NCBI GenBank assembly: GCA_021734105.1
Contig: JAIPJP010000001.1
Location: 36,603 to 100,602 of the forward strand
Direction: 5' to 3'
DNA: 64,000 nucleotides
Source of the DNA: Candidatus Woesearchaeota archaeon
GTDB lineage: Archaea > Nanobdellota > Nanobdellia > Woesearchaeales > SKGA01
Shown: positions 1 to 64,000 of the stretch, one piece after another
Numbering within the stretch: position 1 is the first letter of the stretch
Layout of the letters: each line of letters opens with the position of its first letter
Translations under genes and position numbers: made by a program
Notes under the pieces: generated by a model
The model's database searches: none
What the model was told of the DNA's origin: nothing
What the model saw: only the letters and a program-made list of their open reading frames with translations

Positions 1-112
1 TAATCTTGCAAACGCACTAGCAAATATTGTAACGAATAATCTAAGCGAAGGAATTCTTGGTAATCAGACAGAAACTAATGGTAGTTTTAATCCTTATTTA
101 TACTCTTGTTCG

Positions 113-3100
113 TTGTCATTAAGGTATAGGTGTTCTGCTGCTTATGTAATTTGGTCATCTGCGCCTTCAACTAGTGCTCAGTGCGAAGCGTGGTGTGAAG
201 CGCAAGATGCTACAGGTTACTCGTGTTGTCAATTTCTAGGTGGGACTTGTGGTATGAGTTCTAGTAGCACAACGTACACTGGCAACGTTGGCGATAGTGC
301 TGGTTATTGTTCGTGGACGGGGTATAGTAACGGGTATAGTTGCTCTATTGATAGTGATTGTAATAGTGATAATTGTCAGTACAGGCAAGTTAGTCCCAAT
401 GATATTATAACAGTATTTTCTGGTTCTTCAAGTGATATTGTTTGTTGTGATGAGGATGATTGCGTCTATGGGGGTACTTGTTATGATCCTGATACTGCTT
501 CTTCTGATCATACTGGTTGGGGAGTAGAGGTTTATTCTAACCCTGCTGGTACTGGTGGAGATAATGATCAGGTTGTTTGTAATGAGTGGGGTGCTAGTGA
601 TGCTCGGTGGGGTAATCTTGATTATGCTAAAAGCTGGTGTGAATCAGGTACAGGTACTGCTTGGAATCTTGGTTATGGTGATGCTGATGTAGAGGGGTCA
701 TATTATACTGCTTATAGTTCTGCTACAAGACCAACTTATTGCAAGGCAAGTAATGCAACTACTTTAACTCCTAGTGTTGATTGTTGTTGTGGCGATGATG
801 ATGGCGAGTATGTTAGGGGCGGGGATACGGGTGGTGTAGGGTATGAGTCACTTGATGGTGATACTGCTTGTTGTGATTCTGATACTGATTGTGTTGATGC
901 TTCTGGTAATTGTCGTGCTCCTGGTTATGATGCTGGTTCTTATGTGTGCAACTCTACCGGTGGTGTGTGGTTGAAGGATGAGGGCCAGTCTTGCTCTGTT
1001 GATGGTGATTGTTATAGTAATGATAATTGTGTTACTGCTATTAATTCAGCTTCAAAATATTGTGCTCCCGTTGGTGATGAGTGTTCTCGTTCAGGTTATG
1101 CTGGCGGTTATGATACAGGCCAAACATATGATGCGGGAACTACTATATGGATCTGTTTAGGCGATGATTTAGGTGGTATGGCTTGTGCTGATGCTGGTAC
1201 AAATAATTGTGATGAGACTGCTGCAAGTTCAGCAATTAATTATTATTGTAGTACAGGAACGTGGGTTAGCGGAGCTGATAGTGCTGGTCTTGATGCAGGT
1301 TGTGGTGTTTGTTATGTTTGCAGTGTAGGGACCGGTACTGGTCCTTCTTGTTCAGCATATGTTTCAGCTTATACTACTGACGCTGGTGAGTGTACTGGTA
1401 GTACTGGTTGTGAAGGTTCTGATTGTGTTTGTGATGGTTCAGGAAATTGTGATATCAATAATGGCGATACTTGTGCTGGTGATTCACAATGTGTAAGTGG
1501 TGATTGTAATACTCAGCCTGATAATACATGGGCTTGTACTCTTTCTTCTGATGAGTGTGCAGATGTTGCTGGTACTGGTCGAGATATAGGTTATAGTGTT
1601 TGTGTTGGCACTTCAGATTTTACTTGTGCTCGTGAAAGTATTTATAGCGGTACGGATGGATGGGATAGTGTTTCTTGTACTAATACTTGTCAAAGTGATG
1701 GTGACGGTACTTATTCAGATAAAGAAGCCACTTGTTCTTCAGCTGCTTGTGATGCTTTGACTTCTTGTAATGCGGGTTATGCTTGTAATGGTGCTGCAAG
1801 TAAAACTGATGGTAATGATTGTGCTACTAGTTGTGCTAGTAATGATGATGATTATTGTGCAGATGGTTATACTTGTGAGGGTACTTCTTGTGTTGATACA
1901 TTAGATGATGGTTCCACTACTGTTTGTGATGAGGATTCTGATTGTACTAATGATAATTGTGTTACTGCTATTAATTCTGCTTCTAAGTATTGTGCTCCTA
2001 GTGGTCGTGAGTGTTCTCGTTCTGGTTATGCTACTGGTTATGATACTGGTGATGTTTATAGTAATTATATTTGTCTTGGTTATGATGATGGTGGTCAGTT
2101 AGGTAATGTTGCTTGTGAGATTGCTCCTACTGATGCTGGTAGTTATTATTGGTTGTCTGCTTCTGGTTGGTCTTCTGGTACTGGTTCTGGTGTTTCTTGT
2201 TCTTCTACTGATAATTGTTTTGGAGAGTCTCGTTATACTGATTATGCTTGTGATGGTTCTGGTTCTTGTACTCAGCCTGGTACTGCTTATACTAATGGTT
2301 GTTCTTCTGAGACTGTTTTAAATGCTTATGAGTGTACTGCTGGTTCTTGGTCTCAGGTTGGTGCTACTTATTGTTGTGAGAATGCTGCTTCTGGTACTGC
2401 TGTTGTTTCTGATCCTTGTTCTGGTAAGAGTTCTGCTTGTATTAATTCTCGTACTTGTGCTAATGGTGCTGATTCTTGTGATTTTACTGCTAGTGCTGCT
2501 GAGTCTGGTTGTGGTGATGTTGATTGTTCTGGTTATATTTATGGTTGGGTTGGTAATACTTGTCAGCCTTATGGTACTAGTGCTGGTTATTGTGATGCCG
2601 CTGGTACTTGTGATACTTCTGCTGATCCTACTTCTTGTAATGTTGCTCCTGTTGGTTCTGGTGGTCCTACTTGTGGTAGTGCTGGTTGCGTGGATTCTAG
2701 TTCTTGTCTTATTGGAGGTCCAACGTCTGCTTATGATGAGATTTCCGAGGTTTGTCATGTTGATGGTGCTCAGCATGGTTGTTCCGCTGGTCAAGTTTGT
2801 GATGCTACTGGTACTTGTGTTGATACGTCTGCTCCAACATTTGGCGATGTTTCAATTTCTGGTCATGACTATCTATCTGGTTCGACGTATTGGGCTCAAG
2901 CAGGAACTACTTTTACTGTTTCGTATCCTGGCTATGATACGTATAGTATAAATTCTGGAGATCATTACTTACGAGCTTATAATGGTACTCATGAAGCTAG
3001 AATAAATGGTTTTCTTAACGGGGTTGTTGATAATAACGAATGGATAACAAATTCACATATTAATCTTAATGGTGGTGGTGCTCCAAGTATTGTAACACAA

Positions 3101-6100
3101 AGTTCTGGCACTCTTGAAATTGCGTATTATCCTACTATGTCTACAAATAATGCTCAGTTTCCATTGTATGGTTACTTAAGAGATGATGCTAATAATGTAA
3201 ATGGTTATGATCGTTTAAATGATGGTTCTGGAGATGTTACATTGGCTTGTGATAATGATGGTCCTTCTGATCCAAATGTAACAGTTACTGGAGTGACCGA
3301 TGATTCTGTAAGTCTTTCTTGGACTGTGGCAGATGATGAGTCTGGTATTGATTATATTCGTTTGTACTTTCAGAAATCTCCTTATGTTGATGCCGGTGAT
3401 CAAATTGATATTGATGGTTGCGGAGGCACCGTTGAGTATAGTTTGCCTGTGGGTACTGCAAGCTCGTATACTATTGATTGTTTAGAAGGTAATCAAGATT
3501 ATAGATATTATATTAGAGCATATGATAATGTTGGTTTAACGACTAATGATGGGTATTATACGGTAACTACTGAATGTGGAGCTCATTCTGATTGTGCGAG
3601 TGGAGAGTATTGTTCAGCAGCAGGTTCTTGTATTGCGCAAATATCTACTGAAGGAACAGCATGTTCTGATGCTGCTGTGATTGATAGTGATAGTGATAGA
3701 ATGTGTTCTGATACTACTTATGCGAGAAGTTGTTTTAGCGGTTCAAACCAATATTGTCAAGGAACTGGCGCGGCAGCTACTGGCGGTGAATGTCGTCGTA
3801 ATAATGGGGAGTCTTGCAGTACAGGTGATGAATGTGGTAGTGGTGTGTGTGCTTCAGGAACTTGTCGTGCCGCTAATGGAGGGGTTTGTAACTCGCCAGG
3901 AGGTTGTGGTTCTGAAACTTGTTCTGCAGATGATAATAATTGGAATAGTGGAGATGGTCAATGGGGTGGTCCGGCGAATAGCGGTTGTGCAACAAACATG
4001 CCTATTGATGAATACACTGCAAATTTTGCTGATTGTACTGTTATAGGTAGTGGTATTGGTAATTGGAATAGGGATTCTGATTGTGATGAAAATTGTGTAG
4101 GGGATAATGTTACTATAAATTCAGGCGGTCCGGTCTACCCTTATTGGTACGGTTATTGTATAACGTTAAGAACTTATGGTCAGTCTTGTTGTCAAGCTCG
4201 TGGCGGTGGTTCTGGTGGTTCTGGCGGTGGTGATTGCGCTGCTAATTTGGACTGTTATGGTGTGAGTGGTGCTACTGCTGGCGTGTGTCGTAAAGTGAAT
4301 GACCAAACGTGCGATAATGGCGATGAGTGTTTCTCTGATTTATGTATTGGCGGTACTTGTCAATCTGCTTGTGATGGAACTAATGATGGTCAAGGTTGTA
4401 GTTCCACGAGTACTTCGTATACGACATATGGTACTTGTGCTGGTCAGAATGGCGGATCGTATGTTTGCGATACAACCGATGAAGTTGCGTATGATCCCAC
4501 AGTGTATGAAACTCTTTGTTCTAATGCTGCATATTCGGATAGTTGTATGAGTTCTGCAGGAGGTCTTTTTTCTGCTGATGGAGTTTGTGGAAGTACAAGT
4601 AATGCTGCTTGTTGTACGCAGTTTGCTGATGGAACAAGCAGCGATAATAGGCCTTTAGCGTGTACTGCAGGAAATAGTTATGCACCAAGTAGAGAATATT
4701 GTGATTATGTTGGTGATGGTAGTTGGGATACAGGAACGACTGCTGGAACAAATAAATTTAGAACTGATGCTAGTGATAATAAATGTGTTGCCTGTGATGC
4801 AAATAATAAGGAGTACGCTGTTACAAATTTAGGTACATCCGATGGTTTTTGTGAGTATGGTTGTGGTGCAAATATTTATTGTGATGAACACGCATCTGGT
4901 TATGATATAGGTCGTTGTGACCAAACAGGTCAGTCTTATTATGAAGATGAATGCACTTCGACGTGTGGATTACAAGACGTAACTACTTGTGAAGCAACAG
5001 GAACAGGATGTACTGCATCAAGTGAGTGTGATGAAAATAACATAAATACTTGTGCAAATAATGGCGGTCTTGACGCGACAACACCTTATGGTTATTGTTC
5101 AACTTGTACTGTTCAGGCAGCTACAGCATCTGAAAATGCTTGTAAATGTGCTACTTGTGGAACAGATAATTCAGGCGTTCCAACGTGCACGATAAATCCT
5201 TGGAGTGCTAGTAATTGGGCTGGTTCTCAAGGTGGAGATGTTTGTTGTGGAGATGAAAGCGCTGAAAACGCAAGATATAGAAATGAGTATGCTTCTTGGA
5301 CTGATCAATTTTCTTGGAATGATGATACGACCGACACAGCTTGTTGTAGTTCAACAGAACTTTGTACTTATGGAGGTAATTGTTATACTGTTGGACCTAA
5401 AGATTTAGATTCTGTGGGTGGACGCGAAGCTTATTGTCATAGTAGTGGTGGTGGTTGGTTAAACACGGATTATCATGAAAGTTATTGTGATGATTACTAT
5501 GGTGATGATGCTTGGAATGTAGGAAATGGAGACGCTATTGGTGATAATTGGACTCCTGTAAATGGTAACACTGTTGATCAGAATTATTGTAATGCAAGGC
5601 AAGCAACCGAAGGAGGAAATTTTGTTGCTAGTCTTCATTGTTGTTGTGGTGATGATGAAAACGAAAATCGTAATAGTCAAGTGTGTTCTGGCGTAACTGA
5701 TTGTGCGACTACGCCAACTGATGATGCTTGTTGTGATGCGTCAACTGATTGTGTTGAAGCTGGTGTTTGTTATACTCATTATCCTGATGGTTTGGCTGAT
5801 TCTTCAGATACTTCTGTTGATTTTGGTGATGAATGGGGGACGTGTGTTAGCGGTACGTGGGTTGATCCAGATGTTGTGGAGGCTCGTTGTACTGAAATTA
5901 ATAATCATGCTTCTGGAACTGCAACTTGGATTGTTGCTGGCGAGATATGTGGAGAGTATTCTGATACGACTACGTCTGCTTGTTGTGGTGATGATGACGG
6001 CGAGAATTATATTAATTGTGTTGCAGAAACGAACGCTAAATTTCCCGACACGGGTACTTGTGATTCGAGTGATGCTGCTTGTTGTGATGCTTCTTCTGAT

Positions 6101-9100
6101 TGTGTAACTGCTGATGATCAAACTTGTGTTACTAATGCAACGACTCATGATGGTGATGGTGATGGTGATTTAGATTACTGTCTTGATGGGGAGTGGCATG
6201 ATTGTGCTGACGATTCTCATTGTGCAAGTGATGAAATTTGTGTAGGTGATGATTTTAATTCCGAAGGTCATTGTTCTTATGAGTATTTATGTCGTGATGT
6301 TGATTTTGAAGCTCCTGGAGGCACACTTGATATTGGTGAATGGGCATATTATGTTGATTTAGATGGTTCCGCGGCTGGTTTTAGTTGTGGTGATCACGCA
6401 TTTACTGTTCCTGCAACTCCATCAGGAAATTTTTGTGTGCGATTCGATATTTTGGATGGAGATAGTCATAGTATTGTTGCAGGGACATCGTTGAATCATG
6501 ATACTAATGAATATTTTCCTGCATCAACTAATACTGACAATAATAATTGGGATGCAAATTTTGTGTATGATTATGATGATTCAACAAGTAATTTTATTCA
6601 AGCAGAACCTCGTGAGTGGGAAACAGGTATTGCTCTTTTCTTTGGTAATTATATTTCTGAAGCAGGTGATACAGATAGTGCTTCCAGTCAATCTGGTTGT
6701 TGTGATGATGCTACTGATTGTGTTTATGATGCAAATATATTGAGAAATGTTACTCCTGCATCGCGTAGTGGGTTTACTGAAAATGATTATGGTTGTTATG
6801 ATCAAACCACTCTACTAGAGACTGGTTATGGTGATGGTGGTAATGATGATAGTGCTGAGTATTGTGGTGCTTCTAATACTTGGTATGCTGCTGATGAAGA
6901 TGGAACTGCTTGTAGCGCTGCAGGTGGTGTTTGGGGAAGTAGCGGTATAACGGGTGGTGATGTTGCTGACGCTCCTTTTGGCGGATATATTGTTGGTTCT
7001 GAGACTGAGTGTTGCGGTGATGATGCTGGTGAGAATTATCGAGGTAGTGCATCTGGTGGTGATGGTTATCAATCGTTAGTTGGTGGTACCTATGCTTGTT
7101 GCGATGCTTCTACGGATTGTGTTGATGATTCTGGTAATTGTGTTTCTAATACGGGAACTCATTCGTATACTGGTGTTTGGTGGGAATGTCAAAGCGGTGT
7201 TTGGGTTGATGTTGGTTGTACTGCTTCAACGAATTGTGCTGCTGCGCAGTATTGTGATACAACGACGCATGTATGTACTGCGATTGCAACGCCGTCTATT
7301 ACTGCTTCTGCTCAAGATGATTGGGTGTTAAATGGTCGTCTTGGCGGTGTTGATGTGGATTGGTCTGGAACTCTTCCTTCGCCAACTGATTTATCTTATG
7401 AATATCATGTTGAAATGACGCTTCCTTCTTCAAGTACTTTGTATGATGGTAGTTCCACTTCGTATGATCATTCTTCTTTAGAGGATAATGTTAGGTATTG
7501 TTATCGCGCAAGAATAGAAAATACTGGTACTGTAACTCACTATGGTTCTTGGACTTCAAATGTTTGTAATGTAACTTTAGACAGGACTGGTTTTAAAGCT
7601 GATTATCCCGCGATTACTTTAGATCCGCAAAATAGTGCAAGTAATCGTATTGATGTCGGATGGAATGACTTAAATGTTTCAGCTGCAGGAAACGATGATT
7701 CTCCACGTGATAGGTATGTGAAAGTTAATGGAACAATTCAGCACACTACTTCTCGAAGTTATGCTTTGTGTTCTATGACTGATTCTTGGGGCGTGAGTTC
7801 TTGTACTAATTATGATGTGTATGGTAGCACTGCTGCTCGAGATAGTATGGTAACAGCAATTAATAGTTTATCTGCTGGGCAAAATGTTGTTGTTACAACG
7901 TATGATGAACCTGCAAATAATTTGCCTGGTTCTTTGGCTACGGCTTTAGAAAGTTTGGGTGCGTCAACTGAAGCGCTCGCTTCTATGCAAACACGTGGTA
8001 GTTATATTTTACTTGGTCAAAAAGGTTTATCTGAAGGAACAGCGTTTTCTGAAAGCCAAGGGATGCGTTATGGTTCTTCAATTTATGAAACGTTTGATTA
8101 TCAAATTTTTAGGGCAAACAGTTTGAGTAGTACGTTTGAGCCTGTTGGTGGTTACTTTGATGATTTCTCTGATGGTGATTACACAAACAACGTCGCGTGG
8201 ACTGCTCATTATGCTACGTTGGATGCTTCAAATGGTTATTTGAATCTCACTGCTTCGGATAGTTCGTATGAATCAAGAGCGTACACCTCTATTAATTTAC
8301 CTCCTGACGTAGTTGTTGAATTTGATGCGTATGTTCAGACGGGTGATTACATGATGTGGGGCTTTGCAGCAACACCTTATACTTTTAGTAATGGTCAACC
8401 AACAAGTGGTGTTCGTCATTGGACTGATATTGATGATCCTTCATTTCCTATGTCTGATATTCGAGAGTATGGTGAACCTGATGGTGTTTTTGATATTAAA
8501 GATGCAACAAATATGCCGCATAGCATAGATATTAATGAAGATGAATGGGTGCATTATAAAATTATTAAAAAAGGAAGTAATTACAAATTCTTCGCCAGCG
8601 ATATATTGGTTTATGAAGCAATTGATGATACCTTTGCAGATAGCACGCTACGTTTCTTTGTAGGATCTAACACCAATGGGACAAATGCAGAGATATACTT
8701 TGACAACGTACGTGTTTCTCCTTTAGTTTCTACTGATTCCTATGAAGATACTGATGCAACTGATAATGCCCAGCCAGTAGCGCCTTCTGGTCTTGGTTCT
8801 TCAAGTCACACGGTAAGTACGTGGAGCGGCGATACAACTATTGATGCAACTTGGACTGATGCAAGTGACTCTGGTGATGATTACTTCTATTATATGTATG
8901 GTGTTGATTCCATGGGCAACATAAATTCCTTTGACTATGATACATTTGAGACATCTTATAGTGGTTGGTATCCGCGAACAGATCTAACAATTTCCAGACA
9001 AACAACATATTCTCATGGTGGTTCTTATTCCTTGCGTGCTTATGATGACGCAACTGATGGACAGTTTCAATTCTATAAAAATTATGGATCGACACTTCAG

Positions 9101-10135
9101 GATGAGTCAACTGACTTTGTTGCGGTTGCTTATGTCTACTTACCAACAGCAGGAGATTTAACTGGTGTGAGATTACAATATCGTGATGGCGGTTCTAATT
9201 TTTACACTGGTGGAACAACTTATGATACTAATTATTACACTGACTTGGATCAATGGGTAAGAATAGAGCTTCCTTTCACTGCAGATGCATCAAGTGGTAA
9301 CGGATTTCTCACTTTTCAGGCAACTGGCTCTGAAGTTGATGATTACATGTTTGTTGATGATGTGAGAGTTTACAAACGAGTCGATGATACCATCACTTCC
9401 GGTCTTGATGGTTATGCAACATCGTTTACATCTGGCGCATCAGATATTTCTTCCACGACTAAAGATGTAGAAAATAGTGCGCAGTCAAAAACTAGTAGTT
9501 CTTTATCTTCTGGACAAAATTATTATTTCAATATTAAGTCAGTTGACAACGCAAACAATTGGGATGTTGCTGCTGATACTGCTCATTATGGTCCTTTTTG
9601 GGTTTGTGCGGATAGTGCGGGTGTTGTTGATAGTGATGGTGATGACCCTTCAGGAACAGTAAGTCTTACAGATGCTGATACTACTTGTGGTTGTAGCGCG
9701 CAAGATATTACTGATTCAGACGCATGTGATTCTGATGTTGATGGTACTGCTGATGGTGTTTGTTCTGCTGGTGGTGTTTGCGCGGTTCCTTCGCCTGTTG
9801 GTAAACAATTTAAAGTTGATGATAATTCGGGTGCGAGTACGCTCTTAATTGATGAGAGTGGTGATGTGTTTATTGGTGGTTTGGTGTATGATTCGCAAGG
9901 TAGTTTAACGCCGCCAGCTAATTCTTTTATTGTAAAAAATAATGCTGGAACGGTTGTTTCTTATGTGAGTAGTAGCGGCGACTTGTATTTGCTTGGGCAA
10001 TATTATGCGCAGTCAGCTATGAGTCCAACAGGATCTAATCTTTTAGTGAAAAATACGACGGGTACGGTTGCGTACTTTGATGATGCTGGTAATCTTCGTC
10101 TTAACGGAGCATTAATTACTGGTTATAGCGAATAG
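113..10135 (+). CDS. Giant secreted, cysteine-rich multidomain surface protein, at least 3340 aa. The reading frame is open from nt 2, so the gene is probably truncated at its 5' end by the window.
   Basis: A single uninterrupted ORF of 10 kb. Cys, Gly, Asp, Thr and Ser are extremely abundant. A 'CCGDD(D/A)GEN' module followed by 'ACCDASTDCV' recurs several times. There is an FN3-like segment ('VTVTGVTDDSVSLSWT...YYIRAYD') and two ConA/LamG-like beta-sandwich segments ('...LRFFVGSNTNGTNAEIYFDNVRV', '...FVDDVRVY'). C-terminal beta-strand repeats are present ('IVKNNAGTVVSYVSSSGDLYL' / 'LVKNTTGTVAYFDDAGNLRL'). The annotated start is a TTG. No stop codon occurs in frame between nt 2 and nt 113. 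Confidence 0.8.
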   Translation: MSLRYRCSAAYVIWSSAPSTSAQCEAWCEAQDATGYSCCQFLGGTCGMSSSSTTYTGNVGDSAGYCSWTGYSNGYSCSIDSDCNSDNCQYRQVSPNDIITVFSGSSSDIVCCDEDDCVYGGTCYDPDTASSDHTGWGVEVYSNPAGTGGDNDQVVCNEWGASDARWGNLDYAKSWCESGTGTAWNLGYGDADVEGSYYTAYSSATRPTYCKASNATTLTPSVDCCCGDDDGEYVRGGDTGGVGYESLDGDTACCDSDTDCVDASGNCRAPGYDAGSYVCNSTGGVWLKDEGQSCSVDGDCYSNDNCVTAINSASKYCAPVGDECSRSGYAGGYDTGQTYDAGTTIWICLGDDLGGMACADAGTNNCDETAASSAINYYCSTGTWVSGADSAGLDAGCGVCYVCSVGTGTGPSCSAYVSAYTTDAGECTGSTGCEGSDCVCDGSGNCDINNGDTCAGDSQCVSGDCNTQPDNTWACTLSSDECADVAGTGRDIGYSVCVGTSDFTCARESIYSGTDGWDSVSCTNTCQSDGDGTYSDKEATCSSAACDALTSCNAGYACNGAASKTDGNDCATSCASNDDDYCADGYTCEGTSCVDTLDDGSTTVCDEDSDCTNDNCVTAINSASKYCAPSGRECSRSGYATGYDTGDVYSNYICLGYDDGGQLGNVACEIAPTDAGSYYWLSASGWSSGTGSGVSCSSTDNCFGESRYTDYACDGSGSCTQPGTAYTNGCSSETVLNAYECTAGSWSQVGATYCCENAASGTAVVSDPCSGKSSACINSRTCANGADSCDFTASAAESGCGDVDCSGYIYGWVGNTCQPYGTSAGYCDAAGTCDTSADPTSCNVAPVGSGGPTCGSAGCVDSSSCLIGGPTSAYDEISEVCHVDGAQHGCSAGQVCDATGTCVDTSAPTFGDVSISGHDYLSGSTYWAQAGTTFTVSYPGYDTYSINSGDHYLRAYNGTHEARINGFLNGVVDNNEWITNSHINLNGGGAPSIVTQSSGTLEIAYYPTMSTNNAQFPLYGYLRDDANNVNGYDRLNDGSGDVTLACDNDGPSDPNVTVTGVTDDSVSLSWTVADDESGIDYIRLYFQKSPYVDAGDQIDIDGCGGTVEYSLPVGTASSYTIDCLEGNQDYRYYIRAYDNVGLTTNDGYYTVTTECGAHSDCASGEYCSAAGSCIAQISTEGTACSDAAVIDSDSDRMCSDTTYARSCFSGSNQYCQGTGAAATGGECRRNNGESCSTGDECGSGVCASGTCRAANGGVCNSPGGCGSETCSADDNNWNSGDGQWGGPANSGCATNMPIDEYTANFADCTVIGSGIGNWNRDSDCDENCVGDNVTINSGGPVYPYWYGYCITLRTYGQSCCQARGGGSGGSGGGDCAANLDCYGVSGATAGVCRKVNDQTCDNGDECFSDLCIGGTCQSACDGTNDGQGCSSTSTSYTTYGTCAGQNGGSYVCDTTDEVAYDPTVYETLCSNAAYSDSCMSSAGGLFSADGVCGSTSNAACCTQFADGTSSDNRPLACTAGNSYAPSREYCDYVGDGSWDTGTTAGTNKFRTDASDNKCVACDANNKEYAVTNLGTSDGFCEYGCGANIYCDEHASGYDIGRCDQTGQSYYEDECTSTCGLQDVTTCEATGTGCTASSECDENNINTCANNGGLDATTPYGYCSTCTVQAATASENACKCATCGTDNSGVPTCTINPWSASNWAGSQGGDVCCGDESAENARYRNEYASWTDQFSWNDDTTDTACCSSTELCTYGGNCYTVGPKDLDSVGGREAYCHSSGGGWLNTDYHESYCDDYYGDDAWNVGNGDAIGDNWTPVNGNTVDQNYCNARQATEGGNFVASLHCCCGDDENENRNSQVCSGVTDCATTPTDDACCDASTDCVEAGVCYTHYPDGLADSSDTSVDFGDEWGTCVSGTWVDPDVVEARCTEINNHASGTATWIVAGEICGEYSDTTTSACCGDDDGENYINCVAETNAKFPDTGTCDSSDAACCDASSDCVTADDQTCVTNATTHDGDGDGDLDYCLDGEWHDCADDSHCASDEICVGDDFNSEGHCSYEYLCRDVDFEAPGGTLDIGEWAYYVDLDGSAAGFSCGDHAFTVPATPSGNFCVRFDILDGDSHSIVAGTSLNHDTNEYFPASTNTDNNNWDANFVYDYDDSTSNFIQAEPREWETGIALFFGNYISEAGDTDSASSQSGCCDDATDCVYDANILRNVTPASRSGFTENDYGCYDQTTLLETGYGDGGNDDSAEYCGASNTWYAADEDGTACSAAGGVWGSSGITGGDVADAPFGGYIVGSETECCGDDAGENYRGSASGGDGYQSLVGGTYACCDASTDCVDDSGNCVSNTGTHSYTGVWWECQSGVWVDVGCTASTNCAAAQYCDTTTHVCTAIATPSITASAQDDWVLNGRLGGVDVDWSGTLPSPTDLSYEYHVEMTLPSSSTLYDGSSTSYDHSSLEDNVRYCYRARIENTGTVTHYGSWTSNVCNVTLDRTGFKADYPAITLDPQNSASNRIDVGWNDLNVSAAGNDDSPRDRYVKVNGTIQHTTSRSYALCSMTDSWGVSSCTNYDVYGSTAARDSMVTAINSLSAGQNVVVTTYDEPANNLPGSLATALESLGASTEALASMQTRGSYILLGQKGLSEGTAFSESQGMRYGSSIYETFDYQIFRANSLSSTFEPVGGYFDDFSDGDYTNNVAWTAHYATLDASNGYLNLTASDSSYESRAYTSINLPPDVVVEFDAYVQTGDYMMWGFAATPYTFSNGQPTSGVRHWTDIDDPSFPMSDIREYGEPDGVFDIKDATNMPHSIDINEDEWVHYKIIKKGSNYKFFASDILVYEAIDDTFADSTLRFFVGSNTNGTNAEIYFDNVRVSPLVSTDSYEDTDATDNAQPVAPSGLGSSSHTVSTWSGDTTIDATWTDASDSGDDYFYYMYGVDSMGNINSFDYDTFETSYSGWYPRTDLTISRQTTYSHGGSYSLRAYDDATDGQFQFYKNYGSTLQDESTDFVAVAYVYLPTAGDLTGVRLQYRDGGSNFYTGGTTYDTNYYTDLDQWVRIELPFTADASSGNGFLTFQATGSEVDDYMFVDDVRVYKRVDDTITSGLDGYATSFTSGASDISSTTKDVENSAQSKTSSSLSSGQNYYFNIKSVDNANNWDVAADTAHYGPFWVCADSAGVVDSDGDDPSGTVSLTDADTTCGCSAQDITDSDACDSDVDGTADGVCSAGGVCAVPSPVGKQFKVDDNSGASTLLIDESGDVFIGGLVYDSQGSLTPPANSFIVKNNAGTVVSYVSSSGDLYLLGQYYAQSAMSPTGSNLLVKNTTGTVAYFDDAGNLRLNGALITGYSE

Positions 10136-10148
10136 GAGGTATGAATAG

Positions 10149-10559
10149 ATGGTACAACAAAAAACAAAAACAAAATCAAAAACAAAATCAACAAGTAAGC
10201 CGAAGAGCAAACAAAAGAGTGTTGCGAAAAAGTCTAGTCTTGCTTTGGTTATAGTTGCGGTAGTAGCAATAGTGGCTTTGCTTCTAAGTGTGGCTGCATG
10301 GATTTTTCCAGTTAATAATACTAAAGATGTAAGTTGGGAATGTGTGCAAACAGTGTGTACGGAATTAATGAGTGAAGCTGAAATTGAAGCACAAGTCTGT
10401 TCGCAGACTGATCAAGGGATGGTGTGTTCTTTAGAAGTTGATGGACAAGTAAGTGTTATTCCTCGTGAAGAACTCAACTTTACTGGTTTGCAATTGTGTA
10501 AAGCGCAAGCGTGTATTAAGGAAGTACAAACAAGACCGGCAAATTATTCGTTAGAATAA
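10149..10559 (+). CDS. Small membrane protein with a Lys-rich N-terminal tail, one TM helix and a Cys-containing ectodomain.
   Basis: A GGAGG motif ('aggaggt') sits just upstream. The N-terminus reads 'KTKTKSKTKSTSKPKSKQKS' and is followed by a hydrophobic helix 'LALVIVAVVAIVALLLSVAAWIF'. The gene is tightly spaced after the giant gene. Confidence 0.5.
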   Translation: MVQQKTKTKSKTKSTSKPKSKQKSVAKKSSLALVIVAVVAIVALLLSVAAWIFPVNNTKDVSWECVQTVCTELMSEAEIEAQVCSQTDQGMVCSLEVDGQVSVIPREELNFTGLQLCKAQACIKEVQTRPANYSLE

Positions 10560-10615
10560 GTTTAAGTAAGCTGAACTGATAAAACTGAACTGATAAAAAA
10601 ACAGGAGATGAAATA

Positions 10616-13186
10616 ATGGCTCAAGGAAATAAAATGAATGCAAATAAAACAGGTGTTAAGCAAAGAAAATTGATTTCGTTTAGCATGAAATTTTGTATTC
10701 TTGTAGTGATAACTCTATTGTTTTCATCTTTTGCTTTTGCTGATGAAACAAGTCTCTCCATTCAAGGTAAACTCGTCAATGCTTCTTCGGGTGCTGTTCT
10801 TTCAGGTAGTTTCTCAACCAACTTTTCCATATATGATGCGTACTCTGGCGGTAGTCCTTTATGGTCGCAGGTTTCAACAATTACAGCTGACTCGCGTGGT
10901 GTCTACAGTGTTGAGCTCAGGGGGATAACGCTTGACTTTGATGTGCCGTACTACTTAGGAGTCAACGTCGCAGGTGATGGCGAAATGTCTCCTAGATATA
11001 ATTTGACTTCTAGTCCTTATTCTTTTTCTGCGAGTGGCTTAAACGAAACAATTATTCTCAATAATAATGTGAGTTTTGACAGCGGAACCTTGTTTATCGA
11101 CACGACGAATAATAGACTTGGTATTGGAACAATTAATCCTTCTGAGCAATTGACTATGAAAGCTAATGAGAAATTGGCTTGGGAGTATACTTCTGGAAGT
11201 GGAACTGCTTTTCATTGGATTAGTGGTGGCGGTGTTAACCCTATGAATTTCACTGTTAATTCTTTTAGTGCAGATACGTCTATATATTCTTTTAATGGAA
11301 ATTCTGGTAATGTAATGACTATTTTAAATGGCGGAAATGTCGGTATTAACACTACAACTCCAACTGCACTTCTTGACGTAGACGGCAACTTCACTGCTAA
11401 TGAAATCTGCCTTGGCGGTGTTTGTGAATCTGCTTGGCCTGCTGGCAGCGGTTCTTCTGATGCTGGTGGTTGGACAAATACAAGTACTGAAACAGTGACG
11501 AGTTTAAAAGTGGGTGTTGGAACTACCTCAGCAACACAGCATAGTTTACATGTGCAAGATGGTAGCGTGTATATTGATGATGATTCTGCAGGTACTCGTC
11601 AGGGTTTGGGTTTGCAGTATGCTTCGGGAAGTATTTTTTGGATGAATCCTATAAGTACAACTGTTTTAGGTATTGGTGGTGCTGGCACTTCTGCTCCTGC
11701 AACTCATACATTATATTTAACTGCGACTGGCGATGTGGGTATTGGAACTGCTAGTCCTGATGATATTCTTCATATATTTGGGGCTAATAAAAGATTGAAA
11801 TTAGAAGGAGAGGGGGATAGTAATATAGGAACAATCATCTATTCAAATAGCACTTATAAATCGCATATTGGATATAGTTCTGGGTCAGATGGATTAATAT
11901 TTGCTCACGCAGAATCAGGATTAACTAATTTTAATGATATTGATATGATAATTAAAGACGGAAATGTGGGTATTGGGACTAATAGTCCTGAGAGCATCTT
12001 ACATTTAAAAGATTCAGATACTCACATAACTTTGGAAAGTACGGGAGCAGGGGATGCATCTTATGGATTTATTGAAATTAAAGATTCTACTGGAGAGACG
12101 ATGGGTTTTTCAGGTTTTGATAGTGGATCTAATGCAGATTACACTATAAGAACTTATAATGTTTCGGACGGAATTGATTTTCAGACAAATGGATCTAATT
12201 CTCGGATGTATATTAATCAAGAAGGAAATGTCGGCATCGGGACGACGAGTCCTTTAGGATTATTAAATGTTCATTCTACTGGACCAACTACTTTAGGATT
12301 AAGTTCAACAAGAAATCTTGATGGGCAAGGTATAGGAATATTAAGATTTTATGGTCAAAATGATGCAGGAACTCCTGAAGATGTAATTTATTCTCAAATT
12401 AGTACAGGGATTACAGATGCTTCTGATGGAACAGAAGATGGTAATTTAAATTTTTGGACAATGAAAGATGGAACAATTACTAAACAAGTCACAATAAATG
12501 AAGCAGGCAACGTAGGTATTGGAACTGTTAGTCCTGATCAACTTTTAGATATTGAAGGAGGAAATATTCTTATTGATAATAACCAATACTATATGGCGGA
12601 AAATACTATTGGAACTAATGTGGCAATAGCTTTTATTGATTCTTCTAATGTTACGGGTTTAGGAGGAGTTTTTTCTGGAGCTGAAACATCTATTCGTTCA
12701 GCTGGAGGTGAAGCAATTCGTATTGATACTTCTGGGAATGTAGGTATTGGGACTAGTAGTCCTGATGAGAAATTAAGTATTTTTGGAAATAGTGGGGGAA
12801 CTTATCTTGAAATTCATGACCAAAGAAGTACTGTTGGAGATTTGGCAGGAATAAAATTAGGGACCATGCCTTCAGGTCAAACCACTAACATGAAAACAAT
12901 GATTGCACACATAGAAACAGGAAATTATGGGATAGGAGATTTGGTTTTTGCATTAAATCCATCAGTTTCTGATTCTGAAGTTACTATCTCTGATGAAGTA
13001 ATGAGAATAAAAAATAGCGGCGATGTCGGTATTGGGACTACTTCGCCTTCAAAAACTTTAGAAGTCAGTGATGGAACTAAAGGTATTACGTTTGATCCTG
13101 ACCCAACGGATCCAGTGATTAACACTACAAGTGGCGATATTGTTATCACATCAGCTGGTGGTGATGTTATTATTCAATTGGGTTAA
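10616..13186 (+). CDS. Secreted repeat protein of 856 aa. It carries about eight degenerate copies of a fibre-like repeat, G(N/D)VGIGTxSP(D/E)xxL(H/D/S)(I/V), and may be beta-helical or tail-fibre-like.
   Basis: There is an N-terminal hydrophobic signal ('ILVVITLLFSSFAFA'). Repeat copies include 'NVGINTTTPTALLDVDG', 'DVGIGTASPDDILHIFG', 'NVGIGTNSPESILHLKD', 'NVGIGTTSPLGLLNVHS', 'NVGIGTVSPDQLLDIEG', 'NVGIGTSSPDEKLSIFG' and 'DVGIGTTSPSKTLEVSD'. N-x-S/T sequons are frequent. Confidence 0.7.
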   Translation: MAQGNKMNANKTGVKQRKLISFSMKFCILVVITLLFSSFAFADETSLSIQGKLVNASSGAVLSGSFSTNFSIYDAYSGGSPLWSQVSTITADSRGVYSVELRGITLDFDVPYYLGVNVAGDGEMSPRYNLTSSPYSFSASGLNETIILNNNVSFDSGTLFIDTTNNRLGIGTINPSEQLTMKANEKLAWEYTSGSGTAFHWISGGGVNPMNFTVNSFSADTSIYSFNGNSGNVMTILNGGNVGINTTTPTALLDVDGNFTANEICLGGVCESAWPAGSGSSDAGGWTNTSTETVTSLKVGVGTTSATQHSLHVQDGSVYIDDDSAGTRQGLGLQYASGSIFWMNPISTTVLGIGGAGTSAPATHTLYLTATGDVGIGTASPDDILHIFGANKRLKLEGEGDSNIGTIIYSNSTYKSHIGYSSGSDGLIFAHAESGLTNFNDIDMIIKDGNVGIGTNSPESILHLKDSDTHITLESTGAGDASYGFIEIKDSTGETMGFSGFDSGSNADYTIRTYNVSDGIDFQTNGSNSRMYINQEGNVGIGTTSPLGLLNVHSTGPTTLGLSSTRNLDGQGIGILRFYGQNDAGTPEDVIYSQISTGITDASDGTEDGNLNFWTMKDGTITKQVTINEAGNVGIGTVSPDQLLDIEGGNILIDNNQYYMAENTIGTNVAIAFIDSSNVTGLGGVFSGAETSIRSAGGEAIRIDTSGNVGIGTSSPDEKLSIFGNSGGTYLEIHDQRSTVGDLAGIKLGTMPSGQTTNMKTMIAHIETGNYGIGDLVFALNPSVSDSEVTISDEVMRIKNSGDVGIGTTSPSKTLEVSDGTKGITFDPDPTDPVINTTSGDIVITSAGGDVIIQLG

Positions 13187-13208
13187 AAAAACTAACGAGA
13201 AAATCATT

Positions 13209-15458
13209 ATGATTAAAACAACCACGCAACTAAAATTGTTTTGGGCACTTCTTGTCCTTATCTTGCTAGTTGTGCCGCTTGCTATTGCGCTTGATCAATC
13301 AAGTAGTGGTTATATCTCTGAAACTATTGTGGTGACTGGCGGAACAACTGCAAATTCATCAACGTATCAATCCACGCTTTCTGTTGATACTATTTCAGGA
13401 ACATCGTCTTCAAGCACGTACGATATGCAAATTGGCGCGCAATATATTTTATCAGAGTATCCTCCAGAGATAAGTTCAGTATCTCTTTCAGCCACATCTG
13501 CTGATAACTTCACATCTGATAATCTTTCAGTTTCTTACTCGACGAGTGATAATGATAGTAACATTGTTTATGCTATTACTGATTGGCGTGAAAGCAGTGC
13601 AAGTATTGCAGTCCTCAACATGCCGTTTAACACAAGAGTTACAGACCTCGGCTACGAAGTTAAAGATTTCACGAGTTATAATAATCCTGGAGTGTTTGCA
13701 AGCGCTGCAACGCAGCCTTCATGGACGTCAAGTGGTAAAGTCGGTGGCGCGTACACGTTTGATGGTGGTGATTATTTTTCTGTTGCTGATGATGATAATT
13801 CGTTGGATGTAACAACTGATTTCACGATTACGTTTTGGATGAATGCTAATGACTTAATAACTTTAAATCCGAATATTATTTCAAGAAATGGTGGTGGAGG
13901 GTATGAACCTTGGCGAGTAGAATTTACTAACGCGCCTAATGTTCGTTTAATTATTGCAAACACAACAACAAATCGTGATTTCTTATTAAATTATGCACAT
14001 GGTTTAAACACTGGTTCTTGGCATCATGTCGCATTAACGTTTGATGATGGTACTGCAGAATTATTTATCAATGGATCTTCAGTTGCAACAGACACGTCTG
14101 CAATAACTGCAGTTCGTGTATCTGGCAGTCCTTTATATGTTGGTGCAAGAACAACGTCAAGTAATTTCTTCAATGGCAGTATTGACGAAGTTCTCATTTT
14201 CAACCGCGTGCTTTCTGAAGATCAGATTGCTCAACTCTATGCGGATAGTAATGCAGGAAAATCTATGGAAACATTATTTTCCAATGAAACGAATTATGCT
14301 GATGTTTGGTCTGTTGCGATAACTCCTGTTGATGAATTTGACGTTGGAGAAACTGTTGTTTCAAACACAGTATCTATTGACGGCGGCACGTTAACTCTTG
14401 TGCATAACAATACCTTTGCAAATAACACGAACGCTCATTCTTTTAATGTCACAGCAGGAGTCTTAAGTTCGTCTGGTCCAAGCGCGATCAAGAACATATC
14501 TATAACTAATGATAATGGAACGTGTGTCAATGTTGTCAACACAACGTCAGGAAATTATTTCAACACAACATTCACGTGTACGGGAACACCTTTCATCGGC
14601 AGTTTAGTAAATATTACTTTCTGTAGTTATTCTGATGATTGTGTAGAAACGCCTGCAACAAGTAACGCATATCCTAATCAAATACCTAGTATGGGTAGTC
14701 TTCTTGCTCCTAGTGATGGTAATTCTTCGTTAATTAATCGTAATGTTACGTTTAATTGGAGTGCTGCATCTGATGATGATAATGATGTTTTAACATATCA
14801 TATTAATGTGACGAATATGAATGGTACGGACGTATCGGTTCTTTGCCCGGGTTTTACAAACACTATCCCCGCGCCAAACACCTCGTATAACCATCACACG
14901 CTTCTAAGCACATATCTTGAGTGCAATCCAATTACTAATGAAGGCTATCGTTATTTCTGGCAAGTTAAGGTGTGTGATTCGTGGAATTGTTCTGATTACA
15001 CAACGGCATGGAATTTTTCAATTACTGATTATTTAAATTTCGCTTTAACAACTGATGCAATTAATTTTACAACCGTAGGTCAATTGTATCCTAATGATGT
15101 AGAGAATACTACTGATGATGTTCCTCCCCCGTTTGTTGCGGAGAACACAGGGAATATTTATTTAAACGTTACTAATGTAACTGCAACAGCCTTATGGAAT
15201 GCTGTCGGTCTTGATACGTTTTATTATCAATACAAAGCAGCTAATACTTCAGAAGCAAATTCTTTTTCATGGTCTACTTCGCAAACAAGTTGGAACAATT
15301 TTACGGGTGTGACAAATACTGATGTGCTCATTGGCAATTTGAGTTTCCTTGATGATAGCGATACTGCTGAAATTGATGTACAAGTTACTGTTCCTGCAAT
15401 AGAAGATGCAGGTCAAAAATCAAGCACGATTAATTTTTACATAACTATGGCTGGTTAA
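13209..15458 (+). CDS. Secreted protein with a LamG/concanavalin-A-like domain. It carries a very large number of N-glycosylation sequons.
   Basis: I chose the ATG at 13209 ('MIKTTTQLKLFWALLVLILLVVPLAIALD', a signal peptide) rather than the upstream extension that overlaps the previous gene. The LamG signature reads 'TITFWMNANDL...WHHVALTFDDGTAELFINGS...LYVGAR...FNGSIDEVLIFNRVLSEDQIAQLY'. There are more than 30 N-x-S/T sequons. Confidence 0.7.
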   Translation: MIKTTTQLKLFWALLVLILLVVPLAIALDQSSSGYISETIVVTGGTTANSSTYQSTLSVDTISGTSSSSTYDMQIGAQYILSEYPPEISSVSLSATSADNFTSDNLSVSYSTSDNDSNIVYAITDWRESSASIAVLNMPFNTRVTDLGYEVKDFTSYNNPGVFASAATQPSWTSSGKVGGAYTFDGGDYFSVADDDNSLDVTTDFTITFWMNANDLITLNPNIISRNGGGGYEPWRVEFTNAPNVRLIIANTTTNRDFLLNYAHGLNTGSWHHVALTFDDGTAELFINGSSVATDTSAITAVRVSGSPLYVGARTTSSNFFNGSIDEVLIFNRVLSEDQIAQLYADSNAGKSMETLFSNETNYADVWSVAITPVDEFDVGETVVSNTVSIDGGTLTLVHNNTFANNTNAHSFNVTAGVLSSSGPSAIKNISITNDNGTCVNVVNTTSGNYFNTTFTCTGTPFIGSLVNITFCSYSDDCVETPATSNAYPNQIPSMGSLLAPSDGNSSLINRNVTFNWSAASDDDNDVLTYHINVTNMNGTDVSVLCPGFTNTIPAPNTSYNHHTLLSTYLECNPITNEGYRYFWQVKVCDSWNCSDYTTAWNFSITDYLNFALTTDAINFTTVGQLYPNDVENTTDDVPPPFVAENTGNIYLNVTNVTATALWNAVGLDTFYYQYKAANTSEANSFSWSTSQTSWNNFTGVTNTDVLIGNLSFLDDSDTAEIDVQVTVPAIEDAGQKSSTINFYITMAG

Positions 15459-15470
15459 AAGGTTTTTATA

Positions 15471-16727
15471 ATGTATAAAAAGAATAGGAAAGAAAAGAAC
15501 CGAGACAATAACAAAGTATTGTTTTTCTTAGTGTTAGCTTTTCTTTTTTTCTTAGTGTTCTCTTCACAAGTAAGTGCGTGGGGAGTGTATCCTGCTCGTC
15601 AACATGCAGAAAATACTCGTGAGCTTCAAGAGTTTCATGTCACGTTGGTAAATAGCGAGTTTAAAGATGCGTATTTTAAAGTAAACTTTGGTGGCGCTTT
15701 AAGCAATTATGCAGTATATAATGGCGGTCTTCTTCATTTCACTCAAGAGAAGAATCAAATTAACATTCCTTTTAGTTTGCAGCTTAGAGATAATTTGCAG
15801 CCTGGAAAAAACACGTTAAGCGTTGTTTTACAAGAAGTGAGCGATGAATACAAAGAGGGTGTTTCCTCAACAGTAACGCTAGTTGCAGAGGTCGTGGTGA
15901 ATATTCCTTTTGAAGGTAATGTTGTTTCTGCGCAACTTCTTGTGACGCCGCAGGGCATAAACGAGCCAACTGATTTACATATTGGTATTTTAAACAAAGG
16001 TGATGATGCTGTTTCTGTTTGGGCTGATGTAGTGATTAAAGGACCAACAAATAATGTTATTACTAAGTGGACAACAGATAAAGAAGTCATTTCTTATGCT
16101 GCAACTGGTGGTATTACAACTTCTTGGGTTGGTAACAAAAATCCTGGAATGTATCTTGCCGAGGTAACCTTGCATTATGGTGATAAAGTGATGGTTTTGC
16201 GTAAAGACTTTGCTGTTGGTGATAATAGTTTAGTTGCAGAAAGTATTAGTGCTACTGATTTTCGTCTTGGTGAAATCGTGCCTTTTGAAGTGATGGTGTA
16301 TAATAATTGGAACGCTCTTCGAGAAGGTGTTTTTGCAGAGCTTTTTGTTATTAAGCCTGATGGAAAAATTGTGCAGACGTTTAAAACAAGTCCAACGGAT
16401 ATTAACGCGTTGGCGCGTGGGGCGCTTACTGGTTATTGGGATACGAAGAATCTTGTTGTTGGTAATTATGATTTATCTGTGTTGTTAAATTATGATGATA
16501 AAACTAGTCAAGAAACATTTTCTGTTCTTGTTAGTTTAGATGATGTGAAGATTTCTAATAAGGTTTCTGGTGATGTTATTGGTGGTAGGGGTTCGGCTGT
16601 TGGTGATGCTAATGGTGGTTTGTATTCGTTATTAGTCTTGCTTATTGTTGTTCTTATTGTGGTGAATGTTGTTTGGATTTGGATTGCAAGAAAAAATATT
16701 CGTGGGGGCGGTAGCAAGAAAAAATAA
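15471..16727 (+). CDS. Surface protein of 418 aa with a signal peptide and a C-terminal TM anchor plus a basic tail.
   Basis: The N-terminus 'VLFFLVLAFLFFLVFSSQVSA' is a signal peptide. The C-terminus 'LYSLLVLLIVVLIVVNVVWIWIARKNIRGGGSKKK' is a TM helix with a basic tail. The gene lies 12 nt after the previous one, so an operon is likely. Confidence 0.65.
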   Translation: MYKKNRKEKNRDNNKVLFFLVLAFLFFLVFSSQVSAWGVYPARQHAENTRELQEFHVTLVNSEFKDAYFKVNFGGALSNYAVYNGGLLHFTQEKNQINIPFSLQLRDNLQPGKNTLSVVLQEVSDEYKEGVSSTVTLVAEVVVNIPFEGNVVSAQLLVTPQGINEPTDLHIGILNKGDDAVSVWADVVIKGPTNNVITKWTTDKEVISYAATGGITTSWVGNKNPGMYLAEVTLHYGDKVMVLRKDFAVGDNSLVAESISATDFRLGEIVPFEVMVYNNWNALREGVFAELFVIKPDGKIVQTFKTSPTDINALARGALTGYWDTKNLVVGNYDLSVLLNYDDKTSQETFSVLVSLDDVKISNKVSGDVIGGRGSAVGDANGGLYSLLVLLIVVLIVVNVVWIWIARKNIRGGGSKKK

Positions 16728-16926
16728 TATTCCTGTTCATGGGCGCTGCTACTGTTCTGTTGTTAACCCTTAAGACAGTAAATTTCTTGACAATGGCGGC
16801 GCCTATATTTTTTTTAAGGAGGGCCACAAAGGTGTTCTTTTGTGGTTTTCTCTTTGAAAAAAGCCTATACCTTATGCTAAAAGCAAGTATTGTTTTTCGT
16901 ATGCCATTTAGGGGCGAAAAGATAAA

Positions 16927-16990
16927 AAGTAAAAGTAGAAGTAAAAAGTAAACGTAAAGTAAATGCTGAACAAGTAAACAGTAAACATAA
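16927..16990. repeat. Degenerate (A)GTAAA(N) micro-repeat of about 10 units in an intergenic region.
   Basis: The sequence is 'agtaaaagtagaagtaaaaagtaaacgtaaagtaaatgctgaacaagtaaacagtaaacat', read directly. Confidence 0.5.
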
Positions 16991-17272
16991 AAAAATAAGA
17001 CGAAGCTTACCTGTGAAGCATGTTGATTGTGGCGATTATGTCATAGTTCTTTTTTTGAGGATAAGTTTTATAAATGTTAAATATAGAAAATTGTACATAA
17101 GAGGTTAAATGGCTTACCATATTCCTTCGCTGCGAAGATATGTTGTGTGCTCTACAGAACAATAGTGGATCCATTCGCGATAATTTTTTGCTTTGCAGAA
17201 CATGCTCTTGATAATGGGTTATTTCAAGGCAACGTTGGTGTTTGTTAAGTGGTTATTATAAGAGGTTGAGAT

Positions 17273-18982
17273 GTGAATTCAATATTTTTTGATGTGGGAA
17301 TTATTATTATTCTTGCAACCGTTGGCGGTTTTCTAGCTAAAGCGCTCAAACAACCGCTTATTTCTTCGTATATTATTATGGGTGTTATTCTTGGTCCCGT
17401 ACTTCATTTTGTAGCTGACATGACTTTAGTGGAGGTGCTTTCTGATATTGGTATTGCGTTTTTATTATTTATTGTAGGTGTTGAGCTTGATGTAAAGCGA
17501 CTCAAAGATATTGGGGCTATTGCTACTGGCGGTGCACTTTTGCAAATGGTGTTATCGTTTCTTTTGGGTTTTGGTGTTTTTAGATTGCTTCATTTTTCGC
17601 AAATGCAAGCAGTTTTTGCAGGGATTATTTTGATGTTCTCTTCAACGATGGTGGTTATTAAATTATTAGTTGATAAATCGCAATTAGAAACGCTTCATGG
17701 AAGAATTGTTGTAGGAACGTTATTAATGCAAGATGTTATTGCAGTCATGCTCTTAAGTGTTCTGTCTCGCTCCGGAGACTTTTCTATTGGTGGTTTAGTG
17801 TTCTCGCTTTTTTTGGGCGCTCTTGTTTTTGGCATTGCGTGGTTTTTTTCTAAAGTTTTATTTCCGCAGTTATTTCGTTTCGCAGCGCGCTCTCAAGAAT
17901 TATTTTTTTTACTAAGTATTTCTGTTTGTTTCCTTTTTGCACTTGCGTTTGAATATGTTGGTCTTTCTATTGCTATTGGTGGTTTTGTAGCTGGTTTAAT
18001 GCTAGGTAACTTACCGTATAACCTTGAAATTATTAGCAAGGTAAAAAACTTGCGTGATTTTTTTGCAACAATATTTTTTGTCTCCATGGGTATTCGTCTT
18101 TCGTTTGATACCTTGTCACAATATACTCTGCCTTTCATTGTTTTACTCGGTCTAACTATTTTTGTGCTTCCTTTCCTTACATTTCTGGTAACGCTTTTTT
18201 TTGGTTATAATCGTCGCGTTGCTTTTTTAACTGCCGTTTCGCTTTCTCAAGTTTCAGAATTTGCACTCATTGCAGTTCATGTGGGTATTGGTGCAGGTCA
18301 TATTGAAGATGGTTTCTTTTCATTAACGATAATGGTAGCGCTCGCGTCTATTATGGCAACTTCTTACTTGGTAAAATATGAAGATAAAATATACAAATTA
18401 TTATTGCCCTTTCTTAAACGGTTGGATAGGGCAGTTCATGTTAATAAGAAACTTATGCATCACGCCCCGCATAAACAACACGATGTGGTGTTAATTGGGT
18501 ATGATAGAACAGGCTATACTATTCTTAAATCCTTGCGCAAGCTTAAGCGGGATGTTATTGTGGTTGATTTTAATCCTGACATTGTCGGGTCTTTAATTGA
18601 GCGTAAAATTCCTTGCTTATATGGCGATATTGGTGATGATGAAGTTTTAGAAGAATTACATTTAGAAGGGGTTGGATTGATTATTTCAACGGTTCCCTCA
18701 CACCAAGATACTATGCTGCTTATTAAGAGAGTTCGTGAAGTAAATAAATCTGCAAAAATTATTGTGACTGCTTATGTGGTTGATGAAGCGTTATCGCTGT
18801 ATGAGGTGGGAGCTGATTATGTTATTGTTCCTCATTTACTGGGTGGAAAGCATGCAGGTGTTTTGCTTGAAGATGTTCATAACGATATTGATTCGCTTAT
18901 CAAGACAAAACTTACTCATATTGGCGAGCTTAAAGCGCATACTGCTCGTCATAGAAAACAATTATCTAAGAAAACTCGTTAA
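17273..18982 (+). CDS. Kef-type monovalent cation:proton antiporter (CPA2 family) with a C-terminal TrkA-N/RCK Rossmann domain.
   Basis: About 12 TM helices are followed by 'VVLIGYDRTGYTILKSL...VIVVDFNPD', a GxGxxG NAD-binding fold. The start is a GTG preceded by 'gaggttgag'. 'ttattataa' lies upstream. Confidence 0.8.
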   Translation: MNSIFFDVGIIIILATVGGFLAKALKQPLISSYIIMGVILGPVLHFVADMTLVEVLSDIGIAFLLFIVGVELDVKRLKDIGAIATGGALLQMVLSFLLGFGVFRLLHFSQMQAVFAGIILMFSSTMVVIKLLVDKSQLETLHGRIVVGTLLMQDVIAVMLLSVLSRSGDFSIGGLVFSLFLGALVFGIAWFFSKVLFPQLFRFAARSQELFFLLSISVCFLFALAFEYVGLSIAIGGFVAGLMLGNLPYNLEIISKVKNLRDFFATIFFVSMGIRLSFDTLSQYTLPFIVLLGLTIFVLPFLTFLVTLFFGYNRRVAFLTAVSLSQVSEFALIAVHVGIGAGHIEDGFFSLTIMVALASIMATSYLVKYEDKIYKLLLPFLKRLDRAVHVNKKLMHHAPHKQHDVVLIGYDRTGYTILKSLRKLKRDVIVVDFNPDIVGSLIERKIPCLYGDIGDDEVLEELHLEGVGLIISTVPSHQDTMLLIKRVREVNKSAKIIVTAYVVDEALSLYEVGADYVIVPHLLGGKHAGVLLEDVHNDIDSLIKTKLTHIGELKAHTARHRKQLSKKTR

Positions 18983-19550
18983 TCCATGCATTCTTTAGTC
19001 GATTGATTTGTTCATGTGTTTTTGCTAGTTTCTCATTTGCTAGGCTTGTAAGAAATTGAATGTATTTTTCCGTTACTAGTAATTTTCCTTCTTGGGCGAG
19101 TGGCGCATCAATTCTTTGTGTGCTTAGTATTTCAACAATGAATCGTTTGCTTGCGCCAAGAATAGTTGTTTTCTTAAATCCGTTTGCTTGAGCAAACTGC
19201 ATGAGTTTATTTGCTGTTGGTAAGTTCTTTGCACATACATGAAAAATAAATCCTTCTTGTCGAAGCCATAGGGTGCTTGCGGGTAATTCTTGTTGAAGTT
19301 GTTGGAGAATTTCTTTTACATCTGCTTGCTCATGCGTGACAAAAAGCCATTCTGCATCTGCTTTATTAAGACTATTATGATCGGTAAAAAGACTAATTCT
19401 TCCAGAGCAAGAGCTTGTGGTATAATAATCGGGATGCTCATTAACAAGGTTAATAAGTTCTTCGAGTCGTTTATCTACAGTGCCTTTTTTAGATTGATCT
19501 GGTTTGTACAACTTCTCAAGTGTTTGTTTTTTTTGTTGCTTAAAATCCAT
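18966..19550 (-). CDS. taw3: Taw3/TYW3-like tRNA wybutosine-pathway methyltransferase homologue.
   Basis: The motif '...EHPDYYTTSSCSGRISLF...' matches my recollection of the conserved S-S-C-S-G-R motif of the TYW3 family. At about 194 aa the size also fits. The 3' end overlaps the convergent Kef gene by 17 nt. Confidence 0.5.
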   Translation of the reverse strand: MDFKQQKKQTLEKLYKPDQSKKGTVDKRLEELINLVNEHPDYYTTSSCSGRISLFTDHNSLNKADAEWLFVTHEQADVKEILQQLQQELPASTLWLRQEGFIFHVCAKNLPTANKLMQFAQANGFKKTTILGASKRFIVEILSTQRIDAPLAQEGKLLVTEKYIQFLTSLANEKLAKTHEQINRLKNAWINEFS

Positions 19551-19739
19551 GTAAAAAAGACATGCTCGCCACTATTTAAACTATGTAGAAAATCACTTGT
19601 TGTGCAATCAACAACACTACAACTGCCTTAAAGAGCATCTATGTTTGCTGTATTTCTTGTGTTGGCGCAAGAAATCCCTGCAGCGAACGATAAAAATTTC
19701 GAGCCAACAGCGAGAATAATTCTTCGCAGTAGTGTTGTT

Positions 19740-19860
19740 TTGCTTGTGGCTGTCACGGTACTTTGTTTGTTGCTGTCGCAGTACTTTGTTTGTGGCGGTG
19801 CTGTTGTGTTTGTGGTATGCGTTATTTTTGTGGCGGTGCTGTGTTTGTAGCGAGGTGTTG
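19740..19860. repeat. GT-rich degenerate tandem repeats of about 25-40 nt per unit.
   Basis: 'gtactttgtttgt' occurs twice and 'ttgtggcggtgctgt' occurs twice, within 'tgtggctgtcacggtactttgtttgttgctgtcgcagtactttgtttgtggcggtgctgttgtgtttgtggtatgcgttatttttgtggcggtgctgtgtttgtagcg'. Confidence 0.6.
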
Positions 19861-19921
19861 TAGCAAAGTTTTCATTTTGCGGTGTTTGATAATTAATAAT
19901 TGATAATTAAGAAAAAAGAAT

Positions 19922-20207
<286 letters not shown>

Positions 20208-20212
20208 ATTAT

Positions 20213-22873
20213 TTACTTACGTGCAAGAACGCTCAGTAGGCCAATGCTAACGCCTAATACTGCAAACACGAGTACTGCTAACACAATAAGATAAGCTCCT
20301 GATTCAGTAAATTTTTCAAATCCTGTTTTTGGTTGCCCAACAATAGTGTTTCCAGTGAGTGGCACCACATTATCGTTGTTATTGTCTGTATCTTCGTCTG
20401 TCGTAGCAGTATTGTCTTTTTCGTCTTCATCTTCATCATCTGTTTGCGTGTTTGTAAAACAAACGACTTCTATAAGCGCGAGTTCTTCATCTGCATCTTT
20501 ACTGATATCGTATTTTACTTCAACGTTAACAATATAGGTATCTTCTTGCAAGTTGTCAGGTAAGTCTATTCTGAATGTTCGGGTAAGTTCTTCGCCTTCA
20601 TTTAAACTCAAATAGGTTTTCTTCTCATTCCAGTCCAGTTCACTTTTATCGCTGTATGCATAAATAAATATCTCGTCTTGATCAGAGGTTCCATAGTTTC
20701 GAAGGACAACATCCATATCAACGCTTCTTGCATTACAATCAACAGGGTTTCTTTCAAAAGATATATCTTTAATTCGAATATCGTTTGAATCTCTTTCAAT
20801 ATCAATGGTAATTTCCCATTCATCATAATGGTCAAATGATGGTTCATCATCTCGATCATCTTCTCCGTATGCTCGAATGAAAATTCTTGTTGTATCGTCA
20901 TCAAGTTCCTCATCAACGGTGAAACTTACAGTAACGGTTGCTTCTTTGTTTCCTTTGATATCGACTTCTTGTGATGTTTCATCGATATCCCAGTTATCAT
21001 CAGTTACGTCTACATATGCATCTCTAATATAATCATCGCTGCTACTGTATTTGTTACTTAATTCAATGTGTAGAGTTACTTTATCACCTTCAACAACATC
21101 ATTGTATGTGCTTCCGTCATTAAGATCATCTTCATCATTATTATTATTAATTTCGATATCGATATCAGTTATTTCTAGTTCACTTTCTGCTTCTAGATTA
21201 ATGGTTGCTTCATCAGTTACTGTTGTTGTGCCATCAAGTCCTGAGAGATAAATTTCTGCAACTGTAGTTTGTTCTGCATCTGTATCTTCTGGGATGGTTA
21301 GTTGCACGGTAACGGTTGCTTCTTCACCAGGAGCAAGAGTGTTTTTGTTAATACCAACAATGCCATTAAATTTTTCGTGTAAATCACTGCCATAACTATT
21401 AGTGAGGGTTACTTGAACGTTAGTTAATGTTCGTGTTCCAGTATTTTTTACTTGAAGCGAGCCACCGTCAGTTGTACCTCTACTAGCACTTCTTCCTCCT
21501 AAATTAAGTTCGTCAACAACGAAGCTAATTTCTGGCGCATCCATTCTTGCTGCAATGCTAAATGAAGTTGTCGTGGTGCTTTCACCATCGTTCACACTTA
21601 CTGTCGCCATTCCAGAATACAAACTTGTTGGAGTCCAAGAAATAATTCCTGTGCTTTCATTAATCATCATGCCAGGAACGCCTGAAATACTGTAGCTGAG
21701 TTCATTGTTCGGTGTTTCTAAATCAGTTGCACTTACAGGGTAAGTAAATTCTTCTCCGATAAGCACTTGTTGATCAGGGATTGCACTTATTGTTGGTGCG
21801 TTGTTGGTAACAACGACTCGTAGATTTCCTGTTGTACTCTCTGCTCCTGCAGGTCCGTAGGTTACAATGTAATCTGCAGTGTAGGTTCCTAAAGCGACAT
21901 CAAGGCCGACTTGAGCAAGTCCAAAAGTTACCTCTCGACTACTGCTTGGGTTTAGTGTAAATGAACTTGGGCCAATACTAACGCTGCCTCGATTAATGGT
22001 TTTTGTTCCATCGGTTGTAAGCGTAAGGTCTTCAGTGAGACTAATGGTTGCGCTTGTTGGAACATTTCCACTTGAAGTAAGGCTTATAACTGTAGTATCG
22101 CTTGTACCTCGAGCAACATTGATGTTAACTTGTGGTGCGTTCACATTGTATGTTTTAGCACCAATACTTGTAGTTGTAGTAATTAAATTATTAGCTAAAT
22201 CATCATCGTTTGTGGTGTATTCTGCTTGCGCAACATAACTTCCTGCGCCATTGTATGTATGTTCAAAAATAATGTTTTGGCTTTCGCCTACAGCAAGTGC
22301 TGGCATGTCGGCAGTTTCTACTGCGCTACCATCAGCAAAGTCAAAACTGATTGCGTCAGCTGCGCCTGCGAAATGTTGATTACCATTATTGTTTACTCTT
22401 AGGGTGAATGTTATTTCATCTTGTCCTTCAATTGCTTGTGTTGGGGCATGAGTTAAGCTATCTAAACTAATATCGTTAACTGCGTCAATAATATGTAGAT
22501 TAAGTGTTTTGTTATCATTAGTTGCGTCTTCATCACCGCCTGTATACGAGACAAGAACAGTGTAATCTCCTGCTGCGGTATAGGTGTGTGTTCTTGGCAC
22601 GGCCATAGTTTCTGCGCTTGCAAGTGTTGGCAAATTGATTGTTTCAGTATTACTATTACCATAATCAATAAGAAGTACGTTTGTACCGCCGGTGTATGTT
22701 TCATTACCAACGTTTTCAACTATAATATCGAGCATACCTGCAACGTCGGTGTAAAATGGATTTGAAGGGTTTTCTGCAAGTGTAGTAACGCTAATGTCTG
22801 CTGCTGCACTTACCATTCCTAGTAATAATAAACTCATCAAAACCATTATTGTTGGAAATTTATTATTTTTCAT
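20213..22873 (-). CDS. Large cell-surface protein of 886 aa with a signal peptide, Ig-like and acidic repeat regions, and a C-terminal TM anchor.
   Basis: The N-terminus 'MKNNKFPTIMVLMSLLLLGMVSAAAD' is a signal peptide. The central region is rich in Thr, Ser and Val beta-strands. An acidic stretch reads 'TQTDDEDEDEKDNTATTDEDTDNNND'. The C-terminus 'AYLIVLAVLVFAVLGVSIGLLSVLARK' is a TM helix. Confidence 0.7.
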   Translation of the reverse strand: MKNNKFPTIMVLMSLLLLGMVSAAADISVTTLAENPSNPFYTDVAGMLDIIVENVGNETYTGGTNVLLIDYGNSNTETINLPTLASAETMAVPRTHTYTAAGDYTVLVSYTGGDEDATNDNKTLNLHIIDAVNDISLDSLTHAPTQAIEGQDEITFTLRVNNNGNQHFAGAADAISFDFADGSAVETADMPALAVGESQNIIFEHTYNGAGSYVAQAEYTTNDDDLANNLITTTTSIGAKTYNVNAPQVNINVARGTSDTTVISLTSSGNVPTSATISLTEDLTLTTDGTKTINRGSVSIGPSSFTLNPSSSREVTFGLAQVGLDVALGTYTADYIVTYGPAGAESTTGNLRVVVTNNAPTISAIPDQQVLIGEEFTYPVSATDLETPNNELSYSISGVPGMMINESTGIISWTPTSLYSGMATVSVNDGESTTTTSFSIAARMDAPEISFVVDELNLGGRSASRGTTDGGSLQVKNTGTRTLTNVQVTLTNSYGSDLHEKFNGIVGINKNTLAPGEEATVTVQLTIPEDTDAEQTTVAEIYLSGLDGTTTVTDEATINLEAESELEITDIDIEINNNNDEDDLNDGSTYNDVVEGDKVTLHIELSNKYSSSDDYIRDAYVDVTDDNWDIDETSQEVDIKGNKEATVTVSFTVDEELDDDTTRIFIRAYGEDDRDDEPSFDHYDEWEITIDIERDSNDIRIKDISFERNPVDCNARSVDMDVVLRNYGTSDQDEIFIYAYSDKSELDWNEKKTYLSLNEGEELTRTFRIDLPDNLQEDTYIVNVEVKYDISKDADEELALIEVVCFTNTQTDDEDEDEKDNTATTDEDTDNNNDNVVPLTGNTIVGQPKTGFEKFTESGAYLIVLAVLVFAVLGVSIGLLSVLARK

Positions 22874-22908
22874 TTTTTATCACAACCTCCTGTTGTTCAA
22901 TTAATTAT

Positions 22909-24951
22909 TTATTCTTTAATGAATTTTCCTATTTTAGATTCGTTATCTTGTTGCACACGGATAATGTATGTGCCTTTGTTTAAATCAGTCACATCGATTT
23001 GTTCATTAACTTGATAGTCGCCTTGTTTAAGGACTTGTCCTTGTATGTTCATGATGTGATACACTCCTGGCAAACCCATTTGCACGTATTGTGTTGCTGG
23101 GTTTGGATAAGGAAGTAGCTTATTATTTTTTTGAAGTTTTGTTTCAATTCCTGTTGCGGGTGTCACTAAAATGGTTGTGTCCATATCAATTGCTTGACCA
23201 TTATCAGTAACAAATAATTCGTTTGTTGTTGCTTCATAATTTTCATCTTGTTGGTCAAGAATAAATGTTCTTGCAAGCACATTAATAGTATCTGCGCTAT
23301 AACTAATTTGTCCAAAACTATCGGTAGTTCGTTGAATAGTTTCTTTGCCATCTTGAATATTAACAGGTAAATTCGTTATTGGCTCGTTTGTTGCGCTATT
23401 AAGATACGTTACTTGGAATCCATGTTGTCGATTTCTATTTAGGTATGCAGTAACTTCTGTGGTATCTCCTTTAGCAACTAAAGCTTGTGCAACAAGTGCT
23501 TGGTAGTTTTCTTCAGGCATTCCTATGATGTTAAAATCAATACTATCGACAGCTTCATTTTCTGGTTGGTTAAAACTAGTAAAAACGGTATCATTTGCAA
23601 CACTGCTGGTATATTGTCCTATAACATCTTGTGTTGTTGAATTAATAAATTGAACAGTAAATGGAATTGCCGCGCTATCTTCTGCGCTACGAACTAAAAA
23701 GTTTACACCATAATCTCCAAGTATTCTATCTATGGTAAATATTGAATCTGCATCGATTCTTTCTCCGTTGTCAGTTGTTACTATTTCATTTGTACTTGGA
23801 ACAATACCTTGATTGTTTTGATTAAGAATAAATGAATATGTTGGCATATTTAGTGCTTCTTGGATATGCGTTATCATACCGTTTTCATCAGTAACTTTTT
23901 GAACAATTTCGTTTCCATTATTTATTTTTATAGGGATGTATGCTGCTGGTTGGTTGTCATCTGCATAACGATATGTAGCGGTGAATCCGTGTTCTCGAAT
24001 TCTATCCAGTACTGCGTTAATACCGACGGTTCCATTTGCAACGCCGCTAAAATTAATGTTTTGTCCAACAAATAAACTATCTGGATTTCCATTTACAGTT
24101 AATACTAGCGAATCATAGTTGTTTCCTGCTTCTGTAGTAAAACTCATGTTTGCTTGACCTTGTTCACTAGTTACGTGGTCTAATGTATCGGTGCCATTAA
24201 GTAGTATTGCGTTAAACGGGATAAGATTTCCATTTTCAGCACTCGTTGCTTGGACATTAACGCCGTATGTTTCCATGAGTTTATTTGTTATTTCTGTAAA
24301 GGTGGTATCTCCTTTAACAAAGGAAATTGTTTTTTTGATTGGTTCGTAGTTTTCTGCTAGAATTTCTAATTCTGCATTAAATGATGAAACTTTTTTTGTG
24401 AAGTCATTAAAGACAATGTTATTGTCTGTAATCTCTGGCGTAAAAAGTTGATTATTTCCTGTATTTAGTTTTGCGCTTGTTACAGGTATTGGGTTTCCTG
24501 CTGAGTCAGTAACGTTAATTACTGCACTAAAGGTATAATTGTCAAAAACAATTTCATGTAATGCTCGTCGTAATCCTTTTTGTGTAGTAATGGTATCGGG
24601 GAGTATTGCGAGTTTGAATTGTTCGTTGTTTTCAAATCCAGCGAGTGCATCGTTGCTAATTTTTGCACTATCTTCTGCGATTGCAACATACGCATTACCT
24701 GGTAGCATGTTTGTTTCATTAACGCCGACGTTTTTGTAGAATAAGGTTGAATCAGTGTCTTTAACAAATCCGTTGCCAACTAAGGTTTGTGTATTTTGTT
24801 CGGTAAAATTATTCGCTGTCATGAGCGAATCAGTTGTTGTTTGGACGTTTGGATTGTTTAAAGTAAGCGTTTGAGCCTGAGCTGTTGTTCCTGTTGCAAG
24901 GCCTACTGTGATGAGTGCTGCTCCAATAATATTTTTTAATGTTGATACCAT
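22909..24951 (-). CDS. Secreted protein of about 680 aa with a bacterial-type signal peptide and a C-terminal domain resembling the T9SS sorting tail.
   Basis: The start was chosen at 'MVSTLKNIIGAALITVGLATGTTAQA', which is preceded by 'gaggga'. The C-terminal approximately 70 aa read 'LLPYPNPATQYVQMGLPGVYHIMNIQGQVLKQGDYQVNEQIDVTDLNKGTYIIRVQQDNESKIGKFIKE'. This matches the T9SS C-terminal-domain pattern as I recall it (YPNPA...G.Y.....G..V......ID.S.L..G.Y.V.V......K..K.IK). Confidence 0.65.
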   Translation of the reverse strand: MVSTLKNIIGAALITVGLATGTTAQAQTLTLNNPNVQTTTDSLMTANNFTEQNTQTLVGNGFVKDTDSTLFYKNVGVNETNMLPGNAYVAIAEDSAKISNDALAGFENNEQFKLAILPDTITTQKGLRRALHEIVFDNYTFSAVINVTDSAGNPIPVTSAKLNTGNNQLFTPEITDNNIVFNDFTKKVSSFNAELEILAENYEPIKKTISFVKGDTTFTEITNKLMETYGVNVQATSAENGNLIPFNAILLNGTDTLDHVTSEQGQANMSFTTEAGNNYDSLVLTVNGNPDSLFVGQNINFSGVANGTVGINAVLDRIREHGFTATYRYADDNQPAAYIPIKINNGNEIVQKVTDENGMITHIQEALNMPTYSFILNQNNQGIVPSTNEIVTTDNGERIDADSIFTIDRILGDYGVNFLVRSAEDSAAIPFTVQFINSTTQDVIGQYTSSVANDTVFTSFNQPENEAVDSIDFNIIGMPEENYQALVAQALVAKGDTTEVTAYLNRNRQHGFQVTYLNSATNEPITNLPVNIQDGKETIQRTTDSFGQISYSADTINVLARTFILDQQDENYEATTNELFVTDNGQAIDMDTTILVTPATGIETKLQKNNKLLPYPNPATQYVQMGLPGVYHIMNIQGQVLKQGDYQVNEQIDVTDLNKGTYIIRVQQDNESKIGKFIKE

Positions 24952-25293
24952 GTGTAACTCCCTCTTATTATTTTTTTTCTTGGTTATTCTCTTCGCTTCC
25001 ACAACGAACACTGCCCTGTTGTCACTATGAAGTGAGATATTATATATAAACGTTTCTATATCTGGTGTTTGGGGCTACATAAATTGCTTTAGGAGTACTT
25101 TTTTTTGCTTGTTTTTGCTTGTTTTTGCTCGTGTAGCTCCTAACTCAAAAAAACTTCAAAGGAGTTAGGCAAACGATTTTGAACAACACCCTCAAAACAC
25201 AAGTTTTAAATATCACATAAAGTATGTTAGTAGTGGTTTTTGTAAACTGGGAGATATTTATCTCTATACAAACAGCGTAAGGTGACACAAAAT

Positions 25294-26430
25294 ATGGAGA
25301 ATGAACAATTCACGACATTGGTAAATACCCTTTTAGGTAATAATCTGGCTTCAAGCCCGTCAGAGGCACGTAGAATGGCTGAAGAAATGATTGGCACAAG
25401 CAATAAAGTACAAGATTCTTTTAAGAAAGAAAATCATACATATATGATTCGTAATTTTACGCCGCGAGAGGAGGTTGTAGAGCAAGTATCCTCTGTAGTT
25501 GAAGCTGAAGTAGAAGCAGAAAACACCGGTTTACCCGAGTTACAACCAACGGCTCCAAGAAACAATGATGTTTTGCAACATAATATTGAAGCATTACGTG
25601 CGCGGGCAATTCATCCTCAACCAGTTGCTGTGCAAGTTGATTTTCAAACGCCGCAATTTGACGCTCGACAAGAAATTGCATCGCAAGTAGCAGCGCCAGT
25701 TTCTGAATATGATGCGGGACCATCAGAACAATTAGACCAGCTAAATCAACCAAACCACTCAAATCAAGTAGAACAATCAGACCAGGTAGACCAACAAGAA
25801 CGCGTCGACCAATTACCAGCGTCATCTCTAACAGAAGATCTAGCGGCTAATTTTCAAGTAAATATTCCGGGTGTTGATACAAATCAACCCCTTAATTCTT
25901 TTGATCTTAGTGGCGCATCACACACGCCTCAAGCGGTCGAAGTGCCAACTCGGGAAAAAGACGATTTTATATCGGTGAGATTAGAGGCTTCTAGCGAGCA
26001 GACAACATCTCGTCTGCAAGCTGAAGTCCAACCACGGCCGCAACCTCAAGAAGAATTGCAACAAGCAGTTCCGCAGCCACCGCAGCCACCGCAGCAAAAG
26101 CCGGAGTCGCAGCCACAGCCACAATATGCTACGCAACAATTCTCTTCTGCGTCTTTGCAGCCTGAATCTTCGCTTGCATCGCAAGAATCATCTTCTGAAG
26201 CGCCGCAAGAATTATCTCAAGAAAAAATATCAAATCCAGCTTCACAAGAAGGTCTTGCTACGGGTTTTCCTCAGCAACAAACACCTGCTCCGCAGTCAGA
26301 TTCTGAGTCTGCTTCTCAACCTACTTCTCAGTCGGCTCCTGAGCAGAAACGAGATTTGTGGACGCCTGAAGAACGTAAACTCAAAGAAGACTGCGATCTT
26401 TCCAAAGTGTTTAATTTTTCAGGAAAATAA
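25294..26430 (+). CDS. Low-complexity protein rich in Gln, Pro, Ser and Glu. Function unknown.
   Basis: The ATG at 25294 follows the GTG used by the ORF track. The sequence contains 'PQPPQPPQQKPESQPQPQYATQQ...' and has a long acidic, Q-rich C-terminal half. Confidence 0.5.
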   Translation: MENEQFTTLVNTLLGNNLASSPSEARRMAEEMIGTSNKVQDSFKKENHTYMIRNFTPREEVVEQVSSVVEAEVEAENTGLPELQPTAPRNNDVLQHNIEALRARAIHPQPVAVQVDFQTPQFDARQEIASQVAAPVSEYDAGPSEQLDQLNQPNHSNQVEQSDQVDQQERVDQLPASSLTEDLAANFQVNIPGVDTNQPLNSFDLSGASHTPQAVEVPTREKDDFISVRLEASSEQTTSRLQAEVQPRPQPQEELQQAVPQPPQPPQQKPESQPQPQYATQQFSSASLQPESSLASQESSSEAPQELSQEKISNPASQEGLATGFPQQQTPAPQSDSESASQPTSQSAPEQKRDLWTPEERKLKEDCDLSKVFNFSGK

Positions 26431-26561
26431 CTTCTTAGTAAGTTTTTTTCTTTTTTTTTCTTTTTTTTTATTTCTTATTTTTTTCTTATTTATTTTTTAT
26501 TTCTTTTATTCCATCAAATATTCAATTAGAACTCGAAGTTATTTTGTTGAATGTTATGTTT

Positions 26562-27284
26562 CTAAATATCCTCAAGCGTGCCGTCGCGTAGAGCCCATAA
26601 ATCTTCTAAATTTAGCATGCTCAGACCTTCTACATCCATATCATCATAACCCATACGCTCACACATCGTGTTAAGATACATATCGATGAAGGGGAAATCT
26701 AGCAGTCCTGCGAGGTTGATAGTGTTATCGACAAAATAATAGAATGTTTTATCTGGATATTGCTCTTCTAGCTTTGCTGCCATATATGCTTTTTGTTGTC
26801 CTAGCTTTAGAGTGATAAGCACGCCAATGTTTTTGGACATGATAAATTTTGCATACGCTCCCTTAACTTTTTTGCGAATAGTTTGAACAAGTTCTTTAGT
26901 ATATACAGCATCTTTTCCTGTTATAGGATCGTAGGTATACACAGCAATATCATTTCGTAAGAGCAATGCTTTGGGATGAAAAAGTCCTGTGCCAATATAG
27001 AGCGCATCAGGTGTAAGTGTTATGTTTGTAGAACAGCCAAGTAATTGTCCTTCATAGGGCGTATGTCGTGGTTTTTCTAAGGACACTTCTTTACCAGCAT
27101 CAGTAAGTTGTTTTTTAATAATAGGAAGCGAATCTAAAAATTGCACGGTCGTAAAAAGAATGATTTGGTTTGGCAGCGTATGTACTAATTCTTGTGGTAA
27201 AGCTATTTGTTTGTTGTATCGTGCTTCAACATGCAGGACGTCCATAAATACAAGAACGAGGTAGTTGTTTTTAAATATTGACAA
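26562..27284 (-). CDS. dph2: Dph2-like diphthamide synthase homologue, unusually short at about 230-240 aa.
   Basis: 'QLLGCSTN' and 'IGTGLFHPKALLL' resemble the archaeal Dph2 motifs '...GCNYS' and 'IGSGIFHPLGL'. The first start is a TTG and the first ATG is 13 codons in. A stop lies 9 codons upstream, so no in-frame extension is possible. Confidence 0.5.
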   Translation of the reverse strand: MSIFKNNYLVLVFMDVLHVEARYNKQIALPQELVHTLPNQIILFTTVQFLDSLPIIKKQLTDAGKEVSLEKPRHTPYEGQLLGCSTNITLTPDALYIGTGLFHPKALLLRNDIAVYTYDPITGKDAVYTKELVQTIRKKVKGAYAKFIMSKNIGVLITLKLGQQKAYMAAKLEEQYPDKTFYYFVDNTINLAGLLDFPFIDMYLNTMCERMGYDDMDVEGLSMLNLEDLWALRDGTLEDI

Positions 27285-27482
27285 TTTTTTCTTTGCAAAG
27301 GTTATGTTTTATCTAGGTGCTAAGTTGTAGATGCATGCGACCCCGCTCACCTGTGAAAAAGAGAATATTTTTGGCATGCCAGTCAGCTTCGCTTACTCTG
27401 CACAGCTGGGCTGGTCGACGAAACTTTTATAAACGCCTTTAAATAGAATTTGGTTATACTATTATATAATAGGTGAGAGGTT

Positions 27483-30400
27483 GTGAAGGGTCGTCAAGTA
27501 TTATTGTTTGTTCTGCTGCTTTTCTTCTTATCAGGATTCGCCAGTGCCCTTGAAATTTCTAGTTTAGAGGTTACTTTAGGCACGTCTACGTATCCTTTAG
27601 AACATATTGCGCTTAAACATCCCATTGTGGCTTCTATTCACGTGAATTTTTCTAGTGATGAAGCTATACAACAGGTCACAGCAGATCTTTCAGCACTCTC
27701 AGAAAATCCTATGATTTCTCCCTCTTATAAAGATGTAGATTTTGTTTGCACGAGTATTAAAGATAATGAAACAGATGCTATTCTTGGGGCGGCATGTACC
27801 TATTCCACTGTTGAAATTCATATGAATTCGCTTGCTGCACAAATAAACTTCTTTGTAACACTAGATGATAACTCCCAAGAACTTAGTAGTGAAATAACGT
27901 TTTTAGAGGACGCGCAAGGTCCACACATTTCTGATATCAAAACAGAATTTTGTGAGGGAACGTTATGTTATCTTTCTTCTGGCTCTTCAACTGAAGTGCA
28001 AATTGGCGTTGTTAATGACATTGGTACGATGCACTTAAATAATATATATTATAAAACGGGCAATAGCGGTATTAGTAAAGTTTTTCGTTGCCAAGACGCC
28101 ATTTGTTATGGTTATTATTATGATACTTGCGAATCAGGCGCGCCGATTACTTTTAAATTAACAAGTGGTGGTGCAGGTCGTCCGAGTGGTGATGATGCGG
28201 GTAATCCCGTGACAGGTGTTACTGAAACAATTTTTTATTGTGATGAGTTCTCACCAGGGGATGTTGCATTACCTACTGAGCTTTTAACTGTTGATGGTGA
28301 GCATCGATTGCCAAGTGAAGCATTACAGTATCGCGAGCAACAAGGAGTGTTTGTTGATGTAGAGCATAACAAACGACTTACAAATCCTGTAAAAAGCGAA
28401 ACTATTATTTTATGGTCTTTAGTCACTGAAGATATTTCTGGTATTAACGCATTTGTGAACACTTCAGAACTTAATAATGATAATAATTTACAACAGGGGA
28501 CGTGCGAAGAAATAACAAATGGCGTGTTTAATTGTACGTGGGCAATAACTGATATTCAACCAGGAGATCATCAAGTGTATTTATATTTCACCGATAATGC
28601 CGGTCACCCGTCAAAATTTCTATTGTCTTCTGGCGAAAAATCTTCTTGGCTTCCCATAACAATTTCTGTTGATGATGTGGTGCTCGCTGATGCTGGCCCG
28701 ACACCAAAATTCTTTAAAGATATTGTTGCAAAACCGTTATCTGCAGGTGGGTATAATCGAGTCTCGCTTGGTCTTGCGCAAGAAAATGGTTTAGACTATC
28801 CGCTCTATGTAGAATACACCTTACAACGTTCAAGTATTGGTGGCGATATTGAAGCAATTCATACGTTTATTGATGAAGCAGATAGTTATATGTGCACTAT
28901 TACGAGTGCTGATAAAGAAAAAGTTGCGCAAATTACGCCTGCAAATTTTAAATTCTCCTTAAATCCCAACAGCCGCGTTAATGAGAAAAGTTTGCTGTTA
29001 ATAAAAATTAATGAAGAAGTTAATAATCTTCCCGACCAGTTTAGTTTGCATTGTAATATGAGTGTTATTGTGCGGCAAAGTCAAGAAAAAGTGTATCAAG
29101 AACCTGCAGTGTTCACCATAGAAATTCCTCTTAAACTTCGCAATAGTGCGCTTACTGGAACGCCGGGTAAAGCGTTTGCTGATAAAATTATTGAGCAGGA
29201 ATTAGCTGTTGAAAAATGGAATACTGCCTTAGGTGCGCTTGATAAAATTACTGCCGAATTATTTAAGTGGTGTAGTTATGCGCAAGGATTATCGCAAATT
29301 GAAGCAACAGGCGCAGGTATTGAAGCATTAGGATATACTATTGAATTATATGATGAGCCCACAGGAGAAGCTGTTGCAAAAGGCGGTAGTTTTGTAAATA
29401 GTATTGGTTCAGAGCCGCTAAGCGTGTTTGATAGTTTAGGTATGCCTCCTAAGGTTTCGCAGTTCTTGGGTATTGCTTGTGAAGTTGGGACGTGTTCTAA
29501 TGACGAATTATTCAAAGATGTTGGTTTAGCTAATGGTTGGTTTGCTGATGGTGGTGATGGGGTAAATACTTTTTTAACTGATATGGCTTCACCGGCTAGC
29601 AAGAAAGGTTTCCTTTCAGGTGTTGCTAATGATTTTTCTTCAGAATTGCTTGATGGCGTCACGGTGCCTAGCTCTCAAGATAGTATTGTTGGTGCGGTGA
29701 TGAATAAATGTCTTCCTGGTGTTATTTATAATGTGAATAAATATCGTACGATTGAATGCGAAACCTTAACGTGTTACAAACAAGCATCTTTGTATGGTGT
29801 TGATGTGTCCACATGTGATGAAGGTCGCTCAAGTTCTATTTGTATGAATGTTGTGGGCGAATTGTATGAAGCAGTTCCTTACACAAGAATTCGTGATAAT
29901 CTTTTGGAGAATACTGGTGCGATGATTGAAGCCGGGGCGCCAAAAATGTTGCAAATTGTTTTTGATAATGCGTTTTGTAAAAAATGGGCAAATGATGATG
30001 GCCTTCCAGAAAATGGTCTTCCCGATTGGAAGGCCGCTAAAATTATTAATGTTCTTGCCTGTAAAATCCCTAAATCTCTTGGTGATATAATGTATCAGTC
30101 TGAGAAATCACAAAATACATTTTATTATCCTCCGGTTACTAACACGTGTAACACGGCAAGTTGTAATGGTGATTTAGAAACGTGCGGTTATGATACTTCT
30201 TATTTTCAAACGGATACAAAAAAGCCTTTGTACTATTACTGGAATTTAATTGAAACCGAACCTAACGAAGTGCAGCCTCATTACAAAACAAAGGATATTT
30301 CCAAAACGTGGGAAAAATATAAAGAAGTTCAAGATGAATGGGCTGCTATCGAATCAAAAATTAAATTCGATGAAACCGAAGACGGATACAAGTATGATCC

Positions 30401-39977: not shown

Positions 39978-40054
39978 AAATCGCCCCGCGCTTAAATATT
40001 TGTCGCTATCAGACAGTGAGACTAAGATTTTAAAAGGCTAGGCGGCTCTGGTGC

Positions 40055-42787
40055 ATGTATATGGGTGGTGATGACTTTCATGAAGCGAGCCTTGAATCAG
40101 TATTTTCCTTGTTTGGAAGCGATAAAACAGGTCTAACCGAACAAGGTGTGGAAAGACTTCGCCAAAAATACGGGTTTAATCAGCTTACTGAGGCAAAATC
40201 AACGCCGCTCATTTTTCGTTTCTTTCTCCAATTCAAAAACTTCTTTTCCCTGCTGTTGTTATTTGGTGCTCTTCTTGCTTTTGTAGGAGAATATTTCTCG
40301 CCTGGCGATGGTAGTAAATTTGTTGGCTATGTCCTTATTGGCGTCACGTGTATTAATGCTATCTTTACGTTCATTCAGGAATACAAAGCCGAGCAGGCCA
40401 TGAAGAGTTTTAAGAATTTATTACCTCAGAAAATCATGGTGCTTCGTGATGGAAATCAAGAAGAAATTGAAAGTAGGTTTATTGTTCCAGGTGACATTGT
40501 TATTTTGCGTGAAGGTGATAAGGTGCCGGCTGATGGACGACTCATAGAATGTCATGATTTAAAGGTTGATCATTCCATGCTCACAGGCGAGTCCGAACCG
40601 CAATTAAGAAGTTTAGAAAAAACAAGTAATAAAATGCTTAATTCGCGCAACATGGTATTTTCAGGAACATTGATTAATTCTGGTTCTGGTCGCATGCTGG
40701 TGGTGCGCACAGCTGATGCTACTGAAATGGGTAAAATTGCAAAACTCACAAGTAGTGTTGAAAAACATGATTCAAAAATTAAGCGCGAACTTAATGTGTT
40801 TGTAAAATTAATTTCTAGTATTGCTGTCGGCCTTGGTATTCTGTTCTTTGGCATAGGGCAACTCATAGGTATCTCAGTTTGGGAAAGTATTATTTTTAGC
40901 ATTGGTATTATTGTTGCAAATGTTCCTGAAGGTCTTTTGCCAACAGTCACATTAACACTTTCACTTGCAGCAAAAAAAATGGCAAAGAATAAAGCGCTCG
41001 TAAAAGACATCGAGTCCATTGAAACGATTGGTAGCGTCACAACCATTTGCACGGATAAAACAGGAACGCTCACGATGAACAAACTTAAAGTTGCATCCTT
41101 GTATTATGATAACAACTATTATGAATTTGAGGATACACATAAAGTATTTTGTGATGAATCTAATGTGAGTTATTTGCATGCATCTGAAGATAAGTTTTTT
41201 GATAAACTACTTGATGCTGCTTTTTTTTGTAATAATGCAACGATGACGAAGGATGGTGCTAAGGGTGATCCAACGGAGATTGCATTAAAAGAAATGGTGC
41301 TTTCGCAAAAACACGCTTTAGAAGAACATCGTTTAGAAGAAATTCCTTTTGATTCTGAAAAAAAATATATGATTACAGCAAACAAAGTAGGTGATAATTC
41401 TTACGCGTTTATGAAAGGTTCTCCTGGTATCGTGCTTGATAAATGTTCTTCTCTGGTGGTAAATGGTAAAGTCGTTTCACTCACTGCTGCGTTGCAGAAA
41501 AAAATTCTTCAGCATAATGATCATCTTGCCAGTAGTGGTATGCGTTTATTAGCAATTGCCTATAAAGATGTTACAAAGAATGCCCTTGATAAAAACAGTT
41601 TAGAAGAAGATACTTATGTCTATCTCGGTCTTGTTGCGATGCAAGATCCTCCTCGAGAAGAAGTGAAGCATGCTGTTGAGCAATGTTATACTGCAGGTAT
41701 TAGAATTATTGTTATTTCGGGCGATCAAGCATTAACTGTTGAAGCTATTGCTCGCCAAACAGAAATTATTAAGGACGGGGATACGTATGATGTTATTGAA
41801 AGTGATGCGTTAGGAAAAATGTCTGATGCAGAGCTAAAAAAATTATTGCGCAAAAAAGAGCCTATTATTTTTGCTCGAGCACTTCCTGAAGATAAACTTC
41901 GCGTGGTTAAAGCGCTTCAAGAACTTGGTGAAATGATTGCAGTTACTGGTGATGGGGTGAATGACGCGCCTGCACTTAAGCAAGCAGATGTTGGTGTTGC
42001 TATGGGTGTTGCTGGAACTGATGTTGCAAAGGATGCTGCAAACATTGTACTTTTAGATGATAATTTTGCAACAATTGTAAAAGCAATTAAAACTGGTCGA
42101 ACAGTATTTGATAATGTTAAAAAATTCATTCTGTATATCTTAACAAGTAATATTCCTGAACTTTTACCCTTCCTCTTCTTTGTGCTTTTAGGTTGGCCGC
42201 TGGCTCTTCCTGTACTATTAATTTTAGCAATAGATGTGTTTACTGATATCTTGCCGGCTATCGCGCTGGGTATGGAAAAACCTGATGCTGATGTCATGAA
42301 ATTACCTCCGCGAAATCCTAAGGCAAAACTCTTAACAGGAAGAATGCTCGCTCGCTCGTATGGCTTTGTTGGTCCTGTCCAGGCAGCAACATCGTTTGTT
42401 GTTTTCTTCATGATATTATATAGTGGTGGCTGGACGTTTGGCACACCTATCGGCGTTGCTGATCCGTTGTATTTCTCTGCTGTTACTGGTTTTTTTGCTG
42501 CAATTTTAGTCACGCAGTTTTTTGATAATAGAAGTTGTCGCACTATTCGTCTTTCAACATTGAATAAGGGCTTCATCAAAAATAAGATTTTCTTACTTGG
42601 TCTTGTTGTGCAGTTTACTGTCTTAATGCTCATGATGCACGCGCCATTTATGCAAAAGATTTTTGGAACCGGTCCGTTCCCTCTAGAATTTTTGTGGATT
42701 GCTCTTGTTGGCGGACTTTTTATTCTGGGTACTGAAGAATTACGAAAGTATATTTTTAGAAAGACTGGTCGCTTCGGCGTGTATTAA
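40055..42787 (+). CDS. P2-type cation-transporting P-type ATPase, Ca2+/cation type.
   Basis: The motifs are 'CTDKTGTLT', 'PEGL', 'KGSPG', 'VAVTGDGVNDAPALKQADVGVAMG' and about 10 TM segments. Confidence 0.9.
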   Translation: MYMGGDDFHEASLESVFSLFGSDKTGLTEQGVERLRQKYGFNQLTEAKSTPLIFRFFLQFKNFFSLLLLFGALLAFVGEYFSPGDGSKFVGYVLIGVTCINAIFTFIQEYKAEQAMKSFKNLLPQKIMVLRDGNQEEIESRFIVPGDIVILREGDKVPADGRLIECHDLKVDHSMLTGESEPQLRSLEKTSNKMLNSRNMVFSGTLINSGSGRMLVVRTADATEMGKIAKLTSSVEKHDSKIKRELNVFVKLISSIAVGLGILFFGIGQLIGISVWESIIFSIGIIVANVPEGLLPTVTLTLSLAAKKMAKNKALVKDIESIETIGSVTTICTDKTGTLTMNKLKVASLYYDNNYYEFEDTHKVFCDESNVSYLHASEDKFFDKLLDAAFFCNNATMTKDGAKGDPTEIALKEMVLSQKHALEEHRLEEIPFDSEKKYMITANKVGDNSYAFMKGSPGIVLDKCSSLVVNGKVVSLTAALQKKILQHNDHLASSGMRLLAIAYKDVTKNALDKNSLEEDTYVYLGLVAMQDPPREEVKHAVEQCYTAGIRIIVISGDQALTVEAIARQTEIIKDGDTYDVIESDALGKMSDAELKKLLRKKEPIIFARALPEDKLRVVKALQELGEMIAVTGDGVNDAPALKQADVGVAMGVAGTDVAKDAANIVLLDDNFATIVKAIKTGRTVFDNVKKFILYILTSNIPELLPFLFFVLLGWPLALPVLLILAIDVFTDILPAIALGMEKPDADVMKLPPRNPKAKLLTGRMLARSYGFVGPVQAATSFVVFFMILYSGGWTFGTPIGVADPLYFSAVTGFFAAILVTQFFDNRSCRTIRLSTLNKGFIKNKIFLLGLVVQFTVLMLMMHAPFMQKIFGTGPFPLEFLWIALVGGLFILGTEELRKYIFRKTGRFGVY

Positions 42788-43335
42788 TGTTGTTGGATAA
42801 GTGCGTATAATTCTTGTTTTGTTGTGGTTATAGTTGCTATTTGAGCAAGGTTTGTTATTGCCTCTGGGTGTTCGTGTTTTTGATCAGCTTCACTTCCTAT
42901 AAGATCACATGATGTATATAGGTGATAGCCTTTTTCCTTACCTGCTTGTGCTGTTGCTAACACGCAGACGTTTGCATTAATTCCTGTAAGCATAAGGTGT
43001 GTGAGGTTAAATTGTTGTAGTGTTTGTTCCAAATAAAATGTGCTAAATCCGTTATTTCTGTATTTTGGAATAATATGTTGTTTTTGATTTGAAAAAAATG
43101 TTTTGATAGGGTTTATGGTGGGACCATGTTTTTTTGGTCGTAGTTCCACAGCAAAAAAAGGAATACTGCAATTGCTAAGATAGGTAAGAAATTCTTTGTG
43201 GTTGTTGATAAGTTGTTGTTGGTCTTCTTTTAAGAGTCCTTCTCGCGGGTCTTCTACGTTGTGCTTATTGCCATAGACGAGGTCTTCTTGCATATCGATA
43301 ACAAGTGCTCCCCAGACAGGATGATTCTTATTCAT
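42784..43335 (-). CDS. Isochorismatase-family hydrolase (cysteine hydrolase / nicotinamidase-like).
   Basis: The motifs are 'GALVIDMQEDL' and 'LMLTGINANVCVLATAQAGKEKGY'. Confidence 0.65.
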   Translation of the reverse strand: MNKNHPVWGALVIDMQEDLVYGNKHNVEDPREGLLKEDQQQLINNHKEFLTYLSNCSIPFFAVELRPKKHGPTINPIKTFFSNQKQHIIPKYRNNGFSTFYLEQTLQQFNLTHLMLTGINANVCVLATAQAGKEKGYHLYTSCDLIGSEADQKHEHPEAITNLAQIATITTTKQELYALIQQH

Positions 43336-43545
43336 GTAAAAAGTAAATTTTATTTCAGTTTAAATAAGTGTTCTTTCTTTCAAATTGGATTAGACTGGCT
43401 TTTTTCCCTACTAGAACAATAACTGTTTCTTTGCAAATAACACTTTTTTTGACTAGGAAGTGATAGTTTTAAATGTTATTTATATACTGAGCTATATATA
43501 TTAAAAAAGATTTAAATATCTTCAAAAGCATAATTTTGAGAGGAG

Positions 43546-44259
43546 ATGGGTATGCGTTTACAGGCTGTTTGTTTAAGTGCAATAATTCTACTAGTTTTAA
43601 CACCATCTTCTTTTGTTTTTGCAGAGCAACAAAATCAGACTATTCCAGTGTATACATTCACTAACTGCAATCATTCCATTATTAATATTGTGGTCACGCC
43701 ACTTCATGAAATGTATACCCAAGAATATGTGCTTCATGAATGTGAGCTTATTAATGAATCTAAACAACTGTGGGAGTGTATTTGTGAAGATAGCTTAGAA
43801 GTAACTTTGAAGAGTTTGCAAGGACCGCCAAAAACATATGTGTATACGCTTGTTGCTGTTGATAACGAAGATGCATCCTTATTAGAAGAACCATCTATAG
43901 ACTCCATTGAGTCCTCAACAGTCGTTGTAGAAAAAGTTGCTTCTAATAAATCTCCCTTGCCTGCAGAAATTGTTGTACCGCAATCAAAAATATCATTTAG
44001 AAATAAACTTACTGGCGCAGTTATTGGCGCAGAAAATTTTTCAATTGCTCAATGGGTTATAGTGTTTATAGTGGTATTATTGCTTTCACTTCTTATTAAT
44101 ATTAGATTTCTTGATATGCCGTGGCAGAATGCCTCTCAACGTGCGAAACGGTTTCATCGTCATGCAAAAAAATTGTTTGATGAGGGCGAGCATAATCGTG
44201 CTAAGTGTTATTATGCAAAGGCTGCGAAATTACGTGAGCATAAGCGTTATTCTAAATGA
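43546..44259 (+). CDS. Secreted or membrane protein with a signal peptide, a C-terminal TM helix and a basic tail.
   Basis: The signal peptide is 'AVCLSAIILLVLTPSSFVFA'. The TM helix is 'IAQWVIVFIVVLLLSLLINIRFL'. Confidence 0.5.
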   Translation: MGMRLQAVCLSAIILLVLTPSSFVFAEQQNQTIPVYTFTNCNHSIINIVVTPLHEMYTQEYVLHECELINESKQLWECICEDSLEVTLKSLQGPPKTYVYTLVAVDNEDASLLEEPSIDSIESSTVVVEKVASNKSPLPAEIVVPQSKISFRNKLTGAVIGAENFSIAQWVIVFIVVLLLSLLINIRFLDMPWQNASQRAKRFHRHAKKLFDEGEHNRAKCYYAKAAKLREHKRYSK

Positions 44260-44470
44260 GTAGTGTATCGTCCAAAAATACTTTTGTAAACAACGGCGAA
44301 GAATTGTTGCTCGTCAACTCGCAATGAGTTAATATTCATCGTGAGTATTTTGCCTTGCTTGCGCAACACAAAATACGCTGAACAAAAGAAATCTTCAAGG
44401 CCGTCTTGCGTTTACAGGATTTTTTTCTGTCTTGCTTAACTTTTCTTCAAGGTGGCACTGCTTTCTTTGT

Positions 44471-45004
44471 TTATTTCTTTCCAAAGGTATAGCTAATAAA
44501 CGGTGTTTGCGCAACCCATTCAGTCTTACCTTTTTTTGCTTTGTTGGCTTCAGGAAGAAAAATACCTTGATAGACGTAGAGTGTGCCTGTAAATTCGTTA
44601 TGTAGTTTTTTAAGAAATGTATCACTGAACGGTTGGTCTGCATAGCTAAATAGGACATCAACATCATGAAAGTCAAATTCTTCAAAATCTCGCTGAAAGA
44701 AACGTGCTGTGCTATTAAGTTTCTTGGCATGTGTTTTACTTTCTGCAATAAGTGCGGGGTCGAATTCTACGCCGCTTGCCCGAGTGAAAAAACTAGCTAT
44801 AATCGCTACTCGTCCATCGCCGCTACCCAAATCAACGACGTGTTCTGCTTCTTCTAATTTAATTTTTTTAAAGAATTCAAGAAGCGTTGTTGTATCGCTC
44901 ACGCCAAAAATACCTTTAGTTGTATCGTGCACGTAGGTACCTTTTTCTTTTTTTTCGGTATCTAGTTTTGCAAAATAGTTGAGTATGTCTTGCATAAAGG
45001 GCAT
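44471..45004 (-). CDS. Small class-I SAM-dependent methyltransferase.
   Basis: Motif I reads 'VVDLGSGDGRVAIIA'. Confidence 0.6.
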   Translation of the reverse strand: MPFMQDILNYFAKLDTEKKEKGTYVHDTTKGIFGVSDTTTLLEFFKKIKLEEAEHVVDLGSGDGRVAIIASFFTRASGVEFDPALIAESKTHAKKLNSTARFFQRDFEEFDFHDVDVLFSYADQPFSDTFLKKLHNEFTGTLYVYQGIFLPEANKAKKGKTEWVAQTPFISYTFGKK

Positions 45005-45049
45005 AATTGGAATACAGATTTATATACTATGGGTTTTTCCTTTATAAAT

Positions 45050-46039
45050 ATGGCATTTAATGATTTACCTCCAATTGAGAAGCTGGACGTGTACTTAGAC
45101 TCGGCTTTTAAGCGAGCGAGAACCAATGCTCGAAAATACGTGCTTAAAGAATCTGAAAAGTCAGCGCTAGCAAGAACACGAACACTCGCACTCCTAAAGA
45201 TAGGGACAATTAAAGATTATCTTAGTGAGAGTTTTAGATCGATTATTGCCAAATACCCTAATTTTGATAATTTAACAGAGTTTTACACCCAACTTCTTAA
45301 AGTACTGCTTGATTATAAGAAACTTAAGAAATCGTTAGGTAGTATTGATTGGTTTGTAAAACAACTTGCTTTGCTTTCTAAAAAATATGGTCGGCTTGTT
45401 CGTTCAGCAACATCTGCTAATCAAGTTGATATGTTTATGGGCGAGTATTATGGGCGAGTAAGTTCTTCGTTAAAACAAATTAAAGGCGAATTACAATCGT
45501 TACATGGTGCTCGACAACAACTTAGGGAATTTCCTAGTATTAAAGAAGGATTATTCACCGTGTGTATTGCAGGATTTCCAAATGTGGGCAAATCAACGCT
45601 ATTAAGTAAACTCACCCCTGCAAAACCTGAGATTAATCGTTATGCATTCACTACAAAAAAACTTAATATGGGTTATAGTGCAGATGATGGTAAAAAAATA
45701 CAATTTATTGATACGCCTGGCGCGCTGAATCGTTTAGAAAAAATGAATGAGATTGAAAAACAAGCGTTCTTAGCGATGAAATATGTGGGCGATGTGTTAG
45801 TATATGTGTTTGACTTAACAGAGGATTCCTATCCGCTTGCTGATCAACAAAAACTTTTCAAACGATTAAAAGATTTAGATAAGACGATGCTCTGTTATCT
45901 TTCTAAAACTGATATTCTGGATTCATCTGTCATTACTGATTTCCAAGAAACATTTGTCAAAAAGAAGATTCCTCTTTACCTTAATCAAGAACAATTACTT
46001 GCCGCTTTGTATTTACTTCATAAAGATTTTTTTGCATAA
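45050..46039 (+). CDS. Nog1-type GTPase, the archaeal/eukaryotic ribosome-biogenesis GTP-binding protein family.
   Basis: The N-terminus 'MAFNDLPPIEKLDVYLDSAFKRA' is like the Nog1 N-domain. G1 is 'GFPNVGKST', G2 is 'FTT' and G3 is 'DTPG'. The track start at 44990 (a TTG) would overlap the divergent methyltransferase start, so I chose the ATG at 45050. The exact start is uncertain. Confidence 0.65.
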   Translation: MAFNDLPPIEKLDVYLDSAFKRARTNARKYVLKESEKSALARTRTLALLKIGTIKDYLSESFRSIIAKYPNFDNLTEFYTQLLKVLLDYKKLKKSLGSIDWFVKQLALLSKKYGRLVRSATSANQVDMFMGEYYGRVSSSLKQIKGELQSLHGARQQLREFPSIKEGLFTVCIAGFPNVGKSTLLSKLTPAKPEINRYAFTTKKLNMGYSADDGKKIQFIDTPGALNRLEKMNEIEKQAFLAMKYVGDVLVYVFDLTEDSYPLADQQKLFKRLKDLDKTMLCYLSKTDILDSSVITDFQETFVKKKIPLYLNQEQLLAALYLLHKDFFA

Positions 46040-46046
46040 ACAAGAG

Positions 46047-46292
46047 ATGAGTATTATGGATGAATTATTAAATCATAAAAAAGATTTTGAACGTATTGTT
46101 ACTACGTATAATTTAGATGATGAAGTAACTGCAGGTAAGATTGCTGATTTCATGTTTAGTCATCCGCAAGGATTGGTTTCTGTTTCTGATTTTGCAGAAG
46201 AATTTTCTCTTCCAGAAAAAGAAGCGCATATTTTTCTTTCATTTATCTTAAAAGGTTTGCAATTTAAAGAAGACGTTATAGATAAGAAATAA
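46047..46292 (+). CDS. Small protein of 81 aa, possibly winged-helix.
   Basis: The ATG follows immediately after the Nog1 stop. There is no recognisable motif. Confidence 0.35.
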   Translation: MSIMDELLNHKKDFERIVTTYNLDDEVTAGKIADFMFSHPQGLVSVSDFAEEFSLPEKEAHIFLSFILKGLQFKEDVIDKK

Positions 46293-46504
46293 TTAAGGAT
46301 TCGACGTTTTTTTTTTACAAAACTATTTTTTACTAAGAACTCATGTAGTGCTGCCTTGCAGTCGTTAACAAATTCATCGCATTTCGAAAAGTTGCTTTGA
46401 GAAATTATTGTGCTGAATGGTAGTATTTTGTTACGCGTTGCGTACAAGGGGTCTGCGCAGCAAGAAATACTTATGTGCTGCCCTCTTACGCCACAATGCC
46501 ACAA

Positions 46505-46516
46505 TATATATAAATC
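46505..46516 (+). promoter_or_regulatory. TATA box of the metG promoter, about 25 nt upstream of the ATG. The transcript is probably leaderless.
   Basis: 'atatatataaat' ends about 22 nt before the ATG at 46538. No SD lies between them. Confidence 0.4.
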
Positions 46517-46537
46517 AACTGCCTTTATTCTTGTCTT

Positions 46538-48847
46538 ATGACAAAGAAAATCCTTATCACAAGTGCTCTTCCTTACGTGAATAATATTCCTCATTTAGGC
46601 AATCTTATCGGCTCAACTTTAAGTGCTGATGTGTTTGCTCGCTATATGCGTCTTAAGCACGGTAAAGATCACGTGCTCTATGTTTGTGGTGCTGATGAGC
46701 ATGGTACGGCTACGGAGACAAAAGCAAAAGAAGATGGTGTCACGCCGCAGGAACTTTGTGATAAGTATTATGCAATTCATAAGGATATTTATGACTGGTT
46801 TAACATTTCCTTTGATGTCTTTGGCAGGACGAGTAAAGAGAATCACGCTAAAATTACTAGAGATTTATTCAAAGACGTGCTTACGAATGGTTTTATTAAA
46901 GAAGATACGATTACGCAACCGTTTTGCACAATCTGTAACTCTTTTTTAGCCGACCGCTTTATTGAAGGTACCTGTCCTCATTGCGGCTATGAAGAGGCTC
47001 GTGGCGATCAATGCGATCATTGCGGAAAATTATTAAATCCTCAGGACTTACAAAATCCTCGTTGTAAATCCGATGGTTCGACGCCCGAATTTCGCGAGAC
47101 GAAACATTTATTCTTACAGCTTGATCAGCTCCAACCAGAACTTGAAACGTGGGTGCATGAACAAAGCAAGAAAGGCTTTTGGACACAGAATGCTATTCGT
47201 ACAACCAAAGCGTGGTTTAAAGAGGGTCTTAAACAGCGCGCAATTACGCGAGACTTAAAATGGGGCATTAGTTTACCTGAGTCTGTATATGACGGGCAGT
47301 ATAAAGACAAAGTATTCTATGTGTGGTTTGATGCGCCTATTGGTTATATTTCTTTAACAGAGCAATTACTCGGTGATGCTTGGCAAGATTGGTGGATTGC
47401 AGGAAAAGCAGATGTTGATTTGTATCAATTCATGGGCAAGGATAATATTCCCTTTCACAGTATTATTTTTCCAGCAACACTTATTGCTGCAGGTAACAAG
47501 CATAATTTGGTGCACCATTTAGATGCAACAGAATATCTAAACTATGAGCATACCAAATTCTCTAAGAGTCGTGGTACGGGCGTGTTTGGTAATGATGCAA
47601 AAGAAACAGGAATTCCTGCTGATGTGTTTCGCTATGTCTTATGTTATTATCGTCCTGAGAATGCCGATACGCAGTTTACGTGGAAGGGTTTACAAGAGCG
47701 TTTGAATAATGAGCTCGTTGCTAATTTTGGTAATTTTGTTAATCGCACACTAACATTCACGCAACGATTTTTTGAGGGTAAAATTTCCTCGCTTGATGAG
47801 AATGCGTTTGATAGTGATACGTCGCTTCGCGTTTTGAATTGGCGTGCTGAAATTGATACATATTTGCAACTGCTTGACGAAGTGAACATTCGTGATGCGC
47901 TTGCGCACTTCATGAAACTATGCAGTATGGGTAATGGTTTCTTTCAAGATGCTGCGCCGTGGAAAACAAAAGATGACGATCCAACTAAAGCTAAACAAGA
48001 TGTTGCAATTCTCATTAATTTTGTAAAAGACTTAGCAATTCTTGCAGAGCCCTTCATGCCAGAAACGAGTGAGAAGATTTTCAAACAATTAAATTGGGAT
48101 GTTGAAGGTCTGGTTGATGCAGGCGAACTTTCTGTGCAAAATCATGTGATAGGCACTCCTGAAATTCTCTTCCAAAAAATTGAAGATGAAACTGTTGAAT
48201 TACTTCGAGCACAATTTGCTGGTGGGAAAGAAGAAAAGCAATTAAAGTCTGATACGCAGAAAATCACTACTGCTACTGAACCCCTGAAAGCTACTGCTGC
48301 TAAACAGAAAGCTAATATGGCTACTGAACCCCGGAACGTTACTGCTGCTAATAAAAACCCTGCTAAGCAATTATCTGTGACTGACTTGGATTTGCGCGTG
48401 GGAAAAATTGTGCATGTTATCAAGCATTCTAATGCTGAAAAATTGTTTATTGAAAAAGTTGATTTTGGTGATGGCGATCCGGTACAAATTGTTTCTGGTT
48501 TGGTCGGTCATTACACGCCTAAAGAACTAGAAGGAAAACATATTGTTGTGGTGCGTAATCTTAAGCCTGCAAAGCTTCGTGGCGAGCTAAGTCATGGTAT
48601 GCTTTTAGCAGCTGAAGATAAAGAAGGAACAGTTGCGCTCATAGAGGCTCCCGATGCGCAATTAGGCGATAGGGTTTTACCTAAAGATATGAATGGCGCG
48701 TCAAAAGAGCAAATTGGCATTGAAGAATTTTTTATCTTAGTTATGGAATTAAAAAACGGCAAGCCGTACATGAATAATCAAGAATTGCTTGCTGAAGGTA
48801 AACATCTCCTTGCTGATAAAGGAGTACTTGAAGGAAAAATTCGTTAA
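46538..48847 (+). CDS. metG: Methionyl-tRNA synthetase with a C-terminal tRNA-binding domain (EMAP/Trbp111-like).
   Basis: HIGH is 'PHLGN'. The Zn knuckle is 'CPHCGYEEARGDQCDHCG'. KMSKS is 'KFSKS'. The C-terminus reads 'LDLRVGKIVHVIKHSNAEKLFIEKVDFGDG...VSGL'. Confidence 0.9.
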   Translation: MTKKILITSALPYVNNIPHLGNLIGSTLSADVFARYMRLKHGKDHVLYVCGADEHGTATETKAKEDGVTPQELCDKYYAIHKDIYDWFNISFDVFGRTSKENHAKITRDLFKDVLTNGFIKEDTITQPFCTICNSFLADRFIEGTCPHCGYEEARGDQCDHCGKLLNPQDLQNPRCKSDGSTPEFRETKHLFLQLDQLQPELETWVHEQSKKGFWTQNAIRTTKAWFKEGLKQRAITRDLKWGISLPESVYDGQYKDKVFYVWFDAPIGYISLTEQLLGDAWQDWWIAGKADVDLYQFMGKDNIPFHSIIFPATLIAAGNKHNLVHHLDATEYLNYEHTKFSKSRGTGVFGNDAKETGIPADVFRYVLCYYRPENADTQFTWKGLQERLNNELVANFGNFVNRTLTFTQRFFEGKISSLDENAFDSDTSLRVLNWRAEIDTYLQLLDEVNIRDALAHFMKLCSMGNGFFQDAAPWKTKDDDPTKAKQDVAILINFVKDLAILAEPFMPETSEKIFKQLNWDVEGLVDAGELSVQNHVIGTPEILFQKIEDETVELLRAQFAGGKEEKQLKSDTQKITTATEPLKATAAKQKANMATEPRNVTAANKNPAKQLSVTDLDLRVGKIVHVIKHSNAEKLFIEKVDFGDGDPVQIVSGLVGHYTPKELEGKHIVVVRNLKPAKLRGELSHGMLLAAEDKEGTVALIEAPDAQLGDRVLPKDMNGASKEQIGIEEFFILVMELKNGKPYMNNQELLAEGKHLLADKGVLEGKIR

Positions 48848-48882
48848 GTATTTGTTGCTTATTTAAAATAAATAAATGGTAC

Positions 48883-49629
48883 TTATTTTTTTGTTATAGC
48901 GTAAAGTTGAGTATCTAGTTTTACTGTATTAACTTGTGGATTACTTCTTGCTCTATAATGAAAGTCTGAACAATTGTCAATATGAATTCCTTTTGGATGA
49001 AGTTTTTGAGCAATTAAAGACATACACTCGTTGAAATAGTTATCGTCTGTAATTATTGCCCAGTCAATGCCCGATGTTATAAAACTTGCAGAATTATCTG
49101 GAATTTTTTTAAGCACTGTTTTCATATCTGAATCAATAATGTGTAAAGGTAATTCGTAGTCAAAATATTTTTCTTGTTTGTAATAGTTTACATCCTCTTC
49201 TAAATTTTCTTTAGCGACTTCAAAATTGAGTGCTTCAACACCGATATATCCTTTAGCCTTTACTTTACTTAATAATTTATATACTGATCCTGGAAATTCT
49301 CCTGCTCCTAAGTCAAAAACAATTTGATTTTTAAATTTTTGAAGTGACTCGTATTTCTTAATTTCGTTATGAGGATTAATTCCATATTCGGCAAAAGGAC
49401 GTTTTGAATTAATTGCTTCTTCATACTCTTTGAGTTTTTTTTCAAACAGTGTTTTATCAAGATATTTTTTAGAATCTTCAAAAGAACATCCTATATTCCA
49501 AGCAAACGCTTCGTTAAACCCGTTGCAAATAGTACTTATAGAGTCATTTCTCAAAATTGTTTCAGGTTCTAAAATTCTGAGCATATCTTCAAAGGACATT
49601 ACTTGATGAGGTTCATTAATCTTATTCAT
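48883..49629 (-). CDS. Hypothetical protein, possibly a methyltransferase fold.
   Basis: 'VFDLGAGEFPGSVY' is a weak motif-I-like stretch. Confidence 0.45.
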   Translation of the reverse strand: MNKINEPHQVMSFEDMLRILEPETILRNDSISTICNGFNEAFAWNIGCSFEDSKKYLDKTLFEKKLKEYEEAINSKRPFAEYGINPHNEIKKYESLQKFKNQIVFDLGAGEFPGSVYKLLSKVKAKGYIGVEALNFEVAKENLEEDVNYYKQEKYFDYELPLHIIDSDMKTVLKKIPDNSASFITSGIDWAIITDDNYFNECMSLIAQKLHPKGIHIDNCSDFHYRARSNPQVNTVKLDTQLYAITKK

Positions 49630-49827
49630 ACCTTATTGTTTGATTTTAATATATATAAACTTTTCTATAAATAACTACTATAAAGTGACAAATAGACATA
49701 AATGTGTTAAAAATACGTCGAGTGCAAGTACAATTCCTGCTGTATAAATGGTGCTTTCTCTTGCGTAACGCTTAAAAACCCTTGCGTCTTAGGTCTATTA
49801 TACAGTGTTGAGACGAGGATATTAAAC

Positions 49828-50142
49828 ATGGCAAAAATGTATGATAGATGTAAATTATGTGGTCAATCTAAATTTCTTAATTTTATGGGTTTATGTAAAC
49901 GTTGCGGGAAAGACCCAAAAGCGCACGCTATTATGGATGCGGCAGTTGAACAACGAAGAGAAAATCTTGCTGCGGCAGCAGTTGATGCGAAAAAAGCAGC
50001 AACAGAGGCTGCTCAAGAAGCTGCAAACGCAATAGAAATGAATGAAACGGGGGAAGCAGCAAATACAGCAAAAATAGATTCTACTGAATCAAAAGCAGAT
50101 AGTAACAATGCTAAAGGCGCTTCAACTGAGAAGAAAGAGTAG
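49828..50142 (+). CDS. Small zinc-ribbon protein with an Ala-rich acidic tail.
   Basis: It reads 'CKLCGQSKFLNFMGLCKRCGKD', which gives two CxxC pairs. Confidence 0.5.
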   Translation: MAKMYDRCKLCGQSKFLNFMGLCKRCGKDPKAHAIMDAAVEQRRENLAAAAVDAKKAATEAAQEAANAIEMNETGEAANTAKIDSTESKADSNNAKGASTEKKE

Positions 50143-50189
50143 TTAAGACGCTATAAGCTTATAAAGGTGTATTTCTTATACGAGATTAG

Positions 50190-51068
50190 ATGGCAGAACA
50201 GAAGATGCATTTGCCCTTAGAAACTTTAAAGCGAATTATAACGGGCAAACAAGTTGTAGAAGCGCGTTTATTTGATCAACGCAGACGAAAATTGGTGGTT
50301 GGCGATACGATAGTTCTTTTTGATAGTGAAAAAAAGACTTCGCTTGTGAAAGTTACTATTGCAGCTATTCGTTCCGGAAAAGATTTTGGCGAACTCTTTG
50401 ATTATTATGGTTCTGTTAAATTGGGTGGTGCAAAGACGCTTTCTAAAGAAGATTATTTGGCTAAAATGAACACGTTGTATTATCCTCCTGATGTGCAGCG
50501 TCTTGGTGTTATTGGTATTGAGTTCGCTAAAGAGAAAATTCTGCAAGGGATGTGGTATGATCCTCATTTTAAAAAAGTATTATTTACGTGGCATCCTACA
50601 GTTGATTTCAAAAAATATATTCCTATTACGCAATGTTATGGTATATGTTTAAATGATGCTGGCGAAGTGCTTATTGGTCGTTGTAAAAAGGTACATGGTG
50701 GAAAATGGATTTTGCCAGGTGGTATTGTTGAGTATGGTAAAGATCCCATAAAGACTCTGCATCGCGAAGTTGATGAAGAAATTTCTATTACGATAACAAA
50801 GCCAACACTTCTTGGTGTGCAACAAGTAGAATTTCTTGATAAGGAAGATGATGATGCTTTTCAACTTCGTTTTGTTGCAATGATTAAAAAATATAAAGAG
50901 TTAACACCTAATCCTGATACTGGCGATGTGTGGGAGAGAAAGTTTATTCCTCTTGATGAATTAAATACTTATTTGAAATGGGGTTTTATTGGTCAAGAAT
51001 TAGTGCATCTTGCGCAAGAGTGGTTTGCTGAAAAAAAGAAAAAGAAAAAAAGTAAAGCGGCAAAGTAA
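50190..51068 (+). CDS. Two-domain protein. The N-terminus is an ASCH/PUA-like beta-barrel (tentative) and the C-terminus is a NUDIX hydrolase.
   Basis: The Nudix box is 'LPGGIVEYGKDPIKTLHREVDEEISI', which fits GX5EX7REUXEE. The N-terminal approximately 110 aa read 'ITGKQVVEARLFDQRRRKLVVGDTIVLFD', and the ASCH call is tentative. Confidence 0.65.
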   Translation: MAEQKMHLPLETLKRIITGKQVVEARLFDQRRRKLVVGDTIVLFDSEKKTSLVKVTIAAIRSGKDFGELFDYYGSVKLGGAKTLSKEDYLAKMNTLYYPPDVQRLGVIGIEFAKEKILQGMWYDPHFKKVLFTWHPTVDFKKYIPITQCYGICLNDAGEVLIGRCKKVHGGKWILPGGIVEYGKDPIKTLHREVDEEISITITKPTLLGVQQVEFLDKEDDDAFQLRFVAMIKKYKELTPNPDTGDVWERKFIPLDELNTYLKWGFIGQELVHLAQEWFAEKKKKKKSKAAK

Positions 51069-51107
51069 TCACCTCCGTGAGTTTCACCTCTTTAGTTATT
51101 ATTTGTA

Positions 51108-51272
51108 TTATTCAGCTTCGACGTAGCCTTTAATAAATCCCTCTTCATGTGGCTCGATACCGTCTGCTTCAAGCATTTCTTCAACAACATCTGCATTATA
51201 GATGTTCCATTCTTCTTCTTCATAAAGAGGTTGGTCCATAAATTCTTCCATATTTTCTGGATATTTTTTCAT
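51108..51272 (-). CDS. Small acidic protein of 54 aa. It is not in the supplied ORF track because it falls below the length cut-off.
   Basis: My manual translation is 'MKKYPENMEEFMDQPLYEEEEWNIYNADVVEEMLEADGIEPHEEGFIKGYVEAE'. A strong 'ggaggtg' sits 7 nt upstream of the ATG. Confidence 0.4.
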   Translation of the reverse strand: MKKYPENMEEFMDQPLYEEEEWNIYNADVVEEMLEADGIEPHEEGFIKGYVEAE

Positions 51273-51473
51273 ACATAACACCTCCCCTTTGGTTAATAAG
51301 GTGATAGTGGTTAAGCCTTAAAAATTTTATGAAGGTGTGGACAAGAAATATTTTTAACTGTTACTATTGCTTTTTTTACACTTAAAAGTATATGGGTGGT
51401 GGTGTTTGAAACTAATTTATTGCTGCCTTGCAAAAAGAACTAAAGAAATAAATACAAAAAATAAAAACTAATT

Positions 51474-51770
51474 TTACGCAGAGGTTCTTTTCCCCTCATA
51501 TGCGGCGTCAATTTGACCGATTATTGAGTTTTTATATGCATTAAATCCTGCGCTAGGGTTTTCTGGAAAGCTTGTTTGTAGGATGTAGTTAATGGTGTTT
51601 TTAAGGGTTGGCCGAGATATATTTTCTTGGTCTTGTAATGGAAGTTGTTTATATTTTTGTTTTGCATTATAATATGAATGCATAGTTTCTATTCCTTTTC
51701 CGACTGTATATACAGCACCTATGCTGCCTGCAATAATTGCTGTGAGTGTTTCTGGTTCCATGATAGCCAC
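51474..51770 (-). CDS. Hypothetical small protein of 98 aa.
   Basis: ORF only. The start is a GTG and there is an internal ATG at codon 4. Confidence 0.3.
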   Translation of the reverse strand: MAIMEPETLTAIIAGSIGAVYTVGKGIETMHSYYNAKQKYKQLPLQDQENISRPTLKNTINYILQTSFPENPSAGFNAYKNSIIGQIDAAYEGKRTSA

Positions 51771-51821
51771 GTAAAAGTAGTAAAGCTCTTATAAAGATTC
51801 CGGAAATCGTTCAAAAAACAC

Positions 51822-52004
51822 TCAGCTGGTTTTTTTAACGAGTTGTTCTGGTGTTGCATGAAAACTATATTTGAGTGTGAGGTGTGGTGGTGGCGCTCGA
51901 AGTAAGGCTCGGTGCACGTCAAATGCTTCGCTTACTATTGCTCGAAGATGCTCAAGATATGCTTTAGCTTCACCTTGTATTTCAAATGAGATGTTGTATT
52001 TCAT
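51822..52004 (-). pseudogene. N-terminal fragment of 60 aa resembling a 2H phosphoesterase (LigT/ThpR-like). It is translationally coupled to the upstream nuclease gene through an ATGA overlap.
   Basis: '...HRALLRAPPPHLTLKYSFHATPEQL' carries an H-x-T-x motif preceded by an Arg-rich stretch, as in the first half of 2H enzymes. At 60 aa the ORF is less than half the length of the family and lacks the second HxTx motif. Confidence 0.3.
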
Positions 52005-53470
52005 GATAATTTTTTTAGCGCGTCTAAAACATCTATCATGCTCTGCGTGTCTTGCTTGCAGTAGGCAAGGAGTGCTGTTCTAATGGCTTGTGCATCCTCA
52101 TCTGTTGCGTTGTCTAACGCTAAGAACGATGCGCTGGCAACGCCTCCTCCTGCTATGTCCATGCCTTCGTAGGAGGTGTTGGTGAGTACAGGAAGTAATG
52201 CTTTTATGGAGTAACTGCCGTGCTGATCAGGATGGTAGTAGGCGAAGCTGCGAAATGGTTCTGCTAAGTCTTTAAATCTACTTAATACATCAGTTATCCA
52301 TGCTTCGTGTTCTGGATATGCTTTCATGAGTTCTTGTAAGATTCGTATTTCAAATGGTGCGTTAAATGCGAGGATGGTTCCAGAGGTGTTAGCAAGTGCA
52401 GCTTTCAGACTTGCTAAAAATGCTGGTCTTGGATCAAGTTCAGGCTCAGCAATAAATTCAACGTGTTTAGTTTCTCCATTGTTTTGTTGTATTATTAAAG
52501 AATATTGGAAGGGTATTTGTTGGTAGGGTTTAGTTCCTTCGTATTTTGGTATGCCGGTGTTAAACGTTTCAAAGTCTACGTGATGGAGTGGAAATGTTAA
52601 TGAAGATAAGAATTCGTTAATAACGTCTTCTTCTAGGTGTGCTTGACCGGTCATAACTGCAACGCTTTGGAGTGCTTGTTTTCTGGATAGTTTTGTTTCT
52701 CTAGGGATTTTTTCTATAAGTTTGTAGCCATTGCCCCATAATGCTTTTGCTTTTTGATTGCGTAGGCTTACGAGTTCAAAGACGGAGTGTGCTGGTAGGA
52801 CTTGACTGCAGGCATCGCAGTCTCGTGGTTTTTCGCAAATGGTTTCTGGGTATTGTTTTTGCGTCAGTAAGTCTTTAAGGAAGGGGATGAAATGTTCAGC
52901 GTCATCATATACTGGTGCTAATCTATCGGTGACGTCTTCGACTTCTAGAAATGCTGCTACGTCGATGGGTTGTGTTTGTGGTCCTCGAATATAGTCTGAG
53001 TTGATGTGCACGATATGAATCCTATTAAGATGTAGTCCGTTCTGGGTTAAGACGCGAGCTTGAAACGCCACGTCATGCAAATGTTCATCTTTTACTCTTG
53101 TTGATGACTTGACTTCATACAAGTCCCAACTATCTTTCCCGACAGGAACAAGGATGTCTACTCGCGCAAAGCAAGGAGTGTCTTCAACAACGGCAGCAAA
53201 GCCCGCTTCAAAGAGTGGTACTCGCTTCCCCGAGGCAAGCAATTCTTTGGTCTTCGCAGCGTTTGCTTCCTGATCATAATTGCGTAGCATGATGCCATCT
53301 GGCCACATCGAGGTTGCCATCTCTCCAACAACCTGCCCCTCTGCCATCCGAAGCTCGCCATCAATGCCTGTCTCAGGCAAGAGCCGAGGCCTATTGAGCT
53401 TCATCCAAAACAAGCGAGGACAAAACACGCCAGTAACATAAAGTGATTTCGTGAGGGTTATTTGAGTCAT
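52001..53470 (-). CDS. Two-domain nuclease. The N-terminus is a Cas4/RecB-like PD-(D/E)xK nuclease with Cys ligands. The C-terminus is a DEDD-type 3'-5' exonuclease-like domain. The overall architecture is DUF2779-like.
   Basis: The N-terminus reads 'GVFCPRLFW', the Cas4 N-terminal Cys. 'DILVPVGKDSWDLYEVKSS' is the D...E.K core. 'CEKPRDCDAC' is the Cys cluster. The C-terminus reads 'LHHVDFETFNTG' (Exo I D-x-E), 'ILAFNAPFE' and 'YYHPDQHGSYSIKAL'. The start is at the internal ATG 'MTQITL'. Confidence 0.6.
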   Translation of the reverse strand: MTQITLTKSLYVTGVFCPRLFWMKLNRPRLLPETGIDGELRMAEGQVVGEMATSMWPDGIMLRNYDQEANAAKTKELLASGKRVPLFEAGFAAVVEDTPCFARVDILVPVGKDSWDLYEVKSSTRVKDEHLHDVAFQARVLTQNGLHLNRIHIVHINSDYIRGPQTQPIDVAAFLEVEDVTDRLAPVYDDAEHFIPFLKDLLTQKQYPETICEKPRDCDACSQVLPAHSVFELVSLRNQKAKALWGNGYKLIEKIPRETKLSRKQALQSVAVMTGQAHLEEDVINEFLSSLTFPLHHVDFETFNTGIPKYEGTKPYQQIPFQYSLIIQQNNGETKHVEFIAEPELDPRPAFLASLKAALANTSGTILAFNAPFEIRILQELMKAYPEHEAWITDVLSRFKDLAEPFRSFAYYHPDQHGSYSIKALLPVLTNTSYEGMDIAGGGVASASFLALDNATDEDAQAIRTALLAYCKQDTQSMIDVLDALKKLS

Positions 53471-53618
53471 TTTGTTGGTTATTGTACATTTGTTTTGTAT
53501 TTTTTTATTAATGATGCTTCTTAATTTAATTTGGATACTTATTTGAATCATAAACTACTTTGTAGTCTGACCTTTACAGTAGTTCAAAACTTTTTAATAC
53601 TTTGTTCAACTACGAATT

Positions 53619-54779
53619 TCATATTTTTCCCTCAAGTAAATCTATGATTTTTCCTGCAACGTAAACTTTTTTCCTACCTTCTGAGCCAACTTCTTCAGCT
53701 ATATTTGCTTCTATGAGTTTTTGTACTAAATTCCATGCAGTTGGTTGTGTTGATTCTAATATGACTCTTATATCTTCTACTGTAAAGAATGGTTGTTTAA
53801 ATAAAGAATCAATTATTGCGTGCATTTTTGGGCTTTGAGAAAATCCTTGAATTTTTTGATGAAGTTCTTGCTTATATGTGTCTATTTTATTAAGTAGTTC
53901 AAATGATTTTTCTGCTTGCACTTCTAGAGCTTTAAGGATAAATATTAACCAGTCTTCTATTTTTCCTTTTGCACTAACTTCGTAGAGTGCTTCGATATAT
54001 CTATCTTTGTTTCTTGTTAAATACTCGCTAATATAAAGTAATGGTTGACTAATTATTTTTTCTTTGCAAAGTTGTAATACTATAAACATTCGTCCAATTC
54101 TACCATTACCATCTCTAAATGGATGGATTGCTTCAAATTGATAATGAGTAAGGGCTATTTTATATAATGGAATAACATCTTCGTCAGAATTCATATATTC
54201 AATTAAATTTTTCATTAAATGATGTGTTGTTTCAGGTGATGCCGGAACAAATTTTGCCGAGTCAAAGGTGTCCTCTCGTTTTCCAATTGCGTTTTGTTTT
54301 TCCTTATAGTTTCCTGGTTCTTTATCCTCTCCTCGAACGCCTTGCAACAATTTTTTATGAATTTCTTTGATTAGCTCTTCTGAAAATTTTGTTTCATTGG
54401 TTTTTAACGCCTGAAGCAGTGCTTCTTGATAATTTCTAATTTCTTCGTTATCTAGTCTTTTTTCTAGATTTTGTTCTTTAATTTTCTCTCCTTTAAAGAC
54501 ATCTGAAATTGTTGAACGAGTACCTTCTATTTCTGAACTAAGTTGTGCTTCTTTAATCATAAACGGAAGCATGAAAAGACTGATTTCTTGTTCGGAGAAT
54601 TTTTTTGTTAGTCCATCAAGTCTCCCTAATGCTAGACTTGTTTTTTGAGCTTGGAAACTTAATGCCTTTTGTTCTTCAAATTCTAAAGGTAAAAAGCGTG
54701 GTTCGAATCGAAAATATGCTCCTTGAGGCTCCCAAACGGCTTTTCCCGCTCTTTCTGAAGTAAAATCTTTTTCGTTCAT
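53619..54779 (-). CDS. fic: Fic/Doc-family protein (AMPylation-type).
   Basis: The canonical motif is 'HPFRDGNGRIGR'. There is a C-terminal wHTH-like tail. Confidence 0.85.
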   Translation of the reverse strand: MNEKDFTSERAGKAVWEPQGAYFRFEPRFLPLEFEEQKALSFQAQKTSLALGRLDGLTKKFSEQEISLFMLPFMIKEAQLSSEIEGTRSTISDVFKGEKIKEQNLEKRLDNEEIRNYQEALLQALKTNETKFSEELIKEIHKKLLQGVRGEDKEPGNYKEKQNAIGKREDTFDSAKFVPASPETTHHLMKNLIEYMNSDEDVIPLYKIALTHYQFEAIHPFRDGNGRIGRMFIVLQLCKEKIISQPLLYISEYLTRNKDRYIEALYEVSAKGKIEDWLIFILKALEVQAEKSFELLNKIDTYKQELHQKIQGFSQSPKMHAIIDSLFKQPFFTVEDIRVILESTQPTAWNLVQKLIEANIAEEVGSEGRKKVYVAGKIIDLLEGKI

Positions 54780-54811
54780 TGTTGATTATGTATTATAATT
54801 TCACCTTATAA

Positions 54812-54915
54812 ATGTTTGCTTTATTATAAGTTCCTTTATAAACGCCCTTATAGTTACATCGTTTATTATAAATCGAAGTTGATCATGTTGCTTTATTATA
54901 AGTTCCTTTATAAAT
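54812..54915. promoter_or_regulatory. Two copies of a 30-nt direct repeat, 'atgtt(t)gctttattataagttcctttataaa', separated by about 43 nt and lying upstream of fic.
   Basis: The repeats are at 54812-54842 and 54886-54915 and differ by a single T indel. Each contains TATA-like 'ttattataa' and 'tttataaa'. A further 'tttattataaat' lies in the spacer. Confidence 0.6.
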
Positions 54916-55237
54916 CCCTTTATAATTTTCGTTTGTACTCAGTCACATCTTGATTGAGCAAGCCATTCTTTGAATGATTTTAAGGATGTACTATTTTTTA
55001 AATACGTTACGAGAGATTGTCTAGTGAGATTTAAGTGCTTTTAACCCTCAAAAAAGCTTAAATAGTTTCTAATCTCTTTTTATTCAAACCAACTGCTGGG
55101 GAGTTCGTCAGGTTAAAGTCCTGAAGGGCAAACCAGGGTAGCGGCACTCTTCGTAGTGTCTTTTGGTTTTTCTTTCCGAAAATTCTTCGAATTTACTGCA
55201 GAAGAGCTTTTTAATTGGTTGTTTGACTTGTTTCTTT

Positions 55238-55906
55238 ATGCGATTAAAAGATATTTCTTTGGAAAATCGTCCTCGTGAGCGAATGCAACGAGAAGGTGCT
55301 GTTGTACTTTCAGATGCTGAATTATTAGCTGTTATTTTACAGAAAGGAACTAGAAACGAAAATGTTATTGATATGTCGCATCGGTTGATTTCTAAATATG
55401 GATTTAATAAGCTTTCATGTTGTAGTTTACATGAATTACAAGAGATTAACGGTATAGGCGTGGCTAAAGCTTCTCAGATTCTTGCGTTATTTGAGTTTAA
55501 TAAACGACATAATTTATCTAAACAAAATGGTAAGTCTATTAAATCTGCTAAAGATGTGTATGAGTATTGTTCTGTTAAATTAGCAGGAGCAGATAAAGAA
55601 CATTTTATGATTTTGCATTTAGATTCTAAAAATAAAGTGATTAAAGATGAAATAGTGTCTGTTGGTACGTTAAACAGCTCTTTGATACATCCAAGAGAAG
55701 TCTTTAAATCAGCTATCAAAGAAAGTGCTAATTCTGTAATAGTAGTTCACAATCATCCAAGTGGAAATCCAGAACCTTCTGAAAATGATAAAGAAGTAAC
55801 TCAAATACTCGTAAAGGCAGGGAAATTGTTAGCTATTACTGTTTTAGATCATATTATTATTGGAACTGAGGGGTTTTTTAGTTTTAGCAACGAGGGATAT
55901 TTGTGA
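55238..55906 (+). CDS. radC: RadC-like JAB/JAMM-domain protein.
   Basis: The N-terminus reads 'ENRPRERMQREGAVVLSDAELLAVIL'. The JAMM motif is 'VVHNHPSGNPEPSENDKEVTQ'. I chose the internal ATG at 55238 over the track start at 55163. Confidence 0.8.
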   Translation: MRLKDISLENRPRERMQREGAVVLSDAELLAVILQKGTRNENVIDMSHRLISKYGFNKLSCCSLHELQEINGIGVAKASQILALFEFNKRHNLSKQNGKSIKSAKDVYEYCSVKLAGADKEHFMILHLDSKNKVIKDEIVSVGTLNSSLIHPREVFKSAIKESANSVIVVHNHPSGNPEPSENDKEVTQILVKAGKLLAITVLDHIIIGTEGFFSFSNEGYL

Positions 55907-56616
55907 AGATTATTGAGCCAAAATCGTTTACTGATAAATTTGAGAAATTATTTCCTCCTCAAGTCAAAAATGTGTTTAAAAAGAAGATTGCGGAGTTAAA
56001 AGATAATCCGACTAAAGGGAGGCCGTTGAGTTATGTATTTATCAGAGAGTTAAAAAGTAAGGGTTATCGCGTGTATTATGTTATTTATGATGAAAAGGTG
56101 ATATTGGTGGATTGTGGTAATAAAAAAACACAAGAAGTTCCAGAAGACATCGCTGCAGCTGGAGGTGACTGCGTCTTCACCTTTGACAATCTTCAAGACA
56201 CGTATACGTTAGAAGATCAAGTCAATGGTAAGTTATACATTGATTGTCCGGATGAAAAATCTTCTGATGGCTGGCTTGTTGTTGGAAAATATTCACAGGG
56301 TGAACATTATATGTCTTCTCAAATGGTTTATGGAAAAAAGCTAGTTGCACCTTACGCGCAAACTATTCGAGCATTTAGCGCAGGCAAAGGTTCTGGGGGA
56401 AGTGGTTATACTTCATTTAGAGAACCAGGCGAATACACTATTGAAGTTTTCGCTTATGATTGTGCTGCCATTAAAGCTAATCCTGAAGTAAATACGTTGT
56501 GCGATGATGAACCTAGGTTTATTCAAAGAGTTGAAGATTTATGGGAAAACTTAGAACCCTACAAAGAACTAAGACAAACTATTATTGTTGTTGCAGAAAA
56601 TCAAACTGCTTCGTAA
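55903..56616 (+). CDS. Fusion protein. The N-terminus is a RelE/ParE-like toxin fold and the C-terminal domain of about 160 aa is unknown.
   Basis: The N-terminus reads 'NPTKGRPLSYVFIRELKSKGYRVYYVIYDEKVILVDCGNKK', which matches the pattern ...G.YRIIY.ID.E...V.IL.IG.RK. The GTG start overlaps the radC stop as GTGA. Confidence 0.55.
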   Translation: MKIIEPKSFTDKFEKLFPPQVKNVFKKKIAELKDNPTKGRPLSYVFIRELKSKGYRVYYVIYDEKVILVDCGNKKTQEVPEDIAAAGGDCVFTFDNLQDTYTLEDQVNGKLYIDCPDEKSSDGWLVVGKYSQGEHYMSSQMVYGKKLVAPYAQTIRAFSAGKGSGGSGYTSFREPGEYTIEVFAYDCAAIKANPEVNTLCDDEPRFIQRVEDLWENLEPYKELRQTIIVVAENQTAS

Positions 56617-57071
56617 AATGAGGGTGTGGTGTTACCAAGAATATCGTTGCATGCCATAAGTGCAGAATAATGGTGCTGGTGGTTCTTTATTTATTTTCAT
56701 CAATAAACTTTTCCTATCCTGGAGACTTTCTCCACGTAGAAGATTTCACAGCCTGTATCGTCTCGGGTCAGGCTTGACGTCCAGGGTAGTAAGCGTTCGC
56801 TTTCTGCGCTAATAAGATACCCTTCCATCCGAACGACCTCGTGTTTTTTTATCTGCGACAATGTTTTACGTATGTCTTTGTTTGCTGGTATCAGGTGGTT
56901 GTTGGAGAAATGTTCTTTAACATATGTTGGCTATATGTCTTTATTAGAGGATGATTTTAAGAAAATTTATGAGGATACTGTTTTTGTGTAGATGTCCAAA
57001 AGATTTCTAGGAATTAATAAACTCATGTCCGTCAAACTCTAGCGCAACTCTTCTTTCTTTGCTTCAGGGAG

Positions 57072-58058
57072 CTATTTCCATTGCCGTTCTACACGCTTTG
57101 CAAGTCGCATGTCTTTTGCTATTTTTGATTTCATTCCTTTCCCAACTTTTGCTAGGCCGTAGCGTACTGCTTTAGGTATGCCTGCTGTTTTTATTCCTTT
57201 CTTGGTTTGTGCTTTGCTTGCTGTATACACAATAGTTCCTATGCTTTCTAGAACAATTGTTGCTATTTCGTCTGGCGTTGCTAATTTCTCGTTTTGTAGA
57301 TATGTTGTTGGGTAAAGTGTTGTTTTTATGCTGACGCGTCTTTTGAGTTCTTGGGGGAGTTCTAAGAGTAGGTGTTGTAGTGTTTGTGGACTTTTGTCTT
57401 GTCGGATTATCTCATTAGTGATACTCACATCGTAATTGCTAAGTAGGGGGATATATTGCTTGTAAAACGCATCATAATTTTTTTCTACAATATGTTGTAC
57501 TTTATTTTTGTTTTCTGCAAATTTCATGCGATTATCTTTGTGATACGATAAACCTGCAATGGTTAAGAATAAATCTTCGTAGCTAAATGCTTCAGGTAAA
57601 ACGAGTAGCGCAGTATTCACTGCGTGTGCTAAATTTTTTTCTTGTGCTTGATTAACAAGCTCGTTTGTTTTTATGCTAAGAAATGGTTTATGCATGCGTC
57701 CTGCGACATAGAGTGAATTCCATTCTGTTAAATCTTTAATGAGTGCTTCTTCGCTGATAACACCGTACTTAATGAGCTTGTCTTCAAATTTTACAAAAGG
57801 GTTGTAATAGATGCCAGTATACTCTTCTTGTAATTGTTCTACTGCGTTTATGCCGTGTTGTTTTGCCCATAACGAGTAATCTTGTGGTCGTCGTCCCATG
57901 TTATGCAGATGCCACTGTGCTACTTCTTGCACACCAAAGATAAAATCTATCATGGGTCCTCGTTTCATGGAATAGTTTTGTTGTTCCATGGCTCCAGAAC
58001 CGTATGCTATAGCAAAGTCTGGCGTGAATTCGGTGATAATATCTAAGGGATCAATCAT
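57072..58058 (-). CDS. Tam41/Mmp37-like phosphatidate cytidylyltransferase (CDP-DAG synthase) homologue.
   Basis: 'AIAYGSGAMEQ...MIDFIFGVQEVAQWHLHNMGRRPQDYS...GIYYNPFVKFEDKLIKYGVISEEALIKDLTEWNSLYVAGRMHKP' matches my recollection of the Tam41 pattern (YGSG...DFIF.V...WH..N....HYS...YFNP.V......KYGV.....L..DL..W..LY.AGR.QKP). Confidence 0.55.
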   Translation of the reverse strand: MIDPLDIITEFTPDFAIAYGSGAMEQQNYSMKRGPMIDFIFGVQEVAQWHLHNMGRRPQDYSLWAKQHGINAVEQLQEEYTGIYYNPFVKFEDKLIKYGVISEEALIKDLTEWNSLYVAGRMHKPFLSIKTNELVNQAQEKNLAHAVNTALLVLPEAFSYEDLFLTIAGLSYHKDNRMKFAENKNKVQHIVEKNYDAFYKQYIPLLSNYDVSITNEIIRQDKSPQTLQHLLLELPQELKRRVSIKTTLYPTTYLQNEKLATPDEIATIVLESIGTIVYTASKAQTKKGIKTAGIPKAVRYGLAKVGKGMKSKIAKDMRLAKRVERQWK

Positions 58059-58384
58059 TTTGTGAATTTCTAAATGTAAGGCGTTTTATAAGTTTGCGTA
58101 TTTGTCTTTTTATACGCTTGCAACTTGCCTGTAATATTCGTCCTATAAGTATTATGATAAGTTGTTTTATGCTTCGAACAATAATTTTGTTGAGTTGTTT
58201 GATTATGACGTGGTTCATAGATAGACTTGCTTAGAATATCTTATTTAACACTTCACCTTATAGTATATAAGGGTTTATAAGTTATGTACTTAGCACGAAG
58301 TAATCAAAACATAGCAAAAATTAATTTTCAAGAAAAAACTATATTGTTAAAGACAGTTCTTATGATTTTGTAGGTAAAACCTTT

Positions 58385-58756
58385 TTAAAAAATAATAATT
58401 ATTGTTGTAAAGGCGATAAGTATTCCTACAATATAAATAATGAGTCCTTCCACCCAAGGCATTATTCTCCATTTCGCAAAAATAACTGGTTTTTTGAGTT
58501 TATGAATTTCAAGACCAAGTGTGAATATAGATAAAAGTAAGAAAAGAAGGGATGCTCCCGCAACAAGTTTGCTACAATTAAATTCTCCCCCCTTTCTTGA
58601 GCATACTTGATTAAGGATACTAACTGTTAAGTCTGATGGATCAATAGTTAATCCAGAAACAGCACTCATGCCAACAAATAAACCTGAAATTATTCCTTCA
58701 AAAAATATTCTTTTTCGAACAGGATACATTTTTTGTTTTCGCTTTTTTTGCGGCAT
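58385..58756 (-). CDS. Small membrane protein with about 3 TM helices.
   Basis: The basic N-terminus 'PQKKRKQKMYPVRKR' is followed by hydrophobic helices. Confidence 0.45.
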   Translation of the reverse strand: MPQKKRKQKMYPVRKRIFFEGIISGLFVGMSAVSGLTIDPSDLTVSILNQVCSRKGGEFNCSKLVAGASLLFLLLSIFTLGLEIHKLKKPVIFAKWRIMPWVEGLIIYIVGILIAFTTIIIIF

Positions 58757-59076
58757 AGTAGTTATTTTTTGAAAATACTTTTTAAATATTCTCTTTCTTA
58801 GGAGCTGTTTAGAATAGTTGAGGTATACTGCCTTGAAGATTTCTTAAGATAAACAAAGGAAAAAAATTTATGCTATGTGGATAAAATAAACTTGTTCAGC
58901 TGTTTTTTTTGGCTATGTAAAATTTGGCTGTTTGTTATTTAGTCTAGAGGAAAAATAATTATTTTGAGTAGAGAAAATGATTTCTTTTTAAAGCAAAAAT
59001 ATTATCTATGAAGCAAAGCCTTTTCTTGAGTTGTTAAATACTTATTTTTATAAATACTTGATTATTTTGATTCTGT

Positions 59077-59727
59077 ATGGGTAAGAACAATTGTTCGTTA
59101 GATGACGTTTTCGCAGATAACTTTTTCTTTGAAGAAGATGTTAGTACGCGCAAAAGTTCCTATCGTGCCTTTTTTGACAAAACCATGCATTCAGATGAAA
59201 TTACGGAGTTTATTGCCAATAATCAATTCAGTTTAAGAATATCAGAGACTCCTCTTGAAGAAAGTGTTTCAAAAGTTGTTTTAGGACGGCATTTAGCTTC
59301 TGAAATTACAGAACAATATGGGCAGTTCACTCTACAACATCGACAAAGATTAGAATTGTTTGCAAATTGGTTTGCAAAAGAAGAAAATCCTTCAAAGAAC
59401 AATTTTCATTCTTTTCTTGTTGATATGGGCGTACGTGACTTTTTAAATTTTTTTGACGGGTATGATCATGCTTTGAAATTACTCACTACCTTACCTTCGT
59501 TTTCTAGCGTGTTAAAATTTGTTAAATGTACTAAAGAAATTTTTAAACCTTTAACGTTATCGGGAATTCAAACGAGTAATCCCGCTGTAATTGATGAGGT
59601 GATAGAATTATTTCATAAAACTATTAAACAAGAAGGTCTTACTAAAAAAGAAACGCATCATTCAAATAACTTCGGTAATGATATTCTCGTCTCGCCAGAT
59701 AAAAAAAATACCTTTTTACGTATCTAA
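59077..59727 (+). CDS. Hypothetical protein. This is the 5' part of a gene apparently split at an A8 run.
   Basis: The ORF ends 24 nt after the A8 homopolymer at 59703-59710 ('cagataaaaaaaatacc'). Confidence 0.4.
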   Translation: MGKNNCSLDDVFADNFFFEEDVSTRKSSYRAFFDKTMHSDEITEFIANNQFSLRISETPLEESVSKVVLGRHLASEITEQYGQFTLQHRQRLELFANWFAKEENPSKNNFHSFLVDMGVRDFLNFFDGYDHALKLLTTLPSFSSVLKFVKCTKEIFKPLTLSGIQTSNPAVIDEVIELFHKTIKQEGLTKKETHHSNNFGNDILVSPDKKNTFLRI

Positions 59728-60430
59728 CGAACATTTGTGGAAAGATATTTCAACTGTGTATCCTAACTTATCTCCAACACAAAAATCTTGGTTAATTGAA
59801 TTTGCGAAATTTTATTTTATAAAAAATTTACCTTCTAAGAAAAAATATGTTACTTTTTTTAGTTATACTCAGAAAACAACAATAAGAACTTATTTAGGTC
59901 CCTATCAATATTGTGTTAATCTTGTTAAGGGTTTAAATGCTTATACAGATTATATGGTTACAAATGGACTAGAACATAGTTTTTCTTCTTCTGACAGAAG
60001 TAATGAATCTACTAAAAAGTCTCTTTCTAAGGAAAAAATTAATGGTAAAAAGAATAATTTAAATGGGTGCAAGTCAACGATTGATGCGTTTGTAACTTAT
60101 AACAATAATAACTTAGTTGTAGACAGTAGTGATGTTGGAATAGTTAGTGATGAGTCTACTAAAAAGGAATTATTACATGAGTTGTTTAGCGCACGTTATA
60201 ATGTTAAAGTATTAAATGCTTTAGAAGATTTTTTTGATTTTATTGAGCAAAGCGAAGATCTTTCTTTTTCTACATTTAAAAAATATAATAGGCGAGCACA
60301 CCAAAATCTTAAGAAACAATTTTATTCTCCTGCGCTAGTGTATAAACAAACCTATAAATTTTTTAGTGAGTTATATTCTTGTGTAAATTGGCCTAAATTT
60401 AAGCAAATTGAAAAAATGATGTATGAGTGA
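59678..60430 (+). CDS. Hypothetical protein. This is the 3' part of the split gene, in the +1 frame relative to the previous ORF.
   Basis: It overlaps the upstream ORF by 50 nt, and the frames merge at the A8 run. Confidence 0.4.
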   Translation: MIFSSRQIKKIPFYVSNEHLWKDISTVYPNLSPTQKSWLIEFAKFYFIKNLPSKKKYVTFFSYTQKTTIRTYLGPYQYCVNLVKGLNAYTDYMVTNGLEHSFSSSDRSNESTKKSLSKEKINGKKNNLNGCKSTIDAFVTYNNNNLVVDSSDVGIVSDESTKKELLHELFSARYNVKVLNALEDFFDFIEQSEDLSFSTFKKYNRRAHQNLKKQFYSPALVYKQTYKFFSELYSCVNWPKFKQIEKMMYE

Positions 60431-60466
60431 TAAGATTTATAATGCTTGTTTCATTCTTCTCTTTTG

Positions 60467-61495
60467 ATGAATACTCCTTGGCCGTTTCCAACAGCAGCAA
60501 CTGCTGATTTTCCCAATATGACGCTTGAAGATATTCTTGCGCTTTCCTTAGAAGAGCCTTTACTCAGCGTTGCGTGGAATTTTATGACTGATAGTAAGGG
60601 ATGTTCTTCCGCATTTCTTTCACCATCGCTTGCGCAGGCAAGACAAGAACTTATAGCTGAATTTGAAGCCCATAGAAGATATCTAGTATATGATGAATCT
60701 AGTTCACTTCGCTTTTATGAAGAAATTGTTCAAGAAGGCGGTAAATTTACCTCTCTTGCTGAGGCTAAAGAGCGTGTAGCACAATTAGAAGCAACAATTA
60801 CGCATTTAGAAGATGCTGATAGATGGATAAAAAAATTGGCCTCGGTCAATCTTGGTCATTTCACCTACGAAGAAAAACATTCACGTTCTCTTATGGAAAC
60901 AATGGTATATGATGTTGCTGATTTTGCAAAACTTTTTTTTCATGCTAGTCTTTTAGGCAGTGTTAAAGAGCGCCAACCCTTGCAATCCGTAGAAGAGTTT
61001 CAAGCTGCTTTTTTTGAGCAATACACTCATGCGTTGTGGCGAGATGCAGATTTTGCGTGGTATACTAATACTATTCCAAAGGAAACTTCTTTTCCTAGAA
61101 TTGAAGCTGAACTCAAAAAACTTTATGAAACCATCACACAAGCTCCTGATGATGCAGTGTTTATCACAAAAGGATATTTTAGTTCTTTTTTTAAAAAACC
61201 AAAAGAATTACACGTAGGTGATTTCGAAGAATTTGAGTATGATGCAAAAACAAATGAGTTGGTGTATTCATTACAAGTTCCTTCATATAGACTCGGCGTA
61301 AAGGAAAATTATCCTTGTGTGCTTTTTGATGATAAAAAAAATAGTTTTGTTGGTTCTAATGTAGAACTATATTCTCGAAATGAAGCTAAAGAGTATCTTA
61401 CTATATTGCATCATGAGTACAAAGAAAAAGCGCCAAATGGCACGTTGACAAATAAGGAGCTAGCACAAGCTGTTGATAGTTTATTTGAAACATAA
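60467..61495 (+). CDS. Hypothetical protein of about 340 aa.
   Basis: I chose the ATG at 60467 ('MNTPWPFP') because the track start is a TTG. There is no recognisable motif. Confidence 0.5.
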   Translation: MNTPWPFPTAATADFPNMTLEDILALSLEEPLLSVAWNFMTDSKGCSSAFLSPSLAQARQELIAEFEAHRRYLVYDESSSLRFYEEIVQEGGKFTSLAEAKERVAQLEATITHLEDADRWIKKLASVNLGHFTYEEKHSRSLMETMVYDVADFAKLFFHASLLGSVKERQPLQSVEEFQAAFFEQYTHALWRDADFAWYTNTIPKETSFPRIEAELKKLYETITQAPDDAVFITKGYFSSFFKKPKELHVGDFEEFEYDAKTNELVYSLQVPSYRLGVKENYPCVLFDDKKNSFVGSNVELYSRNEAKEYLTILHHEYKEKAPNGTLTNKELAQAVDSLFET

Positions 61496-61811
61496 AACAG
61501 CGACATTTATAAAGCAAACCTGTTTTCTTACGTTTAGTATACGCATAGTATGTGTTTATGGTCACTTATGAGTTGCCAGAGCGTTGCATTCCAGCATAAG
61601 TGAAAAAAAAGAAAAACACAATATTTATGATTGGTGAGAAAGTCATAGAAATATATTCTTATATTTCTAGGGCGCAACAAATCCTTATTGCGGATTTGTG
61701 TGCAAGAAGTCCTTTGGTCTTCTTTGCACCAAAAACCAGATGGTTTTTGTGCGTAACGTAACGCTCCTTGACAAGAACTGAGTTAACTTTTTCTAACGTA
61801 TAGTAAACAAA

Positions 61812-63497
61812 ATGAGTACAGAAAATAGTAATTTTGACAATTTAGGGCTTGCTGAAGGCATGCTCAAGATGATTAAAGAACAACATTTCACACAGCCAAC
61901 TGAGATTCAGTTAAAGACTATTCCTCTAGTTGTCGAAGGTAAAGATGTTATGGGTGGCAGTGCTACTGGGTCTGGAAAGACGTTAGCATTTGGTGCTGGT
62001 ATTATTCAAAACTCTGAATCTGGTCATGGCATGCAAGCATTAGTCTTAGCACCAACTCGTGAACTTGCTGAGCAAATCTCAGAAGCACTCAAAATTTTTT
62101 CTCGTTGGAAAAAACTTAAAGTTGGTGTTATTTATGGTGGTGTCTCTTATGGACCTCAAGAACAAGCATTAGCAAAATGCGATATTATTGTTGGAACACC
62201 AGGAAGAATTCTTGATCACATGGAACGCGGTAATATTAACTTTAGCAAATTAAAACATCTTGTTTTAGATGAAGCTGATAGAATGCTTGACATGGGTTTT
62301 ATTGATGATGTAAAAAAGATTATGGGTCAATGTCCTAAAGAGAAGCAAACCTTACTTTTTTCAGCAACGCTTCATCCTGAAATTACAAGTCTAGCTAAAA
62401 AATTCATGCATGATCCGGTAAAGATTTCAGCAATCGAGCATGTTGATCCAAAAAAATTAACGCAAGTCTATTATGAAGTTGCAGGACCCTTAAAGTTTTC
62501 ACTACTCGTTCACTTGCTTAAAAAAGAGAGAACCTCAGGTCTTATCATGATTTTTTGTAACTCTCGTCGTATGGTTGACGTGGTTGAGAAGAATTTGAAA
62601 AAACAAGGAATATCTGCTATGGCAATTCACGGCGGTTTAACCCAAAACAGACGAAGCGGTGTTTTAGATTCATTTCATGGTGAAAAAGCAGATGTGTTAG
62701 TATGCACTGATGTTGCAGCTCGTGGTCTTGATATTCCGCAAGTAACGCACGTCTACAATTATGATATTCCTGCTGACGGAAAATCGTACGTGCATCGTAT
62801 TGGTCGTACAGCTCGAGCTGGAAAAGAAGGTCGCGTAGTAAATTTATTATCGCAACGAGATCATCCTAACTTTTCAAGAGTCTTGTATGAGAATGATTTT
62901 GAAGTAACAAAATTGGAAAAACCATTCATTGACCAAGTGAAAACCGATATGACTCGTTCTGATAGAAAGCCAGAGCATCGTGGTCCTCGACAATATGACC
63001 GAGGGGATAGTCGCGCTCGTGAGCGTCCAGAAAGACGAAGCTATGGTCAACGAGAGTCTCGAGACGAAAGTCCTCGACGACGTTTTGGTAGCGACTCTGG
63101 AAATGACAGACCAAGAGGTAACTTTGGTAGTCGTTCTCGTGAAGGCGGTAGTGATAGATCTAGAAGCAGTTTTGGTGATAAACCTCGAAGTAGCTTTGGT
63201 AATCGTTCTCGTGAAGGTGGTAGTGATAGACCTAGAAGTAACTTTGGCGATAAACCAAGAAGCAGCTTTGGCAGTTCTGCTCCTAAGAAACAATTTAGTA
63301 GCCATAAACCAAGAGAAGGCAGCGAAGGCAGTAGTTCTAGACCTCGTGGAAATAAATTTGGTGGTCGAGATGGTCCTCGCGAAGGTAATCGTGGAAGTAG
63401 TCGTTTTCGAACAAATGATAAACCAAAAACTTCTTTTAACAATCGAGGCGGTGCGCGCGGTGCTGGTAAAAGTCGGCAACGAACCACGCAACGATAA
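61812..63497 (+). CDS. DEAD-box ATP-dependent RNA helicase with an Arg/Ser/Gly-rich repetitive C-terminal tail.
   Basis: The motifs are 'GSGKT', 'PTRELA', 'LVLDEADRMLDMGF', 'FSATL' and 'HRIGRTARAG'. The tail contains two tandem copies of 'RSREGGSDR(S/P)RS(S/N)FGDKPRSSFG'. Confidence 0.9.
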   Translation: MSTENSNFDNLGLAEGMLKMIKEQHFTQPTEIQLKTIPLVVEGKDVMGGSATGSGKTLAFGAGIIQNSESGHGMQALVLAPTRELAEQISEALKIFSRWKKLKVGVIYGGVSYGPQEQALAKCDIIVGTPGRILDHMERGNINFSKLKHLVLDEADRMLDMGFIDDVKKIMGQCPKEKQTLLFSATLHPEITSLAKKFMHDPVKISAIEHVDPKKLTQVYYEVAGPLKFSLLVHLLKKERTSGLIMIFCNSRRMVDVVEKNLKKQGISAMAIHGGLTQNRRSGVLDSFHGEKADVLVCTDVAARGLDIPQVTHVYNYDIPADGKSYVHRIGRTARAGKEGRVVNLLSQRDHPNFSRVLYENDFEVTKLEKPFIDQVKTDMTRSDRKPEHRGPRQYDRGDSRARERPERRSYGQRESRDESPRRRFGSDSGNDRPRGNFGSRSREGGSDRSRSSFGDKPRSSFGNRSREGGSDRPRSNFGDKPRSSFGSSAPKKQFSSHKPREGSEGSSSRPRGNKFGGRDGPREGNRGSSRFRTNDKPKTSFNNRGGARGAGKSRQRTTQR

Positions 63498-63545
63498 TTT
63501 TTTTTATTTTCTACTTCTTTTTTTTGTTTATTTGCTTTTTCTACT
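63498..63545 (+). terminator. Oligo-T tract after the DEAD-box gene. Its position suits an archaeal-style terminator.
   Basis: 'taattttttttattttctacttcttttttttgtttatttgctttttc' follows directly after the stop. Confidence 0.35.
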
Positions 63546-63731
63546 TTTTGAAAAATGTTCGTTTGATAATTGCTGAGCAATTTTTTTGTTCAGTACAACA
63601 CTTTATCTAAGAAGAATAAGGACTTTTAAGAAACTGTTGTAATTCAATCTACAATAGTATAATAATACTAGAAGGTAAAACAAAAAAAATAAAAAAAATG
63701 TGGTAAACTAAGAATACTGTATGAGTATGAT

Positions 63732-63926
63732 TTATTCTACTAGTGTGACGTTTTCAGCCTTTGGGCCTCGTTCGCCTTCCACTACTTCAAAATTTACTTC
63801 GTCGTTTTCGTTTAGTTTCATACCAGGTGTTAAACCGGTCATATGTACAAAATACTCTTTGTCGTCTTCGCCTACAATAAAGCCAAAGCCTTTACTTACG
63901 TTAAAAAATTTTACTTTTCCTTTCAT
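63732..63926 (-). CDS. csp: Cold-shock domain protein (CspA family).
   Basis: 'MKGKVKFFNVSKGFGFIVGEDDKEYFVHMTGL' carries RNP1 'KGFGFI' and RNP2 'VFVHM'. Confidence 0.85.
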   Translation of the reverse strand: MKGKVKFFNVSKGFGFIVGEDDKEYFVHMTGLTPGMKLNENDEVNFEVVEGERGPKAENVTLVE

Positions 63927-64000
63927 TTTAATTTTACTCTCATTTTATTATCAACGGATTTCTCCCTTGATTATCACTTAAAAAACACTCAGAGTATATA

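What the first reader, a model, noticed from the sequence alone, without database searches (positions are those of the whole stretch)
10616..13186. Fibre-like protein with about 8 'G(N/D)VGIGTxSP(D/E)xxL' repeats
The motif is periodic at about 60-75 aa. It resembles repeats that I recall from phage tail fibres and bacterial 'tail-fibre-domain' proteins, but I cannot verify this. In an archaeal surface operon it suggests a beta-helical fibre that could mediate attachment. A homologue shared with viruses would be notable.
Basis: partly seen in the sequence, partly recalled or inferred. Interest (0 to 1): 0.5.

Follow-up and report, generated by a model that had tools for sequence, protein, structure and literature searches.

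The report
Phage-tail-fibre-like surface fibre in DPANN archaeon
This gene of a tiny symbiotic (DPANN, Woesearchaeota) archaeon encodes a secreted fibre built from the same repeated 'capping-loop' units as phage tail fibres and the prey-recognition fibres of the predatory bacterium Bdellovibrio; the fibre type is common and known, but its archaeal version, with its own end-pieces and a conserved set of neighbouring surface genes, has not been described and is a candidate host-attachment device.

Summary
ORF 10616-13186 (+) encodes 856 aa with nine copies (eight clear, one degenerate) of G(N/D)VGIGTxSPxxxL, 57-95 aa apart. The motif occurs nowhere else in the window.

The motif is the published 'capping loop' of trimeric beta-helix fibres: Bdellovibrio MAT fibres and S74-type phage tail fibres. 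Supporting hits:
- PDB sequence search: Bd2133, E=1e-9.
- Foldseek: the top ten PDB hits are all MAT fibres.
- PHROG tail-fibre families: E~1e-27.
- Tail fibres of cultured cyanophages and pelagiphages.

The fibre family is very large (46,405 cluster representatives), so the repeat itself is ordinary.

Less ordinary is the setting. The contig is archaeal (Woesearchaeota). The protein has a signal peptide and a MAT_N-like beta-sandwich domain. It has no S74 chaperone; instead it ends in a 40-aa tail (...ITSxGGxVIIxLG) conserved in DPANN relatives. Neither end-piece was found in viral contigs.

The gene sits in a cluster that recurs in other DPANN genomes: giant secreted protein with a shared C-terminal domain, small Cys-rich membrane protein, fibre, secreted protein with a second shared C-terminal domain, and a membrane-anchored protein with three Ig-like domains.

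Most likely it is a cell-surface adhesive fibre. Trimer state and function are inferred. Verdict: new variant of a known kind; moderate interest.

The parts
10616..13186 (+). Fibre gene (856 aa). It is identical to NCBI 'hypothetical protein K9M74_00215', Candidatus Woesearchaeota archaeon. An SD-like AGGAG lies upstream of the ATG.
10616..10741 (+). Sec-type signal peptide, aa 1-42: basic n-region, hydrophobic core FCILVVITLLFSSFAFA, AFA|DE cleavage-type site. Relatives have the same layout.
   Evidence: Read from the sequence. AF2 predicts a helix at aa 16-36. No signal-peptide predictor was available.
10742..11020 (+). N-terminal beta-sandwich domain, aa 43-135, with the conserved motif YYLGVxVxxDxEMxPRxNLTSSPY. 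It is MAT_N-like.
   Evidence: AF2 pLDDT is above 90 over aa 50-130. Weak Bdello_MAT_N hit, E=0.033; relatives reach 9.6e-10. 35 of 120 homologues share the domain. 33 genome loci carry it, mostly DPANN.
11111..11152 (+). Capping loop 1 (NRLGIGTINPSEQL, aa 166-179)
11333..11374 (+). Capping loop 2 (GNVGINTTTPTALL, aa 240-253)
11504..11545 (+). Capping loop 3, degenerate (LKVGVGTTSATQHS, aa 297-310; Pro replaced by Ala)
   Evidence: It lies in a low-confidence region of the model.
11729..11770 (+). Capping loop 4 (GDVGIGTASPDDIL, aa 372-385)
11960..12001 (+). Capping loop 5 (GNVGIGTNSPESIL, aa 449-462)
12224..12265 (+). Capping loop 6 (GNVGIGTTSPLGLL, aa 537-550)
   Evidence: It aligns to a Bd3182 loop.
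12506..12547 (+). Capping loop 7 (GNVGIGTVSPDQLL, aa 631-644)
   Evidence: It aligns to Bd2133 loops GLVGINTAAPLQKL and GNVGIGATAPTAKL.
12734..12775 (+). Capping loop 8 (GNVGIGTSSPDEKL, aa 707-720)
   Evidence: It aligns to the Bd2133 loop GNLGLGTAAPTSAL.
13019..13060 (+). Capping loop 9 (GDVGIGTTSPSKTL, aa 802-815)
13064..13183 (+). Conserved C-terminal tail, aa 817-856 (VSDGTKGITFDPDPTDPVINTTSGDIVITSAGGDVIIQLG). It stands where other family members have an S74 chaperone or a tip domain.
   Evidence: It is shared with P0002, P0003, P0010, L004, L008, L021 and L028, and with 52 metagenomic clusters. It was not found in viral contigs.
113..10135 (+). Upstream giant Cys-rich secreted protein (3340 aa). 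The true start is uncertain.
9740..10132 (+). Shared C-terminal domain 'CTD1' of the giant protein, with three internal repeats of about 38 aa (F.V.N..G..VAY.D..GNL.L.G). It is conserved at the C-terminus of otherwise different large proteins upstream of fibre genes.
10149..10559 (+). Small membrane protein (136 aa): Lys-rich N-terminus, one TM helix, and an ectodomain of about 80 aa with 6 conserved Cys. It is conserved directly upstream of the fibre in L004, L006 and L007.
   Evidence: No family hit.
13209..15458 (+). Downstream secreted LamG (Laminin_G_3) protein. The likely start is the ATG at 13209; the listed ORF begins at a GTG at 13131.
14676..15431 (+). Shared C-terminal domain 'CTD2' (aa 516-767 of the LamG protein). 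In six other loci it is the C-terminus of the gene just before the p418 homologue; in L016/L019 it lies beside the fibre gene.
15471..16727 (+). p418: signal peptide, three tandem Ig-like beta-sandwich domains and a C-terminal TM helix with a basic tail. It is a conserved partner gene.

Best explanation
The gene encodes a secreted fibre of the 'capping-loop' triple-beta-helix type. This is the shaft architecture solved for Bdellovibrio MAT fibres and for S74-type phage tail fibres.

Each G(N/D)VGIGTxSPxxxL element is a capping loop that closes the edge of one beta-helical module. Nine loops bound about eight modules of 57-95 aa. By scaling from Bd2133 (370 aa, about 14-15 nm), the shaft would be roughly 25-30 nm long.

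By analogy with the solved relatives, three chains intertwine along the shaft. The confidently folded N-terminal beta-sandwich domain, which is MAT_N-like, would sit next to the cell. Specificity would lie in the variable module surfaces and/or the distal end.

The usual S74 intramolecular chaperone is absent. I propose that the conserved 40-aa C-terminal tail closes and possibly nucleates the trimer.

The gene belongs to a cluster conserved in DPANN archaea, with tight same-strand spacing. It contains two pairs of the form 'variable large secreted protein with a conserved C-terminal domain, followed by a small membrane-anchored protein'. I infer a cell-surface display platform for adhesins, used by these host-dependent archaea to attach to partner cells or surfaces.

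Shown: the motif, its homology to solved fibres and phage tail fibres, the domain layout, the archaeal origin and the conserved synteny.
Inferred: trimer state, orientation, role of the tail, docking on the neighbours, and the adhesive function.
For: Motif and chance.

Identity of the motif. Caulton et al. 2024 (PMC10769870) define the capping-loop consensus V-G-G/N-pi-x-x-P-x-x-x-L from crystal structures. Their loop alignment (e.g. AVGIGTTNPSGILH) matches ours. phmmer against the PDB hits Bd2133 (8OND) at E=1.1e-9, with three stretches that place our loops on its loops, and Bd3182 at E=0.017. Foldseek's ten best PDB hits are all MAT fibre chains: 8OND at 6e-7, then 8OML, 8ONC, 8OJN and 8ONB.

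Phage side: PHROG tail-fibre families at about 1e-27; 23 phage genomes; 258 BFVD models; the S-SM2 tail fibre beside a baseplate gene, with six loops 71-97 aa apart.

Secretion and N-domain.

No S74: no Pfam hit at E<=1 and no SDxxxK motif.

Tail conservation.

Archaeal chromosome, not a virus. The NCBI label is Woesearchaeota. TYW3 and a NOG1 GTPase lie in the window. TFIIB and eRF1 lie on a relative's contig. No capsid, portal, terminase, sheath or baseplate genes are nearby.

Conserved cluster. Gene gaps are 13, 56, 22 and 12 nt.

The AF2 monomer model has a confident N-domain and loops but poor inter-loop segments. This is what an obligate intertwined trimer would give.
Against: - No trimer model could be made; the tool folds single chains only. 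The full-length model has a mean pLDDT of 62, and the Foldseek TM-scores are low (0.07-0.37), so the structural matches rest largely on local 3Di and sequence similarity.
- The N-domain match to the curated Bdello_MAT_N model is far below its cut-off: 14 bits against 60.
- There is no tip domain. The distal end is a short, highly conserved tail, which is unusual for a receptor-binding end.
- After signal-peptide cleavage no membrane anchor remains, so retention on the cell is assumed, not shown.
- There are no expression, localisation or host data for this uncultured organism.
- The genome scan used patterns derived from archaeal sequences, so the predominance of DPANN among its hits is partly built in.
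Confidence: 0.7

Rival explanations
1. It is a viral gene: the tail fibre of an integrated or mis-binned virus, or of a phage-tail-like injection system (eCIS or tailocin), and not a cellular surface protein.
For: The shaft is homologous to genuine phage tail fibres. Two neighbours give domain-level PHROG hits: the giant protein aa 2540-2644 to a 'tail protein' family, and the LamG protein to a 'virion structural protein' family.
Against: There is no capsid, portal, terminase, sheath, tube or baseplate gene in the window or in the related loci. The protein has a Sec signal peptide and a MAT_N-like domain, as cellular MAT fibres do. The same gene order recurs next to housekeeping genes in many DPANN genomes. 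The archaeal-type N-domain and C-tail have no relatives in 2.9 million IMG/VR contigs with the patterns used.
Confidence: 0.04
2. It is a structural envelope or matrix fibre, for example a spacer, an S-layer-associated filament or a biofilm scaffold, with no specific partner-recognition role.
For: Both ends are conserved across DPANN lineages (N-domain and C-tail), and there is no variable tip domain. The protein is Gly/Ser/Thr-rich with 15 N-glycosylation sequons, as is typical of archaeal envelope proteins.
Against: The closest characterised relatives are adhesive or receptor-binding fibres. The shaft modules between loops are highly variable between relatives and within the protein. The neighbours carry lectin-like LamG domains and giant variable ectodomains typical of adhesins.
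Confidence: 0.2
3. The protein is not trimeric. The repeats form a single-chain beta-solenoid or a string of independent small domains.
For: AF2 could only be run on a monomer, and it gave beta-strands around each loop. The trimer state was never tested here.
Against: Every solved relative with this loop is an intertwined trimer. The inter-loop regions are modelled with pLDDT below 50 as a single chain, whereas the independent N-domain exceeds 90 in the same run.
Confidence: 0.05
4. The contig is a mis-binned bacterial sequence, so the 'archaeal' context is an artefact.
For: The window also encodes a DnaB-type helicase and a protein with a T9SS-type Por_Secre_tail, both typical of bacteria. 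Most family members are bacterial.
Against: TYW3 and a NOG1-type GTPase (archaeal/eukaryotic) are on the same contig. Relatives with the same cluster lie beside TFIIB, eRF1 and class-I LysRS genes. Some 27 independent archaeal MAGs carry the N-domain type, and these cluster apart from the bacterial ones in a crude NJ tree.
Confidence: 0.02

Closest known systems
Bdellovibrio bacteriovorus MAT (mosaic adhesive trimer) fibres, NS74 subgroup, e.g. Bd2133 (PDB 8OND) and Bd1334 (8OML); Caulton et al. 2024, PMC10769870
   Same: Both have a signal peptide followed by a beta-rich N-domain. Both have a long shaft punctuated by the same capping-loop motif. Neither has an S74 domain. Both are cellular (not virion) proteins encoded with other surface proteins. 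These are the best sequence and Foldseek hits in the PDB.
   Different: This protein is from an archaeon with no outer membrane. The N-domain matches the curated model only weakly (14 bits against a 60-bit cut-off). There is no folded tip domain, only a conserved 40-aa tail. It sits in a different, DPANN-specific five-gene cluster. Archaea are not mentioned in that paper or in its supplements held as text.
[quoted passage not shown]
   Same: They share the triple-beta-helix shaft with capping loops. Many homologues of the query end in PF13884.
   Different: The query has no S74 chaperone/protease domain and no SDxxxK motif. It has a secretion signal and a cell-type N-domain in place of a virion-attachment domain.
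Tail fibres of marine cyanophages and pelagiphages, e.g. Synechococcus phage S-SM2 YP_004322190.1; PHROG 9942 and 18345
   Same: They show 26-30% identity over several consecutive modules. The loops are the same and the spacing is the same, 71-97 aa.
   Different: The phage proteins lack the signal peptide, the N-domain and the C-tail, have their own tip domains, and lie among baseplate and tail genes.
Enterococcus WxL-interacting protein WxLIP (PDB 9I1Y), as an analogy for the partner p418 only

Membership tests
Bdellovibrio MAT family (NCBIfam NF053851 Bdello_MAT_N; Caulton et al. 2024) | Signal peptide directly followed by the conserved beta-rich N-domain of about 130 aa | tested here: inconclusive
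   The signal peptide and a confident beta-sandwich at aa 43-135 are present. The HMM match is E=0.033 and 14 bits against a 60-bit cut-off, over profile positions 2-46 only. Relatives with the same domain reach 9.6e-10 and 38.5 bits, still below the cut-off. This gives superfamily-level homology, not curated membership.
Bdellovibrio MAT family | Shaft with capping loops V-G-G/N-pi-x-x-P-x-x-x-L bounding beta-helix modules | tested here: met
   There are nine loops. They align onto the Bd2133 and Bd3182 loops. The top Foldseek PDB hits are MAT fibres.
Bdellovibrio MAT family | Intertwined ('meandering') homotrimer | not testable with these tools
   Only single-chain AF2 was available. The pattern of confident loops and poor inter-loop segments is compatible with a trimer but is not proof.
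Bdellovibrio MAT family | C-terminal S74 domain or a folded adhesive tip domain (TNF-like, C-type lectin, beta-sandwich) | tested here: not met
   There is no Pfam domain. Only 40 aa follow the last loop, and they form a conserved tail instead.
Bdellovibrio MAT family | Displayed on the cell surface and adhesive | not testable with these tools
   The organism is uncultured and no localisation data exist.
Peptidase_S74 'tail fiber domain-containing protein' (Pfam PF13884) | C-terminal intramolecular chaperone/protease domain with the SDxxxK motif | tested here: not met
   There is no PF13884 hit at E<=1 and no SDxxxK motif. Many homologues do have the domain.
Phage tail fibre (PHROG 9942 / 18345) | Profile match to the tail-fibre family | tested here: met
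   E=9e-28 with 5 stretches, and E=1.5e-26.
Phage tail fibre (PHROG 9942 / 18345) | Encoded in a virus or tail module and part of a virion | tested here: not met
   There are no viral hallmark genes nearby and housekeeping genes lie on the same contig. The N-domain and C-tail are absent from IMG/VR with the patterns used.
Archaeosortase-type C-terminal sorting signals (PGF-CTERM and similar) | C-terminal motif followed by a TM helix and a basic tail | tested here: not met
   The tail ends ...GGDVIIQLG, with no hydrophobic helix or basic residues. This was judged by reading the sequence.

The most novel reading that the evidence does not exclude
The fibre is one arm of a previously undescribed, DPANN-wide cell-surface display system. 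In this reading, variable giant adhesins and the phage-tail-fibre-like fibre are held on the cell by conserved docking modules: CTD1 with the Cys-rich small membrane protein, CTD2 with the three-Ig-domain anchor p418, and the fibre's N-domain or C-tail on the same platform. Together they would determine which host cell these ectosymbiotic archaea attach to. This would be an archaeal counterpart of phage receptor-binding apparatus and of Bdellovibrio prey recognition. The 40-aa tail would act as a minimal, chaperone-independent trimerisation cap.
Probability: 0.25. Interest if true: 0.75.

Novelty: new variant of a known kind. Interest (0 to 1): 0.45.

Why it matters
How DPANN archaea recognise and hold on to their hosts is largely unknown (PMC11329633). 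No paper I could find links them to this fibre family. Public annotation calls this protein and its neighbours 'hypothetical'.

Two results make the question testable. The fibre is homologous to receptor-binding fibres of phages and of a bacterial predator. It also lies in a gene cluster conserved across Woese-, Pace-, Nano- and Aenigmatarchaeota-labelled genomes. This gives concrete candidates for expression, for labelling in cryo-ET, and for comparison between strains with different hosts.

The result also extends the capping-loop fibre architecture to Archaea. The conserved 40-aa tail is a possible S74-independent way of finishing such fibres.

The repeat itself is not new. The family has tens of thousands of members.

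Tried and rejected
1. Pfam finds nothing in the fibre at E<=1. NCBIfam gives only the weak MAT_N hit.
2. An exact-sequence contig look-up of the fibre found nothing, although the homologue search returned the identical NCBI protein.
3. tRNA and Rfam scans of the window were empty and gave no taxonomic help.
The narrower A5 worked.
5. Alignment A2 was too large for structure prediction, so A3 was used.
6. The afdb50 fold library was not available. The N-domain could therefore not be compared with AlphaFold models of MAT proteins.
8. The tail search returned only short gene-call fragments. These proved to be C-terminal ends of fibres on short contigs, not a family of small proteins.
9. The tail as an archaeosortase-type sorting signal was rejected because it has no TM helix.
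10. Prophage or eCIS context was rejected.
11. Recent DNA duplication or an assembly artefact was rejected.
12. A frameshift fusion with the downstream LamG gene was considered and rejected, by reading the sequences only. That gene has its own ATG at 13209 and its own signal-peptide-like N-terminus.
Full report
OBSERVATION

The ORF at 10616-13186 (+) is real and encodes 856 aa. A strict pattern, G[ND][VL]G[IV][GN]T, occurs seven times. A looser eighth copy (NRLGIGTINPSEQL) and a degenerate ninth (LKVGVGTTSATQHS) bring the total to nine. Their V/L positions are aa 168, 242, 299, 374, 451, 539, 633, 709 and 804, and the spacing is 57-95 aa. Only 12 of 20,000 shuffles of the protein produced even one strict copy. 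The motif occurs in no other frame or gene of the window.

The conserved element is about 30 aa. The intervening segments are not detectably similar to one another. At the DNA level the copies are only 66-77% identical, so conservation is at the protein level and is not due to recent duplication or an assembly error.

WHAT THE MOTIF IS

Pfam finds nothing, but three independent routes lead to the same place.

- A sequence search of the PDB hits the Bdellovibrio fibre Bd2133 (8OND, E=1.1e-9) in three stretches and Bd3182 (8OJN, E=0.017). In each stretch the query motif aligns to ...GNLGLGTAAPTSALHV...GLVGINTAAPLQKLHV or ...GNVGIGATAPTAKLEV.
- The paper describing those structures (Caulton et al. 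2024, PMC10769870) shows that these sequences form 'capping loops' on the edges of trimeric beta-helix modules. It gives the consensus V-G-G/N-pi-x-x-P-x-x-x-L and finds the same feature in S74 phage fibres (T5 pb1, K1F endosialidase) and in MyRF. Its loop alignment (e.g. AVGIGTTNPSGILH; MyRF RVGINTDRPDEALV) matches the loops here.
- PHROG tail-fibre families 9942 and 18345 match at E=9e-28 and 1.5e-26. tblastn finds 23 cultured phages, mostly cyanophages and pelagiphages, at 26-30% identity across several modules. In phage S-SM2 the hit is the annotated tail fibre next to a baseplate wedge gene, and it has six such loops spaced 71-97 aa.

An AF2 model was made as a single chain with a 60-sequence alignment. 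Its mean pLDDT is 62. The N-domain exceeds 90, the loop regions reach 70-89, and the inter-loop segments fall below 50. This is the outcome expected when one chain of an intertwined trimer is folded alone. Foldseek's ten best PDB matches to it are all MAT fibre chains (8OND at 6e-7, then 8OML, 8ONC, 8OJN, 8ONB), and 258 viral models match at E<=1e-3. TM-scores are low, so these matches count as local homology and not as global superposition.

The family is very large. An exhaustive search of 1.84 billion representatives gives 46,405 hits at E<=1e-3 and 10,343 at E<=1e-10, many of them giant proteins with more than 20 matched stretches. The repeat as such is ordinary.

ANATOMY OF THIS PROTEIN

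- Residues 1-42 look like a Sec signal peptide (basic n-region, hydrophobic core, AFA|DE). Relatives have the same layout, with the mature end abutting the next domain. No predictor was available, so this rests on reading the sequence.
- Residues 43-135 form a confidently predicted beta-sandwich. It matches the start of NCBIfam Bdello_MAT_N weakly (E=0.033). Relatives carrying the same domain match more strongly, down to 9.6e-10, always at the same profile positions and always below the curated cut-off.
- Residues about 154-816 are the shaft with nine loops.
- There is no S74 domain and no SDxxxK motif.
- The last 40 residues (VSDGTKGITFDPDPTDPVINTTSGDIVITSAGGDVIIQLG) form a tail that is conserved to the very last residues in Woesearchaeota relatives (P0002, P0003, P0010) and in further DPANN loci (L004, L008, L021, L028). 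A profile of the tail retrieves 52 metagenomic clusters. All are gene-call fragments that begin in a final capping loop and end ...VII[KRQ]LG.
- The tail has no TM helix, so it is not an archaeosortase-type signal.
- In L021 a second, internal copy exists. In P0020 a weak tail-like segment precedes a C1q-type tip. This suggests that the tail is a shaft-terminating element and not a receptor-binding domain.

ORGANISM AND CONTEXT

The protein is identical to a 'hypothetical protein' of a Candidatus Woesearchaeota MAG on a 101.7-kb contig. The window carries TYW3 and a NOG1-type GTPase, besides MetRS, a P-type ATPase and other genes. A relative's contig has TFIIB, eRF1 and class-I LysRS. There are no viral hallmark genes. 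Neighbours give only domain-level PHROG hits. This is a cellular, archaeal locus.

CONSERVED CLUSTER

The five genes from 113 to 16727 are on one strand with gaps of 13, 56, 22 and 12 nt. Comparison with loci from other genomes shows a recurring order of five genes:

1. A large secreted protein whose body varies (Cys-rich here; LamG-rich or NosD-type beta-helix elsewhere). It ends in a shared domain of about 115-130 aa (CTD1) made of three repeats of about 38 aa.
2. A small membrane protein with six conserved Cys.
3. The fibre.
4. A secreted protein with a variable N-terminal part (LamG here) and a shared C-terminal domain of about 250 aa (CTD2).
5. A p418 homologue.

All five genes occur together in the window and in L004. 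L001 and L008 carry four of the five (no small Cys-rich protein was detected; L001 has extra genes in between). The cluster is partial, often at contig ends, in L003, L006, L007, L015 and L022.

Two loci reached independently through p418 homologues (L037, L038) again show a CTD2-bearing gene immediately before p418.

DISTRIBUTION

A scan of species-representative genomes with the N-domain found 33 loci. Twenty-seven are archaeal, labelled Woese-, Pace-, Nano- and Aenigmatarchaeota, plus several MAGs labelled 'uncultured Methanosarcinales'. The rest are bacterial. The search patterns came from archaeal sequences, so this shows breadth within DPANN, not relative abundance.

In a crude NJ tree the archaeal N-domains group together apart from the bacterial ones, and the 'Methanosarcinales'-labelled sequences interleave with Woesearchaeota. 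I therefore treat that label with caution. C-termini among the archaeal proteins differ: the tail in six, other endings in L010, L011 and L016. The N-domain also occurs near the C-terminus of other proteins (L018, L020, L030). The archaeal family is thus mosaic, like MAT. Neither the N-domain type nor the tail was found in IMG/VR viral contigs. Only the shaft is shared with viruses.

MECHANISM

Shown:
- the loop motif and its homology to solved trimeric fibres and to phage tail fibres;
- the domain layout;
- the absence of S74;
- the archaeal origin;
- the conserved synteny.

Inferred from the solved relatives:
- Three chains intertwine.
- Each loop caps a module.
- The N-domain sits near the cell.
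- Scaling from Bd2133 (370 aa, about 142-150 Å) gives a shaft of roughly 25-30 nm.

My own proposals, untested:
- The tail closes or nucleates the trimer in place of the S74 chaperone.
- The cluster's two 'cargo with conserved CTD plus membrane anchor' pairs and the fibre form a display platform for adhesins used in partner attachment.

RIVALS

I considered a viral or eCIS fibre, a purely structural envelope fibre, a non-trimeric solenoid, and a mis-binned bacterial contig. They are weighed in the rival list. Only the structural-fibre alternative keeps appreciable probability.

COMPARISON AND NOVELTY

The closest known relatives are the NS74 MAT fibres of Bdellovibrio. The layout is the same: signal peptide, N-domain and capping-loop shaft. 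The differences are:
- the domain of life;
- the weak N-domain match (curated cut-off not met);
- the absence of a tip domain;
- a new conserved tail;
- a different gene neighbourhood.

The protein fails the defining feature of the S74 'tail fiber domain-containing' family. It is not in a virion context, so it is not a phage tail fibre in the strict sense.

The MAT paper and its supplements held as text do not mention archaea. Searches of the paper library found nothing that links DPANN or Woesearchaeota to these fibres. That library is incomplete, so prior description elsewhere cannot be excluded.

I rate it a new variant of a known kind, of moderate interest. The repeat is common and explained. 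The archaeal version and its conserved cluster give a concrete, testable candidate for DPANN host attachment.

Noticed in passing
window 113-10135 (+): A giant Cys-rich secreted protein of 3340 aa, with many CxxC-rich modules. One segment, aa 2540-2644, matches a PHROG 'tail protein' family (2e-13). Its listed TTG start has no obvious signal peptide, so the true start is uncertain. Its last 130 aa or so form the shared CTD1.
   Followed up: partly
window 22909-25011 (-): A 700-aa protein ends in a Por_Secre_tail (T9SS C-terminal sorting domain; E=1.4e-9, above Pfam's cut-off). This is odd in an archaeon, which has no type IX secretion system.
   Followed up: no
window 38088-39977 (-): A bacterial-type DnaB replicative helicase (DnaB_C 3e-37 plus the DnaB N-domain; 629 aa, with about 140 extra N-terminal residues) on an archaeal contig. 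It may belong to a mobile element.
   Followed up: no
window about 52000-60500: A low-GC stretch (0.30-0.32 in places) carries DUF2779, Fic/DOC, RadC and a ParE-like toxin, plus several ORFs with no family. It looks like a mobile or defence island. A Tam41/Mmp37-type CDP-DAG synthase lies at 57072-58058.
   Followed up: no
window 27483-31709 and 31745-34072 (+): Two further large ORFs (1408 and 775 aa) have no Pfam or PHROG hit and no relatives in the fetched loci. They may be additional surface proteins.
   Followed up: no
L008 5952-7334: The fibre tail is partly duplicated at the C-terminus (...ITSSGGSVIIKSSGGSVIIKLG). This could be a real micro-duplication or an assembly slip.
   Followed up: no
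L018, L020, L030 (match at 8001 in each): The fibre-type 'N-domain' lies near the C-terminus of otherwise unrelated DPANN proteins of 840-950 aa. The domain is therefore a mobile module and not always N-terminal.
   Followed up: partly
L004, L006, L007, L008, L016, L018: MAGs labelled 'uncultured Methanosarcinales archaeon' carry the same cluster. Their GC content is 28-38%, and their N-domains interleave with Woesearchaeota in a crude tree. The taxonomic label is probably unreliable.
   Followed up: partly
L037 4248-11637: Downstream of a p418 homologue lie five small or medium ORFs with no family, a second weak p418-like match (5975-6826), a Transglut_core protein and a PIN/T2SSE(weak)/KH protein. 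This may be an extended surface-assembly locus.
   Followed up: no
P0185-P0193: The best-scoring distant relatives in the exhaustive search are giant proteins of 3,500-7,700 aa with 16-28 matched stretches, so some fibres of this type would be many times longer than this one.
   Followed up: no

What the first reader, a model, noticed from the sequence alone, without database searches (positions are those of the whole stretch)
22909..24951. T9SS (Por)-type C-terminal sorting domain and a bacterial-style AQA signal peptide in an otherwise archaeal-looking context
The last approximately 70 aa, 'LLPYPNPATQYVQM...GVYHIMNIQGQVL...IDVTDLNKGTYIIRVQQDNESKIGKFIKE', fit the Por secretion-tail pattern that I associate with Bacteroidota T9SS cargo. 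Nearby genes look archaeal or eukaryote-type (dph2-like, Nog1-type, taw3-like). One reading is horizontal acquisition from a bacterial neighbour or host. Another is a homologous beta-sandwich used differently. A third is that the contig is not archaeal at all.
Basis: partly seen in the sequence, partly recalled or inferred. Interest (0 to 1): 0.55.

Follow-up and report, generated by a model that had tools for sequence, protein, structure and literature searches.

The report
Bacterial-type secretion tail on archaeal protein
A secreted surface protein of a tiny DPANN-type archaeon really does end in the domain that Bacteroidota use as a type IX secretion tag; the gene is native and conserved there, so the domain must do another, still untested job.

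Summary
The ORF 24951→22909 (minus strand, 680 aa) ends in a domain that passes both curated models: PF18962 scores 38.6 bits (cut-off 27) and TIGR04183 scores 44.1 bits (cut-off 23). It sits at the extreme C-terminus. Its AlphaFold model (pLDDT 90) is closest to solved T9SS substrate CTDs (8glk_D, 8qb1).

The context is archaeal: Taw3/TYW3, Dph2 and NOG1 are in the window, and NCBI labels the protein Candidatus Woesearchaeota.

The gene is native, not a recent import or a chimera:
- Its codon usage matches the other minus-strand genes best of all (r=0.98).
- A 48%-identical ortholog lies in the same Dph2–X–CTD protein–S-layer-like–TYW3–Na/H exchanger order in a second archaeal assembly.
- The CTD is among the most constrained parts (ω≈0.2).

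Only the CTD has bacterial relatives. Every nearest hit that could be identified is Bacteroidota or another diderm. The passenger is lineage-specific.

No T9SS component is in the window, and only one of about eight secreted proteins here carries the tail. The most likely reading is a bacterial CTD-family β-sandwich co-opted as a terminal surface module, perhaps docking to the co-transcribed S-layer-like protein. NCBI already auto-annotates it, and I found no paper discussing it. Interest is moderate.

The parts
22909..24951 (-). Gene for the 680-aa secreted protein with a C-terminal T9SS type-A CTD-family domain (stop codon 22909-22911)
   Evidence: ORF list. Identical to the NCBI protein 'T9SS type A sorting domain-containing protein [Candidatus Woesearchaeota archaeon]'. 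The 495-aa ortholog is 48% identical, overall dN/dS ~0.31.
24871..24951 (-). Signal peptide, aa 1-27 (MVSTLKNIIGAALITVGLATGTTAQA|Q)
   Evidence: Read from the sequence. Same small-x-small cleavage motif as the other secreted proteins of the window. Least conserved part versus the ortholog (38% identity, omega ~0.8). No predictor was run.
24538..24870 (-). Conserved N-terminal domain, aa 28-138, no family match
   Evidence: 54% identical to the ortholog, with the lowest omega estimate (0.09; dS 4.17 for this segment, saturated, so unreliable). No Pfam, NCBIfam or PDB match.
23158..24537 (-). Five beta-rich repeats of ~90 aa (R1-R5, aa 139-598). R2R3 (aa 228-412) and R4R5 (aa 413-598) form a tandem duplication.
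   Evidence: The two halves align at 34% identity, E 2e-28. Only sub-threshold Pfam hints: PEGA, FecR_C, MG4. A repeat profile finds nothing in PDB. The ortholog lacks the R3+R4 block.
23119..23157 (-). Linker, aa 599-611 (TGIETKLQKNNKL)
   Evidence: Low pLDDT (65-69) at the N-terminal end of the CTD model. 31% identity to the ortholog.
22912..23118 (-). T9SS type-A CTD-family beta-sandwich, aa 612-680 (YPNPA ... GTYIIRV ... KIGKFIKE)
   Evidence: PF18962 38.6 bits against cut-off 27, TIGR04183 44.1 bits against cut-off 23. AF2 pLDDT 90; Foldseek top hits 8glk_D (TM 0.77, rmsd 2.1 A) and 8qb1. 49% identical to the ortholog, omega ~0.20.
24958..24964 (-). Shine-Dalgarno-like GAGGGAG, 6 nt upstream of the ATG
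   Evidence: Read from the sequence.
25043..25050 (-). Candidate archaeal TATA box TTTATATA, ~92 nt upstream of the ATG
   Evidence: Read from the sequence. Inference only.
20213..22873 (-). Downstream, probably co-transcribed S-layer-like protein (886 aa: signal peptide, CARDB/PKD domains, C-terminal TM helix). Proposed docking partner.
   Evidence: 35-nt gap with GGAGGT at 22885-22890. CARDB, PKD and FixG_C hits. NF033506 putative S-layer protein at 83 bits, below its cut-off of 110. The same adjacency occurs in L001. C-terminal TM helix.

Best explanation
The gene encodes a Sec-exported protein of a DPANN (Woesearchaeota-labelled) archaeon. The protein has no Cys or Trp, is rich in Asn and Thr, and is beta-rich. 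Its layout is: signal peptide, a lineage-specific N-domain, five ~90-aa beta repeats, a short linker, and a genuine member of the T9SS type-A C-terminal-domain sequence and fold family.

The CTD was most likely captured long ago from an FCB-group bacterium and fused to an archaeal passenger. It has since been inherited vertically and kept under purifying selection.

The organism has a single membrane and, as far as can be seen, no T9SS. So the CTD cannot act as an outer-membrane export tag. It most likely works as a terminal Ig-like surface module. My specific proposal is that it holds the otherwise anchor-less protein on the cell surface by docking non-covalently to the envelope, probably to the S-layer-like protein encoded 35 nt downstream in the same conserved gene pair.

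Shown: domain identity, fold, native status, synteny and constraint. Inferred: Sec export, co-transcription, bacterial origin of the domain, and the docking role.
For: Domain identity:
- Both curated HMMs are passed.
- A CTD profile hits solved T9SS CTDs by sequence (7pzj, 8glk, 8glj, 8qb1, 5hfs).
- The AF2 model (pLDDT 90.3) is closest to 8glk_D and 8qb1_A.

Archaeal and native:
- Taw3, Dph2 and NOG1 are in the window, and the NCBI label is Woesearchaeota.
- GC is uniform.
- Codon-usage correlation with the other minus-strand genes is 0.981, the highest of all genes tested.

Vertical inheritance and constraint:
- L001/L003 carries the same order Dph2, Q-rich protein, CTD protein, CARDB/S-layer-like, TYW3, Na/H exchanger.
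- L007 bridges the scaffold gap in L001.
- Whole-gene omega is ~0.31 and CTD omega is ~0.20, at 49% identity.

Bacterial centre of the domain:
- 169 of 171 exhaustive-search hits are CTD-only.
- Every named or context-identifiable hit is Bacteroidota or another diderm.
- The archaeal CTDs sit inside bacterial CTD diversity.

Not a general sorting tag here:
- Only one CTD is found in a six-frame scan of 64 kb that encodes at least 8 secreted or large surface proteins.
- No T9SS family appears in any ORF of 150 aa or more.

Link to the S-layer-like gene:
- A 35-nt gap with a strong SD, no C-terminal TM anchor in the target against one in the neighbour, and the adjacency kept in both genomes.
Against: - Nothing tests docking directly. 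The adjacency is seen in only two related genomes and could be plain synteny.
- dS is saturated (1.3-4), so the omega values are rough.
- The CTD could be cleaved off, or could serve folding or solubility rather than attachment.
- Only 64 kb of the genome was examined, so T9SS-like or PorU-like genes elsewhere are not excluded by my data.
- The AF2 model rests on an alignment of bacterial CTDs and so leans towards that fold.
- The direction of transfer is inferred from abundance, not from a resolved tree.
Confidence: 0.6

Rival explanations
1. Relic without function. The CTD came with an old bacterial gene or fragment and simply persists at the end of a fast-evolving surface protein.
For: There is no T9SS gene in the window. 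It is the only CTD protein in 64 kb. The passenger evolves fast (40-56% identity).
Against: The CTD is better conserved than the adjacent repeats: omega ~0.20 against 0.30-0.43. The family's hallmark residues (YPNP, G-x-Y, KFIK) are kept in both orthologs after synonymous sites have saturated. A useless 70-aa tail would be expected to decay or be lost, whereas a 185-aa repeat block did change between the two lineages.
Confidence: 0.2
2. True sorting signal for an unknown archaeal machinery. On this reading the CTD is recognised after Sec export, cleaved by a PorU-like (C25/sortase-like) enzyme, and the protein is covalently attached to an envelope glycan, lipid or S-layer. That would be an archaeal analogue of the last steps of T9SS.
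For: The CTD is constrained and strictly C-terminal. The protein has no other anchor. Archaeal C25 peptidases annotated with a Por C-terminal sorting domain are listed for Thermoprofundales (PMC6461988).
Against: Only one of the many secreted proteins here carries the tag, whereas T9SS organisms average tens per genome (established knowledge, TIGR04183 description). The neighbouring surface proteins use TM anchors or nothing. No C25 or PorU-like gene is in the window.
Confidence: 0.1
3. Cross-domain use. The archaeon lives attached to a T9SS-bearing bacterium, and the CTD engages the partner's PorV/SprA or surface.
For: DPANN archaea are commonly episymbionts (established knowledge). The model is closest to a CTD solved in complex with the F. 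johnsoniae translocon (8glk_D).
Against: There is no evidence of a bacterial host. Known DPANN hosts are archaea. The T9SS recognises the CTD from the periplasmic side, which a foreign cell's surface protein cannot reach (established knowledge of T9SS topology).
Confidence: 0.03
4. Artefact. The contig is bacterial, or it is a chimeric assembly that joined a Bacteroidota gene to archaeal DNA.
For: The window also holds bacterial-type genes: a DnaB-type helicase and a CshA/DbpA-like DEAD helicase.
Against: Taw3 and Dph2 flank the gene within 4 kb on either side. Codon usage, including the strand-specific bias, is the best match of all genes tested. An independent assembly and a JGI metagenome contig carry the ortholog in the same order. 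The passenger has no bacterial homolog.
Confidence: 0.02

Closest known systems
T9SS type-A C-terminal domains of Bacteroidota cargo (TIGR04183 / PF18962), e.g. F. johnsoniae NucA and FspA CTDs (8glk_D, 8glj_D), T. forsythia mirolase CTD (8qb1), P. gingivalis RgpB CTD (5hfs)
   Same: - HMM scores above both curated cut-offs.
- Position at the extreme C-terminus, behind a Sec signal peptide and a multi-domain passenger.
- Hallmark residues YPNP, G-x-Y and a K-rich last strand.
- Predicted seven-strand-type beta-sandwich, superposing at 2.1-2.7 A.
   Different: - The host is an archaeon with, by established knowledge, no outer membrane.
- No SprA, PorV, PorU or PorK-N gene is seen in 64 kb.
- It is a single copy rather than tens per genome.
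- Cleavage and A-LPS-type attachment are untested and have no obvious substrate here.
Archaeal proteins auto-annotated with a Por/T9SS sorting domain, e.g. extracellular C25 (gingipain-like) peptidases of Thermoprofundales/MBG-D (PMC6461988, transcript table)
   Same: An archaeal MAG protein, predicted extracellular, carrying a Por-type C-terminal sorting domain annotation.
   Different: Those have a protease passenger that itself looks bacterial (gingipain family). Here the passenger is a lineage-specific repeat protein. I did not analyse those proteins.
Archaeal surface proteins with C-terminal anchors (TM helix, PGF-CTERM/archaeosortase type), such as the neighbour at 20213-22873
   Same: Sec signal peptide, Ig-like/CARDB/PKD-type beta domains, surface location, Asn/Thr-rich composition.
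   Different: The target has no C-terminal hydrophobic helix or archaeosortase-type tripartite signal. It ends in a soluble beta-sandwich instead.

Membership tests
T9SS type-A CTD domain family (TIGR04183 / PF18962) | Sequence match to the curated HMMs above their cut-offs | tested here: met
   PF18962 scores 38.6 bits against 27. TIGR04183 scores 44.1 bits against 23, with near full-length profile coverage.
T9SS type-A CTD domain family (TIGR04183 / PF18962) | Domain lies at the extreme C-terminus of the protein | tested here: met
   aa 615-680 of 680. The same holds for the ortholog and for nearly all 171 database hits.
T9SS type-A CTD domain family (TIGR04183 / PF18962) | Ig-like beta-sandwich fold like the solved CTDs | tested here: met
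   AF2 pLDDT 90.3. Best PDB matches are 8glk_D (TMt 0.77, rmsd 2.1 A) and 8qb1_A. Caveat: the alignment used consists of bacterial CTDs.
T9SS type-A CTD domain family (TIGR04183 / PF18962) | Conserved motifs (PNP near strand 1, G-x-Y, K-rich C-terminal strand) | tested here: met
   P25, P27, G47, G69 and Y71 are invariant, and N26 and K88 nearly invariant, in the 70-sequence alignment that includes the target. All are kept in the ortholog.
T9SS cargo protein (functional class) | N-terminal Sec signal peptide | tested here: inconclusive
   A typical n/h/c region with AQA|Q is seen by eye. No signal-peptide predictor was available.
T9SS cargo protein (functional class) | Genome encodes the T9SS core (SprA/Sov, PorK/L/M/N or GldK-N, PorV, PorU, PorZ) | tested here: not met
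   No such Pfam or NCBIfam family is found in any ORF of 150 aa or more in the 64-kb window. The rest of the genome could not be searched, so 'not met' applies to the window only.
T9SS cargo protein (functional class) | Diderm cell envelope with an outer membrane to cross | not testable with these tools
   The host is archaeal by its marker genes. No outer membrane is expected, from established knowledge.
T9SS cargo protein (functional class) | Many CTD-bearing paralogous cargoes per genome | tested here: not met
   There is one CTD in a six-frame scan of 64 kb rich in secreted proteins, and one (the ortholog) in the 10-kb L001.
T9SS cargo protein (functional class) | CTD removed by PorU and cargo attached to A-LPS or released | not testable with these tools
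   Needs proteomics.
T9SS type-B CTD (TIGR04131) and FlgD Ig-like domain (PF13860), considered as alternatives | HMM match | tested here: not met
   Neither is listed at E<=1 in the NCBIfam or Pfam scans.

The most novel reading that the evidence does not exclude
The CTD is a working sorting or attachment signal in an organism without a T9SS. After Sec export it would be recognised by an undescribed archaeal machinery that cleaves it and fixes the protein to the S-layer or a glycolipid. Alternatively, it would dock the archaeon to a CTD-binding partner. That would make the CTD an export-independent surface-attachment module and would give a first handle on how anchor-less DPANN surface proteins stay on the cell.
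Probability: 0.08. Interest if true: 0.8.

Novelty: new member of a known kind. Interest (0 to 1): 0.38.

Why it matters
T9SS CTDs are treated as a hallmark of Bacteroidota/FCB outer-membrane secretion. Here a well-conserved, natively encoded CTD sits in an archaeon that cannot use it that way. This shows that the domain can be kept for a job other than T9SS targeting. That matters in two practical ways:
- Genome annotation: 'T9SS type A sorting domain-containing protein' should not be read as evidence of a T9SS, or of bacterial contamination, in archaeal MAGs.
- DPANN biology: these organisms depend on surface proteins for contact with their hosts.

The conserved pairing with an S-layer-like gene gives a concrete hypothesis to test. 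The finding is not a new kind of system. NCBI's pipeline has already labelled the protein, and the interest lies in the unexplained function.

Tried and rejected
- Full-length homolog search in 5.8 billion proteins found only the protein itself. A CTD-only query found nothing. The word index was too insensitive in both cases.
- An exact-sequence look-up of the target's contig failed.
- Single-sequence AF2 of the whole protein was useless (pLDDT 32), so the passenger fold remains unassigned.
- A profile of the five repeats against PDB gave no significant hit. The PEGA, MG4 and FecR_C Pfam hints are all below threshold, so I do not name the repeat fold.
- The P0003 hit (Streptococcus MucBP protein, 20 short stretches) was treated as repeat or compositional similarity and not followed.
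- The apparent extension of similarity upstream of the CTD in some bacterial hits (e.g. P0133 from Chryseobacterium) is weak and gappy in the pairwise alignment. Those proteins show only Por_Secre_tail in Pfam. I therefore rejected 'whole-gene transfer of a recognisable bacterial cargo'.
- I did not attempt a phylogeny of the 70-aa domain. Pairwise identities (28-45%) leave no resolving power.
- Codon usage first looked deviant against all genes (r=0.79). This turned out to be a strand effect (r=0.98 against same-strand genes).
- The GTDB and JGI scans found only the one related lineage, so no wider ortholog set could be built.
- Literature searches for T9SS with DPANN, with Woesearchaeota and with archaeon found no paper on the subject.
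Full report
**What is there**

The finding's coordinates hold an ORF on the minus strand, from ATG 24951 to stop 22909-22911, 680 aa. A GAGGGAG motif lies 6 nt before this ATG, and a TTTATATA element lies about 92 nt upstream. The in-frame GTG at 25011 is less likely to be the start, because the ortholog begins at the same Met.

The protein has no Cys and no Trp, and is 11% Asn and 11.5% Thr. It begins with a typical signal peptide ending AQA|Q. Aa 28-138 form a domain with no family match. Aa 139-598 are five beta-rich repeats of about 90 aa. Of these, aa 228-412 and aa 413-598 are a tandem duplication (34% identity, E 2e-28). The last 66-69 aa are the feature in question.

**Check of the observation**

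- Pfam PF18962 Por_Secre_tail matches aa 615-678 at 38.6 bits (gathering 27, E 1.3e-9).
- NCBIfam TIGR04183 matches aa 615-680 at 44.1 bits (cut-off 23, E 1.5e-11), covering the whole profile.
- No FlgD-type or type-B CTD model appears even at E<=1.
- A profile of the target plus 69 related CTDs hits solved T9SS CTDs by sequence: 7pzj, 5jvk, 8glk_D, 8glj_D, 8qb1 and 5hfs.
- With that alignment AlphaFold2 gives a confident beta-sandwich (pLDDT 90.3). Its best PDB neighbours are the NucA CTD bound to the Flavobacterium T9SS translocon (8glk_D, TM 0.77, rmsd 2.1 A, 26% identity) and the mirolase CTD (8qb1).
- An HMM built only from 68 non-archaeal CTDs scores the target 102 bits and the ortholog 82 bits, against at most 15 bits for 2000 shuffles. 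The set was chosen by similarity to the target, so only the ortholog's score is unbiased.

One qualification: the AQA signal peptide is not 'bacterial-style' in any informative sense. The S-layer-like neighbour and four other secreted proteins in the window have the same small-x-small cleavage motifs.

**Is the context archaeal, and is the gene native?**

- The window encodes TYW3/Taw3 (18966-19550), Dph2 (arCOG04112, 26562-27284) and NOG1 (44990-46039). By established knowledge these families are confined to archaea and eukaryotes.
- NCBI holds the identical protein as 'T9SS type A sorting domain-containing protein [Candidatus Woesearchaeota archaeon]' on a 101.7-kb contig.
- GC is even across the region, 0.35-0.39.
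- Codon usage at first looked off (r=0.79 against all genes). The window has a strong strand bias: T-ending codons in plus-strand genes and A-ending codons in minus-strand genes. Against the other minus-strand genes the target correlates at r=0.981, the best of all 25 genes.
- An exhaustive HMMER scan of 1.84 billion representatives found one close relative, P0002. Its contig L001 (GCA_964611285.1, also retrieved as L003 from GTDB) carries the same order: Dph2, Q-rich protein, CTD protein, CARDB/S-layer-like protein, TYW3, Na/H exchanger.
- The 100-N gap inside that ortholog is a scaffolding overlap. A JGI metagenome contig (L007) reads straight through it.
- The assembled ortholog is 495 aa and 48% identical. 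It lacks the R3+R4 block.

By Nei-Gojobori estimates (dS saturated at 1.3-4, so rough), omega against the ortholog is:

| Region | omega |
|---|---|
| Whole gene | 0.31 |
| Repeats | 0.30-0.43 |
| CTD | 0.20 |
| N-domain | 0.09 |

 The neighbouring genes diverge in the expected way: housekeeping genes are 73-84% identical and the S-layer-like protein is 52% identical. A chimeric or bacterial contig, and a recent transfer, are therefore excluded as far as these data go.

**Where the domain comes from**

- Of the 171 significant hits in the exhaustive search, all but the ortholog and a repeat-driven Streptococcus hit match only the CTD, at their own C-termini.
- Every hit that could be placed is from Bacteroidota or at least a diderm:
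  - the P0010 cluster (Bacteroidota bacterium);
  - P0009, next to a GldD lipoprotein gene;
  - P0007, with an SprB domain and OmpA neighbours;
  - P0008, next to an outer-membrane efflux protein;
  - P0133 from Chryseobacterium;
  - all named proteins among the top 120 of 2465 profile hits.
- The archaeal CTDs are 30-34% identical on average to these bacterial CTDs, which are 28% identical to each other. So the archaeal CTDs sit within the family rather than forming a deep sister group.
- The passenger has no homolog outside the two archaeal contigs. The apparent upstream extensions in a few bacterial hits do not hold up.

The simplest history is an old domain-level capture from an FCB-group bacterium onto an archaeal passenger, followed by vertical descent. 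The direction is inferred from abundance. A 70-aa domain at this divergence cannot give a resolved tree, so I did not build one.

**How it most likely works**

By established knowledge, in T9SS organisms the CTD guides a periplasmic protein through SprA/Sov with PorV. PorU then removes the CTD, and the cargo is released or linked to A-LPS. Such genomes carry tens of CTD proteins.

None of that fits here:
- the host is archaeal;
- no T9SS family is found in any ORF of 150 aa or more in the window;
- a sensitive six-frame scan finds a single CTD in 64 kb, although the window encodes at least eight large secreted or surface proteins. Those either carry C-terminal TM helices or carry nothing.

Yet the CTD is among the better-conserved parts of a fast-evolving protein. 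The target has no membrane anchor. Its stop codon lies 35 nt before the start of an 886-aa protein with a signal peptide, CARDB/PKD domains and a C-terminal TM helix. That protein resembles NCBI's putative S-layer model NF033506 (83 bits, below its cut-off of 110). A GGAGGT motif lies between the two genes, and the pairing is kept in the second genome.

I therefore propose, at about 0.6 overall, that this is a Sec-exported surface protein whose CTD has been co-opted as a terminal Ig-like module. The more specific idea, that it docks the protein to the S-layer-like partner or the envelope, is the least certain step and is pure inference.

Rivals:
- a functionless relic (0.2; argued against by the constraint on the CTD);
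- a real sorting signal read by an unknown archaeal machinery (0.1; argued against by the single copy and by the absence of a PorU-like gene nearby);
- engagement of a T9SS-bearing bacterial partner (0.03);
- an artefact (0.02).

**Comparison with what is known, and novelty**

By every test I could run, the domain is a member of the type-A CTD sequence and fold family. The protein should not be filed as T9SS cargo. Two of that class's features, a T9SS core and many paralogous cargoes, were tested within the window and not met. The others could not be tested.

Archaeal proteins with this annotation exist in databases, and one appears in a Thermoprofundales transcript table (PMC6461988). My searches found no paper that discusses T9SS CTDs in DPANN or other archaea. 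I rate it a new member of a known kind, with moderate interest (0.38). It is a useful caution for annotation and gives a testable lead on DPANN surface biology, but it is not a new system.

**Limits**

- Only two related lineages were available.
- dS is saturated.
- Taxonomy labels are the submitters' own and disagree: Woesearchaeota for the window protein, 'Methanosarcinales' for L001.
- No signal-peptide predictor was available and no model of the passenger was obtained.
- Only 64 kb of the genome was examined.

Noticed in passing
window 1-64000: GC skew is positive across the whole window (+0.04 to +0.34; two 2-kb bins, 20001-22000 and 26001-28000, dip slightly negative). Codon third positions depend on strand: plus-strand genes are T3-rich (0.31-0.65, mostly 0.4-0.65) and minus-strand genes are A3-rich (0.34-0.54). 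Any codon-usage test for foreign genes here has to be made per strand.
   Followed up: partly
window 113-10135 (+): A 3340-aa ORF with only ILEI and fn3 Pfam hits and no signal peptide at the listed TTG start. It probably begins upstream of the window. A giant surface protein typical of DPANN genomes.
   Followed up: no
window 57072-58058 (-): A strong match to the Tam41/Mmp37 family (the mitochondrial-type CDP-diacylglycerol synthase; E 1.3e-87) in an archaeal context, with no NCBIfam model matching.
   Followed up: no
window 38088-39977 (-): A bacterial or phage-type DnaB replicative helicase (DnaB_C plus DnaB N-domain) with a ~140-aa N-terminal extension, sitting among archaeal housekeeping genes.
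   Followed up: no
window 52001-56616: A cluster of DUF2779, Fic/DOC, RadC-like JAB and ParE-like toxin genes. GC swings between 0.30 and 0.43 over the wider 52-60 kb stretch. Possibly a mobile or defence islet. The RadC-ParE-Tam41 part (55-58 kb) recurs in a Logan assembly (L008).
   Followed up: no
window 25282-26430 (+): A divergently transcribed 382-aa protein, low-complexity and rich in Q, P, S and E, with conserved N- and C-terminal ends. It is syntenic and 58% identical in L001 and has no family match.
   Followed up: partly
window 20213-22873 (-): An S-layer-like CARDB/PKD protein with a C-terminal TM helix preceded by ...PKTGFEKFTESG. It scores below threshold against NF033506 'PACE-CTERM-PROT putative S-layer protein'. 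This may be a lineage-specific C-terminal sorting signal.
   Followed up: partly
window 23158-24270 (-) versus L001/L007: The 185-aa R3+R4 block of the target is absent from the ortholog, which indicates unequal recombination between the internal repeats. In L001 the same region is broken by a spurious 100-N scaffold gap with duplicated flanks.
   Followed up: yes
L001 / L003 (CAZSZY010000024.1): The syntenic contig is titled 'uncultured Methanosarcinales archaeon', while the window protein is labelled 'Candidatus Woesearchaeota archaeon'. At least one submitter's taxonomy is probably wrong.
   Followed up: no
window 13131-15458 (+): A LamG/concanavalin-like secreted protein with a weak match (57 bits, cut-off 410) to NF052521 'TafC family fimbrial protein'. 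It lies within a run of large secreted proteins at 10.6-16.7 kb.
   Followed up: no

Follow-up and report, generated by a model that had tools for sequence, protein, structure and literature searches.

The window, i.e. the whole stretch of DNA analysed here, comprises 64,000 nt from Candidatus Woesearchaeota archaeon, a DPANN archaeon (GTDB lineage Archaea; Nanobdellota; Nanobdellia; Woesearchaeales; SKGA01), and corresponds to positions 36,603-100,602 on the forward strand of contig JAIPJP010000001.1 in assembly GCA_021734105.1. The relatives used for comparison are represented by contigs of 1-5.5 kb, and their gene context was seen over that span; L001 is the nearest of them. A preliminary description had placed four ORFs here. 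Each was found at its place, the domain assignments were right for all four proteins as judged by profile matches, and all four genes belong to described families. The features are the following:

52001..53470, minus strand: DUF2779-family protein with two nuclease domains (Pfam PF11074, motifs in an alignment of seven sequences)
53459..55177, no strand assigned: segment without a blastn match in L001 (contains Fic, both 40-nt repeats and the small-RNA candidate)
53619..54779, minus strand: class-II SoFic-type Fic protein, putative AMPylase (Pfam Fic_N and Fic, PADLOC SoFic)
54816..54927, no strand assigned: 40-nt element in two copies (54816-54855 and 54888-54927), 72-nt period, 90% identical
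55087..55170, plus strand: putative structured small RNA that shows a closing stem and two hairpins and ends in a U-run
55238..55906, plus strand: radC, full length, with a UPF0758/HhH N-domain and a JAB/JAMM domain
55903-56616, plus strand: whole RelE/ParE-like ORF of 237 aa, i.e. the core plus the 159-aa segment
55903..56136, plus strand: RelE/ParE-fold core, aa 1-78 (Pfam ParE_toxin, PDB, secondary structure)
56137..56616, plus strand: orphan C-terminal segment of 159 aa, in frame with the RelE-like core, GC 0.39

The DUF2779 protein matches Pfam PF11074 at aa 323-448 (133.5 bits, cutoff 23.3, 6e-39), and the profile is fully covered (positions 1-126). An ORF start at 53551 was rejected, since the homologues keep M28, which lies at 53470; residues are numbered from this likely true start. 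A Cas4/RecB-like PD-(D/E)xK domain with a four-cysteine cluster makes up the N-terminal half, and a domain resembling DEDDy 3'-5' exonucleases makes up the C-terminal half. The motif D105...E119-x-K121 is kept in 6 out of 7 aligned homologues (the exception being L009), the columns of the Fe-S-type cysteines C17, C212, C218 and C221 (one N-terminal residue plus C-x5-C-x2-C) are conserved in the alignment, and the DEDDy blocks D299-x-E301 (DFE), FNAPFE and Y470-x3-D474 (YCKQD) show little or no variation among the 7 homologues. The PADLOC Cas4 model matches weakly (E 0.0015, aa 94-188, no stretch passing alone), as do the TM0106 and UU173 models, and a PDB sequence search gave no match. In agreement with the preliminary description, neither cas1 nor cas2 was found among those window ORFs of at least 150 aa that were scanned against Pfam, and there is no CRISPR-like repeat array within the window. 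In other words, the linkage to cas1/cas2 or to an array that distinguishes a CRISPR-associated Cas4 was not seen among the ORFs scanned.

The two-nuclease architecture is already published (PMC3985635, PMC13621843), and the tyrosine variant of the DEDD domain has been described (PMC13621843). The window protein shares with the PF11074 family (MMSYN1_0389 of JCVI-syn3.0; UU173, TM0106-like RecB nucleases) the combination of a Cas4-like PD-(D/E)xK domain with a DEDD(y) RNase H-fold exonuclease, and it also keeps the catalytic D/E/K and DEDDy residues. It differs from MMSYN1_0389, which has lost some of the Fe-S-type cysteines (PMC13621843), in being archaeal and in having all four of them. The protein may be described as a putative stand-alone Cas4-like endo/5'-exonuclease joined to a DEDDy 3'-5' exonuclease, which would probably trim or degrade DNA ends, either in repair or against foreign DNA.

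The Fic protein is matched by the PADLOC SoFic model over its full length (2e-102) and by SoFic in the PDB (1e-33, aa 16-382 on 5-362), where the C-terminal domain is aligned too. With the NCBIfam SoFic equivalog it scores 169.8 bits, i.e. below the cutoff of 550 that denotes orthology. The catalytic loop HPFRDGNGRIGR (aa 219-230) fits HxFx(D/E)GN(G/K)RxxR, and SSEIEG (aa 81-86), the motif of the inhibitory helix, lies inside the Fic_N match and fits (S/T)xxxE(G/N). The protein is like SoFic of Shewanella oneidensis, a single-gene anti-phage system in PADLOC, in being collinear with it over the full length and in sharing the HPFxDGNGR motif, the (S/T)xxxE(G/N) helix and the C-terminal domain. 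SoFic counts among the recognised defence genes and is enriched in DPANN archaea (PMC12988326). An AS1 gene was reported downstream of E. coli Sofic (PMC12249575); in the window, no ORF of at least 50 aa was found in the ~150 nt downstream of the Fic gene, and at that length AS1 has no obvious equivalent here. By analogy with SoFic, the product would be a self-inhibited AMP-transferase that AMPylates a translation factor and halts growth on infection.

The preliminary description had noted a duplicated 30-nt element upstream of this gene. The duplication is real, the length is 40 nt; a 27-nt exact core occurs twice, where none is expected in shuffled sequences. Both copies contain the TATA-box-like TTTATTATAA and CTTTATAAA, and a TTTATAAA-type motif is also present 20-60 nt upstream of several other window genes. 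The pair probably represents a promoter module of archaeal type that has been duplicated; it would serve Fic and possibly divergent transcription as well.

By blastn, window positions 52029-53458 correspond to L001 1125-2548 with 67.6% identity and positions 55178-56134 to L001 2606-3561 with 93.6% identity, and the spacer between the two matching blocks of L001 is only about 57-100 nt long. The segment in between, 53459-55177, can be read either as inserted here or as deleted from L001. Fic would have come in, or have disappeared from the sister lineage, on a piece of 1.7 kb together with its own duplicated TATA promoter.

The same segment holds the candidate small RNA, which recurs beside the DUF2779 gene of L005 (83.5% identity, 109 nt). 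The fold predicted by RNAalifold has 28 pairs, with compensatory changes numbering 3 and no pair broken, a terminator-like hairpin lies at 55143-55160, and no Rfam, tRNA or viral match was found.

RadC scores above the cutoffs of both models in the NF000642/TIGR00608 test (NF000642, 256.7 bits against 180; second model score, 229 against 133.85 bits). It contains the Pfam domains UPF0758_N and RadC and carries the JAMM motif HNHPSGNPEPSEND (aa 171-184) with the upstream Glu, i.e. it is a canonical HhH plus JAB protein like RadC/YicR (NF000642). Alignment to homologues of 219-222 aa led us to reject a TTG start at 55163 in favour of the ATG at 55238. The protein is 68-81% identical over more than 120 Woesearchaeota/Nanoarchaeota protein clusters, and its dN/dS against L001 is about 0.11, which indicates strong purifying selection. 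On these grounds the earlier view of radC as an accessory gene is rejected; it is the resident gene, kept across the lineage.

The RelE-like ORF, which is already named at NCBI, begins with a GTG that overlaps the TGA stop of radC as GTGA, so the stop/start overlap claimed earlier is confirmed. The protein matches Pfam ParE_toxin (PF05016) at aa 18-69 with 27.2 bits against a cutoff of 23, its best PDB match is E. coli RelE (5e-5, family profile), and the predicted secondary structure of the core is beta-alpha-alpha-beta-beta-beta. As read by eye from the alignment, the equivalent of RelE R61 is kept (R56), and the catalytic K52, K54, R81 and Y87 are not evidently conserved. Homologues of the core are P0002, P0003 and P0128; four loci of the family are known, in one narrow clade, and in each of them the gene follows radC directly on its 3' side. 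Between the window and L002 the identity is 64% for the RelE core and 58% for RadC, and this long-range conservation, matching that of RadC, argues that the RelE-like family is functional rather than junk. Between the window and L001 the core shows 8 substitutions only (1 synonymous and 7 non-synonymous), with no signal of purifying selection.

The closeness of the two genes raises the question whether they form a toxin-antitoxin-like module in which RadC, encoded upstream on the same mRNA, neutralises or regulates the toxin. Relative to the radC stop, the RelE-like start lies at -4, -4, +2 and +2 nt in the four loci, i.e. an overlap or a 2-nt gap is kept in each of them. In the classic relBE/parDE layout the neutraliser comes first and the genes overlap by 4 nt, and both the order and the overlap seen here fit it. 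The RelE/ParE fold with its HMM matches, the small gene size and the 4-nt upstream overlap are shared with the RelBE/HigBA/ParDE type II systems, but the window gene differs from them in having RadC as its upstream partner instead of an antitoxin gene, and the toxin-like protein has a C-terminal extension. No cognate antitoxin (RHH, Phd/YefM or HTH) was recognised next to it, the upstream gene coding for the 222-aa RadC; the ORFs of the 455-nt spacer downstream are of 22-53 aa only and were left out of the family-library scan. The E. coli prophage RadC-like genes yeeS, ykfG and yfjY sit upstream of cbtA-type toxin-antitoxin pairs. There, too, a RadC-family JAB gene directly precedes a toxin in a mobile or variable context; however, these are short JAB-only prophage paralogues, and each pair there comprises an antitoxin of its own and a toxin of unrelated fold.

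We consider such a module unlikely. RadC occurs in its more than 120 clusters at 68-81% identity, whereas the RelE-like gene was present in none of the 8 sampled radC loci of other Woesearchaeota, which suggests that the main role of RadC is something else. In the closest pair RadC is under strong purifying selection and the RelE core is not, and one of the four RelE-like copies is a pseudogene, on a contig where radC is represented by its last 39 codons only. The two-component module put forward in the preliminary description is therefore unproven, given adjacency in four loci of one narrow clade with one pseudogene among them. A functional tie between the two genes is nevertheless conceivable, because all four loci adjoin radC and have no recognisable antitoxin. 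The RelE-like gene would be expressed through read-through or translational coupling from radC.

The C-terminal part of the RelE-like protein is of a different nature. The preliminary description had treated the ORF as a fusion protein. The junction is real, as it is included in the independent Logan assembly of SRR12088348, which is 100% identical to window positions 54985-64000, but the fusion is unique to this genome and starts at a break of both homology and GC. The 93.6% DNA identity to L001 stops at 56134-56136, i.e. at the end of the RelE core, and at 56136 the GC content steps from 0.32 in the core to 0.39 in the 159-aa segment, which matches the downstream flank. The tail of the relatives (...EAL.DVK.GRYKVL), present in all of them and predicted as one long helix (pLDDT about 60-73), is missing from the window protein. 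The 159-aa segment has no Pfam hit, in a full HMMER search of 1.84 billion representatives, giant proteins with PKD/Big_13 repeats were the only hits, weak and spread over several stretches, and single-sequence AlphaFold2 reached a pLDDT of 34; an Ig-like beta-sandwich remnant around PGEYTIEVFAYD is possible. The probability of an open 159-codon frame arising by chance in such composition is about 2e-5 (hand estimate), and the segment therefore originates from a real coding sequence. Judged from these sequence comparisons, the simplest account of the fusion is a recombination chimera rather than a conserved architecture: recombination at 56136 would have swapped the helical tail for the 3' part of an unrelated coding sequence, leaving a chimeric 237-aa ORF of uncertain activity.

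It can also be asked whether the RelE-like protein is a self-contained fused toxin, whose C-terminal extension neutralises or senses in cis, so that the 159-aa segment would be a swapped sensor in a single-gene abortive-infection device. The arrangement would resemble that of fused toxin-antitoxin proteins. Every family member has an extension after the 78-aa core, in the relatives it is the long helix just described, the exchange took place exactly at the domain border and left the frame open, and the type of locus is rich in defence genes. We nevertheless regard this explanation as quite improbable: the tail of the relatives matches no antitoxin family, the structure models are of low confidence, and the 159-aa segment is a singleton among the 1.84 billion representatives, with a GC content that matches the downstream flank, as expected of an accidental chimera.

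As for the four genes together, the notion that they constitute one defence or addiction system, with the nuclease as effector, Fic and the RelE-like protein as toxins and RadC in processing, is very improbable. The genes are physically adjacent, and conflict-type contexts are known for all four families: SoFic is included in PADLOC, RadC occurs in polyvalent proteins (PMC5512222), and DUF2779 adjoins WYL, PLD and helicase genes on plasmids. Against this, the genes are split between two divergent transcription units. L001 carries DUF2779, radC and the RelE-like gene and is devoid of Fic; the DUF2779 homologues of L005 and L006 have other neighbours and no radC (in L005 the gene adjoins two RelE/RHH toxin-antitoxin pairs); and the other three genes are absent from all 8 other Woesearchaeota radC loci. 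The separation of the genes in relatives means that they are not one system, and the different DNA identities to L001 (67.6% for DUF2779, 93.6% for radC) point to different histories. The reading as one system is thus largely refuted by synteny. The block is variable and not core synteny, which is in accordance with the preliminary description: L001 lacks Fic and the 1.7 kb around it, and the DUF2779 neighbours vary. We think it rather probable that the locus is a mosaic, variable stretch of chromosome around a conserved radC, with genes that are to be explained individually.

The radC loci of the relatives show where this variability is situated. Type I restriction-modification islands are found at the 3' flank of radC in all 8 other Woesearchaeota loci, with HsdR, HsdM or HsdS at most 8 kb from radC in each, and some of the islands also carry CBASS, Shedu-like, PIN, AAA_15, Bro-N or KilA-N genes. 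The convergent neighbour overlaps the radC stop in 6 out of 8 relatives and lies 5-17 nt past it in the other 2, and radC is the sole element that the window has in common with the radC loci of six relatives. The 3' end of radC is the border of variable defence islands in the relatives, and the accessory, defence-flavoured character ascribed to the locus earlier is supported in this respect. The RelE/ParE-fold gene would be one type of cargo at this border. Since neither an integrase nor an att site was found in the window, the mechanism of the variability beside radC is inferred from L016 and L002 only; in L016, a second copy of the radC 3' end, 34 aa long and beginning near aa 186 (about nt 556), lies past an inserted Bro-N gene.

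Here as in Firmicutes, where radC is the preferred target of Tn554-family transposons, incoming DNA settles preferentially at this gene. The insertion point of Tn554-like elements is close to bp 540 of radC (PMC3788773). The present loci differ in that the variable DNA usually starts at or just after the radC stop codon, the cargo consists of restriction-modification and defence genes and not of resistance genes, and the host is archaeal; the stretches read contain no transposase of the Tn554 type. A far-reaching interpretation would make radC of Woesearchaeota a functional partner or a dedicated docking site for defence cargo, the RelE-like proteins a new class of antitoxin-less toxins controlled by RadC translation, whose exchangeable C-terminal modules neutralise or sense, and the 237-aa protein a functioning member of this class whose sensor domain would be new; we hold this to be doubtful.

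With the locus taken as a mosaic around radC, this gene marks the edge of a variable defence region in a DPANN lineage, and in one clade the region beside it holds a RelE-like gene that is found nowhere else. Should a systematic survey bear this out, radC would be a cheap landmark for mining new defence genes in DPANN archaea, about whose immune repertoire little is known, and its position would provide a fresh contextual clue to RadC function.

All four open reading frames claimed in the preliminary description are present in the window, and the features of the region are arranged as follows.

52001-53551, minus strand: DUF2779 nuclease gene, with a conserved start at M28 (53470)
53619-54779, minus strand: class II Fic gene, with Fic_N and Fic domains
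54816-54855 and 54888-54927: two copies of a 40-nt repeat with a 27-nt exact core
55087-55170, plus strand: candidate for a new structured small RNA, located in the Fic-radC spacer, based on similarity to the relative L005 and on a predicted fold
Start at 55238: radC, encoding a canonical full-length RadC (NF000642, 256.7 bits against a cutoff of 180; JAMM motif)
55903-56616: RelE-like gene, whose GTG start overlaps the TGA stop of radC (GTGA)

The four genes are not one system, as the comparison with related loci makes clear. The closest relative, L001, has DUF2779, radC and the RelE-like gene, without Fic. DNA identity to L001 is 93.6% for the block of radC and the RelE core (55178-56134) and just 67.6% for the DUF2779 gene; the 1.7 kb between the two blocks, i.e. 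Fic, the repeats and the conserved RNA-like element, has no counterpart there. In a second relative (L006) the DUF2779 homologue adjoins HisRS, not radC; in a third (L005, 3176-4338) a 67% identical homologue is likewise not beside radC, and its neighbours are a MazG-like gene, an HTH gene and two RelE-like/RHH toxin-antitoxin pairs. Neither MetRS, Tam41 nor any other neighbour in the window is common to any relative compared. The gene content is thus variable, and the synteny comparison, a check that had been proposed beforehand, supports the view of the region as accessory and defence-flavoured, though not as a single four-gene system. This does not extend to radC itself: RadC is highly conserved, at 68-81% identity over more than 120 Woesearchaeota and Nanoarchaeota protein clusters, and the dN/dS of radC against L001 is 0.11, so that its designation as accessory could not be maintained. 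A viral origin was considered and rejected, as radC, Fic and the small-RNA core have no match in IMG/VR and DUF2779 has none in phage genomes.

The identity of the DUF2779 protein is clear from a Pfam match of 133.5 bits; the Cas4 and TM0106/UU173 models match it weakly. An alignment of the window protein with six archaeal and bacterial homologues keeps the PD-(D/E)xK residues D105, E119 and K121, four cysteines (C17 and C212-x5-C218-x2-C221) and the DEDDy signature (DFE, FNAPFE, YCKQD). The catalytic motifs are therefore intact and the initial reading as a Cas4-like plus DEDD nuclease is correct, yet the architecture is not new, since exactly this combination of two nucleases has already been described (PMC3985635; PMC13621843). 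The protein would process DNA ends with its two nuclease activities. Plasmids carrying DUF2779 are rare (31/72,556), and the neighbours on them are WYL, PD-(D/E)xK, helicase or PLD genes.

The Fic protein has the catalytic loop HPFRDGNGRIGR and the inhibitory motif SSEIEG. Its full length is covered both by the PADLOC SoFic model (2e-102) and by solved SoFic structures (1e-33), and it scores under the NCBI equivalog cutoff. We suggest that it may be a SoFic-like autoinhibited AMPylase that would cause growth arrest upon infection. SoFic is reported in a preprint to target EF-Tu (bioRxiv 10.64898/2026.07.09.737422), and it has been reported to be toxic (PMC12249575). The duplicated element noticed upstream of Fic is real, its length being 40 nt rather than the 30 nt first given. 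Both copies hold TTTATAAA-type boxes, which are also seen 20-60 nt ahead of other genes in the window; on this basis we interpret the element as a duplicated TATA promoter module of archaeal type. A sigma-70 promoter scan, which is inapplicable to an archaeon, gave no more sites than in shuffled sequences. The candidate small RNA is 83.5% identical to positions 1539-1432 of L005, beside the DUF2779 gene of that locus. In its predicted fold all 28 pairs are preserved, with 3 compensatory changes, and a U-run follows the terminal hairpin. The element has no Rfam, tRNA or viral match, and an Rfam search of the Fic-radC spacer gave nothing credible.

Residues 1-78 of the RelE-like protein match the ParE_toxin/Gp49 models, and the family profile matches E. 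coli RelE. The family is tiny, and two index searches found just four members: the window protein, P0002 in L001, P0003 in L002 and L003, and P0128 in L017. A metagenome scan with the RelE core returned the L002 contig alone, which was already known. Every copy lies directly 3' of radC, with a 4-nt overlap or a 2-nt gap, i.e. the juxtaposition is conserved, and the gene could be expressed through coupling to radC. The two-component RadC-RelE module proposed earlier nevertheless amounts to adjacency within one narrow clade. The copy in L017 (135-541) is broken by an in-frame TAA and a frameshift, and a PIN-domain gene comes next. In L002 the order is radC, RelE-like gene, RPA-like OB fragment and second radC; here (L002 1763-2050 and 2132-2251; L003 890-1039) a 95-aa fragment like the C-terminal OB fold of replication factor A is followed by the start of the second radC.

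In the relatives, the RelE core is followed by a tail of 57-86 residues that ends in ...QN.LIEENN.LL.S..EAL.DVK.GRYKVL and is predicted to form one long helix. The possibility that this tail is an antitoxin was rejected, as it has neither Pfam nor PDB support and matches no antitoxin family. It presumably resembles the C-terminus of YefM, a likeness which we do not use as evidence. With a 4-sequence alignment, the predicted structure of P0003 reached a pLDDT of 50, insufficient for a fold search. The RelE cores of the window and L001 differ by 1 synonymous and 7 non-synonymous changes (24.5 and 11.5 for radC), so purifying selection on the core is not detectable in this small count. At longer range, i.e. 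between the window and L002, conservation of the core matches that of RadC (64% and 58% identity, respectively), which makes a function for the family as a whole probable.

The window protein departs from this pattern: it lacks the tail of its relatives and continues from residue 79 into an unrelated 159-aa sequence, making an ORF of 237 aa. The segment has no Pfam match, and a full HMMER scan against 1.84 billion representatives found no real homologue and no family; there are only weak multi-stretch matches to PKD/Big_13 Ig-repeat giants around the motif PGEYTIEVFAYD. A single-sequence fold of the fusion (pLDDT 34) was equally unsuited to a fold search. The switch falls where the homology to L001 ends, and here the GC content steps from 0.32 (Fic, spacer, radC, RelE core) to 0.39 (C-terminal part, downstream spacer, Tam41), which places a recombination junction at 56136. 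At this base composition an open frame of 159 codons would hardly be expected by chance (~2e-5, hand estimate), so the segment has its source in a genuine coding sequence. Most simply, a recombination event fused the RelE core, in frame, with the 3' portion of a resident gene that is otherwise unknown. The ORF and its RelE-like core stand as first described, and the fusion, a singleton found in the window alone, is best explained as a chimera.

The window comes from a Candidatus Woesearchaeota (DPANN) archaeon. Its RelE-like ORF shows 100% identity with a protein listed under that name at NCBI, and an independent Logan assembly matches the window exactly from 54985 to 64000. The Logan contig, from the same sample, begins at 54985, immediately right of the 40-nt repeats; this break may be due to the repeat or to strain heterogeneity for the Fic segment. 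The window (GC ~0.37; no tRNA or Rfam family detected) also encodes an archaeal/eukaryotic NOG1 GTPase, large surface proteins, many orphans and a Tam41-type enzyme. The latter (57072-58058, minus strand) strongly matches Tam41/Mmp37 (1e-87), the mitochondrial-type phosphatidate cytidylyltransferase, here in a DPANN archaeon. A bacterial-type DnaB-like helicase (38088-39977, minus strand; DnaB and DnaB_C domains) on this archaeal contig could mark a further acquired or mobile segment. A 700-aa protein (22909-25011, minus strand) ends in a Por_Secre_tail domain for type IX secretion sorting, unexpected for an archaeon, and nearby are giant proteins with CARDB/PKD, Laminin_G_3, fn3 and ILEI domains, one of them a 3340-aa ORF (113-10135). 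Just downstream of the stop of an 886-aa surface-protein gene (20213-22873, minus strand) lies an A-rich tandem array (20004-20208) of ~18.5 copies of the 11-nt unit AAAAAGAAATA, with higher-order periods of 33/44 nt. Finally, an ORF at 50190-51068 (plus strand) encodes a NUDIX hydrolase domain; the ~110 residues ahead of it appear ASCH/PUA-like on inspection by eye, and there is a weak match to PADLOC PDC-S07; ASCH is also present in the radC island of L013.

Such islands were found by reading eight longer RadC-bearing contigs from Woesearchaeota and Nanoarchaeota (L011-L016, L018, L019), in which radC ends at ~8660-8666 (1026 in L013) in locus coordinates. The upstream neighbours of radC differ in all eight. 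On the 3' side a convergent gene overlaps the radC stop in 6/8 (TTAA or TTAG) and lies 5-17 nt past it in the other two, L018 and L019. Type I restriction-modification genes occur less than 8 kb 3' of radC in 8/8, within a variable island on the opposite strand. By our own rough estimate such a locus is expected this close to a random gene in just a few percent of cases, and the association in these relatives is therefore strong. Interspersed are genes for an AAA_15 ATPase, a QueC/PAPS-reductase-like protein, ASCH, PIN, Bro-N, KilA-N, SLFN/AlbA_2, CD-NTase with Cap15, and SduA, i.e. these are radC-adjacent defence islands. DUF2779, Fic and the RelE-like gene are absent from all six of these contigs that were compared directly with the window.

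How cargo may arrive is illustrated by L016, where a second, remnant copy (34 aa) of the 3' end of radC (9581-9682, plus strand) lies past an inserted Bro-N gene (8657-9487, minus strand), ~0.9 kb downstream of the intact radC. This duplicate is the footprint of an insertion into the 3' end of radC, with the target end replaced; no duplicate of the radC 3' end or att-like repeat was found in the window. The L016 duplicate begins around aa 186, in relative position near the point where Tn554-type elements insert into Firmicutes radC. The latter gene is a classic target of the Tn554 family (PMC3788773), so that insertion at radC has a precedent in bacteria.

All parts of the region belong to known kinds. 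Only two elements are mildly new, namely the RelE-like subfamily that is docked at radC and lacks an antitoxin, and the defence islands linked to radC.
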